DNA of 63,148 nt, taken from Nemertoderma westbladi (lineage: Eukaryota > Animalia > Xenacoelomorpha). Positions 1 to 63,148 of this stretch are shown here, one piece after another (the first letter of the stretch is position 1; each line of letters begins with the position of its first letter). The DNA lies in assembly GCA_032718475.1 (NCBI GenBank), contig JAUCBJ010003072.1, positions 1 through 63,148 on the forward strand, written 5' to 3'. The position numbers and the translations under genes are program-made. Under the pieces are notes generated by a model. The model saw only the letters and a list, made by a program, of their open reading frames with translations. It made no database searches and was not told where the DNA came from.

Positions 1-374
1 CATAAGCCTTTGTTCTGAGAATAATGAATAGAAAAGATAGATCTGTAATAAAAAATTGGAACACAGGCGAACTTTGGTTTGATGGTCGAAGAATAAGATA
101 CTGTAGTCTAACAGCAATGTGCTTCGCAAGCAAGATATAATAGCACTAGAGCCAGTCATTAATTACCACGACGTTTTAGCCAAAGGCTAAATTATCGACG
201 ATGGATTTCTCATAACTTACAGTTTGCTGGGTGAAATATACCAGACTAGTACAGGTAAAAGCCTTCTTATTGTGTAGGTTGTTGTTCTTTTTCATAGTGT
301 CCGCGTGTTGCCTTTTACGTATATGCATATTGCTACTAAACTAATAGGTCAAACGAGCTCGGATAAGATCCTTC

Positions 375-1292
375 CAGCCAAGCTTTCCGATTCTCCATAG
401 TTGTCGCAATTACGATTCTTCCAAGTCCAGTATTTCTTTCAAGTTGCTCTATATTTGCCAAAGCGTACAGCTGTGCTTTCCTTGTGTTGGTTGCCAGAAA
501 AGTGGGTCTATGGTATAACGTGATGTTTACTTCTCCAGCAGTGCCGACTGAATCGTAATCTGCGTTCACGGAGGGTGGTTGATACAGGTGGTATTGTACC
601 ATAAAGTTCGGCGTTTGTCATGTGTTGTCTCCAGCTGATGTTTAGGGCTGCCCTTAGTAGTCTTGTGTTGCAACCATCAATTCGTTGTTCAAGTGATTTC
701 GTCAGTGTCCCGGTCTCACCTCCGAACAAAAGTACACTTTCCACTGTCGCTCGAAAGAACTTAGTCTTCAGGTGCCTGGAGAGATCTGATTTCCAGATGG
801 TATCCATTTTTGATAGAGCTACCCAAGTCTTTGCTTTCCTAACTTCTATGTCCTTTTTGCTACTCTCTATCCATGACTCGAGGTACTGGAAGTCGTCAAC
901 CTTCCTTAGTGTGTCATCTTGGTAGCATTTATGTACAATCTAACCTCCTTAGCAGCCCTCTCCACTTTATTTAGTAGAAGCTGTGTATCTACTAGCGTAT
1001 TAGAAAGCAGGGCGATGTCATCCGCAAAGTCGGTGTCTGTGACTGTAGTTGCCGGATATCTACTACTTCTGCGTTCTTGGGGCGTGAATCCCAGATCTTC
1101 ACCCTTTGTGGCCGTCCTCATTGCGTAATCCAGCACAATTACAAACAGTAATGGTGCTGATGTGTCACCTTGCAGCAGCCACCCAGGATTGATAAGAACT
1201 CGGTTTCACCATCTGGAGAGATTACCTGGCTTTGTCTCATAATATAACAAAACAATGCCAGCGACAATTACTTTTGGTATTCTACAAGCTCT
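375..1292 (-). mobile_element. Degenerate RTE-clade non-LTR retrotransposon, reverse transcriptase C-terminal half
   Basis: Frameshifted translations give VISPDGETEF, LQGDT-APLLFVIVLDYAMR, TDFADDIALLSN (YADD motif), FRATVESVLLFGGETGTLTKSLEQRIDGC and LRERRLRFSRHCWRS, all typical of RTE-type RT. Confidence 0.9.
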
Positions 1293-1439
1293 AAGCCACG
1301 ATAACAAAGCGGCCAACTATTCTGTGAGTCCCTTACCAATGCCAATGCGACAAGGCGAGCGGACTCTCAATGGCAGATAAGCTTTGCCTTAGCGCAGTGG
1401 GTATTCAAGAGCATCGAATGTGGACTGGAGAGACTGATG

Positions 1440-1797
1440 AGCCCCCCCTCCCCTTTAATATATCCACAGACAACCGACCGACGGACAGTCTAAATTTCAC
1501 CAAATATTAAAACTGACATCGGAAATGAAATCAGCGCCCCGAAAACCCCCTTATAAATAATTTTAGCTCGGTGGTGTGCTTCCTTCATGTCAGACACTAT
1601 TAACCAACCAGACCCCATACAGGCAATTTTGCGCGGGAAAGTTTGTGCTTTGAATGATATCTCCGAATTACATTTTTTCACAAAATTATCACAAATTTTT
1701 ATTTATTTTAGTTCATTCTCTTTTCGATGGTATATAGTTTTCTATGCATTTTTCAACCACATTGCAAATAAAAACAAATTAAAAAAAACCAGGAGGG

Positions 1798-1828
<31 letters not shown>

Positions 1829-1870
1829 TTTAAGGTCATGGGGGCGGTTGGTGACTTGCCCTCAACATAT
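1440..1870. mobile_element. Probable non-autonomous interspersed repeat separating the two LINE fragments
   Basis: Non-coding stretch with an ACAGACAACCGACCGACGGACAG microsatellite-like motif, a GAAATCAGCGCCCCGAAAACCCC motif resembling non-autonomous rolling-circle elements, and a poly-C tract. Termini not defined. Confidence 0.3.
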
Positions 1871-1881
1871 GAAGTGACAAC

Positions 1882-2560
1882 GGTGGAATTGGTTTATTGA
1901 TGAATCCAACTGCACATGCAGCATTGGCCAAAATAGACCAAATCTCTAACCGCATCATCCGTTGCCACTTCTCATGTTCTGGAAGACTGGCTAAGAAGTT
2001 TCTCAAGGTGGGAAACTTGGGCAGAATGAGTCCTCGCCCTGGGTCTATAGCAATAGTGTTAACCGAAATTCTGTCCATCTTCAGGATTTTATCTCTGGAA
2101 ATGGATTGTTTTCGGCTGGAACCCAGTTCAAGAAGCGAACTGGAAAGCTATGGACTCATAGTGGACCCAGTGGTCACAAGTCCCAGATAGACCATATCCT
2201 GTTTCGTAGGAAATACAGGAGCAGTTAAGTTTATACAAGCTGCAGAAAACAGTTCCAGTATACTCTCGAAACATGAAAAAAGGCCCCCTGGACTGAACAC
2301 AGAATTCGGAAGTGCCGAAATGACCTTAAGGCGCAGAATGAGTGCCGCCGACTCGGGCACACTAGGACAGCCAAGGGTGCAGGTAAGGCTGCATCTAGGT
2401 CCTTTAACAGGCATTACTCTGATAATCTGAAGGAGCTTAGCAATAAGCAGGTTGATGCCATTAACAATGCTGATGATAGCAGGCAATCAGCACAGGCATG
2501 GAAATCAATAAACCTGCTCACTGGGAGGAAAAGCCAACCAACCACCAAGGTTAAGGCTGA
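1882..2560 (+). mobile_element. Degenerate RTE-clade retrotransposon, APE endonuclease and linker fragment
   Basis: Plus-strand frames read GIGLLMNPTAHAALAKIDQISNRII, TGKLWTHSGPSGHKSQIDHILFRRK, TEHRI (SDHR-like) and AWKSINLLTGRK, with stops and frameshifts. Confidence 0.8.
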
Positions 2561-3014
2561 ATGAACATAGTTGAAAATATAGTAATATTCTAAATTGCGA
2601 ATAACATATTACAGTTAAAAGTACGTTAACTGATACAAAATCAAACTTTACTTCCATCTAGTTTTAATTTAAAGTTTATTAAAGTTTTATTTATAAAAAT
2701 GAAAAATTTAAAACATAATAAATAAACAGAAGTACTATATATCAAATAAACCAAAGTTTGCGAATTCGAGGGTTTAAGTTGTCGCGGAAATTAGCAAAAT
2801 AAGAACAACAATTGATAAACTACAGCACTGTCTATCGTAACGTAATTGTATAACGTTCGGTTCTTGCAATAGTAGTATCACTACTGTATCCAATAGTTAA
2901 TTCTAATTCGTTGCTTCATAGACTTAAATATAAAATTAATAACTAAATATCATAATTTGAAAAAAATAAGTAATGGCAGTAGCTTGCATTAAAGTAACGA
3001 CGTTAGAAAGAACT

Positions 3015-5684
3015 TTATCTTGGCGACACACCGCCATATAATCTGGAGTCATCATCGGATCTGTGGGTCTTCACTAAACTCGCCTTTTGTTGCAACATGT
3101 TTATTTGACTTCTCAACGATCTAATAGTGTCCTCCAATTCATCTTGCATCGCTAGCGGCATCATTGACTTCATTTTGTTCGCGTAATTGAACATAACCTC
3201 CGTCAGGGCCTGCTGATGATCGGCCTCTGCCTCTCTCGCATCCAACTCCAGAGTTCGGTTCTTCGTCTGAGCGAACTCCAACTCCTGCCTTAAGGCTCTC
3301 ACCTCGCGCTGCGTCTGTTTCTTCAAGGCCTCCTGCTCGACCTCATTGTGAGTGAGAGAGTCAACCAACTCGTTCTTAGTGACGCTGACTTGATCTCTCA
3401 GGCGCGTTATCTCGTCTTTTAACGATTTCTCTTTGTCCACAACCTCGTTGACTCTCTGCTTGTAATGCTCCTCCAACGAATCAACCTTATCATTGACCGA
3501 ACTCATCGCTTTATTCACGGTAACGGCGTGTTCCTCTTCCTGCCGCTGCTTCTCCCGACTAAGTTCCGTCCTCAACTCTTTGATTTCAGCCTCTCGTTCC
3601 TCCTGTAACCGACTTCTCTCCTCTTCCCTAAGGACTCCTAACTCTACCAGCTGCTGTTTCCTCAGACAGTCAGCCTCCACCAACTCCCCCTTTAGACTCG
3701 CAATGTTCCTCTGCAGACTCTCCACATGTTTATGATGCTTCGTTTTGTCCTCCACTACGCTCCTCTCCACTCCAGCCAGAGTCTCCTCCAGTTTCTCGCT
3801 GATCTCCCGAATAGCTTTCTCGTGGTTTCTCTGCGTTCTCTCGCGTTCTTTATGGAAATTGTCGAGCATCGACGTTTTCTTCTGCTCAAATTTTATTCGT
3901 TGTTCGTGGGAACTGGCCTCGTATCCCTTCTCGACGTTCCTCAACTTCCGATCGAAGTCGTGAGTCAACTTATCTCGGGATTTCTTCCCGTGTTGTATCT
4001 CGTCCCGTGATATCTCTAACTCTCTCCTGAGATTATCTATCCGCTTATTCGCTTTCTCTCGTATGTTACTCATTTCTTCGCTGTTCTCTCGAAGCAACTT
4101 CTCTCTGTGGACTTTCGACTTCTCCACAGTAACTTTGAGTTCTTTATCTTTCTCAATAATACCAACTTCCAGGCGCGCAACTGACGACCGTAAGTTCCTC
4201 TCTAAATCTTCTTTTTCCTTCTCTAATTCTAGTGTTTTCTGTTCGTGGTGATAATTTAAATGAAGTTTATCTGTATCAAAATCGTTTTGCATCTGAACAA
4301 TAAGTCTTTGTTTCTCAGAACATATTTCTTGTATATATTCGTCTTTAGCTTTGACTTCATGTTGCAACTCTTCGACTTTATTCCTAAGATCTTTCACAAC
4401 AACCTCATAATCTTTCTCTAATAAGGAGATTTTAGCCTCGAATTTAGCTCTCATTTGTTTAGTAGTTTGATCGTGGTTCTGCATAGCCTTGTAATGAGTT
4501 TCTTCCAGACTTTTACACTTTCCTTGAGCGATCTCCAGATCATTAGTAACCATCGCCATGCGGTGCTCTCCCTCCCTCTTAGCTTTATCAGCCTCAATCT
4601 CAGCCTCCTTGTACTTCATCGCTTGTTGTTCCATACCTTTAATTTTACTCTCCAATTCTGTTATGACGCCACTCAAGCTCTTTTGATGCCCTAAATATTC
4701 CTCCTCCATCCGCTGTAACCGACTATTAGTTTCCCCAACAACATGACTAAGATCCTCCTTGTGACTTCTACTCAACTCCCTATTCTCCCCTTGCAATCTT
4801 CTCTCCAACTCTTCCATCAGTTTATCATGTTTCTCCCTGATCTCACGTTTTTCTTCCTCACACCTGCCCCTCGTCTCAACCACCTGTTTCTCAGCCGATT
4901 GCCTCATATTATCACCCTCCGTTACCAACTCTCGTAATTTTCCTTCCAGCTCAACTATCGTTTGCTCCGTAGAAAATACTTTTTTATTATAATCATCTTT
5001 CATTTTATCCAACTCTTCGTTTTTCCTTCTCAATATTTTTTGAACTTCTCCGTCTAAAAACTGCTGCATTTTGATACGTTCTTCATGGAGTTTCGACTGC
5101 CAGTGGAGATCCTCATTGCCCGGGGCGCTGTGGTTGCTATGACTACGAGGACGCTCCTGGTAGGGGGGCAACGGGACGTGCGTATACTGAGGCGCCGCAG
5201 AGGAGAACTGAGACGCCGAATAACTCGATCGATGGGATAATTCCGTGGAGTTTTGGAACACGAGTCTCTCTTCGGCGGAGTCTCCGCCACCGATGTGACG
5301 TTGCCATAGTTCGTGCTCCACCCAATCGGGTGCCGGTTTGCTGGTGTCTATCCCCGGGTTGGCCAGTCCGTAATGAGACTCGAGCGGGGGCGGCCCGACT
5401 AACCGCTTCGGTAGACTGGGCAGCAGTCCGGGGGTGGGGCGCGCGAGGAAGGGGCCTTCAAACTGCCCACGACGCAGCATCGCAAGCAGGGCGGACGCGT
5501 GTTGGTTACGGGTTAACCGACTGGTTATTCCCGCTGGCAGCGGTTCGCAGAGTTTTTTCACCCAGAGAGCGGCGCGCTGTCGCTCTGTTTGGTCCGTTAG
5601 TCCAAGGACGTACGGCTTCAAATCAACCAAATATTTGTCGAAAACATTGTCGAGATTGTCAACATCCCGCACATACTCAGCCAT
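3015..5684 (-). CDS. CEP112: Centrosomal protein of 112 kDa-like (N-terminal DUF4485-type domain plus long coiled coil), single coding exon
   Basis: 889-aa ORF. N-terminus LDNVFDKYLVDLKPYVLGL..ERQRAALWVKKLCEP..RNQHASALLAML..GPF and C-terminal RKQQLVELGVLREEE and LEDTIRSLRSQINMLQQKA resemble CEP112 as I recall it. Confidence 0.85.
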   Translation of the reverse strand: MAEYVRDVDNLDNVFDKYLVDLKPYVLGLTDQTERQRAALWVKKLCEPLPAGITSRLTRNQHASALLAMLRRGQFEGPFLARPTPGLLPSLPKRLVGPPPLESHYGLANPGIDTSKPAPDWVEHELWQRHIGGGDSAEERLVFQNSTELSHRSSYSASQFSSAAPQYTHVPLPPYQERPRSHSNHSAPGNEDLHWQSKLHEERIKMQQFLDGEVQKILRRKNEELDKMKDDYNKKVFSTEQTIVELEGKLRELVTEGDNMRQSAEKQVVETRGRCEEEKREIREKHDKLMEELERRLQGENRELSRSHKEDLSHVVGETNSRLQRMEEEYLGHQKSLSGVITELESKIKGMEQQAMKYKEAEIEADKAKREGEHRMAMVTNDLEIAQGKCKSLEETHYKAMQNHDQTTKQMRAKFEAKISLLEKDYEVVVKDLRNKVEELQHEVKAKDEYIQEICSEKQRLIVQMQNDFDTDKLHLNYHHEQKTLELEKEKEDLERNLRSSVARLEVGIIEKDKELKVTVEKSKVHREKLLRENSEEMSNIREKANKRIDNLRRELEISRDEIQHGKKSRDKLTHDFDRKLRNVEKGYEASSHEQRIKFEQKKTSMLDNFHKERERTQRNHEKAIREISEKLEETLAGVERSVVEDKTKHHKHVESLQRNIASLKGELVEADCLRKQQLVELGVLREEERSRLQEEREAEIKELRTELSREKQRQEEEHAVTVNKAMSSVNDKVDSLEEHYKQRVNEVVDKEKSLKDEITRLRDQVSVTKNELVDSLTHNEVEQEALKKQTQREVRALRQELEFAQTKNRTLELDAREAEADHQQALTEVMFNYANKMKSMMPLAMQDELEDTIRSLRSQINMLQQKASLVKTHRSDDDSRLYGGVSPR

Positions 5685-6388
5685 TTCTAGCGTTTTTATA
5701 TAATTCGTATAAATTAAAAGACGTTATCTCATATATTGATAGTTGTTATTATAATAGGTATTTTATTATAATGTTATATATAAATATAACATAATCAAGT
5801 GTGAATGGGTGTGGTACAGCCACGTACAAATGTTAGTTAATTTCATTGTCGGCATGTTTAGGCAGACAGTTCTTATTGACATAAAAGCTTTCAAGATTCA
5901 AAGACTGGCGACCAGAACTGCAGAAGCCCTTACCAAATACTTTAATAAAGCTAATTAAATGGCATACAATATTAAATAGGCTTAATGTCGGCATGGATAT
6001 TATTATATGGTTTCGTCAGGCCAATTATAGGCCTATCTAATCCCAAATTAAGGTTACTGAAGGAACGTTAATAAGTTTTTTTTACAACACTACTGGCTGG
6101 TAAAAAACCGACAAAATCCAAAATGGCAATAATTACCGGTATGGTGTACAAAAGTTAATTTTGGGGTCCACTAATCTGATATGCGGTGCGTGCCGTACCG
6201 GTAGCATAAATGTGTTACAGTATAATTTATTATAAGAATAAGACAATTTCGAAATTTGAAAGGGTCACACACTTAAAAAAACGGAATGTGTAATTATAAC
6301 AACAACAGCAAAGTTCAATATTTTTAGTATTTATAGTTCTGTACAGATCAATATAATCAGCTGATTTTGTGTACAGCAAAGCATGGTG

Positions 6389-6401
6389 GTTGCTAGGAAA
6401 C
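6389..6401. promoter_or_regulatory. RFX X-box
   Basis: GTTGCTAGGAAAC matches the X-box consensus and lies between two divergent ciliary genes. Confidence 0.65.
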
Positions 6402-7043
6402 ATCACCATGGCCGGATCTTCACAAGTGAATAAAACAACTTATTAAAATAAAAGGCCGTGTAGTAAAAAAAAATGTACTCCAATCTTACTGGACTGTGAC
6501 TGTTGCTGTTGGCATTGGCCCTGGCATACCATTGGAAAGTGGATAAACACACGTCATACAAAACTGCAACGGAACAGGTTCATTTATAAATTATTATTAC
6601 GGACAATAACAGAGTAGGCCTACAATTAATAGTTGCAGACTATTCTACCCAAAACAATAAAGAGAAAGTGAAGAACACATTGATTGCATTTGAATGTTTT
6701 CTCGTGGAAATTTAAGTAAATGAGAAGGATACAGCGACCAAATTTTAATATAAAAAAGTTCGAAGCTACAAGCTTATCTAAATTACTGTATGACACCCCA
6801 TACAAACAAAACCACCGCGCTCCGCTAAATAATTTGATCTAAATTAATTTGTGTTTTTCAACAGAGTTATAATTTTTCAGAAGTTGATTATCTCCGGTTG
6901 ATGCGATTGGTAACCTATAGTAAACAATTAATTAAATATTGAGCTTTTGATGTTTATATGTTAAATTGTTTGGCTCATTGCTGCTCATTCGATTCATTCC
7001 AAGTGGTGTATTTTCTACACTTTAGTAACTTTAATAGCGAAAT

Positions 7044-7475
7044 TATACACGGAGATGGTGTTATATTATGGCGTAGCACTAATAGGACTAACTAATAACT
7101 TTAGCCAGGCCCCATTTTGGATTAATCATGTGTTTCGTGTAGCCAGTATCCATAACACACATGTCACCTTGACAACGTGTAACTGCTGATTTGCTGGTAT
7201 CCTGTTGGCTACAACAAGGTATTCCAGGTTACAGTACAATACCATGCGTGATTACCATTGTCGGTTTACTGCTCTGCTGCCAGTTTGCTCTCAGAATGCA
7301 GGATCGCCTTGTCCCGCGCTACTCCCACCACAAATATAGCCCTGGCACCCTAGTGGGATCCACCTTAACTCCTTGCACCTGCATGCGGAGGAGGGGGGCT
7401 TTACCATGGCAAACGTTAGACAGTGACAAAGTGACACCGATGCAGAGCAATTTTTAAGTACCTTCACCGTGTATA
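7044..7475. mobile_element. MITE-like element with short terminal inverted repeats
   Basis: TATACACGGAGATGGT (7044-7059) versus ACCTTCACCGTGTATA (7460-7475): 14/16 inverted match including terminal TA dinucleotides. Confidence 0.5.
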
Positions 7476-8047
7476 ATATTGTTTGGAAACATTTGCAATG
7501 TTGACTTTATGTTTGTTTACCATCACATTGACAATAATACAATTGTTTTTCAAAAATTGTTTGTTAAAATAATTTTCTTCATGCGCAAAATTATTTTGAA
7601 ACATTTTAATTACCGGTAATTAAAACCGTTCTGTAACAACATACAGTAGTAGTACTGAACTGTTGGAGCCTTGGTTCTTAGGCTTCTTACTATACTAAAC
7701 AGTACAGTATAACAAGCTTTTTTTGTTAATTATTATTCATATTATATATTAAAGTGTATCACTGTTGCATGTTGCAATATAATAAAGCCGTTAAAATACG
7801 GTATAAATGTTATCATACAGTAGTATTACAATAATTAATAGTACATTTAGAGTTACTGTATATTAATTGTAAACGCAATTAATTATTACAACAGCCATGA
7901 CTATAATATTACAGTAAGACAATAATAAGTCATAATAAGGTATATCTTTAAGTTACAAGTATTATTTCTTAATAATTGAGTTATAAAGCCGGCTTAAACT
8001 GTCAATGTTAATAAACTTCTGAGGTTGCCAGCGTTTCTAAGCCGCCT

Positions 8048-8094
8048 CTGATTGGTCCTGTTCGCAGAGATAGGCTAACAACCACCATAGCAAC
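8048..8094 (+). promoter_or_regulatory. CCAAT box plus X-box-like site upstream of the CFAP95-like exon
   Basis: CTGATTGGTC (8048-8057) and CCACCATAGCAAC (8082-8094) lie ~100-140 bp upstream of ATG 8192. Confidence 0.5.
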
Positions 8095-8191
8095 GGGAAT
8101 GCCAGTTTCTGGCACTGAGAGAGTTCGAAGAGACAAACGATCCTCGAGATCCCATTCGGTACCTTCCCCGAGAAACTCTACGCGCCCAGCG

Positions 8192-8511
8192 ATGTCTGCG
8201 TCGGTAGCCATACCGCAGGTTCGGGAACGGGCCGGCACGCTAACATTACGCACGGACCACAAACAGTACAGCCCCAGGGTGCTGGTCTCCAACTGGCATC
8301 AGGTGCGGGAAGCCGAGCCCAGGGACTACGATTTTAGCTCCTCGCTCGAGAAAAATCTCCGGAAATCCTCTTATAAAAGGATCGCAGACGGTCGAGATGG
8401 CGAATTCCGGACAACTGCCCAGGAGCAAATGGAGCAAATACTCCATAAAGAGGAGCCACCGAAGGATACTCACCTCGTGAACGCCGGATTTAGTGTTTGC
8501 AACGATACCAG
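8192..8511 (+). CDS. CFAP95: First coding exon of cilia- and flagella-associated protein 95 (C9orf135)-like gene
   Basis: ERAGTLTLRTDHKQYSPRVLVSNWHQVREAEPRDYD..SSYKRI resembles the C9orf135 [36 protein letters not shown] motif as recalled. The GC-rich exon ends at a candidate donor CAG|GTTGGT (8512), after which composition becomes AT-rich. Confidence 0.7.
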
Positions 8512-8813
8512 GTTGGTAAACAATTTATATAATAGTTTCAGAAGAGACTTGCGTTGTGTTTATTTGGAATATTTTGTATCTGTTTACCGAAGTCCAAAAG
8601 GGACATTTTAAAGTAAATTTTACGGTACATAAGTTGTGAGGAAACCAGTATCTTTGTGAGTACAAGATAGAAAAAAAATTATTATTATAATTAATTATAA
8701 ATTATAATTAAAACTAAAATTATTATATTTTAAAAATTTATTTTTTTCAATTCTACTGTATTTAGGGGACCTGTACTATAATTTGTGTCAGTGTGGCAAT
8801 TAATTAGTATAAG

Positions 8814-9066
8814 TTTGTACCTGGTCGCACTTTTTGTAAATTTGTACCTGGTCGCACTTTTTGTGAATTTGTACCTGGTCGCACTTTTTGTAAATTTGTA
8901 CCTGGTCGCACTTTTTGTAAATTTGTACCTGGTCGCACTTTTTGTAAATTTGTACCTGGTCGCACTTTTTGTAAATTTGTACCTGGTCGCACTTTTTGTA
9001 AATTTGTACCTGGTCGCACTTTTTGTAAATTTGTACCTGGTCGCACTTTTTGTAAATTTGTACCTG
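8814..9066. repeat. 27-bp minisatellite, ~9 copies
   Basis: Unit TTTGTACCTGGTCGCACTTTTTGTAAA is repeated nearly perfectly. Confidence 0.95.
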
Positions 9067-9521
9067 CTGTAAAACATTTAGTTTAGTTTTTTTCACTATG
9101 GCGGTTTGTATAGTTTGTGTTCTACTGTACCTGTGTATCAGATAGTGTGATTGAGTGCCATGTAATGAGGATTTACCTCATTGTGTGAAGAAAAGTATCA
9201 CTTTTCAACGTTATGATCTAAATGAATTCACAGTATATAATACCAAGCAGCTCAACGGGGGTGGTTGACAAACATAAATAGTAATGAGTCTTTAACTCTG
9301 AAAAGAGTAATTTTAATGCAATAATTGTTTACTTAAATTATATTAAAATAATTTATAGTTAACTTCGGAGTGTTAAAAACTTGATGGTCTGGCTGCAACC
9401 GGAGAGCCCAAGGCTCGACAGAGAATTATTAGGTATAGATACTGCAGCCTATTTAACGGAACATAGAACCCACCATCAACACCAACTTCAAACCTCATAA
9501 TTTACTATATATAGCTAACTG

Positions 9522-10075
9522 ACAAGAAGTAGGCACTTTGCTTTGATCTTTTTTAGGTCGATTTTTAAAGGATTTTTCCAGGAGAACGGCGAAAGCTAGA
9601 ACGATTCTGTTTGCGCGATCTGGTAGATGGCCCTAGCGCGATAGCTAGGAGTTTTTGTGGAAAAAATCTGTTAATTAATTAATTAGTAATTAGCGATTAA
9701 AGATTTCTAATTGATTTTTCTCGAAAAGTATTTGGTTTTTCCCCTAGCAACGGTGTTTTTTTTTGTTCATCTCGGTAAGATCTAAAAAAAGTTCAGTCAT
9801 CGCTATGGCCCTCCTATTACTGTTAATTAGTACTAATTAGCCGAAAACTAATTAGCGTCGTAACTCGAAAACACTAAGAGCTATGAAAAAACGTAACATC
9901 ACAAAGTTGTTCGGAATTTTATTCTACACAAAAAAGTCTCTGGCACCGATGCCGTATCTCCTACCGTTAATTAGTAATTAACTAATTACTTAATTACCTA
10001 ATTGGCGGGGGGGCTTTGTCCCCCCCGCCCCCAAATCCTTATTCACAAGGTGTATCAAAGCGGTTTACTATTTTA
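9522..10075 (-). mobile_element. Non-autonomous Helentron-associated (HINE-like) element
   Basis: Subterminal inverted GCTTTGAT (~9540) / ATCAAAGC (~10054), short AAGT-AGGC-ACTT hairpin next to an ACAAG terminus, and an internal GGGGGGG-CTTTGT-CCCCCCC hairpin. Confidence 0.4.
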
Positions 10076-11226
10076 CAAATGATAATTACTCTAAAATCTT
10101 TTGAATCAAACTAATTAACGATTTTACTAATTAGTAAAGTTCCCCAAATTAATTAATAATTTATCCAATCCTGCTGCAATTAATTAAACTGCTGAGTCGT
10201 CAGCCTGGTTTGATGAACTTGATGAAATCATAAAGTCAGTAGTTGCTGTATGCCATTACTGACTAAAACTATATACCAAACACCTCTTGCCGGTAGCTAT
10301 CTCCACAGTCTGTAGTGAGCACCGGTGCAGGTATGGTAGGCCTACATGTATGGCATATATAGTGGAGGTTCTTTTGGCAGATAGGCCTAGTCAAAACGTT
10401 ACATCAGATGCCGTATTTTAGTCAAAACGTACCCTATCTTCATATAGTTGAGTATTGTCAATACAGGAATATCCAAGTACCGGGTACTCCTGTACTTAGT
10501 ATACCCATCTGCCCATGTACAGTAACTGGCTGACAGTTACCCTTAGTTTGTAGGCTATAGATGATTGACGTTTCTAGCAATGTTCTTAACGTTGGGATTT
10601 TACTGGAAGTTATTAATACCATAGTTTACCCCAAAAAAACTAAAATTACCCAAATCGCACCAAATCAAAATAAATCTTATAACAGCAACACGGGCTATCT
10701 GACGATATGGATTAGATCAATGTAGCGGATAGTGACCATTGAAGGGCTTCTTATGCATGCAAAGGAAAATATGATCAGACCCAAATCACACAGTCAGACC
10801 TGATCTTTTGCTGATCAAATACCGGTAGGTGACTTTGCTGATATGCAGTAACATTTTACGGTACAATTTGATGCGAAAATGTTTTGGCCAGTACTCTGAA
10901 CCTTCCATTGGGGTCCCAGGTCACGCGCCTACCGTGGTCACTGTATCTGGCACCTGATTGGCTATAATATTCAAACGCTGAAAACTTACCTAGGCCTTGA
11001 CAATTAGTGATAAGATTTTATGCGAATATGTTTTGGATGGTGTTCTGAATCTCGCGTTGAGGTCCCAAGTCACCCCCATACCGTGGTCATCAGATACGGC
11101 GCCTGATTGGCTAATTCTTTGAACGACGATAACTCGAGTTTGCTTCACTTTGGGATGAAGTTTGAAGGCTAGGAATATTCTCTGGATGATGCCCCAACTC
11201 ACTGATGATGTTTCATAGCTGTGACG

Positions 11227-11680
11227 ATGAGTTTAACTGGTGCATCGACTCTGCATACGAATTATCGAGCATGGCAATGAGTTTAACCACTGCGTCAACT
11301 CAGCGTACGAATTATCCTCCGTGTCAATGAGTTTAACCGCTGCATCGACGCCGCGTACGAATTATCCTCCGTGGAAATGAGTTTAACCGCTGCGTCGATG
11401 CCGCGTACGAATTATCCTCCGTGTAAATGAGTTTAACCCCTGCGACGACACCGCGTACAAACTATCCTCCGCGACAATGAGTTTAACCGCTGCGACGACG
11501 CCGCGTTTGAATTATTGATCGTGGCAATGAGTTTAACCACTGCGACGACGCCGCATACGAATTATTGATCGTGGAAATGAGTTTAACCGCTGCGACGACG
11601 CCGCGTACGAATTATTGATCGTGGAAATGAGTTTAACCACTGCATCGACTACACGACACGTACAAATTATTGACCGCGCC
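11227..11680. repeat. 50-bp CpG-rich tandem repeat, ~9 copies
   Basis: ATGAGTTTAACCGCTGCGACGACGCCGCGTACGAATTATCCTCCGTGG-type unit recurs every 50 bp. Confidence 0.9.
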
Positions 11681-13190
11681 TACGAATTTTATTGCTGGGA
11701 CAACTTTATGAATGAAATATTATCCTCGGCCACTAATGCAATAAATTAATATATAGTAATAATTTTTGCAATTTACGTAATTTACGTTTTGTAATTTTCA
11801 ACAAATTTAAATTAAATTTATAGTATATACTGTAATGTTTTTGTTTTGTACTAATTTATTGTGATAAATGCCAATTAATCTCAATTTACTTCTTAGTTCA
11901 ACCTCTTACCTAGATATAACTACTAAAGTTAAATAAGAAACACAATTATGTGCTTATCAACCCCGCGGGATATATGTATTGGTTTTTTTTATTGGTATTA
12001 TTGGTATTGTTTACAAAGATTTTTTGGTAATTTATTATTACCGGTATATATATAATTGTTCATTTAATTTTGTGTGTAAACGCTACGCCGACAATCACTG
12101 CTAACAATGGGAAGTATGAAAATGTATCCTGAGTTCGCGACTCTTGTTTATTGTTTTGGTTAGAATAACCTTCCACTGTAACCCGATCTTTTCTCTTAAT
12201 TGATAATTGACATTAATTTGTTTTAACAATGGTTGTCGGCGTTGGTTGTCGGTTGTCGGCATTTGTACACCCTTTAATTTTGCAGTTGTGTATATTACAA
12301 CAGGGCGATTTCCATTCACTTTAATTTTTTTGTTATAAAACAGTTTTAATTAATGCAAAGTAGCAAATGCCACGCTGTTATCCAACAACCACAGCTGAAT
12401 ATGAAACTGAAACCTGTGCTAATGACTCTCGTTTATTGTTTTGGTTAAAATGACCTTCCGCTGTAACCTGTTCATTTACAATCATTTATAATTAACATTA
12501 ATTAGTGCTAATAATGGTTGTTGGTTGTCGGCCTAGCGTTTACACCTTTGCAACGCCCGCATTTGTATTTAAGTAATAGCGATTTCTTGCACGACGCCAC
12601 TCATTATTTTGTAATTCCAAACAATTTTGTATAAAATATCATATATATATATATACTTATTATTGCGTTTTTCATTTCGTTATTTTCATGTATTTTTATT
12701 TGGTTTCGTTTATCATTTACTTTCAAATGGATTAGAATTACGCACAGGTTACAATAGCAGTTGTCTTACTAAAAACAAATAAACGAGATTTTATTTCCCT
12801 TGCTATTCATTGGTTTTGCTTTGCGATTAAGTAGAGATTTAATAGTTCAATAGTAAATGTTTTATGAAATATAACTTTTTTGTATTTTTTTGTTAATTTG
12901 GATATTTGGGTATTTTTTGTTTTGTTTTGTCCGAATCTGTTGTTTGCATGTGAAAATATCAATAACAGGATAAGTTTGCAGCAGTTGCAGATTCATAATT
13001 AACCATCCTAACACATCCCTTTAAATTTATTAAAGAAATGCGTTTGGACAATCAACAAAATGTTCCACATTGAATAATTCGGATTTGCAAAATCAGACCC
13101 TGCGCTACCCCCCAATCTACCGATGGCTCAGAATAGTTAATATCATATGATGGCACTTTATGGCTTTATTTAACTAAAAAATCATCATTG

Positions 13191-14659
13191 CCATCCACCC
13201 ACCTATCTACCTACCTACCTACCTACCTACCTACCTACCTACCTACCTACCTACCTACCTACCTACCTACCTACCTACCTACCTACCTACCTACCTACCT
13301 ACCTACCTACCTACCTACCTACCTACCTACCTACCTACCTACCTACCTACCTACCTACCTACCTACCTACCTACCTACCTACCTACCTACCTACCTACCT
13401 ACCTACCTACCTACCTACCTACCTACCTACCTACCTACCTACCTACCTACCTACCTACCTACCTACCTACCTACCTACCTACCTACCTACCTACCTACCT
13501 ACCTACCTACCTACCTACCTACCTACCTACCTACCTACCTACCTACCTACCTACCTACCTACCTACCTACCTACCTACCTACCTACCTACCTACCTACCT
13601 ACCTACCTACCTACCTACCTACCTACCTACCTACCTACCTACCTACCTACCTACCTACCTACCTACCTACCTACCTACCTACCTACCTACCTACCTACCT
13701 ACCTACCTACCTACCTACCTACCTACCTACCTACCTACCTACCTACCTACCTACCTACCTACCTACCTACCTACCTACCTACCTACCTACCTACCTACCT
13801 ACCTACCTACCTACCTACCTACCTACCTACCTACCTACCTACCTACCTACCTACCTACCTACCTACCTACCTACCTACCTACCTACCTACCTACCTACCT
13901 ACCTACCTACCTACCTACCTACCTACCTACCTACCTACCTACCTACCTACCTACCTACCTACCTACCTACCTACCTACCTACCTACCTACCTACCTACCT
14001 ACCTACCTACCTACCTACCTACCTACCTACCTACCTACCTACCTACCTACCTACCTACCTACCTACCTACCTACCTACCTACCTACCTACCTACCTACCT
14101 ACCTACCTACCTACCTACCTACCTACCTACCTACCTACCTACCTACCTACCTACCTACCTACCTACCTACCTACCTACCTACCTACCTACCTACCTACCT
14201 ACCTACCTACCTACCTACCTACCTACCTACCTACCTACCTACCTACCTACCTACCTACCTACCTACCTACCTACCTACCTACCTACCTACCTACCTACCT
14301 ACCTACCTACCTACCTACCTACCTACCTACCTACCTACCTACCTACCTACCTACCTACCTACCTACCTACCTACCTACCTACCTACCTACCTACCTACCT
14401 ACCTACCTACCTACCTACCTACCTACCTACCTACCTACCTACCTACCTACCTACCTACCTACCTACCTACCTACCTACCTACCTACCTACCTACCTACCT
14501 ACCTACCTACCTACCTACCTACCTACCTACCTACCTACCTACCTACCTACCTACCTACCTACCTACCTACCTACCTACCTACCTACCTACCTACCTACCT
14601 ACCTACCTACCTACCTACCTACCTACCTACCTACCTACCTACCTACCTACCTACCTACC
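13191..14659. repeat. (CCTA)n/(TAGG)n microsatellite, ~1.45 kb
   Basis: Apparently uninterrupted tetranucleotide array of about 360 units. Confidence 0.99.
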
Positions 14660-15211
14660 AATGGCCCTATAAAGGCAAATTATTATAACTTTTGTTGGGC
14701 ACAGCTTTGCAAAGTCAAAAATGTCGTCCAGGTGGGATCGAACTGGTGACCTCAATGTTTGAAGCTATAAGATTAAGATATATTATCTAGAAATATTGTA
14801 CAATAAATGTTTAATATGTGTACCGGTAGTTTAAATGAATCCGGACACAAATCCCAGTATTTTACACTTTTATACCATGATGAAAACCGCCATACAAATG
14901 ATTTTTTATTAGTTGTATTTACTTTTTTATGACATGTTTATTTAGTTTTTTTTTCTATTTTATGGCAAGTTTAGTTCTTATTTTTTTTATGTTATTTGTT
15001 TAAATCCATAAATATTAATAATTAATAAAGTGCTTAGAAAATTTATATTTATTAAACAGCCCTAAATATTTAATTACTAGTAAAAATAATAAACTATAGA
15101 ACAATATTTGTAAAGGCAAGTGGCGAATATGACCATTACCTTATATACCTAAAATATTCCAGAAACCAAAGTAGCACAGCATACACAATAACCAAATGTG
15201 GACTGGTCTTG

Positions 15212-15775
15212 GGTGAGAAAAGTAAATAGCGTGACCCTGCACCTGTGTGAGACAAGTGAATAGCGTGACCCCGCGCCCTTGTGAGACAAGTGAATAGCGT
15301 GACCCCGCGCTGGGTGTGACAAGTGAATAGCGTGACCCCGCGCCCGGGTGAGCCCAGTGATAGCATGACCCCGCGTCTGGTTGAGACAAGTGAATACCTT
15401 GACCCCGTGCCCGGGTGAGACAAGTGAATAGCGTGACACCGCGCCCGGGTGAGACAAGTGAATACTGTGACCCCGCGCCGGGTGAGACAGTGAATAGCGT
15501 GTGAGTAGCGTATCCCTGCGCCTGGGTGTGACAAGAGAATAGCCTAACCCCACGCCCGGGTGAGACAAGTGAATAGCGTGACCCTGCGCCCGGGTGAGAC
15601 ATGTGAATAGTGTGACACCGCGCCTGGGTCAGACAAGTGAATAGCGTGACCCTGCGTCCGGGTGAGACATGTGAATAGCGTGACACCGCGCCTGGATGAG
15701 ACAAGTGAATTGCGTGAACCTGCGCCCAGGTGAGACATGTGAGTAGCGTAACCCCGCACCTGAGTGTGACAGGTG
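15212..15775. repeat. Satellite A block 1 (34-bp CpG-rich unit)
   Basis: GCGTGACCCCGCGCCCGGGTGAGACAAGTGAATA tandem copies. Confidence 0.95.
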
Positions 15776-16975
15776 GTATGAATTGGCAAAGCATTATACA
15801 CATGTAAGGGCAAACATACACTCACCTCATACTTGTGCAATATATTAAAGTGGATCGAAACATATTGTTATATGAATTGGCAAAGCATTCTACACAAGTA
15901 CGGACAAACATACACTCACCTCATCATACATGGCAAAATATGAAAGTAGAGCAAAATGGATTGTAGTATGAATTGGCAAAGCATTCTACACAAGTACGGG
16001 CAAACATACACTCACCTCATACCTGGCAAAATGTGAAAGTGAAGCAAAATGGATTGTAGTATGAATTGGCAAAGCATACTGCACAAGCACGGACAAACAT
16101 ACACTCACCTCATTATACATGGCAAAATATGAAAGTAGAGCAAAATGGATTGTGGTATGAATTGGCAAAGCATTCTACACAAGTACGGGCAAACATACAC
16201 TCACCTCATACATGACAAAATGTGAAAGTGAAGCAAAATGGATTGTAGTATGAATTGGCAAAGCATACTGCACAAGCACGGACAAACATACACTCACCTC
16301 ATCATACATGGCAAACTATGAAAGTGAAGCAAAATGAATTGTGGCATGAATTGGCAAAGCATTTTACACAAGTACGGGCACACATACACTCACCTCATAA
16401 ATGGCAAAATGTGAAAATGGAGCAAAATGGATTGTGGTATGAATTGGCAAAGCATTCTACACAAGTACGGGCAAACATACACTCACCTCATACATGGCAA
16501 ACTATGAAAGTGGAGCAAAATGGATTGTGGTATGAATTGGCAAAGCATTCTACACAAGTACGGGCAAATATACACTTATCTCATACTTGGGCAAAATATG
16601 AAGGTGGAGCAAAATGGATTGTGGTATGAATTGGCATAGCATTCTACACAAGTACGGGCAAATATACACTTATCTCATACTTGGGCAAAATATGAAGGTG
16701 GAGCAAAATGGATTGTGGTATGAATTGGCAAAGCATTCTACACAAGTACGGGCAAACATACACTCACCTCATACATGGCAAAATATGAAAGTGGAGCAAA
16801 ATGGATTGTGGTATGAATTGGCAAAGCATTCTACACAAGTACGGGCAAACATACACTCACCTCATACATGGCAAAATATGAAAGTGGAGCAAAATGGATT
16901 GTGGTATGAATTGGCATAGCATTCTACACAAGTACGGGCAAATATACACTTATCTCATACTTGGGCAAAATATGC
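15776..16975. repeat. Satellite B block 1 (~93-bp unit)
   Basis: GGCAAAATATGAAAGTGGAGCAAAATGGATTGTGGTATGAATTGGCAAAGCATTCTACACAAGTACGGGCAAACATACACTCACCTCATACAT tandem copies. Confidence 0.95.
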
Positions 16976-17030
16976 AAGGTGGCAGCAACACATCGGCCCA
17001 CTCCCTCGTGGCTATGAATTGGCCATCCCA

Positions 17031-20000
17031 CGGACTGGTCTTAGAAGGGGAGACATTATTAATGGTAGATTGTATGGAAGAGGTTAAAATATACCAGAAC
17101 GCAGGTGGCACAGCATACACAATAACCATAAGTGGACTGGTCTTACAAGGGGAGACATTATTAATGGTAGATTGCATAGAATATGATAAAATATTCTAGA
17201 ACACAGATGGCACAGCATACACAATAACCACAAGTGGACTGGTCTTGGATGAGGAGACATTATTAATGGTAGATTGTATGAAAGAGGTTAAAATATACCA
17301 GAACGCAGGTGGCACAGCATACACAATAACCACAAGTGGACTGGTCTTAGAAGGGGAGACATTATTAATGGTAGATTGTATGGAAGAGGTTAAAATATAC
17401 CAGAACGCAGGTGGCACAGCATACACAATAACCACAAGTGGACTGGTCTTACAAGGGGAGACATTATTAATGGTAGATTGCATAGAATATGATAAAATAT
17501 TCTAGAACACAGATGGCACAGCATACACAATAACCACAAGTGGACTGGTCTTAGAAGGGGAGACATTATTAATGGTAGATTGTATGAAAGAGGTTAAAAT
17601 ATACCAGAACGCAGGTGGCACAGCATACACAATAACCACAAGTGGACTGGTCTTGGAAGAGGAGACATTATTAATGGTAGATTGTATGAAAGAGGTTAAA
17701 ATATACCAGAACACAGATGGCACAGCATACACAATAACCACTAAGTGGACTGGTCTTAGAAGGGGAGACATTATTAATGGTAGATTGTATGGAAGAGGTT
17801 AAAATATTCCAGAACGCAGGTGGCACAGCATACACAATAACCACAACTGGACTGGTCTTGGAAGAGGAGACATTATTAATGGTAGATTGTATGAAAGAGG
17901 TTAAAATATACCAGAACGCAGGTGGCACAGCATACACAATAACCACAAGTGGACTGGTCTTACAAGAGGAGACATTATTAATGGTAGATTGTATGAAAGA
18001 GGTTAAAATATACCAGAACGCAGGTGGCACAGCATACCCAATAACCACAAGTGGACTGGTCTTGGAAGAGGAGACATTATTTATGGTAGATTGTATGAAA
18101 GAGGTTAAAATATACCAGAACGCAGGTGGCACAGCATACACAATAACCACAAGTGGACTGGTCTTGGAAGAGGAGACATTATTAATGGTAGATTGTATGG
18201 AAGAGGTTAAAATATTCTAGAACACAGATGGCACAGCATACACAATAACCACAAGTGGACTGGTCTTAGAAGGGGAGACATTATTAATGGTAGATTGTAT
18301 GAAAGAGGTTAAAATATACCAGAACGCAGGTGGCACAGCATACCCAATAACCACAAGTGGACTGGTCTTGGAAGAGGAGACATTATTTATGGTAGATTGT
18401 ATGAAAGAGGTTAAAATATACCAGAACGCAGGTGGCACAGCATACCCAATAACCACTAAGTGGACTGGTCTTAGAAGGGGAGACATTATTAATGGTAGAT
18501 TGTATGGAAGAGGTTAAAATATTCTAGAACACAGATGGCACAGCATACACAATAACCACAAGTGGACTGGTCTTAGAAGGGGAGACATTATTAATGGTAG
18601 ATTGTATGAAAGAGGTTAAAATATACCAGAACGCAGGTGGCACAGCATACACAATAACCACAAGTGGACTGGTCTTGGAAGAGGAGACATTATTAATGGT
18701 AGATTGTATGAAAGAGGTTAAAATATACCAGAACGCAGGTGGCACAGCATACACAATAACCACAAGTGGACTGGTCTTAGAAGAGGAGACATTATTAATG
18801 GTAGATTGTATGAAAGAAGTTAAAATATACCAGAACGCAGGTGGCACAGCATGCACAATAACCACAAGTGGACTGGTCTTGGAAGAGGAGACATTATTTA
18901 TGGTAGATTGTATGAAAGAGGTTAAAATATTCCAGAACGCAGGTGGCACAGCATACACAATAACCAGAAGTGGACTGGTCTTGGAAGAGGAGACATTATT
19001 AATGGTAGATTGCATAGAATATGATAAAATATTCTAGAACACAGATGGCACAGCATACACAATAACCACAAGTGGACTGGTCTTAGAAGGGGAGACATTA
19101 TTAATGGTAGATTGTATGAAAGAGGTTAAAATATACCAGAACGCAGGTGGCACAGCATACACAATAACCATAAGTGGACTGGTCTTAGAAGAGGAGATAT
19201 TATTAATGGTAGATTGTATGAAAGAGGTTAAAATATACCAGAACGCAGGTGGCACAGCATACACAATAACCATAAGTGGACTGGTCTTAGAAGAGGAGAT
19301 ATTATTAATGGTAGATTGTATGAAAGAGGTTAAAATATACCAGAACGCAGGTGGCACAGCATACACAATAACCACAAGTGGACTGGTCTTAGAAGGGGAG
19401 ACATTATTAATGGTAGATTGTATGAAAGAGGTTAAAATATTCCAGAACGCAGGTGGCACAGCATACCCAATAACCACAAGTGGACTGGTCTTGGAAGAGG
19501 AGACATTATTAATGGTAGATTGTATGAAAGAGGTTAAAATATACCAGAACGCAGGTGGCACAGCATACACAATAACCACAAGTGGACTGGTCTTGGAAGA
19601 GGAGACATTATTAATGGTAGATTGTATGAAAGAGGTTAAAATATACCAGAACACAGATGGCACAGCATACACAATAACCACAAGTGGACTGGTCTTGGAA
19701 GAGGAGACATTATTAATGGTAGATTGTATGAAAGAGGTTAAAATATACCAGAACACAGATGGCACAGCATACACAATAACCACAAGTGGACTGGTCTTAG
19801 AAGGGGAGACATTATTAATGGTAGATTGTATGAAAGAGGTTAAAATATTCCAGAACGCAGGTGGCACAGCATACCCAATAACCACAAGTGGACTGGTCTT
19901 GGAAGAGGAGACATTATTAATGGTAGATTGTATGAAAGAGGTTAAAATATACCAGAACGCAGGTGGCACAGCATACACAATAACCACAAGTGGACTGGTC

Positions 20001-22345
20001 TTGGAAGAGGAGACATTATTAATGGTAGATTGTATGAAAGAGGTTAAAATATTCCAGAACGCAGGTGGCACAGCATACACAATAACCATAAGTGGACTGG
20101 TCTTAGAAGAGGAGATATTATTAATGGTAGATTGTATGAAAGAGGTTAAAATATACCAGAACGCAGGTGGCACAGCATACACAATAACCATAAGTGGACT
20201 GGTCTTAGAAGAGGAGACATTATTAATGGTAGATTGTATGAAAGAGGTTAAAATATTCCAGAACGCAGGTGGCACAGCATACACAATAACCATAAGTGGA
20301 CTGGTCTTAGAAGAGGAGACATTATTAATGGTAGATTGTATGAAAGAGGTTAAAATATACCAGAACGCAGGTGGCACAGCATACACAATAACCACAAGTG
20401 GACTGGTCTTGGAAGAGGAGACATTATTAATGGTAGATTGTATGAAAGAGGTTAAAATATTCCAGAACGCAGGTGGCACAGCATACCCAATAACCACAAG
20501 TGGACTGGTCTTGGAAGAGGAGACATTATTAATGGTAGATTGTATGAAAGAGGTTAAAATATTCCAGAACGCAGGTGGCACAGCATACCCAATAACCATA
20601 AGTGGACTGGTCTTGGAAGAGGAGACATTATTAATGGTAGATTGTATGAAAGAGGTTAAAATATACCAGAACGCAGGTGGCACAGCATACACAATAACCA
20701 CAAGTGGACTGGTCTTAGAAGGGGAGACATTATTAATGGTAGATTGTATGAAAGAGGTTAAAATATACCAGAACGCAGGTGGCACAGCATACACAATAAC
20801 CACAAGTGGACTGGTCTTAGAAGGGGAGACATTATTAATGGTAGATTGTATGAAAGAGGTTAAAATATTCCAGAACGCAGGTGGCACAGCATACCCAATA
20901 ACCACAAGTGGACTGGTCTTGGAAGAGGAGACATTATTAATGGTAGATTGTATGAAAGAGGTTAAAATATACCAGAACGCAGGTGGCACAGCATACACAA
21001 TAACCACAAGTGGACTGGTCTTAGAAGGGGAGACATTATTAATGGTAGATTGTATGAAAGAGGTTAAAATATTCCAGAACGCAGGTGGCACAGCATACCC
21101 AATAACCACAAGTGGACTGGTCTTGGAAGAGGAGACATTATTAATGGTAGATTGTATGAAAGAGGTTAAAATATTCCAGAACGCAGGTGGCACAGCATAC
21201 CCAATAACCACAAGTGGACTGGTCTTGGAAGAGGAGACATTATTAATGGTAGATTGTATGAAAGAGGTTAAAATATACCAGAACGCAGGTGGCACAGCAT
21301 ACACAATAACCACAAGTGGACTGGTCTTGGAAGAGGAGACATTATTTATGGTAGATTGTATGAAAGAGGTTAAAATATTCCAGAACGCAGGTGGCACAGC
21401 ATACCCAATAACCACAAGTGGACTGGTCTTGGAAGAGGAGACATTATTAATGGTAGATTGTATGAAAGAGGTTAAAATATACCAGAACACAGATGGCACA
21501 GCATACACAATAACCACAAGTGGACTGGTCTTACAAGGGGAGACATTATTAATGGTAGATTGCATAGAATATGATAAAATATTCTAGAACACAGATGGCA
21601 CAGCATACAATAACCACAAGTGGACTGGTCTTAGAAGGGGAGACATTATTAATGGTAGATTGTATGGAAGAGGTTAAAATATACCAGAACACAGGTGGCA
21701 CAGCATACACAATAACCTCAAGTGGACTGGTCTTGAACGAGGAAACATTATTAATGGTAGATTGTATGAAAGAGGTTAAAATATTCCAGAACGCAGGTGG
21801 CACAGCATACCCAATAACCATACGTGGACTGGTCTTACAAGGGGAGACATTATTAATGGTAGATTGCATAGAATATGATAAAATATTCCAGAACACAAGT
21901 GGCACAGGATACACAATAACAACAAGTGGACTGATCTTGAAAGAGGAAACATTTATTAATTTGTAGATTGTATAGAAGAGGGTAAAATATTCCAGAACGC
22001 AGGTGGCCCAGCATACACAATAACCACAAGTGGACTGATCTTGAAAGAGGAAACATTTATTAATTTGTAGATTGTATAGAATATGATAAAATATTCCAGA
22101 ACACAAGTGGCACAGCCTACACAATAACCACAACTGGACTGATCTTGGAAGTGGAAACATTTATTATAATTGGTAGATTGTTTAGAAGATGATAAAATAG
22201 TACAGAACATAAGTGGCACAGCGTACATTATAACCACAACTGCACTGGTCTTGGAAGAGGAAAGATTTATTCAAATTGGTTGATTGTATATAAGTTGATA
22301 AAATATTCCAGAACACAAGTGGCGCAGCATACACAACAACCACTA
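17031..22345. repeat. Satellite C block 1 (102-bp unit, ~52 copies)
   Basis: GGACTGGTCTTGGAAGAGGAGACATTATTAATGGTAGATTG...GGCACAGCATACACAATAACCACAAGT tandem copies, homogeneous in the centre and diverged toward the right edge. Confidence 0.97.
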
Positions 22346-22364
22346 GCAGAATGGTCTGAAAGAG

Positions 22365-24651
22365 GGTCAAAATATTTAGTGGTGAGCAAATTAATTGTGG
22401 CAAAATTGGTAATTAATTCTACACAAGTACAGGAAAGCATACACTCACCTCATACATGGCAAAATGAAATGTGAAAATGGAGCAAAATGGATTGTGGTAT
22501 GAATTGGCAAAGCATTCTACACAAGTACGGGCAAACATACACTCACCTCATACATGGCAAACTATGAAAGTGAAGCAAAATGGATTGTGGCATGAATTGG
22601 CAAAGCATTTTACACAAGTACGGGCAAACATACACTCACCTCATAAATGGCAAAATGTGAAAATGGAGCAAAATGGATTGTAGTATGAATTAGCAAAGCA
22701 TTCTTCACAAATACGGGCAAACATACACTCACCTCATACATGGCAAAATATTAATATGGATCTAAATGGATTGTGGTATGAATTGGCAAAGTATTCTACA
22801 CAAGTACGGGCAAACATACACTCACCTCATACTTGGGCAAAATATGAATGTGGAGCAAAATGGATTGTGGTATGAATTGGCAAAGCATTCTACACAAGTA
22901 CGGGCAAACATACACTCACCTCATACATGGCAAACTATGAAAATGAAGCAAAATGGATTGTGGCATGAATTGGCAAAGCATTTTTCACAAGTACGGGCAA
23001 ACATACACTCACCTCATAAATGGCAAAATGTGAAAATGGAGCAAAATGGATTGTGGTATGAATTGGTAAAGCATTCTACACAAGTATGGGAAAACATACA
23101 CTCATCTCATACTTGGGCAAAATATGAAAGTGGAGCAAAATGGATTGTGGTATGAATTGGCAAAGCATTCTACACAAGTACGGGCAAACATACACTCACC
23201 TCATACTTGGGCAAAATATGAAAGGGGAGCAAAATGGATTGTGGTATGAATTGGCAAAGCATTCTACACAAGTACGGGCAAACATACACTCACCTCATAC
23301 ATGGCAAACTATGAAAATGAAGCAAAATGGATTGTGGCATGAATTGGCAAAGCATTTTTCACAAGTACGGGCAAACATACACTCACCTCATACATGGCAA
23401 AATGTGAAAATGGAGCAAAATGGATTGTGGTATGAATTGGCAAAGCATTCTACACAAGTACGGGAAAACATACACTCATCGCATAAATGGCAAAATGTGA
23501 AAATGGAGCAAAATGGATTGTGGTATGAATTGGCAAAGCATTCTACACAAGTACGGGAAAACATACACTCATCTCATACTTGGGCAAAATATGAAAGTGG
23601 AGCAAAATGGATTGTGGTATGAATTGGCAAAGCATTCTACACAAGTACGGGCTAACATACACTCACCTCATACTTGGGCAAAATATTAATATGGATCAAA
23701 ATGGATTTGGGTATGAATTGTCAAAAGCATTATTTCTACACAAATACGGGCAAACATACACTCACCTCATACTTGGGCAAAATATTAAAGTGGATCGAAA
23801 CAGATTGTAGTATGAATAGGCAAAGCATTCTACACTAGTACGGGCAAACATACACTCACCTCATAAATGGCAAAATGTGAAAATGGAGCAAAATGGATTG
23901 TGGTATGAATTGGCAAAGCATTCTACACAAGTACGGGCTAACATACACTCACCTCATACTTGGGCAAAATATTAATATGGATCAAAATGGATTTGGGTAT
24001 GAATTGTCAAAAGCATTATTTCTACACAAATACGGGCAAACATACACTCACCTCATACTTGGGCAAAATATTAAAGTGGATCGAAACAGATTGTAGTATG
24101 AATAGGCAAAGCATTCTACACTAGTACGGGCAAACATACACTCACCTCATAAATGGCAAAATGTGAAAATGGAGCAAAATGGATTGTGGTATGAATTGGC
24201 AAAGCATTCTACACTAGTACGGGCAAACATACACTCACCTCATAAATGGCAAAATGTGAAAATGGAGCAAAATGGATTGTGGTATGAATTGGCAAAACAT
24301 TCTACACAAGTACGGGCTAACATACACTCACCTCATACTTGGGCAAAATATTAATATGGTTCAAAATGGAATTGGGTATGAATTGTCAAAAGCATTATTT
24401 CTACACAAATACGGGCAACATACACTCACCTCATACTTGGGCAAAATATTAAAGTGGATCGAAACAGATTGTAGTATGAATAGGCAAAGCATTCTACACT
24501 AGTACGGGCAAACATACACTCACCTCATAAATGGCAAAATGTGAAAATGGAGCAAAATGGATTGTGGTATGAATTGGCAAAACATTCTACACAAGTACGG
24601 GCAAACATACACTCACCTCATCATACATGGCAAAATATGAAAGTAGAGCAA
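22365..24651. repeat. Satellite B block 2
   Basis: Same ~93-bp unit as 15776-16975, with an internal three-monomer (~286 bp) duplication (identical ORFs at 23607 and 23893). Confidence 0.95.
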
Positions 24652-25955
24652 ACAATAACCACAACTGGACTGGTCTTAGAAGGGGAGACATTTATTAATT
24701 TGTGGATTGTGTATGTATAGAAGAGGATAAAATATTCCAGAACACAAGTGGCACAGCATTCACAAAAACCACAATTGGACTGATCTTGGAAGTGGAAACA
24801 TTTATTATAATTGGTGGATTGTTTAGAAGATGATAAAATATTCCAGAACACAAGTGGCACAGCCTACACAATAACCACAATTGGACTGGGCTTGAAAGAG
24901 GAGACATTTATTAATTTGTGGATTGTATGTATAGAAGATTATAAAATATTCCAGAACACAAGTGGCACAGCCTACACAATAACCACAACTGGACTGGGCT
25001 TGAAAGAGGAGACATTTATTAATTTGTGGATTGTATGTATAGAAGATGATAAAATATTCCAGAACACAAGTGGCACAGCCTACACAATAACCACAACTGG
25101 ACTGGGCTTGAAAGAGGAGACATTTATTAATTTGTGGATTGTATGTATAGAAGATGATAAAATATTCCGGAACACAAGTGGCACAGCATACACAATAACC
25201 ACTAAGTGGACTGGTCTTGAAAGAGGAGACATTTATTAATTTGTAGATTGTATAGAAGAGGATAAAATATTCCAGAACGCAGGTGGCACAGCATACACAA
25301 TAACCACAAGTGGACTGATCTTGAACGAGGAAACATTATTAACTGTAAATTGTATGAAAGAGGTTAAAATATTCCAGAACACAGGTGGCACAGCATACAC
25401 AATAACCATAAGTGGACTGGTCTTGAACGAGGAAACATTATTAATGGTAGATTGTATGAAAGAGGTTAAAATATACCAGAACGCAGGTGGCACAGCATAC
25501 ACAATAACCATAAGTGGACTGGTCTTGAACGAGGAAACATTATTAACTGTAAATTGTATGAAAGAGGTTAAAATATTCCAGAACGCGGGTGGCACAGCAT
25601 ACACAATAACCATAAGTGGACTGGTCTTAGAAGGGGAGACATTATTAATGGTAGATTGCATAGAATATGATAAAATATTCTAGAACACAGATGGCACAGC
25701 ATACACAATAACCACAACTGGACTGGTCTTGAACGAGGAAAGATTATTAATGGTAGATTGTATGAAAGAGGTTAAAATATTCCAGAACACAGGTGGCACA
25801 GCATACACAATAACCACTAAGTGGACTGGTCTTGGATGAGGAAACATTTATTAATTTGTAGATTGTATAGAAGAGGATAAAATATTACAGAACACAGGTG
25901 GCACAGCATACACAATAACCACAAGTAGACTGGGTCTAGAAAAGGACACATCATT
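24652..25955. repeat. Satellite C block 2
   Basis: 102-110 bp variants of the satellite C unit. Confidence 0.93.
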
Positions 25956-26574
25956 AATTGGCCGGACACACATACAGCATTTTGTACTAATTTTACAACT
26001 TGACAAGCCGGCATACAAATCTCATGTTGGTTTTATTACTATTTTTTTATATTTCTTTTCTATTTTATGTTTGGTTATTTAAGTTATATTTTTATTCTTT
26101 ATTATTATTTATTTCTATATATATATATAATTTATTGACTTGTGGCAATAACAAAATGATCACTAGAACCCCGAAAATGAAACAAATGATATTAACAACT
26201 GCAAAATCATAATAATTAATTTAGAGTACATTAATAGCTTTAATCTGCCTTAAGTCCAGATATATTGTCATAAAAGTCGGGCTCATAAAAAATATTAAAA
26301 CAACTTAAAAAAAATAACTGCCAATTAATTGATATAACTATATATATATATACATAAATATTCATAATTAATAAAGTGTTTAGAATATTTAAGTAGGCCT
26401 AAATATCAAAATATGAATAACCAGTAAGAAAATAATAAACTTATAGAACAATATTTTAAATAACAAGTGGCGAAACGTTAAATTTCCTTATATATACCTA
26501 AAATATTTCAGAACCCAAGTATGGCACAGCATACACAATAACCAAATGTGGAATGAATGCTCTTGAAAGATGAT

Positions 26575-27295
26575 ACGCGCCTGGGTGAGACGTGAAAAGC
26601 ATTACCTCGCGCCCGGGTGAGACAGGTGAAATGCGTGATCCCGCGCCTGGGTTAGACAGGTGTAATGCGTGACCCCGCGCCCGGGTGAGACAGGTGAAAT
26701 GCGTGATCCCGCGCCCGGGTTAGACAGGTGTAATGCGTGACCCCGCGCCCGGGTGAGACAGGTGAAATGCGTGACCCCGCGCCCGGGTTAGACAGGTGTA
26801 ATGCGTGACCCCGCGCCCGGGTGAGTTAGGTGAAAAGCGTAACACTGCGTCCGGGTTAGACAGGTAAAATGCGTGATTCCCCGCCCGGGTTAGACAGGTG
26901 AAAAGCGTGACCCGGCGCCCGGGTTAGACAGGTAAAATGCGTGACCCCGCGCCCGGGTTAGACAGGTGAAAAGCGTGACCCCGCGCCCGGGTTAGACAGG
27001 TGAACAGCGCGACCCCACGCCCGGGTGAGTTAGGTGAAAAGCGTGACCCCGCGCCCGGTTTAGACAGGTGAAATGCGTGACCCCGCGCCCGGGTGAGACA
27101 GGTGAACAGAGTGACCCCGCGCCCGGGTGAGTTAGGTGAAAAGCGTGACCCCGCGCCCGGTTTAGACAGGTGAACTGCGTGACCCCGCGCCCGGGTGAGA
27201 CAGGTGAACAGCGTGACCCCGCGCCTGGGTGAGTTAGGTGAAAAGCGTGACCCGCGCCCGGGTTAGACAGGTGAACAGCGTGACCCCGCGATCTG
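26575..27295. repeat. Satellite A block 2 (34-bp unit)
   Basis: GCGTGACCCCGCGCCCGGGTTAGACAGGTGAAAA tandem copies, about 21. Confidence 0.95.
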
Positions 27296-27444
27296 GAGAG
27301 GAAGGTACCCCATTGCATGCACAATCTGTTTACAATGTTTATTTCAGACTGGTACTAAAAAATAATCACATACAAAGCTGACATATCAGAAAACTAAAGT
27401 GGAACTTTTGAATAAGTTATAAGAAATTATATTAACAAACATTT

Positions 27445-28615
27445 ATATATCATTAATAACTATTTCATGGATACCATATTTCGAGTTCTTAACTAAATCA
27501 GACTACAGTAGTACAACTAATAATCAAAATTAATATAACAATTAACTGAAATATAGCTATATGATACTATAATGGCTGATAATCTTTTTGTTATACACAT
27601 ATTATAATTATCGCCTATTATAACCAACTGCCGGAAATAAGGATAACTTTATTATATCTATTGTGGTGCAGCTAAATATATAAATTAATATTTGACATTC
27701 ATATTTATCACATCAATTGAGATACCCGTTTCAAGTAAGAACTATAAAGCGATTAACTTAATTTCACATTTCAGAGAAATTATATATTACATTGCTATAT
27801 CAGAATAATTTTGAAATCTACACATTGAAATGTGTAATTCATGAAAGAATAGATTTTGAATAAAGTAATGTTTAAATAAGATATATCAACTAGTATGTCA
27901 TTTATTCTGACATATAATATGACTTGCCACGATCTCACAAGGTTAACATTGCTAGGTGCATTGCCACCCCATCAACCACCCCACCCACCTGTCACAAGAA
28001 ATGAAATGAAATGAATGTTACAACCACGACAATGCACCCCAATGAAAACCCTGCATATTGCAAGGTGCACCCTGACCACCAATAGGTGCACCCCAATATT
28101 AAAATAATACTTTCCTTGTTTTTTTTCTAATAATATAATATATTTTTCATATAATATGAAAATAACTGATAATATATTTCAACAACATAGGATTATGTTA
28201 ACTATTAGCTATCTACATAGCATTTGACATTAAATATAACTGGGTACTTTTATATTCGGCCATAGCAATTGTAATTTCACTAAAATCTGAAATTGTATTA
28301 ATCATTTTAGAGTTCTTGCTTGAAAAGGGTATCTGAATTAATGTGATGAAAATATAAATTACAAATAGTTATTGATATAAAGAGCTGCACTATAATAGGT
28401 ATAATAAAGTTACCTTTATTTTAGGCAGTTGGTTAATATAGGCAGTTTATATAATATGTATATAACAAAAATATTTCTAATCATTTATAATATCATAGAC
28501 CTATAATTAAGTTAATTGCTATATTAAAAAGGATGATTAGTTATACTACGGTGTACTGATTTAGTTAAGAACTCGAATTAAATTATCTATAAAATAGTTA
28601 TTAATTATATATTAC
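27445..28615. repeat. Long diverged inverted repeat (foldback), ~350-bp arms
   Basis: TTCGAGTTCTTAACTAAATCAG (27480-27501) is the exact reverse complement of 28556-28577. TAACCAACTGCC/GGCAGTTGGTTA and GATACCCGTTTCAAGTAAGAACT/AGTTCTTGCTTGAAAAGGGTATC continue the pairing inward. Confidence 0.85.
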
Positions 28616-29737
28616 TGATTTTTAATATAATCTATTTTGCCAAATAAAAATAGGCAGCATAATGAAGAATTTACAGTATGTTCATTACAAAAACGTAAAA
28701 AATATTGCCGTTAATGGGAAAGCATACAGTGATATCCTGATTCCATAAAATATGACAGCATTATATGAAAGTGTAATACCATATGTGATTACAGAACACT
28801 TTGAGGTGGTCGGTCATTGTCATATGTACCATAAAATTATACAGTTATAATTATTAAATATAATGAATGAAATATGAATGAATAAATGTGAAATAAATAT
28901 AAATACTATCATAACGCTGTATACCTAATAATATATCTAAGCTTAATACTAATTAATTTATTTAGAAATGTAATTATTTTAATATTTTTAATATTATTTA
29001 TTATATGTATTATTTTGAATTTTTAATAGGATAATTAATATATCATATACGCATAAATTGTACAATAATTACATCACAAATTACATACTGACAAGTAGTA
29101 GGCTACAAATGATTATGGTTGTATTGGAAGTATTATGAAATATTGGGCCAATGCGAGTATGGAAATATAACACATAAGAAACGTAAACAGGGAATACTGC
29201 ATATATGGTAATTGAATTGCAAAATAATGGGAAGTTGTACCAACACATTGATATTATTGCGCTTAAATAATTTATAACTACGTAAAGTAAAAGTTATTAA
29301 TCAATATGGCTCAGAATAAATAATCTTCATATGACCGTGTTTGTGACAGTAATAGATACAATTTTCGTGACATTATTGTTTCCATTATATCTATTGTCAT
29401 TCATTACCAGATATCAATCATCATTGCCATATTGTACTAGTAGTAAGTGTGTGCATGCAAGCAAAGGACTTTATTTTTGGATCTTCTTTTTTTCTTTAAA
29501 ATTATTTATAAAATGTATTATAATATAAAAGATTTAAAGTAATTATGTATTATAGATATTATTTATTTTATTATTTTATTATTATAGACATTTTATATTT
29601 CGTAATAATATATGACAAAGATGCCATAACTAACTATTAAGATATATAATAATTGAATAATGGATAATGTGTTTATTTAATATAGTTAATAGAATCAAAT
29701 TAGAGATATATAGATATAACTAGATTATATGAACTAG

Positions 29738-30860
29738 GGCAAAACTTTAAAGTGGAGCAAATGGATTGTGGTACTTCATACATGGCAAAATGTTAAAGTG
29801 GAGGAAAGTTATTCAGGCATGAAGTGGCAAAGTATTCTACACAAGTAAGGGCAAACATACACTCACCTCATACATGGCAAAATGTTAAAGTGGAGGAAAG
29901 TTATTCAGGCATGAAGTGGCAAAGTATTCTACACAAGTAAGGGCAAACATACACTCACCTCATACATGGCAAAATGTTAAAGTGGAGGAAAGTTATTCAG
30001 GCATGAAGTGGCAAAGTATTCTACACAAGTAAGGGCAAACATACACTCACCTCATACATGGCAAAATGTTAAAGTGGAGGAAAGTTATTCAGGCATGAAG
30101 TGGCAAAGTATTCTACACAAGTAAGGGCAAACATACACTCACCTCATACATGGCAAAATGTTAAAGTGGAGGAAAGTTATTCAGGCATGAAGTGGCAAAG
30201 TATTCTACACAAGTAAGGGCAAACATACACTCACCTCATACATGGCAAAATGTTAAAGTGGAGGAAAGTTATTCAGGCATGAAGTGGCAAAGTATTCTAC
30301 ACAAGTAAGGGCAAACATACACTCACCTCATACATGGCAAAATGTTAAAGTGGAGGAAAGTTATTCAGGCATGAAGTGGCAAAGTATTCTACACAAGTAA
30401 GGGCAAACATACACTCACCTCATACATGGCAAAATGTTAAAGTGGAGGAAAGTTATTCAGGCATGAAGTGGCAAAGTATTCTACACAAGTAAGGGCAAAC
30501 ATACACTCACCTCATACATGGCAAAATGTTAAAGTGGAGGAAAGTTATTCAGGCATGAAGTGGCAAAGTATTCTACACAAGTAAGGGCAAACATACACTC
30601 ACCTCATACATGGCAAAATGTTAAAGTGGAGGAAAGTTATTCAGGCATGAAGTGGCAAAGTATTCTACACAAAGTAAGGGCAAACATACACTCACCTCAT
30701 ACATGACAAAATGTTAAAGTGGAGGAAAGTTATTGAGGCATGAAGTGGCAAAGTATTCCACACAAGTACGGGCAAACATACGCTCTCCTCATATATGGCA
30801 AAATATGAAAGTGGAGCAAAATGGATTGTGGTATGAATTGACAAAGCATTCTGCAGATGT
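29738..30860. repeat. Satellite B block 3 (92-bp variant, ~11 near-identical copies)
   Basis: CATGGCAAAATGTTAAAGTGGAGGAAAGTTATTCAGG... recurs every 92 bp and ends ~140 bp from the RepHel stop codon. Confidence 0.95.
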
Positions 30861-31000
30861 ACAGGTAAACAAACATTCCCTCAGACTAGGGTAAAGATTA
30901 TATGGTTGATGAAAGTACAGATTTTGTTATTACTTGGCAAAGCATCCAGAGGAATGGGAGAATTGGAAAGGTAAATTTTCGGAGATATTATGAATTAAAG

Positions 31001-34000
31001 TTATCCACCAGGTGCGTCATCTTCAAACTCAACATTTCCTGATCGCGCTGGATTTGAGAGAGATCCACACTTGTGGACAACTAAAGAGGTTCGATGCAGT
31101 CTATTATATTCTGCAACAATACTAATTAATTGATTTAGGACGTATTGAGGTCCGCTGTATCGACGAATATTTCTATGAATGAATCTCTCTACATCCATTC
31201 GTCGTGCAGTTCTTTCTTCTTCAGCCTCCGAAGGAAATTGGCAAATGTAGGCAAAGATTGCCCACGGATGGAACTCGGTTCGGTTGGTAAATATGGAACC
31301 ATTTCCGCTATTGTGTTCGCGTAATCTAGTCAACATACTCCTACCTGTTTGACCTATATAGCTTATGGATGGATGCACAGTTGATATTAGCATATACACA
31401 TAACCAGTCTCTGATTCAGGAATTTCTCTGTAAAATGGCCGTAGAGGGTGTTGAACGTCAGTAATAACTCGTTGTGGGTTAGTATTATGGATATCGAGAG
31501 CTGTTAAACGTTCTTCAATAGGACCAGCCCACATTGATGTACGTGATAATGTTTCAGCCAATGCCTGACGTGTCTCTGCTCTGGGTCCAACAAAATATAA
31601 ATACTGGAATGCAGGTACTCGTGAAATTAGAACTAAAAGCTGCTCTCTCTCCCAGAGCCTAAATATCCGTTCTGATGATGAAATTTGAGTTGCAGCTATA
31701 GGGCAAGTTTCACCCATTATTCGATGTATTGTATTTGCAATAAAGTATCGAAGGGGATATTGAGTTCTTCGACCTTGAAGCAGTTGAACCCCAACTATTG
31801 ATGGTATGGTCGTAGTGCGCCCCAATGAAACTCGTTGCCATGAAGCTAGAACTGGCAATAAATTCCGTACCCCTGGTGGAACCAGTGCTACAGTTACCAG
31901 GGCATATTCATTAAACTCTTCAGGGATGTTCTGCACAATGGCAACTTGACCTTGGGAGTATTGGGTGTTCCCTTGTTGGTGGTTGCGGGTCAACCTAGTG
32001 ATGGCACCTTCGAACAGTACCAACTCTTCCGGCTCCAAACAATGACGGTTCAACTGTTGCGTCACATATGTACTAGCTGGAGCCCAATCATAGTGGTGTT
32101 GTACTTCATCTTTTGATTTAGATACGACAGTACGAGTATTCCTATCTGAGGTCTTTCTTTGTAGGAATTCTTTAACCACTTTTGCCTCTGCCTTTCGTGA
32201 TCCTACTATTCGCATGGCTTCTTGGGGTACATCACTCCATGTATTAACAAATTTGGCTTTTGCCATTATGGTGTTTAGAATCTCAATTTGCTGTGATGGT
32301 GAAATTACTGTCTGCCTCATTGATTCCAAGCAATTTTGGAGATTCATATCCGAGGCTGCACGTACATAATGTTTTAGCTGAATTACCTGGAAGGAAGTTA
32401 TAAGGTTTGTTGACATAAATATGGGCCGTCCATCAATTGGAGGCAGTTGATGTTGGTCGCCATTCATTATGAGCAGTTTACCACCAAATGGTAGATCATT
32501 ATTCATGATATTCTTCATTGTGGTATCTAGAATACCATAAAATTCCGCCGAGATTAGCCCTACTTCTTCCAATATAAAGACATTAGTACGTTTCAATAAG
32601 ATTAGTTTCATTGGGTCTTTCTTAAGACTTTGTATACATTGTCTTGCAAGAATATGGGGATGTGCATGTTTCAAACTCTTACTTGGGACGGGAAATGCAA
32701 TATGTATGTGGAATCCCCCAAGTGTTCTCGAACGTTCACTTGTCAGTGAAAGAAGGGCAGTATTGAGACCCAGTGATATGACATACAAGGTCGCAATTTG
32801 TATGAGCAAAGTCTTGCCACAACCTGGTGGTCCAGTTATCAGTAAAAACTTGGGTAATTGATTAGTGGATGGATTTAAAAATTTGTGGACAACTTGTTTT
32901 ATGGTTTGCAGTGCATTGTTTTGCTCCATTTGGGAAGCCATCGATTGGTGTGCTGCTGTAGGCAGTTCGGGATCCCAAATTAAGGGATTATCAAATGTGG
33001 CCTCCATAAAAGCTTCAGTTGTTGGGAGGTGCATCTTCGTGATAAGATCGCTATGGTTTGTTTCCACCAAATACAATTTCCGCGATCTTTCGATTGTATA
33101 GATACGCTCTGATGTTTCTTCACGAAGAGCTATGTATGATACCGAAGGGACATCACAAGATATACGTCCTTCTGACATAAGGATGTCGTCTATAGCGGAT
33201 TTAGCATTGTTCAAGTATTGCTCAAACTGTTTTGCACCAAAACAAAACGTCTGAAGTTGCTCATCAACATATCTTCTGAGTATATTGTTTGCCTCATCCT
33301 GAGTTGGATTAATGTGGTCAATGACTAGGCCTGCTTTCTGGAATGCCATTGGAAATGATATGACTTCCATTACATCTAATTCTGTTATGAATTGGCCGAG
33401 AGTTAATATGATATGGTACAGAAATTTTATACGATGACTTGCACCTATGTTGGGTATAACAGCAATGGTTTCCTTGCTATAATATACAAAACGTTTGTGG
33501 AGACTGCCATCAATATCTTCTATTTGGATTTCATTAAGAAGATTTAATATGTCATTCTTCCCCTCTTTCTCTGGCTGACTTTGTATGAAGTTGATGGCCC
33601 TGGTAATTGCACAGCTGCGTATTTTAACTTGATTGTTGAGGCCATCTATCCATGGCTGCTGGTGAATATCATCATTTACATTATGTGATGGCAATTTGCT
33701 CTTGATGACAAAGATTTCATGATAGTCAATTAGCTTATTTACTATGGAAATTTCAGGAGGGCGTATATTAAACCGCTCAGTATTACCAAGTTTATAATTT
33801 GATGAGACATACTCATGTATAAGCCTTCGTTGGTTGTGGGAGAAGTGACGCCATTGAGGAAGATTGATCCTAGTTTCTATGCTGGCAATATAGGAACCAT
33901 ATGAACCATCAATCTGTTCATTTGATTTATTTGCTGAAACAGCTGAGCGATACTCAGGGGGAAGAGTGCTAATATGAATAAAATCTGCGGTACATCGTGT

Positions 34001-37000
34001 GTATGGATACCCAAGCGCAAATCTGGCTAGCTCTGGTATTCCAATCTCACGAGAATTTGTTGCTTTCTCTTTCTCAATGGTTTGGTTTATTTTAACCCCA
34101 GATATTTTAACATTTTCCTGTTCCCCAACTTCTGTTCTTACTACATCAGGGTTCTTTGTACCAAACACCTTTATTTGCCTCCTCTCCTCTATGCCACCTA
34201 TATATTTGCATAAATAGGAGCTGGAAAATTTTCGGTCTGTAACCTGACAATTAAAAGAGCTCCTCAGGGTTAAGGCGATTTCGGCAATGGTTGGTAAATA
34301 TGTTGGAGGGCTTCTTGTTGAGTAATGATAACGGCCTGCCGTTAGACTTGGAGCCAGTACCCATTCCAACTGGTATTCTTTGTTTAAAACTCTCTGAGCA
34401 AGTCCAATCTCCTCTAGTATCGTATATATTTCTTTTGAATAAAGATCTTTCTTTACTTGAAACCAATTAGAGGAACTTGTTGGATGTGACGGTACCCTGC
34501 AGATTTTATTACCATCTTTATCTTTTCTTTTGTGACACCTTTCAGAAGCTGCTTTACAGTTATGTATTGTTACCATTTCTACTATGCTTTTAGCTTCATG
34601 GAAATCCTCCCACGAGTCCACAATTCCAGCATCCAATAAGTTGTGGAAGTCTTCCGGTCCAAAAGGCAGACGGTCAGGATCACATGTTACACGGCCCATG
34701 GTGGTCTGTATTGGTTCTGGGAATAGGGAAATGCCTCCATGGAAATGGCACTTGTTTCCCCTAGCTCCCTGGTCCTGAAACTCAGCACGGGCAAACATAT
34801 GGTGTACTGGACCGAGCCTTTCTTCGGGACTAGTTTCAATGTAGTCCATCATATACTGTGCCACTCGTTCCCATGCCCTGCAAATGAGTACCACATTGGC
34901 ATCATAAATGTTACTATATTCAGAATAAGTTTCTTCACAAAAATCTTTCATTGAATTAATGATTGGTGCAAGTCCCATAGTCGAACTCTCATTAGCTGTT
35001 ATAGTAAAAAAGTACGACCATGGATATTTGTTAATGAGAGCTGCCAGTTCTTTAACAACTCTGCTACTATTCGATTCTTCGAATTCTAGTGGTGTGTCAT
35101 GGATATCCACTTTTGTTGCACGTGATTCATCAAGGAATTCTAAGCCACGATTAAAAAATACAGAAGATGGGCGGTGATTTAACTTCATATTTATGCGCAT
35201 ATCTGCAACCCAGTGGAGGTAGTTCAAATCATGGGAGGTCGATAAATCACCATCTCGCAATCTAATCATTAACATATCTTTGTTAGACGACACGTTGTGG
35301 CATGATTTATTAGATGTTGCCTCTTTCATTGAGCTAAATATATGGTGAGGTATTGCACCTACAGTTGATCCATTATGGTTATACCAGAATGTTGTGGGAA
35401 ATATATTTCCTTCTGGGTATAATAAAGAAGTTGATGGAGCAGAATTCTTGGCAATAATTTCATTTAGTAGCTGTGCTTTCTTAGCACTTGGGTGTTTTGA
35501 AAGTTCTCGGTGAAGTATTCCATAAACATCGTTAAGGAGACAGTGGCTTGGAAAACGCTGCGCTCCAGTAACAGGGAACAGTTGTTTTCTACTATTTGCA
35601 GAAGATGGTATATCTCCTGATGGGAGAGTGTTTTCATCTGTCAAGAAGTTCTGAAGATCTTCCAAATACTCCCAATCTGAGTCTTCCTCTGCATTTTCAG
35701 GAATCACTATACCAGAATTGTCATATTCTTCATCGATTTGATGTTCATTATCAATGTTGATGTCGAGTAAGAGTTCCTCCAATTCTGCATCAGAATCTAT
35801 TTCCCCTTGATTAAGATATGCTGTTTGGTTGTCAAATAGTGGAGTTTGGTGATACCTGATTGTGATTGTTGTGGCATCACTAATGGAATACATTCGGAAA
35901 TGCTTGAGGCATACAGCTACAAGGCAATGGTATGATAATATTCCATAAGGACAGCGATGGTTTGCAGGTTTGCGACATCTTGCAACTGCACATTTGGCAT
36001 GGGACACTCTGGGCTCATTTATTAGATGTAGACCATGTTTTCCACAGGATATACGCCGTTGGCCACCTAGAGATCTTTTAATGATATCATCACGATGTTC
36101 ATTGGTATTGGTATTGATGTATAAGGCCAGTCGCCATGTATGGAACCAGGATGTTTTGTTGCAAGCTGTTGTTGCTATTCTATTGCCTCCTTTCCCAATA
36201 CTCCAAAACCGCATATTTGGCTCCCAGCGGAAAATAATTGAGTCTTCTTTGTCCTCTGTTAATACCAACATCAGGCTAAATTCCCCAATTCGGGTTTTTG
36301 GTTGAATCCCTGGAGAAGCAGTGTTTTGGCATATCACTAATTCATATAAGTCAGAACGAGTCTCAGAACGGCTTACTATCTGGTCACATGTTCGTAATGC
36401 TGACTTATTAGATAGCCGAAGCAGTAACTTAATAACTTTGTCTATAAATGGAGCTTCTGAACTTCTTAATAAACAAGGATCCTTGGCAATTTTGTCAAAT
36501 ACAACATTTATGTTGCAGGATTTTGATGGTTTGTTTAATCCTGATAATGTAGCCACTGCAGCAAGTACCCATCCCAAGAAATTATCATTCTCTGATATAT
36601 ACTTTTCAAGACAAAGCTGGTGGATCCTTCGGTTGAGGAGCAGGATGGTGGTAATGGCATTTCCAAGGGAATCATGAATACAAGAAATGTTTACTTTAAA
36701 GGGGTGAGCCCCAAAATCATTCATTGGATGAACTATAGATAATGTGAGGTTTTCTGCCCGAAACAGGTATTTGACATTGGTATTTTGAGTCTCCTGTTTT
36801 TCATTTTGGACTCGACATATTTTCCAGATATGAAAGGAATCACCAATGGAAATATAAGATCCACCATCAAGACATTTCTTAAGATCGTCACCTTGAGGTG
36901 TCATTCCGCTGTTCTCTAGACCACTTAGTTTCGATCTTACTATATTACTAGCACCTCCCCATGTGCTATTGAGATATGTTTCCCGTATGTCATCTCTATA

Positions 37001-39712
37001 TTTCAGACATAACCCCTCTCTCAGTATCTGCTGCTGACCAATTGGAGGAAGATCAATTTCAGAAGCCCCGAGAGTAAATGTCGACAGTCCATGATAACCA
37101 CCAATGCAGTTGATGACATAGTTAGAGCTGTTCCACTTATTCAGTCGACCCTGTCTAACAACATTTGGAGACAAAGTTGCAGGAGCAAACACTTCAACAG
37201 ATTGAACAGCACCATCTTCATAAAATGGATTTGTTTGTAAATGAATGACTTGTTGTTTCATTGATTTATGGTCTTCGCAGACCAACACAGATAGTCCTTC
37301 TTTCTTATCTAAAACAATGCCTGGAGTGATGTTCCACTTTAAAAGATACTGACGTGGGCATTGTGGCCAGTCTGATCTGGCTGAACGGAAGTTCTCCCTG
37401 TTTGATTGAGGGAGTGTCACAATGTTTGCATATGCTAGGTAATCCAGAAAAGATACGTTTTTGCACTTATCAATCCACTGCCAACAACCGAGCGGACACT
37501 TAACTTCAGGGAAGCATTCCCTATTCATGGCTTTCCTGAGTCCACCCAATGTATTAGCTTTAATATCTTGTTTGAATTCCCGGAGTTGTGGTGTGAAATC
37601 TCTAAATGTTGGTATCCCTGATCGAGGTAAAGAGAATGAAGACCACATCTCTTGTATATTTGTGGGTAGTTGTTTCCACAGTTCTATATGTTTATCTTGT
37701 GGCATTAATGAAACTGATGACAGACATGAATATAATACAGCTGGCCACATTACATTCCAATTGCTACGTATTTCAGTTTTGTTTTGGTTTAAGTAGGAAT
37801 TGCACTGTGCACAGCATACAGGAAGTGAGTATTGTCTTCTCTGCACTAAACTGCCATATTTCTTACCTTTACAAGATCCTCTTGTGGCAACTTCAATGTC
37901 ATATATAGCAGTAGAATGACGTTGACAACATTCACATAGCAATGTCATATTTACAGCCAATGGAGTTGTAGTTGGTGCTGCCAGATTTGTAGTTGGTTGT
38001 TCTGTTGAGGATATATTTTGTTGTACTGAAGATGTAGTTGGATGAACTTGAGTTGGAGGGTTCTGAGTGTGACCATTATTTGGTGGATGATTTGGGTTTA
38101 TGGTATTTGGCTGTGGTGATATTCTTCCTGGAAGGTTACCAAATGTACTGGGTCGATTACAATGTGGTGGACGATGATATGAAGAACCTGCATTCTGAGA
38201 TTGGTTTTGTGTGGTCGATTGTTGTCTGGAATTGGAAGTTGATGGTTGAAAATTTCCTGTTGAACTCTGAGGGTGCTGAGTATGCGGTATGAAATTACTA
38301 TCATCACCTGTTCCAGGTAGCAGTGCAGCAAAATGACCGGGCCAGTGGGCAATGTAAATAACGTCTGGGCTATTGCCAAAGTGCAGAACGCCTCTAGTTT
38401 CCGTTGATATCAAACAGATAGATGCCGGCAGATGAATTGCAAGTGACATTATATTTAATTCCGTTCCCCATTCTCCTCCTCTTGTTGCCAAAATAAAATT
38501 ATTAAAATTATTTGCAGGTCGTGGATACATACCTGCTATTTCAGCATTTGTTGGAACAAGGAAACGGTTTGAATATGGGAGAGGGTTTCTAGCCATCTCA
38601 TTAGCAGAGAGGTTGCGTAGGGATGCCACAGTATAGTGCCGGTTGAAATTAAGCAAGTCTAAACCTTGCAATATAGAGTAGTATAGACAATCTCCACCAC
38701 CTTGATTGGGTTGGATATGAAGCCCATTTAATTGACAGGTTGTATCTAGCCATTCTTGTGGAGGAATATTATTTGAGCCCTGCAGTACAATAAATTGCGT
38801 TCTTGATGGCCCTGTCCTACTCTGGTTCTGGCCCCCCTCTCTGGCTGTTTCTTCCTGTTGTGTACCTGGGTCTACCTGAAGTTCAGGAGGTGTTCCTTCT
38901 CTTCTTCTCCTTCGTTGACCTCCTTGGCTATCCTGACCCCGTTTTCTTCCACTTCGATGTACCTCCTCCCAATCTCCCTGATCCTCATGATGCTGTTCCT
39001 CCCCAATATCCATCCGTTCCTCATGTTGCTGTTCCACTCCTTGACCTTCCTCCCCATTATCCATCCGTTCCTCATGTTGCTGTTCCACCCCTTGACCTTC
39101 CTCCCCATTATCCATCCGTTCCTCCTGTTGCTGTTCCACGCCTTGACCTCCCTCTCCATTATCCATCCGTTCCTCCTGTGGCTGTTCCACCCCTTGACCT
39201 TCCTCCCCATTATCCATCCGTTCCTCCTGTTGCTGTTCCACCCCTTGACCTTCCTCCCCATTATCCATCCGTTCCTCCTGTTGCTGTTCCACGCCTTGAC
39301 CTCCCTCTCCATTATCCATCCGTTCCTCCTGTGGCTGTTCCACCCCTTGACCTTCCTCCCCATTATCCATCCGTTCCTCCTGTTGCTGTTCCACACCTTG
39401 ACCTCCCTCCCCATTATCGATCCGTTCCTCATGTTGCTGTTCCACGCCTTGACCTTCCTCTCCATTATCCATCCGTTCCTCCCCTTGATGCCCCTCCCCC
39501 TGTTCAATCTGTTCTTCCTGGGGCTCTTCATCCATTTGAGATCCCTCTTCATTTGTCATTCGTTCCTCCGCGTTTTCTTCCTTCCCTTGAGGTTGCTCAA
39601 TCCGTTCCACTTTTTCCATTAGAGGAGCGTGTATTTCCTTCCATACAGAACATGTTCTAATATTATGATTTGAGCTTCCACACTTACTGCACTTTTGTTT
39701 TCTTTTAGCCAT
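31001..39712 (-). CDS. Helitron-like Rep-helicase polyprotein: Zn knuckle, OTU protease, HUH Rep, PIF1-like helicase, GIY-YIG nuclease
   Basis: Uninterrupted 2903 aa. CSKCGSSNHNIRTC knuckle; OTU GGGDCLYYS..WGTELNI..GHF (~38320-38730); HUH motifs YFFTIT (~35000), EFQ..CHFHG (~34760), YLCKY (~34210); helicase GPPGCGKT (~32820), FGGKLLIMNGDQHQLPPI, TIHRIMGET, QLLVLISRV; GIY-YIG GYVYML..SYIGQT..RLREHNSG (~31300-31410). Confidence 0.93.
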   Translation of the reverse strand: MAKRKQKCSKCGSSNHNIRTCSVWKEIHAPLMEKVERIEQPQGKEENAEERMTNEEGSQMDEEPQEEQIEQGEGHQGEERMDNGEEGQGVEQQHEERIDNGEGGQGVEQQQEERMDNGEEGQGVEQPQEERMDNGEGGQGVEQQQEERMDNGEEGQGVEQQQEERMDNGEEGQGVEQPQEERMDNGEGGQGVEQQQEERMDNGEEGQGVEQQHEERMDNGEEGQGVEQQHEERMDIGEEQHHEDQGDWEEVHRSGRKRGQDSQGGQRRRRREGTPPELQVDPGTQQEETAREGGQNQSRTGPSRTQFIVLQGSNNIPPQEWLDTTCQLNGLHIQPNQGGGDCLYYSILQGLDLLNFNRHYTVASLRNLSANEMARNPLPYSNRFLVPTNAEIAGMYPRPANNFNNFILATRGGEWGTELNIMSLAIHLPASICLISTETRGVLHFGNSPDVIYIAHWPGHFAALLPGTGDDSNFIPHTQHPQSSTGNFQPSTSNSRQQSTTQNQSQNAGSSYHRPPHCNRPSTFGNLPGRISPQPNTINPNHPPNNGHTQNPPTQVHPTTSSVQQNISSTEQPTTNLAAPTTTPLAVNMTLLCECCQRHSTAIYDIEVATRGSCKGKKYGSLVQRRQYSLPVCCAQCNSYLNQNKTEIRSNWNVMWPAVLYSCLSSVSLMPQDKHIELWKQLPTNIQEMWSSFSLPRSGIPTFRDFTPQLREFKQDIKANTLGGLRKAMNRECFPEVKCPLGCWQWIDKCKNVSFLDYLAYANIVTLPQSNRENFRSARSDWPQCPRQYLLKWNITPGIVLDKKEGLSVLVCEDHKSMKQQVIHLQTNPFYEDGAVQSVEVFAPATLSPNVVRQGRLNKWNSSNYVINCIGGYHGLSTFTLGASEIDLPPIGQQQILREGLCLKYRDDIRETYLNSTWGGASNIVRSKLSGLENSGMTPQGDDLKKCLDGGSYISIGDSFHIWKICRVQNEKQETQNTNVKYLFRAENLTLSIVHPMNDFGAHPFKVNISCIHDSLGNAITTILLLNRRIHQLCLEKYISENDNFLGWVLAAVATLSGLNKPSKSCNINVVFDKIAKDPCLLRSSEAPFIDKVIKLLLRLSNKSALRTCDQIVSRSETRSDLYELVICQNTASPGIQPKTRIGEFSLMLVLTEDKEDSIIFRWEPNMRFWSIGKGGNRIATTACNKTSWFHTWRLALYINTNTNEHRDDIIKRSLGGQRRISCGKHGLHLINEPRVSHAKCAVARCRKPANHRCPYGILSYHCLVAVCLKHFRMYSISDATTITIRYHQTPLFDNQTAYLNQGEIDSDAELEELLLDINIDNEHQIDEEYDNSGIVIPENAEEDSDWEYLEDLQNFLTDENTLPSGDIPSSANSRKQLFPVTGAQRFPSHCLLNDVYGILHRELSKHPSAKKAQLLNEIIAKNSAPSTSLLYPEGNIFPTTFWYNHNGSTVGAIPHHIFSSMKEATSNKSCHNVSSNKDMLMIRLRDGDLSTSHDLNYLHWVADMRINMKLNHRPSSVFFNRGLEFLDESRATKVDIHDTPLEFEESNSSRVVKELAALINKYPWSYFFTITANESSTMGLAPIINSMKDFCEETYSEYSNIYDANVVLICRAWERVAQYMMDYIETSPEERLGPVHHMFARAEFQDQGARGNKCHFHGGISLFPEPIQTTMGRVTCDPDRLPFGPEDFHNLLDAGIVDSWEDFHEAKSIVEMVTIHNCKAASERCHKRKDKDGNKICRVPSHPTSSSNWFQVKKDLYSKEIYTILEEIGLAQRVLNKEYQLEWVLAPSLTAGRYHYSTRSPPTYLPTIAEIALTLRSSFNCQVTDRKFSSSYLCKYIGGIEERRQIKVFGTKNPDVVRTEVGEQENVKISGVKINQTIEKEKATNSREIGIPELARFALGYPYTRCTADFIHISTLPPEYRSAVSANKSNEQIDGSYGSYIASIETRINLPQWRHFSHNQRRLIHEYVSSNYKLGNTERFNIRPPEISIVNKLIDYHEIFVIKSKLPSHNVNDDIHQQPWIDGLNNQVKIRSCAITRAINFIQSQPEKEGKNDILNLLNEIQIEDIDGSLHKRFVYYSKETIAVIPNIGASHRIKFLYHIILTLGQFITELDVMEVISFPMAFQKAGLVIDHINPTQDEANNILRRYVDEQLQTFCFGAKQFEQYLNNAKSAIDDILMSEGRISCDVPSVSYIALREETSERIYTIERSRKLYLVETNHSDLITKMHLPTTEAFMEATFDNPLIWDPELPTAAHQSMASQMEQNNALQTIKQVVHKFLNPSTNQLPKFLLITGPPGCGKTLLIQIATLYVISLGLNTALLSLTSERSRTLGGFHIHIAFPVPSKSLKHAHPHILARQCIQSLKKDPMKLILLKRTNVFILEEVGLISAEFYGILDTTMKNIMNNDLPFGGKLLIMNGDQHQLPPIDGRPIFMSTNLITSFQVIQLKHYVRAASDMNLQNCLESMRQTVISPSQQIEILNTIMAKAKFVNTWSDVPQEAMRIVGSRKAEAKVVKEFLQRKTSDRNTRTVVSKSKDEVQHHYDWAPASTYVTQQLNRHCLEPEELVLFEGAITRLTRNHQQGNTQYSQGQVAIVQNIPEEFNEYALVTVALVPPGVRNLLPVLASWQRVSLGRTTTIPSIVGVQLLQGRRTQYPLRYFIANTIHRIMGETCPIAATQISSSERIFRLWEREQLLVLISRVPAFQYLYFVGPRAETRQALAETLSRTSMWAGPIEERLTALDIHNTNPQRVITDVQHPLRPFYREIPESETGYVYMLISTVHPSISYIGQTGRSMLTRLREHNSGNGSIFTNRTEFHPWAIFAYICQFPSEAEEERTARRMDVERFIHRNIRRYSGPQYVLNQLISIVAEYNRLHRTSLVVHKCGSLSNPARSGNVEFEDDAPGG
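38992..39481 (-). repeat. Coding 51-bp tandem repeat (EERMDNGEEGQGVEQQQ, ~9.5 copies) inside the RepHel N-terminus
   Basis: Directly visible in the translation; frame-preserving. Confidence 0.95.
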
Positions 39713-40090
39713 TTTTTACGAAATGTTATATTCTATTCTAACTGCGTTTTCTCGTGCCTTGTAAACTTGAAAGTGAGTTTACCAGTTAATACAATATAAT
39801 ACATAATAGTTAAATTAAATTATTATACATACCTGATAATTGCTTCGAGATTCCTATATATGCTGTGTTAATTGGTTGTAAGTTGGTAACTCACTATTTA
39901 TTCCTCATGCTCTTCTTTAAAGCGCATCTCAATACATGTAACATTTTCATTCTGTAGAATATAATGAATTCGTTAAAAATTTTGTATAAATTGTAAAACG
40001 AAACATATTTTTTTATTTTAAACATATTTAATTCCAAACCACTTTACCATCTACTGTAAGCATGCTCCATATGCCGGTACTGTTCATCCC

Positions 40091-43000
40091 TATTGAGTTC
40101 CAACATCTTTATTACACCGACTGAGTACCACCCCAAACACAATTATAGAGTTATACATCTCTATAACGCCCACTGAGTACCACACCAAACACAATTATTG
40201 AGATCCAACTTCTCTATAACGCCCACTGAGTACCACACCAAACACAATTATTGAGTTACAACATCTCTATAACGCCCTCTGAGTACCACACCAAACACAA
40301 TTATTGAGTTATACATCTCTATAACGCCCACTGAGTACCACACCAAACACAATTATTGAGATCCAACTTCTCTATAACGCCCACTGAGTACCACACCAAA
40401 CACAATTATTGAGATCCAACATCTCTATAACGCCCTCTGAGTACCACACCAAACACAATTATTGAGTTATACATCTCTATAACGCCCACTGAGTACCACA
40501 CCAAACACAATTATTGAGATCCAACATCTCTATAACGCCCTCTGAGTACCACACCAAACACAATTATTGAGTTATACATCTCTATAACGCCCACTGGAGT
40601 ACAAAAACCAAACACAATTATTGAGTTCCAAAATCTCTATAACGCCCACTGAGTATACCACACCAAACACAATTATTGAGTTCCAACATCTCTATAACGC
40701 CCACTGAGTACCACACCAAACAAAATTATTGAGATCCAACATCTCTATAGAGCCCACTGAGTACCACACCAAACACAATTATTGAGATCCAACATCTCTA
40801 TAACGCCCTCTGAGTACCACACCAAACACAATTATTGAGTTATACATCTCTATAACGCCCACTGAGTACCACACCAAACACAATTATTGAGATCCAACAT
40901 CTCTATAACGCCCTCTGAGTACCACACCAAACACAATTATTGAGTTATACATCTCTATAACGCCCACTGGAGTACAAAAACCAAACACAATTATAGAGTT
41001 CCAATATATCTATAACGCCCACTGAGTACCACACCAAACACAACTATTGAGATCCAACATCTCTATAACGCCCACTGATTACCACTCCAAACACAATTAT
41101 TGAGTTCCAACATCTCTATAACGCCCACTGAGTACCACACCAAACACAATTATTGAGTTCTACATCTCTATAACAACCAATCAGTACCACAAACCAAACA
41201 CAATTATTGAGTTACAACATCTCTATAACGCCCACTGGAGTACAAAAACCGTCCACTGAGTACCACACCAAACACAATTATTGAGTTCTACATCTCTATA
41301 ACAACCAATCAGTACCACAAACCAAACACAATTATTGAGTTACAACATCTCTATAACGCCCACTGGAGTACAAAAACCAAACACAATTATTGAGTTCCAA
41401 TATCTCTATAACGCCCATTGAGTACCACACCAAACACAATTATTGAGTTCTACATCTCTATAACAACCAATCAGCACCACAAACCAAACACAATTATTGA
41501 GAAACAACATCTCTATAACGCCCACTGGAGTACAAAAACCAAACACAATTATTGAGTTCTAACATCTCTATAACGCCCACTGAGTACCACACCAAACACA
41601 ATTATTGAGTTCCAACATCTCTATAACGCACACTGAGTACCACACCAAACACAATTATTGAGTTCCAACATCTCTATATCGCCCACTGAGTACCACACCA
41701 AACACAATTATTGAGTTCCAACATCTCGATAACGCCCACTGAGTACCACACCAAACACAATTATTGAGTTCTACATCTCTATGACAACCAATCAGTACCA
41801 CAAACCAAACACAATTATTGAGAACCAACATCTCTATAACGCCCACTTATTACCACTCCAAACACAATTATTGAGATCCAACATCTATATAACGCCCACT
41901 GAGTATAGCACTCCAAACACAATTATTGAGTTCCAACATCTATATAACGCCCACTGAGTACCACACCAAACACAACTATTGAGATCCAACATCTCTATAA
42001 CGCCCACTGATTACCACTCCAAACACAATTATTGAGTTCTAACATCTCTATAACGCCCACTGAGTATACCACACCAAACACAATTATTGAGTTCCCATAT
42101 CTCTATAACGTCCACTGAGTACCACACCAAACACAACTGTTGCGATCCAACATCTCTATAACGCCCACTGATTACCACTCCAAACAGAATTATTGAGTTC
42201 CAACATCTCTTTAACGCCCACTGATTACCACTCCAAACAGAATTATTGAGTTCCAAGATCTATATAACGCCCACTGAGTATACCACTCCAAGCACAATTA
42301 TTGAGTTCCAACATCTCTATAACGCCCACTGAGTACCACACCAAACACAATTATTGAGTTCCAACATCTCTATAACGCCCACTGAGTACCACAACAAACA
42401 CATTATTGAGTTATACATCTCTATAACGCCCACTGATTACCACACCAAACACAATTATTGAGTTATACATCTCTATAACGCCCACTGATTACCACTCCAA
42501 ACAGAATTATTGAGTTCCAACATCTCTTTAACGCCCACTGATTACCACTCCAAACAGAATTATTGAGTTCCAAGATCTATATAACGCCCACTGAGTACCA
42601 CACCAAACACAACTGTTGCGATCCAACATCTCTATAACGCCCACTGATTACCACACCAAACACAATTATTGAGTTATACATCTCTATAACAACCAATCAG
42701 TACCACACTCCAAACACAATTATTGAGTTCCAACATCTCTATAATACCCACTGATTACCACTCCAAACACAATTATTGAGTTCCAAGATCTATATAACGC
42801 CTCTGAGTGTACCACTCCAAACACAATTATTGAGTTCCAACATCTCTATTACGCCCAGTGAGTACCACATCAAACACAATTATTGAGTTCCAACATCTCT
42901 ATAACGCCCACTGAGTACCACACCAAACACAATTATTGAGTTATACATCTCTATAACAAACAATCAGTACCACAAACCAAACACAATTATTGAGTTACAA

Positions 43001-46000
43001 CATCTCTATAACGCCCACTGAGTACCACACCAAACACAACTGTTGCGATCCAACATCTCTATAACGCCCACTGATTACCTCTCCAATCACAACTATTGAG
43101 TTCCAACATCTCTTTAACGCCCACTGAGTACCACACCAAACACAATTATTGAGTTCTAACATCTCTATAACGCCCACTGAGTATACCACACCAAACACAA
43201 TTATTGAGTTCCCATATCTCTATAACGCCCACTGAGTACTACACCAAACACAACTGTTGCGATCCAACATCTCTATAACGCCCACTGATTACCACTGCAA
43301 ACACAATTATTGAGTTCTAACATCTCTATAACGCCCACTGAGTATACCACACCAAACACAATTATTGAGTTACAACATCTCTATAACGCCCACTGAGTAC
43401 CACACCAAACACAACTGTTGCGATCCAACATCTCTATAACGCCCACTGATTACCTCTCCAATCACAACTATTGAGTTCCAACATCTCTTTAACGCCCACT
43501 GAGTACCACACCAAACACAATTATTGAGTTCTAACATCTCTATAACGCCCACTGAGTATACCACACCAACACAATTATTGAGTTCCCATATCTCTATAAC
43601 GCCCACTGAGTACTACACCAAACACAACTGTTGCGATCCAACATCTCTATAACGCCCACTGATTACCACTGCAAACACAATTATTGAGTTCTAACATCTC
43701 TATAACGCCCACTGAGTATACCACTCCAAACACAATTATTGAGTTCTAACATCTCTATAACGCCCACTGATTACCTCTCCAATCACAACTATTGAGTTCC
43801 AACATCTCTTTAACGCCCACTGAGTACCACACCAAACACAATTATTGAGTTCCAACATCTCTATAACGCCCACTGATTACCTCTCCAATCACAACTATTG
43901 AGTTCCAACATCTCTTTAACGCCCACTGAGTACCACACCAAACACAATTATTGAGTTCTAACATCTCTATAACGCCCACTGAGTATACCACACCAACACA
44001 ATTATTGAGTTCCCATATCTCTATAACGCCCACTGAGTACTACACCAAACACAACTGTTGCGATCCAACATCTCTATAACGCCCACTGAGTACCACACCA
44101 AACACAATTATTGAGTTCCCATATCTCTATAACGCCCACTGAGTACTACACCAAACACAACTGTTGCGATCCAACATCTCTATAACGCCCACTGATTACC
44201 ACTGCAAACACAATTATTGAGTTCTAACATCTCTATAACGCCCACTGAGTATACCACTCCAAACACAATTATTGAGTTCTAACATCTCTATAACGCCCAC
44301 TGAGTATACCACACCAAACACAATTATTGAGTTCCAACATCTCTATAACGCCCACTGATTACCTCTCCAATCACAACTATTGAGTTCCAACATCTCTTTA
44401 ACGCCCACTGAGTACCACACCAAACACAACTATTGAGATCCAACATCTCTATAACGCCCACTGATTACCACTCCAAACACAATTATTGAGTTCCAACATC
44501 TCTATAACGCCCACTGAGTACCACACCAAACACAATTATTGAGTTCTACATCTCTATAACAACCAATCAGTACCACAAACCAAACACAATTATTGAGTTA
44601 CAACATCTCTATAACGCCCACTGGAGTACAAAAACCGTCCACTGAGTACCACACCAAACACAATTATTGAGTTCTACATCTCTATAACAACCAATCAGTA
44701 CCACAAACCAAACACAATTATTGAGTTACAACATCTCTATAACGCCCACTGGAGTACAAAAACCAAACACAATTATTGAGTTCCAATATCTCTATAACGC
44801 CCATTGAGTACCACACCAAACACAATTATTGAGTTCTACATCTCTATAACAACCAATCAGCACCACAAACCAAACACAATTATTGAGAAACAACATCTCT
44901 ATAACGCCCACTGGAGTACAAAAACCAAACACAATTATTGAGTTCTAACATCTCTATAACGCCCACTGAGTACCACACCAAACACAATTATTGAGTTCCA
45001 ACATCTCTATAACGCACACTGAGTACCACACCAAACACAATTATTGAGTTCCAACATCTCTATATCGCCCACTGAGTACCACACCAAACACAATTATTGA
45101 GTTCCAACATCTCGATAACGCCCACTGAGTACCACACCAAACACAATTATTGAGTTCTACATCTCTATGACAACCAATCAGTACCACAAACCAAACACAA
45201 TTATTGAGAACCAACATCTCTATAACGCCCACTTATTACCACTCCAAACACAATTATTGAGATCCAACATCTATATAACGCCCACTGAGTATAGCACTCC
45301 AAACACAATTATTGAGTTCCAACATCTATATAACGCCCACTGAGTACCACACCAAACACAACTATTGAGATCCAACATCTCTATAACGCCCACTGATTAC
45401 CACTCCAAACACAATTATTGAGTTCTAACATCTCTATAACGCCCACTGAGTATACCACACCAAACACAATTATTGAGTTCCCATATCTCTATAACGTCCA
45501 CTGAGTACCACACCAAACACAACTGTTGCGATCCAACATCTCTATAACGCCCACTGATTACCACTCCAAACAGAATTATTGAGTTCCAACATCTCTTTAA
45601 CGCCCACTGATTACCACTCCAAACAGAATTATTGAGTTCCAAGATCTATATAACGCCCACTGAGTATACCACTCCAAGCACAATTATTGAGTTCCAACAT
45701 CTCTATAACGCCCACTGAGTACCACACCAAACACAATTATTGAGTTCCAACATCTCTATAACGCCCACTGAGTACCACAACAAACACATTATTGAGTTAT
45801 ACATCTCTATAACGCCCACTGATTACCACACCAAACACAATTATTGAGTTATACATCTCTATAACGCCCACTGATTACCACTCCAAACAGAATTATTGAG
45901 TTCCAACATCTCTTTAACGCCCACTGATTACCACTCCAAACAGAATTATTGAGTTCCAAGATCTATATAACGCCCACTGAGTACCACACCAAACACAACT

Positions 46001-49000
46001 GTTGCGATCCAACATCTCTATAACGCCCACTGATTACCACACCAAACACAATTATTGAGTTATACATCTCTATAACAACCAATCAGTACCACACTCCAAA
46101 CACAATTATTGAGTTCCAACATCTCTATAATACCCACTGATTACCACTCCAAACACAATTATTGAGTTCCAAGATCTATATAACGCCTCTGAGTGTACCA
46201 CTCCAAACACAATTATTGAGTTCCAACATCTCTATTACGCCCAGTGAGTACCACATCAAACACAATTATTGAGTTCCAACATCTCTATAACGCCCACTGA
46301 GTACCACACCAAACACAATTATTGAGTTATACATCTCTATAACAAACAATCAGTACCACAAACCAAACACAATTATTGAGTTACAACATCTCTATAACGC
46401 CCACTGAGTACCACACCAAACACAACTGTTGCGATCCAACATCTCTATAACGCCCACTGATTACCTCTCCAATCACAACTATTGAGTTCCAACATCTCTT
46501 TAACGCCCACTGAGTACCACACCAAACACAATTATTGAGTTCTAACATCTCTATAACGCCCACTGAGTATACCACACCAAACACAATTATTGAGTTCCCA
46601 TATCTCTATAACGCCCACTGAGTACTACACCAAACACAACTGTTGCGATCCAACATCTCTATAACGCCCACTGATTACCACTGCAAACACAATTATTGAG
46701 TTCTAACATCTCTATAACGCCCACTGAGTATACCACACCAAACACAATTATTGAGTTACAACATCTCTATAACGCCCACTGAGTACCACACCAAACACAA
46801 CTGTTGCGATCCAACATCTCTATAACGCCCACTGATTACCTCTCCAATCACAACTATTGAGTTCCAACATCTCTTTAACGCCCACTGAGTACCACACCAA
46901 ACACAATTATTGAGTTCTAACATCTCTATAACGCCCACTGAGTATACCACACCAACACAATTATTGAGTTCCCATATCTCTATAACGCCCACTGAGTACT
47001 ACACCAAACACAACTGTTGCGATCCAACATCTCTATAACGCCCACTGATTACCACTGCAAACACAATTATTGAGTTCTAACATCTCTATAACGCCCACTG
47101 AGTATACCACTCCAAACACAATTATTGAGTTCTAACATCTCTATAACGCCCACTGATTACCTCTCCAATCACAACTATTGAGTTCCAACATCTCTTTAAC
47201 GCCCACTGAGTACCACACCAAACACAATTATTGAGTTCCAACATCTCTATAACGCCCACTGATTACCTCTCCAATCACAACTATTGAGTTCCAACATCTC
47301 TTTAACGCCCACTGAGTACCACACCAAACACAATTATTGAGTTCTAACATCTCTATAACGCCCACTGAGTATACCACACCAACACAATTATTGAGTTCCC
47401 ATATCTCTATAACGCCCACTGAGTACTACACCAAACACAACTGTTGCGATCCAACATCTCTATAACGCCCACTGAGTACCACACCAAACACAATTATTGA
47501 GTTCCCATATCTCTATAACGCCCACTGAGTACTACACCAAACACAACTGTTGCGATCCAACATCTCTATAACGCCCACTGATTACCACTGCAAACACAAT
47601 TATTGAGTTCTAACATCTCTATAACGCCCACTGAGTATACCACTCCAAACACAATTATTGAGTTCTAACATCTCTATAACGCCCACTGAGTATACCACAC
47701 CAAACACAATTATTGAGTTCCAACATCTCTATAACGCCCACTGATTACCTCTCCAATCACAACTATTGAGTTCCAACATCTCTTTAACGCCCACTGAGTA
47801 CCACACCAAACACAATTATTGAGTTCTAACATCTCTATAACGCCCACTGAGTATACCACACCAACACAATTATTGAGTTCCCATATCTCTCTAACGCCCA
47901 CTGAGTACTACACCAAACACAACTGTTGCGATCCAACATCTCTATAACGCCCACTGATTACCACTGCAAACACAATTATTGAGTTCTAACATCTCTATAA
48001 CGCCCACTGAGTATACCACACCAAACACAATTATTGAGTTCCCATATCTCTATAACGCCCACTGAGTACCACACCAAACACAACTGTTGCGATCCAACAT
48101 CTCTATAACGCCCACTGATTACCACTCCAAACACAATTATTGAGTTCTAACATCTCTATTACGCCCACTGAGTATACCACTCTAAACACAATTATTGAGT
48201 TCCAACATCTCTATAACGCCCACTGAGTACCACACCAAACACAACTATTGAGATCCAACATCTCTATAACGCCCACTGATTACCTCTCCAAACACAGTTA
48301 TTGAGTTCTAACATCTCTATAACGCCCACTGAGTATACCACTCCAAGCACAATTATTGAGTTCCAACATCTCTATAACGCCCACAGAGTACCACACCAAA
48401 CACAATTATAGAGTTCCAACATCTCTATAACGCCCACTGAGTACCACACCAAACACAACAATTGAGTTCCAACATCTCTTTAACGCCCACTGATTACCAC
48501 TCCAAACACAATTATTGAGTTCCAACATCTCTATAACGCCCACTGAGTACCACACCAAACACAACTATTGAGATCCAACATCTCTATAACGCCCACTGAT
48601 TACCACTCCAAACACAATTATTGAGTTCCAATATATCTATAACGCCCACTGAGTACCACACCAAACACAATTATTGAGTTCTACATCTCTATAACAACCA
48701 ATCAGTACCACAAACCAAACACAATTATTGAGTTACAACATCTCTATAACGCCCACTGGAGTACAAAAACCACACACAATTATTGAGTTCCAATATATCT
48801 ATAACGCCCACTGAGTACCACTCCAAACACAATTATTGAGTTCCAATATCTCTATAACGCCCACTGAGTACCACACCAAACACAATTATTGAGTTCTCCA
48901 TCTCTATAACAACCAATCAGTACCACAAACCAAACACAATTATTGAGTTACAACATCTCTATAACGCCCACTGAGTACCACTCCAAACACAATCATTGAG

Positions 49001-51121
49001 TTCCAACATCTCTATAACGCCCACTGAGTACCACACCAAACACAATTATAGAGTTCCAACATCTCTATAACGCCCACTGAGTATACCACTCCAAACACAA
49101 TTATTGAGTTCCAACATCTCTATAACGCCCACTGAGTACCACACCAAACACAACTATTGAGATCCAACATCTCTATAACGCCCACTGATTACTACTCCAA
49201 ACAGAATTATTGAGTTCCAACATCTCTATAACGCCCACTGATTACCACACCAAACACAATTATTGAGTTCTAACATCTCTATAACGCCCACTGAGTATAC
49301 CACACCAAACACAATTATTGAGTTCCAACATCTCTATAACGCCCACTGATTACCTCTCCAATCACAACTATTGAGTTCCAACATCTCTTTAACGCCCACT
49401 GAGTACCACACCAAACACAATTATTGAGTTCTAACATCTCTATAACGCCCACTGAGTATACCACACCAAACACAATTATTGAGTTCCAACATCTCTATAA
49501 CGCCCACTGATTACCTCTCCAATCACAACTATTGAGTTCCAACATCTCTATAACGCCCACTGAGTACCACACCAAACACAATTATTGAGTTCCAACATCT
49601 CTATAACGCCCACTGAGTACCACACCAAACACAATTATTGAGTTCCAACATCTCTATAACGCCCACTGAGTACCACACCAAACACAATTATTGAGTTCCA
49701 ACATCTCTATAACGCCCTCTGAGTACCACACCAAACACAATTATTGAGTTCCAACATCTCTATAACGCCCACTGATTACCACTCCAATCACAATTATTGA
49801 AATTATTGAGTTCCAACATCTCTATAACGCCCACTGAGTACCACACCAAACACAATTATTGAGTTCTAACATCTCTATAACGCCCACTGATTACCTCTCC
49901 AATCACAACTATTGAGTTCCAACATCTCTTTAACGCCCACTGAGTACCACACCAAACACAATTATTGAGTTCTAACATCTCTATAACGCCCACTGAGTAT
50001 ACCACACCAAACACAATTATTGAGTTCCAACATCTCTATAACGCCCACTGATTACCTCTCCAATCACAACTATTGAGTTCCAACATCTCTATAACGCCCA
50101 CTGAGTACCACACCAAACACAATTATTGAGTTCCAACATCTCTATAACGCCCACTGAGTACCACTCCAAACACAATCATTGAGTTCCAACATCTCTATAA
50201 CGCCCACTGAGTACCACACCAAACACAATTATAGAGTTCCAACATCTCTATAACGCCCACTGAGTATACCACTCCAAACACAATTATTGAGTTCCAACAT
50301 CTCTATAACGCCCACTGAGTACCACACCAAACACAACTATTGAGATCCAACATCTCTATAACGCCCACTGATTACTACTCCAAACAGAATTATTGAGTTC
50401 CAACATCTCTATAACGCCCACTGATTACCACACCAAACACAATTATTGAGTTCTAACATCTCTATAACGCCCACTGAGTATACCACTCCAAACACAATTA
50501 TTGAGTTCCAACATCTCTATAACGCCCACTGAGTACCACACCAAACACAATTATTTAGTTCCCATATCTCTATAACGCCCACTGAGTACCACACCAAACA
50601 CAATTATTGAGTACCAACATCTCTATAACGCCCACTGAGTACCACACCAAACACAATTATTGAGTTCCAACATCTCTATAACGCCCACTGAGTACCACAC
50701 CAAACACAATTATTGAGTTCCAACACCTCTATAACGCCCACTGAGTACCACACCAAACACAATTATTGAGTACCAACATCTCTATAACGCCCACTGAGTA
50801 CCACACCAAACACAATTATTGAGTTCCAACATCTCTATAACGCCCACTGAGTACCACACCAAACACAATTATTGAGTTCCAACATCTCTATAACGCCCAC
50901 TGAGTACCACACCAAACACAATTATTGAGTTCCAACATCTCTATAACGCCCTCTGAGTACCACACCAAACACAATTATTGAGTTCCAACATCTCTATAAC
51001 GCCCACTGATTACCACTCCAATCACAATTATTGAAATTATTGAGTTCCAACATCTCTATAACGCCCACTGAGTACCACACCAAACACAATTATTTAGATC
51101 CAACATCTCTATAACGCCCAC
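40091..51121. repeat. Satellite D (53-bp unit, ~11 kb, ~200 copies) with higher-order structure
   Basis: ATTGAGTTCCAACATCTCTATAACGCCCACTGAGTACCACACCAAACACAATT tandem copies. Identical ORFs are offset by 3386 bp (41655/45041, 42029/45415, 43842/47228). Confidence 0.98.
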
Positions 51122-53880
51122 CTTAGTATTAACCACATAGGCATCAGGTACTATCGTAGTATTAACCACCTAGCCATCAGGTACTACCGTAGTATTAACC
51201 GCCTAGGCAACTGGTACTAATTAGCAACAACAGTCTAGCTGTATATACTTACTATTTATTTTGTTTCATTGCTTTGGTTAAAATAACGTGCTACTGGAAC
51301 CTGCTCCTATCCCTAAATTCATAATTTCGATCAGCATATTAACTCTTGAACATTGCAATTTTGTATGTATAAAAATAAAATAGTACCTAATTACAAATAG
51401 TCATTTTAAACTCACCAAATATACTGTAGATTCTCGATTGAATATGTGTGTTCGTGAGAGTAAAATCAATCCATAAACGACGTCGGATTAAATCTGTAAA
51501 ATTAAGATAATGATAAAGTTTTTGCAGTGCGAGTAAATATCAAATAATACTTGAAATTGAAATTGTTTAGTTTAATGACATATTCGTTAAAGGTAATAAA
51601 GTTAAACACTAATTGAATTTCATCATTAAAATTTGCACTCAGCCGTGCAAGATAAAAAGCGCCGTCAAAGATATGTGCTGTGTGAATAATATTTAAATAA
51701 AATAAAATAAAATTTTAAATTGACAAACTGAACATAAATAAATATTAACTGAATTAATGGTAAAATTGAATACACTCTTCAATTTATTTCCAACAACATA
51801 CATAAACTATAAACATATGACAATCAAACGAAATAAAACCGCAATATTTTAAAATATATGTACTAAATAATTTATTTATTTCAACTATACTGTACGTTTT
51901 ATCAAGTAATAAAGTGTGCTAATTAGAATTAGGAAAAATAAAATGATTTATTTATTTGGTGACAGTGGAAGGCTGGATATTGACATAATTAAATGTGTTT
52001 TTGCAATAACTGCTGCAGTGCAGTGGTTAGTACCGGTATAGTTTATATTTATTTACATTTTAATTATCATTTAGATGTTCCATTTGTATATTTAATAGTT
52101 ATGCAAAAGTAATAATTCCAAACTAATTTTGGGCTGGATGCAAAATAATTAATGAGGTGGTACAAGATTCCGCGTCGAAGGTTACAAAAAGTCAAAGGTT
52201 ACAACGTGTCCAAGGTAACAAAATTGCTCTTTCGAAAATGGCATGTCAAAGGTTACAAAATACTTAGTCGAAAATTACCATAAGCGAGTCAAAGGTTACA
52301 CCATTCAATTACATTACCCCAAAGTTTTGGAAGAAGTATTTGTTGGTAATTCATGTCAATGGTTACAAATTACGAGTAAATGTAATTATTAATTATAGGA
52401 TATTAATTTTCACAATATTTACATTGGACCCGAGTAAGAGTGCAATTGAGGGGCGTGGGTGAGGGAATACTGCTTCAACCAAAAATTAGAATTACGTCAT
52501 TAGGTGCTTCTTAATTTAATTCAAAACAACTTTTAAATGATAATATTACTACATATACTTGCTTGCTACATACTTAACTGCTGAAATTTAGAGCCTAAAA
52601 ATTCCTATCCCACACTGTGTCACTGGCAACATTCAGTTCCTAGATACGTGTAACATTGTACTGGTGCGCCCCTTTGAATAATTTTTAAACACCCAATCCC
52701 CTCTCTGAAACAACAACAATAACCCACCCGCAACAATTAAATTAAACAACGTGTATCCATCCAAGCAAGCTGAAGTTTGTTAGCTATTCTTTAACATACT
52801 TAAGGAATGGTAATCATGAATGAAAGTTCATCAGGAATGATGAAGTTCATCATAAGGGGTTCATCATAAATAAAGTCTGCAATAATAATGCAAACTACGA
52901 ATACGTAGGTGATATTTAGTAGTAGGTTTATTGTCAAAATTACATTCAAATAAAATGTGGCAGAAACTAATTATAAATTTCAGCAGACACTTTAGATATC
53001 AAAAACTTTAAATAATATTGGCAAAAATACCCTGTTAATTTTACATACAGTAATGCATGAATGTGTTTTAATAATGTTTCAAAGTATCAACTAACAGGCA
53101 GACAGGTGGTAAAAGTACAGAGTGCGCAACAATACAATAATGGTGATATGCCTAGGCTAATATAAGCGCAAAACACTTGTCTATGCTTGTGCGTGGCATA
53201 ACAATGTATAGGTGCGCGTGCGCCCCATGCTGATTATATAAAAGCACCCCTCCCAATGAAACAAGACCTAGCGATGTCTCTCACAATCACTTATTAACAG
53301 TGGAAACATTAGGCCTAGATTTCTTGAAATGTAAACTTATATACAAAAACTATATTTACAAAACATAAGCCTAATAAAAATTGAATCTAAATTCTAAATT
53401 GAATAAAATGAATAAAATTGTTGTTAATTGAAATAGTAGATTCACTATATTGAATTGCAGGCCTAAATGCTAGAGAAGCTATGCCTAAAACTAAGTCTAT
53501 CTATATCGTGCTGATTTAAAGTTAATTCTAATTTCGACACAAATTACGCCTAAAGTAGATCTACTACGGTACAGTACAAATACCTGACATGGTAATGGAA
53601 ACGATAACTAACCTTTCTGCCTTTTGCATTTCGTTTGACTTTGAGTTGAATCAGGAGATAATCGAGGAATAGCAATGATAAAAATATCAAAATGATAAAA
53701 ACAAGGAAATATAATTAAACAATAACAAAATTGAACAATTTCGATAATAAAACTAAACACTTATTAGACGAAATAGCCTAATAAATACAATGCAATTGAA
53801 ACTGAGAGACTTTGAATGTTAATATAAAACGCTGAAAAGTAATAATGCCTTTATGTCATTGCTAAGTCTTAAAAACTAAA

Positions 53881-53942
53881 TAGCCAATAGCGATCCTTAA
53901 AGGAGATGCACCATTGGCTACCCAGGATGGCAACCAATCACA
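53881..53942. promoter_or_regulatory. Cluster of three CCAAT boxes, candidate promoter
   Basis: CCAAT 53884, ATTGG 53913 and CCAAT 53934 within 60 bp. Confidence 0.35.
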
Positions 53943-56900
53943 TTGTTTCTCCACTTTTCAGTCCTCACTCAATTCCCTGAAACACCGACAAAGGAAAGTG
54001 GTGTGCCATGAAGTCTGGAAAACCGGGTTTGGGAAATGGCCTCCTCTGGTTTGAGCTGTCAATAACATTACTGAAGTTATTTGATCCAGAGCCGACCAGA
54101 TACTTTGCATTCCAGGAATGTTGTTTTGTACTTTGCCGCAATACCGCTTAGGAGCGATTGAATCAGCGGGGTTCAACAGGGCACGCCATATTTATTGGCT
54201 AGAAATACTAATAATACATCTTATATAAATTTAATATATAAATTATACCCATTTCCGTAGAATGCTGGACTGGTATTATTATCTATATCATTTGTGTTTC
54301 TTTTGATTTCTAACAAAATGTATGATGACAGATGGTGCGTTTTTTTTGTCTCTAATCAAAACACTAATGTATGAGAAATATAGGACACATAGTTTGACAA
54401 AGATATTTTATTCAGTGTTATTATGGCCGTTATTAAGTAAACAAAATTAGAAGTGGCTTCTGACCTATTAACCGGACCGTCTAAATACCGTATTGAAGCT
54501 TATATTTGATTTATATTTTACTTGTGTATTATTGACCGGACCCTAATTACCACAATTAAGTAATATCCATAATCTTGTAATATGTTAACTTTCGTTTATT
54601 GTTTTGGTTCCCCCAACACGCCTCTGTAATCTGCTAATTACAAACCTGCTGTTTTAAATGGCAATGGATCCGGTCAATGGGTATGGTCAATGCGTCCCGT
54701 CAACGGATCCGGTCAATTGAGCAATGGGTTCGGTCAGTAGCCTTTGTCAATAAAAGTATGTGACACGATGGATATGCTAAGAAATTTAGTTATTGTGAAA
54801 GTTTTTTTAGTTTTCCCTCGTATTCCCTGACTGAATATTCCTGGAAAAGTGAGCACGAAATAGTATTTAATGAAAGCAACACTTACTATAGATAGGAATC
54901 CGACTATAAGAAGTCAAGTAATTATTAATTATAAAATTAATTAATCTCATAGTTCAACAACTAAATCTCAAAAGAACAACCTCCCCCGACGGGTAGCAGC
55001 AATTACTATATAGCTTCAAGCCGATATGCCCTAAAAGTGCACACCTGTCTATTTATGAAAGTATGTCCTGCGCTGCCTTTTGTCGTTTATCTGTCATTTT
55101 TATTTCTGTACATACACTGTAGATAATACAAGTCAAAGGTGATTAAAAGCACTACCATTGCGAGTTCAAAAAAACATTATTCTCTGTGCGAACTGGCGTG
55201 TTGATAGGTAATAATTATATTTTCTCATTTTATTTCATGTGTTGTACACATCACCTTCGTAGGCCTACTACATGACAAGGCATTAGGGACCGTAGCATTA
55301 ATAGCCTAGCAATTAAATTGGTACTATACCTAGAGGCAGCTGGTACTACAATATACATTGGTAATAATTCTAACGAATTATACAAAATAAAATAATTTTT
55401 TGGTTGTTTTTGGGTTATGGTGCGTTGGTCAGGCCAAATCTATAATTAAAAGTCTCATGTAACTCTAACCTTGAGAGTCATGAGGATCTATATAAAGTGA
55501 TTGGTACTTCAAATAATGTAGCTATTGCGTCTGATGATTACTTTGGTGGTTTTTATTTATTATAGTTTAGATATTAGTAATGGAAGTTTTCTTGCCGAGA
55601 ATTTTTTTGTTTTCCTTTGTTTTAATTCTCGTGGTGCTGAATTCATTGTATAATCTTTGCAGATATCGGCAGACATTCGAGGCAATCAAAATTTATGACA
55701 ACAGGACAGTGTGTTCCCGGGCGTTGTGTACCCGGACAGTAAGTTACCAGACATTATGTTCCAGGACAATATGTTCCCAGAAAATACAAAAAATGTGGGA
55801 ACATACTGTCCGCCAGTCAGAATGTAAACATAAAGTGTTACAGATAATTATATATTATTACATAGTAAATAAAATGTATAATATATAATATTGAAATTGC
55901 AATGTATCATAAATTAAGTAAAACTTGATGTTAGGAATTTACTAGCAAAAACATAATTAATATTAAATTAATAATACATAATTTTCCTTCGCCCAACGAT
56001 ATACACACTGACATAAATGAAAGAAGCACGAAAGAAGTGTAAAATCTGGAAAGATATTAAGTAGGGCATTCTGTGATGCGACAGTCAACATGAACTATAT
56101 CAGCATATATATTGCAATAATTCGAAAAACATACTGTTTTGTTTTGTGTCCTTAACCTAGAGTTGTTTCTGTTTTCTGTTCAGAGAAACATTAGACAAGC
56201 GGCAACGATTCGCGCGTTTAACTTTGTACATGGGATGTAAACCTGTGTAAAGAGCTTCGGGGAAAGATTGTTTCGGGGAATCCCAACAAATTATATTATA
56301 GATACCAGCTGACACATAGGTGCGTGGGCCATACCTATTGAATTAATATACATTCAGGGCAGAGACCCCCCAGGGTTCAAATATTGATGTGGCGCCGTTT
56401 GTCTGACTATGCAGCTCCCAAAGGCACTATAAACATTCTTTCCCTCCAGTTAGTTACAATACGCCCATCCATGTTAATGGAGACATACGTCTAGCACCTT
56501 CAAACCACCTAAAATTAAACCCTCCCTCAAATTAATAGGTCTCTTTCTCTATGGAATGTAGTTCCTATCGGTAGATGAATTTGATTCCAACTTATATGTA
56601 ATTATATTTCTGAAACGTAAATATAGTGATTACTTTTAAGAAATCACTTTATTTAGTATTACTGTGATCTGATATATTTTAGTGATTACTTAAGTATACC
56701 GTAAGTATTACTTTACTTAATGTATATTACACTCATTGTCTGGGCGGCATGTTTTCTATTTTGGTTTCGAATATTCTATCCGAAGCATATTATTGTTATA
56801 TAGGGCCTACATCACAAATTAATGAATAATACATGAAAGTAATATTAGTGAACAATAATTGTCAATTAACTTGTATTTTGTATGTAAACGGCAATACAAC

Positions 56901-57601
56901 AAAGACAAACTGTAAGCGGAAACCAATAAAGTGGATACTTAGATACAACTAAAATGACTTCAAATTTATTAATAATTATAATATGAATAAAATAAATAAT
57001 AATTAATATATTAGTGTTTCCTAAGGCAGCTATAATATCATGGTGAATTGGGATTGACTTCATTGTTACTACCCAGTTGTATCATATAGTTATAAATTAT
57101 CCCTATGCCATATTAATTTATTATAAGTTAAAGAGACATTAGCTCAGGGTGGTTAACCCCTATCCCACCAGTGGGTACAGATTTACAAACTTCAACCGAA
57201 TATATTTAGGAAGTTTGCTGACTGTGGACCCTGTCTCATATTACTGGCATATTTGGCCCTTAAAAGGGCCGTTTGGGTTTAACAAGGCCTATCTTCAAAT
57301 TAGGAACATATTTGTTATTACAGTATTTTAATGGATATAATAATATAACAATTTAAATGTAATTCCCTTTTTTATTATTTTTTTATTTTTTTTTATTTTT
57401 TATTACAATATATAATGCCATACATACAATTAAATAAAAATACTGATCATCAAAACAGGTTAATATTGCCAAGTCCCATTATATCGGAACCTCAACATAA
57501 ACCAATAGAAAGTTAAATAGATTACAATTGTTTTTTCTTTTCGTTTTGTTTTATTTTTTTTTGTTCTTTATTGTTTAATGGAAATTATGTGAATCAAAAC
57601 T

Positions 57602-58306
57602 TCAAAGGATAGCGAGATGCAGTACTTGTTTTAGGGCATAGTAAAACTTAGCCTGAGATTTACTATTGAGATGGATCCCATCTCTCTGTAATACAGTTGT
57701 GGTATCTTCGGGTTCGACTAAGCCCTTTACTGCCAGACTAGAACCGTAATTGGTTTCATTCAGCCAAGAACGCATTTCTTTGTTTACGGCCAAACGATCG
57801 GCAGAATATGAAGCGGAGGTTCGGCATCTTATACGAGGAAATAGTTCAACCCAGAGGATTTTGGAACTAGTGGCATCATGAAAGTTGAATATTTCTGTTT
57901 TTAGCGCATTTGTAACATCAGTAACGGAATTGGAACATAAATCGTTCCCCCCCAGAGATACTATTGTGAGGCAAGGCTGCTTGCCAGGTTGTGCAAAACT
58001 AGAAATTAGTTCGGGAAATTCTTTTACAGTTGGTATATATTGTCGTGCTGGAGGATGGTACACGATGCGGCCGGATTTATGAAGACCCAAATCGTCGATA
58101 TAGGTACCCTGTTCCTTGTTATAATGGAATTTAGCGTTATCGTTATTGCCCATGAATTCCCGTAGCAATCTTTTTGTGTGCGAGTCGCCAGTAAATAATA
58201 TTTTTTTGTTTTCAAGCTCTTCCTCTGTGCACTTAATATTTTGTGCATTTACCCACGCTACATTATGACAACCCAAATCCCGCTTCCATTCTCGTGAGTG
58301 TGGCAT
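57602..58306 (-). CDS. SGNH/GDSL hydrolase-family esterase, intronless
   Basis: Blocks ILFTGDSHTKRL, IVSLGGNDLC and RDGIHLN give the Ser-Asn-Asp-His catalytic set. First ATG is at 58306; the ORF is open to 58357. Confidence 0.88.
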   Translation of the reverse strand: MPHSREWKRDLGCHNVAWVNAQNIKCTEEELENKKILFTGDSHTKRLLREFMGNNDNAKFHYNKEQGTYIDDLGLHKSGRIVYHPPARQYIPTVKEFPELISSFAQPGKQPCLTIVSLGGNDLCSNSVTDVTNALKTEIFNFHDATSSKILWVELFPRIRCRTSASYSADRLAVNKEMRSWLNETNYGSSLAVKGLVEPEDTTTVLQRDGIHLNSKSQAKFYYALKQVLHLAIL

Positions 58307-58435
58307 GATTCTTATTTGTAGTGGTTCTGTTGTGTTGGAAATAATGTTGTAACACAATTTTAAGTTTGTTCCTATCGGATAGTATCAGCGAGTGTTATGA
58401 AATCATTAATCTGTGATGTTGATCGTTTTCAATAC

Positions 58436-58545
58436 CTTTATAAAGACGGCAGCTCATACCCTCTTCGTTACGTAACATTATCCTTTTAACCAATCAGGGA
58501 ATGCTAATGGCATTCTTATTCATCCAAATGACGCTAGCATCCAAT
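58436..58545 (-). promoter_or_regulatory. Compact Pol II promoter for the SGNH gene
   Basis: CTTTATAAAG TATA-like box (58436-58445), palindromic GTTACGTAAC bZIP site (58467-58476), CCAAT boxes at 58490 and 58541. Confidence 0.5.
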
Positions 58546-59117
58546 CAAATAATCGTGTGCTTGTTTGATTGAGATGTGGGGTAGAGCTATGTTTGTTCGC
58601 ATGTCCGGCTAGTTTGAAAAATTCTGTACCAAAACATTAAGGTTAAGGTTAAGGAGGAAGGTTCGGGTTGCTGATATTCGAGTGCACGCTGTCCCTGAAA
58701 CATAATAACATGTACACAATTGTACCTATAAGGGAAATAAATAACTATTCATAAAGTCTATAATAAATTGGGTCAAAGGTCCGAATAGGGCGAAGTTCCA
58801 AAACTGGCCATTTGGGTCTTTTTGGGACATTCTTCCTGTTCGGACCATCGTCACATTCGGACCTTCGTCCTAGATGTGTGGGCCCTTCGTTTACGGTCAA
58901 GAACTGTAGTTTATAGTGTGGAAACACCTTTTAGAATAAATAAAACACCAATACAATTCAACCTTTTGGGACATTCCGTTTATGTGTGGAAATCTTTCTT
59001 CGATGGTGTAGGCCTTTCTTCGAGTATTATCATAATGACGTAATTAAATTGGTTTAAATACATTAACATTTATAAATTTATAAAGAAAGTCGCGTGCCCA
59101 GGTCACCGGGGGAAACA

Positions 59118-59326
59118 TAATAATAATAAGGTTTGTTAGGAGGATCTGTTGCTGGTGCTATTTGTAGTAGTTTAGTTTCCCAGTAGGTAGCCAGCATTCC
59201 GTCTGCCCTGATGAAGGCCTGTTAGTATATTATAATTAATTTTAATTATACATTGGTTGAAATATCGGCAACTCTACCTTTTTTGATCACCAGCAACAGA
59301 TCCCCTAACAAACCTTATTATTATTA
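59118..59326. mobile_element. Short element with ~40-bp inverted repeats, possible Penelope-like pseudo-LTR remnant
   Basis: TAATAATAATAAGGTTTGTTAGGAGGATCTGTTGCTGGTG (59118-59157) pairs with 59288-59326 with one indel and encloses a hammerhead motif. Confidence 0.6.
59204..59270 (+). ncRNA. Minimal type I hammerhead ribozyme-like motif
   Basis: Stem I TGCC/GGCA, core CTGATGA (59208-59214), stem II GGCC/GGTT with AT hairpin loop, GAAA (59259-59262), palindromic loopless stem III ATAT, cleavage triplet ATC (C59266). Confidence 0.55.
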
Positions 59327-60249
59327 CATTTATAAATTAATTAGATGCAATAATAGCCTAAACGCATTCAATAAAATAACGACAAGGTCAATAACTAGTA
59401 TGTCACACTTCACCCCCCCCCCCCCCCCCCCCTTATTTGTGGAAGACAAAGTTTCCATGGGTCAAAGGCAACAAACATTTTTATTTGTTTATCATCCCAT
59501 GACGAAGGTCCGAATGACCAGGACGAAGGTCCGAAATTATCTGGAAATCTTTCTCACAGCTTCATGTGAATTGTAACTCATGCAAACATGGTTAATGAAA
59601 CTCTCTTGCTTGCTTTGCTTTTGCTTATTGTCCAACGTATTAACGAAATTTAATTTTCATTTAAGTTAAGCCTTCATACCAAGTAGAGCAAGCATAGTCT
59701 ATGTGATACTGTATTTACTTTATTAAAGATTAGCAAATCTTGCGAGATCTGGAAAGATTCCGTGTTTAAATCGATATTTTTCACCTACTTTCTCGAAGCA
59801 GTTATCTAAAACAGCGCCTAAATATCTAACTTCTTCTATCTTATGGCGTTGCGAATAAATTTAAAGGAATGCGAACAATTCCGAACGTTAGAGGACGTCC
59901 ATAAGTTACGTAACAGCAATTTGTAAAATTTTTCACTCCGTCGACCCCCCCCCCCCCCCCCCCCATACCCCCTTAAAACTAAAATATGTGCAGTACTTAT
60001 TATTGACCTATAATAATGTAAGTCTGATTCAGACATCTGGTGCTGGAGATAACTGGAGCAGACACCTGTTGCAGCGTTAATGTCCCGGCTCTCACACTGC
60101 GATGCCCAGTAGGCATATACCATAAAGTTGCTTCTACAAAGGGACTATGAAAGTACTTAATGTGTAATGTATTTCAGTTAGCGGTCTGTGTAGCTGTCTG
60201 CTTAACATTTACACCCTGTAAAATTAACAAATTGAAGTACTGTAATACA

Positions 60250-63148
60250 CTCTAGCAAATCCTCCCTAGTAAACTTATAGGCTCTAGCAAGTCCTTCCCA
60301 GTAAACATATAGGCTCTAGCAAGTCCTTGCCAGTAAACTTATAGACTCTAGCAAGTCCTTGCCAGTAAACTTATGCTCTAGCAAGTCCTTGCCAGTAAAC
60401 TTATGCTCTAGCAAATCCTTGCCATTAAACTTAGGCTCTAGGAAGTCCTTGCCAGTAAACTTATAGGCTCTAGCAAGTCCTTGCCAGTAAACTTATAGAC
60501 TCTAGCAAGTCCTTGCCAGTAAACTTATGCTCTAGCAAGTCCTTGCCAGTAAACTTATGCTCTAGCAAGTCCTTGCCAGTAAACTTATGCTCTAGCAAGT
60601 CCTTCCCAGTAAACTTATAGGCTCTAGCAAGTCCTTGCCAGTAAACTTAGGCTCTAGCAAGTCCTTCCCAGTAAACTTATAGGCTCTAGCAAGTCCTTGC
60701 CAGTAAACTTATAGGCTCTAGCAAGTCCTTGCCAGTAAACTTATGCTCTAGCAAGTCCTTGCCAGTAAACTTATGCTCTAGCAAGTCCTTGCCAGTAAAC
60801 TTAGGCTCTAGCAAGTCCTTCCCAGTAAACTTATAGGCTCTAGCAAGTCCTTGCCAGTAAACTTATAGGCTCTAGCAAGTCCTTGCCAGTAAACTTAGGC
60901 TCTAGCAAGTCGTTGCCAGTAAACTTAGGCTCTAGCAAGTACTTGCCAGTAAACTTAGGCTCTAGCAAGTCCTTCCCAGTAAACTTATAGGCTCTAGCAA
61001 GTCCTTACCAGTAAACTTATAGGCTCTAGCAAGTCCTTGCCAGTAAACGTATAGGCTCTAGCAAATCCTTGCCATTAAACTTATAGGCTCTAGCAAGTCC
61101 TTCCCAGTAAAATTATAGGCTCTAGCAAATCCTTGCCATTAAACTTAGGCTCTAGGAAGTCCTTGCCAGTGAACTTATAGGCTCTAGCAAGTCATTGCCA
61201 GTAAACTCAGGCTCTAGCAAGTCCTTGCCAGTAAACTTAGGCTCTAGCAAGTCCTTGCCAGTAAACGTAGGCTCTAGCAAGTCCTTGCCAGTAAACTTAG
61301 GCTCTAGGAAGTCCTTGCCAGTAAACTTATAGGCTCTAGCAAGTCCTTCCCAGTAACCTTATATGCTCTAGCAAGTCCTTGCCAGTAAACTCAGTCTCTA
61401 GCATTGCCAGTAAACTTAGGCTCTACCATTGCCAGTAAACTTAGGCTCTAGCATGTCCTTCCCAGTAAACTTAGGCTCTAGCAAGTCCTTGCCAGTAAAC
61501 GTATAGGCTCTAGCAAATCCTTGCCATTAAACTTAGGCTCTAGGAAGTCCTTGCCAGTGAACTTATAGGCTCTAGCAAGTCCTTGCCAGTAAACTCAGTC
61601 TCTAGCATTGCCAGTAAACTTAGGCTCTACCATTGCCAGTAAACTTAGGCTCTAGCATGTCCTTCCCAGTAAACTTAGGCTCTAGCAAGTCCTTGCCAGT
61701 AAACGTATAGGCTCTAGCAAATCCTTGCCATTAAACTTAGGCTCTAGGAAGTCCTTCCCAGTAAACTTATAGGCTCTAGCAAGTCCTTGCCAGTAAACTC
61801 AGTCTCTAGCATTGCCAGTAAACTTAGGCTCTACCATTGCCAGTAAACTTAGGCTCTAGCATGTCCTTCCCAGTAAACTTAGGCTCTAGCAAGTCCTTGC
61901 CAGTAAACGTATAGGCTCTAGCAAATCCTTGCCATTAAACTTAGGCTCTAGCAAGTCCTCCCCAGTAAACTTATACGCTCTAGCAAGTCCTTCCTAGTAA
62001 ACTTATAGGCTCTAACAAGTCCTTGCCAGTAAACTTATAGGCTCTAGCAAGTCCTTGCCAGTAAACTTAGGCTCTAGCAAGTCTTTCCCAGTAAACATAT
62101 AGGCTCTAACAAGTCCTTCCCAGTGAACTTATACGCTCTAGCAAGTCCTTCCCAGTAAACTTATAGGCTCTAGCAAGTCCTTGCCAGTAAACTTATACGC
62201 TCTAGCAAGTCCTTCCCAGTAAACTTAGGCTCTAACATTGCCAGTAAACTTAGGCTCTAGCATGTCCTTCCCAGTAAACTTAGGCTCTAGCAAATCCTTG
62301 CCATTAAACTTAGGCTCTAGCAAGTCCTTCCTAGTAAACTTATAGGCTCTAACAAGTCCTTGCCAGTAAACTTATAGGCTCTAGCAAGTCCTTGCCAGTA
62401 AACTTAGGCTCTAGCAAGTCTTTCCCAGTAAACATATAGGCTCTAACAAGTCCTTCCCAGTGAACTTATAGGCTCTAGCATGTCCTTCCCAGTAAACTTA
62501 GGCTCTAGCAAGTCCTTGCCAGTAAACGTATAGGCTCTAGCAAATCCTTGCCATTAAACTTATGCTCTAGGAAGTCCTTGCCAGTAAACTTATAGGCTCT
62601 AGGAAGTCCTTCCCAGTAAACTTATAGGCTCTAGCAAGTCCTTCCCAGTAAAATTATAGGCTCTAGCAAGTCCTTACCAGTAAACTTATAGGCTCTAGCA
62701 AGTCCTTGCCAGTAAACTTAGGCTCTAGCAAGTCCTTGCCAGTAAACGTATAGGCTCTAGCAAATCCTTGCCATTAAACTTAGGCTCTAGGAAGTCCTTG
62801 CCAGTAAACTTATAGGCTCTAGCAAGTCCTTCCCAGTAAAATTATAGGCTCTAGCAAGTCCTTACCAGTAAACTTATAGGCTCTAGCAAATCCTTGCCAT
62901 TAAACTTAGGCTCTAGGAAGTCCTTGCCAGTAAACTTATAGGCTCTAGGAAGTCCTTCCCAGTAAACTTATAGGCTCTAGCAAGTCCTTCCCAGTAAAAT
63001 TATAGGCTCTAGCAAGTCCTTACCAGTAAACTTATAGGCTCTAGCAAGTCCTTGCCAGTAAACTTATACGCTCTAGCAAGTCCTTACCAGTAAACTTATA
63101 GGCTCTAGCAAGTCCTTGCCAGTAAACTTATACGCTCTAGCAAGTCCT
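60250..63148. repeat. Satellite E (30-32 bp unit), runs off the window end
   Basis: GGCTCTAGCAAGTCCTTGCCAGTAAACTTATA tandem copies. Confidence 0.97.

Follow-up and report, generated by a model that had tools for sequence, protein, structure and literature searches.

A Helitron-like transposase of Nemertoderma westbladi with a fused SLX1-type GIY-YIG domain probably belongs to a distinct lineage found across eukaryotes

One very long gene of Nemertoderma westbladi raises the question of what kind of mobile element joins a rolling-circle transposase to a GIY-YIG nuclease, and what that nuclease may do there. The gene lies in a stretch of 63,148 nucleotides, hereafter the window, and had been described as an intact frame of 2,903 aa with motifs of an OTU protease, an HUH Rep, a PIF1-like helicase and a GIY-YIG nuclease. 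All of these motifs were found; this original prediction had left unstated that they lie on the minus strand, as do all coding features given below. The stop-free frame runs from 39715 to 31001 and holds 2,904 residues from stop to stop, and an ATG at 39712 opens a single-exon ORF of 2,903 aa (31001..39712). The ORF was annotated by open-frame computation and Pfam as a RepHel transposase with an N-terminal OTU and a C-terminal GIY-YIG domain. Residues are numbered on the window protein (P0001), in which the ATG-encoded Met is residue 2. The chance probability of 2,903 open codons at the local composition is about 1e-83, and the plus-strand frame over the ORF region contains many stops. Pfam matches above cut-off were obtained in P0001 for PIF1 (E 3e-15) and GIY-YIG (E 4e-7), and the domain order in this one frame is OTU, HUH Rep, Pif1 helicase and GIY-YIG. 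Coding sequences of DUF4485 and CFAP95 neighbour the ORF and point to a eukaryotic, probably animal, host.

The ORF contains two defining parts of the Helitron superfamily, namely HUH Rep motifs 1-3 with catalytic tyrosines and a Pif1 helicase downstream in the same ORF. The pre-Rep region and the HUH Rep domain (34019..35554), delimited by alignment and predicted fold, include motif 1 (FFTITAN at residue 1569; 34991-35011), motif 2 (FARAEFQ...GNKCHFH with H1657 and H1659; 34739-34789) and motif 3 (YLCKY, residues 1834-1838; 34202-34216), which supplies Y1834 and Y1838. Both HUH histidines are kept in 76/76 proteins of the family alignment, Y1834 in 75/76 and Y1838 in 74/76, and motif 1 reads F-x-T-x-T-C-N in most members. 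Pfam gave no match to the Rep in P0001 itself, and Helitron_like_N was above cut-off in 6 of 19 homologues. The Rep is followed by a conserved Rep-helicase linker with an RPPE motif (32966..34018), part of which could be aligned structurally to Helraiser. For the AlphaFold model of residues 1385-2250 (pLDDT 85), which covers Rep and linker, Helraiser (7lcc) was the only Foldseek match at E<1e-3 (E 5e-7), and an exhaustive structural search with VIA-align placed Helraiser at Z 15.1 (rmsd 4.8, 426 aligned residues), with the next chain at Z 5.7. Rep plus linker is predicted from these models to have a Helraiser-like fold, and the two-tyrosine HUH Rep that had been claimed is borne out by this fold and by the family-wide retention of its motifs.

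The Pif1-family SF1 helicase (31499..32965; Pfam and alignment) carries Walker A (GPPGCGKT at 2295), Walker B (EE at 2383-2384) and motifs III-VI, with GDQHQLPP at 2419 as motif III and TIHRIMGET as motif V. The Walker A Lys and the Walker B Glu are kept in all 127 proteins compared, and the helicase catalytic motifs are nearly invariant among them. We regard it as highly probable that these proteins form a Helitron-like transposase lineage.

The C-terminal domain (31160..31450; Pfam, profiles and alignment) reads GYVYML at 2771, YIGQT at 2786, RLREHN at 2797 and E2843, so that the catalytic Tyr, Tyr, Arg, His and Glu of the SLX1 type (Y2774, Y2786, R2797, H2801, E2843) are all intact; the RPW motif reads HPW in the window protein. 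When a 32-sequence family profile was compared with the PDB, the five best non-helicase matches, at E 1e-9 to 1e-7, were all to chains of SLX1; a UPF0213 protein from a bacterium matched at 2.5e-3. SLX1 was also the best PDB match of the isolated P0001 domain. The Pfam match and the SLX1 profile matches confirm the GIY-YIG motif set described earlier. Penelope-like elements and homing endonucleases had been named as typical carriers of GIY-YIG; among solved structures the best matches were SLX1 instead, and homing-endonuclease chains were not listed among the matches. R2797 aligns with the active-site Arg36 of SLX1, and E2843 corresponds by position to its metal-binding Glu79 (PMC4407285). Judged by its sequence, the C-terminal domain is an SLX1-like GIY-YIG domain with all catalytic residues.

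The N-terminal part contains several features absent from the original prediction. A CCHC zinc knuckle (C-x2-C-x4-H-x4-C, residues 9-22; 39650..39691), seen by alignment also in P0007, P0011 and P0100, is followed by an in-frame 51-bp tandem repeat of 9.5 copies (38996..39482), which codes for an acidic, Gln/Glu-rich linker of 17-aa units (residues 79-240). Further on, a family-conserved region with the Cys/His motifs C594/C597, C635/C638, C740/C744 and C813/H816 (37016..37963), a predicted USP/UCH-fold domain (residues ~1003-1204; 36104..36709) and a second conserved Cys/His module (C1224, H1227, C1242, C1247, C1255, C1264, C1269 and H1272; 35900..36067), predicted from the alignment to bind zinc, were delineated. 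In the model of residues 585-1290 (pLDDT 78), the USP-type fold was aligned by VIA-align to USP18 over 183 residues (Z 11.0, rmsd 3.6), and the top 35 rows were all USP-fold proteins. Foldseek alone gave a non-significant E of 0.02 for this fold and no match at E<1e-3 for the N-terminal model, and the ESM Atlas returned nothing for the N-terminal region. No Cys or His is conserved at the expected catalytic places across 37 aligned proteins, judged by eye, and the newly described USP-fold domain is therefore probably a pseudo-enzyme, likely a catalytically dead deubiquitinase.

The OTU-like cysteine protease domain (residues 328-467; 38315..38734; Pfam and alignment) is a predicted deubiquitinase. 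Its Pfam match in P0001 (E 6e-4, 20.7 bits) lies under the cut-off of 23.3, which the homologues P0009 and P0156 pass, and the predicted catalytic pair, C343 and H461, was recovered in OTU context in the alignment. OTU domains occur mainly in the subclade to which the window protein belongs (P0001, P0156, P0006, P0007, P0009 and P0011); P0025, P0168 and P0028 gave weaker matches, and P0030 has a C-terminal OTU fragment. One relative has an Ulp1 protease fused after its GIY-YIG domain. Given the OTU subclade, the USP fold and this Ulp1, a repeated tie to ubiquitin/SUMO-protease folds is a trait of the family.

To assess the extent of the family, the last 1,199 residues, GIY-YIG included, served as query in an exhaustive search. 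At E<1e-30 this search gave 346 clusters (50% identity level), of which the best 150 were examined, yielding 153 proteins with the query included. The GIY-YIG domain is present in 124 of the 125 proteins among these that have a complete helicase and at least 100 further residues, and the other 28 of the 153 end inside or shortly after the helicase. Because the query contained GIY-YIG, an independent check was made on 36 metagenome loci, retrieved with pre-Rep and linker patterns and no GIY-YIG patterns; all nine loci reaching past the helicase (7 distinct elements) carry the domain. The fusion is thus ancestral to a large, deeply diverged eukaryotic family, and was not acquired by the window element as had been proposed. 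In the ESM Atlas, PIF1 was annotated in 98% and GIY-YIG in 88% of a 50-member cluster, and the few annotated members of a 66-member cluster were mostly diatoms. Named relatives include Cyprideis torosa, Styela clava and Myxine glutinosa. With the patterns used, no relatives were found in viral contigs or in prokaryotic genomes, and among phage and plasmid records (8 and 2, respectively) the only matches were weak ones to the helicase.

A FastTree tree of 84 rows was built with partial proteins and 14 near-duplicates left out. A branch of 2.3 substitutions per site splits the family from three HLE1 proteins, the only reference group in this tree. The window protein groups with P0156, P0006, P0007 and P0008 (support 0.987). 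A motif scan of viral contigs for HLE2 returned 31 loci, each a short Rep-like ORF without a Walker A match, and a long-protein search for HLE2 found none.

The Rep motif 2 distinguishes the family further. The pattern EFQ-x(n)-GN-x-[PS]-HxH was matched in 74/76 proteins, with EFQDQGARGNKCHFH in P0001. Of the matched proteins, 69/74 have GN or AN, and 68/74 have a spacing of 7-9 residues from Q to the first motif-2 H together with GN. An R precedes motif 2 in 72/74 and W, F or Y stands two residues earlier in 62/74, P0001 reading F-A-R-A-EFQ. According to the diagnostics of Thomas et al. 2014, an aromatic-x-R before motif 2 marks Helentrons, and RGSPH is set against RGLPH (PMC4067079). Neither the HLE1 form ExQxRGLPHxH, from which P0001 and the GN or AN of most members differ, nor the Helentron RGSPH before the HUH histidines was found as the family motif 2. 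This signature is unlike that of Helitrons or Helentrons and is newly described here. In the 23 family proteins searched with Pfam, neither the AP endonuclease (Exo_endo_phos), nor the HLE2 marker DUF6570 of HELIANO, nor PF21530, which is present in 3/3 HLE1 proteins, was detected. Two other classes of element were considered. A Penelope-like retroelement was rejected for want of an RT domain in the ORF. A Replitron has an HUH Rep without a helicase and was ruled out by the helicase in this ORF. The family, fold and motif-2 data together support the earlier view that this Helitron-like lineage is distinct and has GIY-YIG where Helentrons have their AP endonuclease.

It is nevertheless possible, if rather unlikely, that the lineage has already been catalogued, as the HelenSM92 type, a HELIANO 'unclassified' cluster or a Repbase/Dfam family nested in HLE2, which would concern its novelty and not its mechanism. 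HELIANO reports GIY-YIG captured in a single Sphagnum HLE2 family, HelenSM92; its unclassified elements come from 19 genomes and form at least four clusters (PMC11417382). Ours is therefore not the first mention of GIY-YIG in a Helitron-like element. The aromatic-x-R signature of the Helentron type and the UCH domains of HLE2 subgroups c and d would also suit such a placement, although the latter are listed among separate-ORF domains (PMC11417382). Against it stand the lack of DUF6570 and AP endonuclease in all 23 proteins and the motif 2 of the family as compared with ExQxRG(S/L)(P/L)HxH. In addition, GIY-YIG is named in HELIANO only for HelenSM92, once in the text and once in the supplement, as far as these were covered (PMC11417382), and the relatives bear only such uninformative database names as 'uncharacterized', 'helicase' or 'GIY-YIG endonuclease'. 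The parts covered of PMC6431247, PMC3627910 and PMC8788227 contain no Helitron-GIY-YIG fusion, and in the literature searched, which lay outside Repbase, Dfam and subscription journals, only HELIANO mentions GIY-YIG in a Helitron-like element. The large lineage is apparently unnamed and barely described.

The role of the nuclease may be approached through its conservation. All five catalytic residues are intact in 95 of the 124 family GIY-YIG domains across ~30% overall identity, indicating selection on catalysis. The other 29 domains were retained with at least one catalytic residue lost, among them that of the closest relative, P0005, and the losses sit on several separate branches of the tree. 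The nuclease is thus under long-term selection yet dispensable, and its catalysis may count for little. S2778, N2802, P2817 and F2827 are kept in 112-118 of the 124 domains, and R2797 and E2843 in 99. In P0035 the GIY-YIG position is taken by an unrelated accessory protein, whose ORF gave no PDB match and no meaningful Pfam match and is absent from the window.

Helraiser cleaves one strand with its HUH Rep and tyrosines, displaces it by means of the helicase, and has the donor resynthesised at a proposed fork, with circle intermediates (PMC5876387). By analogy, the HUH/two-tyrosine Rep of the present family would nick one donor strand and bind it covalently, the Pif1 helicase would peel the nicked strand off while the donor is filled in again by host synthesis, and the Rep would circularise the displaced strand and join it to the target. 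Branched DNA is the cleavage substrate of SLX1 (PMC6902002). Since flaps and forks would arise in a Helraiser-like pathway and SLX1 cuts such structures, a helper role of the GIY-YIG domain, in trimming or resolving a flap or fork at the donor or the target, is favoured over target nicking or pure binding. This branch-processing role is given about an even chance. The repeated decay suggests that the domain would be helpful and not strictly required, and it presumably decays where host nucleases take over. More speculatively, the OTU domain (Ulp1 in one relative) might strip ubiquitin or SUMO from the covalent transposase-DNA adduct or from nearby chromatin, and the dead USP fold might act as a binding scaffold. 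Taken as a whole, the family is likely a distinct, eukaryote-wide lineage of the Helitron superfamily in which the fused SLX1-type GIY-YIG would cut branched DNA from rolling-circle transposition.

Two other roles of the domain appear unlikely. The original prediction was that GIY-YIG perhaps nicks target DNA; it would thereby open an insertion site, as proposed for the Helentron AP endonuclease or the Penelope GIY-YIG. Its position is indeed that of the Helentron AP endonuclease (PMC4067079), and the intact catalytic residues in 95/124 domains agree with nicking. Yet the best solved matches are to SLX1, a branched-DNA cleaver (PMC6902002), and purified Helraiser, whose catalytic domains are described as Rep and helicase, produces junctions in vitro and is capable of transposition in cells (PMC5876387). 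The loss of the full catalytic set in 29/124 domains on several separate branches, beside near-invariant Rep and helicase motifs, makes obligatory target nicking doubtful. Alternatively, GIY-YIG might serve mainly to bind DNA structures and so guide the transposase to forks or to other targets that are branched or single-stranded, with cutting incidental. Such a binding role, which we likewise consider improbable, would fit a domain kept in 124/125 proteins though catalytically incomplete in 29/124, the better conservation of S2778, N2802, P2817 and F2827 than of R2797 and E2843, and the replacement in P0035; the retention of all five catalytic residues in 95/124 domains at ~30% identity speaks against it.

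Signs of mobility were found when other copies were sought, as had been suggested for a check. Three runs from two samples of this organism yielded contigs that span the entire ORF, with one near-identical lineage and a second lineage of ~83% DNA identity. In one relative's cluster, six intact copies (98.5-99.5% aa identity) lie on contigs of five lengths in all, and some of these copies may be the same locus assembled more than once. Myxine glutinosa has three family members. Of 40 listed substitutions (1,291 further), 38 fall in the ORF, with 27 of these at third codon positions (p 2e-6) and 26 synonymous. Near-identical ORF pieces differ by 1.5-3.2% from the window and flank pieces by 0.8-1.3% (longest listed pieces, at differing likeness thresholds), a pattern that favours paralogous copies over allelic versions of a conserved gene. 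Summed depth over the ORF is 1.1-1.9x the flank depth, which is not a copy number but points to few copies in the host.

Repeat analysis identified satellites on both sides of the ORF, with no strand assigned. The downstream block (14993..30945) consists of 92/93-, 102- and 34-bp arrays and a duplicated spacer; its 92/93-bp unit comes as near as 56 bp to the stop codon, and the block is possibly the 3' part of the element. A 53-bp satellite of 11 kb (40091..51121) starts ~380 bp upstream of the ATG. Helentron elements are reported to carry satellite-like arrays (PMC7492417). Flank scans for termini, a hairpin and subterminal inverted repeats gave chance-level or unrelated matches only, an empty site was not found, contig depth over 51125-60240 stayed at baseline with no element boundary, and the metagenome loci contained no multi-insertion sets to define ends. 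With a low apparent copy number and termini not found, the recent activity attributed to the window locus is not sustained. Domestication of the window copy, which would make it a single-copy host gene descended from such an element, is very improbable. The low depth ratio, the termini not found, the purifying selection and possible 5' UTR splice signals (by eye) would fit. Against it, the 8.7-kb ORF is intronless and lies among satellites, the organism has a second, diverged lineage, ORF pieces diverge more than the non-coding flank, and every transposition motif is intact.

The completion of Helitron integration and the role of the Helentron extra nuclease are open questions (PMC8788227). 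In the present lineage the extra nuclease is instead of the SLX1 type, small and separable, and has natural, catalytically dead versions, which makes the extra-nuclease question directly testable. The near-identical intact copies in relatives might provide a second rolling-circle system that is active, next to Helraiser, and a large transposon group has been masked by standard annotation as 'uncharacterized' or 'helicase'. New here are the predicted pseudo-USP domain, the motif-2 signature, the OTU enrichment in one subclade and the GIY-YIG decay in 29/124 domains. We tentatively suggest, at somewhat less than even odds, a third major Helitron branch beside HLE1 and HLE2, which would be old, spread across animals and protists, and largely overlooked by HLE1/HLE2-trained tools. 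It would have its own Rep motif, a pseudo-USP/zinc N-terminus and its own resolvase in the form of an SLX1-type branch-resolving nuclease, and would repeatedly have recruited ubiquitin/SUMO proteases that protect the covalent adduct.

Compared with known systems, HelenSM92 shares the combination of a Helitron-like element with GIY-YIG, the comparison being by description only (PMC11417382). Helentrons share a Zn-finger-like N-terminus, the Rep, the Pif1 helicase, an extra C-terminal nuclease and an OTU association, and their aromatic-x-R before motif 2 is present in the family (R in 72/74) (PMC4067079). Unlike Helentrons, the family has an SLX1-type GIY-YIG and not APE, a predicted pseudo-USP domain in the same ORF, and a motif 2 with GN and 7-9 residues from Q to H instead of xRGSP (5); Helentron subterminal inverted repeats were not found in the window flank scans. 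Canonical Helitrons (Helraiser, 7lcc) share the predicted Rep-plus-linker fold, the HUH motif, the YxxxY tyrosines, the Pif1 helicase and motif 1, whereas identity in the structural alignment is ~13% and the window protein has a far larger N-terminus and a C-terminal nuclease. SLX1/UPF0213 nucleases, the best PDB matches, share the motif series Y...YIG.T...R...HN...RPW...[GQ]F...E. SLX1 carries a RING, whereas the window GIY-YIG is followed by only ~50 residues without a Cys-rich RING and, unlike SLX1 and UPF0213, forms one protein with a helicase encoded by a mobile element.

A Cys-containing ORF of 430-570 aa recurred near the RepHel-GIY gene at four distinct metagenome loci (L002:1183-2622, L009:7388-8728, L011:10095-11372 and L031:7173-8891), and may represent an accessory gene of the RepHel-GIY family. 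The ORF had no match in Pfam or PDB, and no copy was found in the window. A homologue was detected within the family protein P0035, where residues 959-1168 are fused at the position in which GIY-YIG would sit (hhalign probability 89.7). A relative with the RepHel-GIY-YIG layout, at L004:2-6169, carries a Ulp1/Peptidase_C48 domain fused at its C-terminus (E 8e-16).

Upstream of the RepHel-GIY ATG in the window, splice signals inspected by eye outlined a possible spliced 5' UTR at 39758-39951 (-), with a candidate exon at ~39951-39833 and an intron of 75 nt.

Other coding sequences were also identified in the window. An intronless coiled-coil ORF of 902 aa with DUF4485 at its N-terminus was located at 3015-5723 (-); we take it to resemble CEP112, and it is possibly a retrogene or a single-exon host gene. 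A CFAP95 coding exon was found at 8015-8611 (+; Pfam E 1.5e-23), and a short ORF at 508-939 (-), weakly matched by DUF6451, resembles the end portion of an ORF from a non-LTR retroelement.

The repeats of the window included a 1.2-kb MITE-like insertion (27421-28636) within the satellite block, with terminal inverted repeats of ~380 bp and 78% identity, and a 1.46-kb (ACCT)n microsatellite (13197-14659), adjoined by a short tRNA-like stretch noted by eye near 14720-14750. Short dispersed repeats of very high depth were distributed from ~51268 onward and at 54583-54635, and a 32-bp satellite (60250-63148) continues past the window end.

The small viral contigs recovered by the motif scan (L037-L067) carry stand-alone ORFs for Rep-like proteins whose EFQxRGxPHxH motif resembles Helitron motif 2. 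No Walker A match was found within these ORFs.
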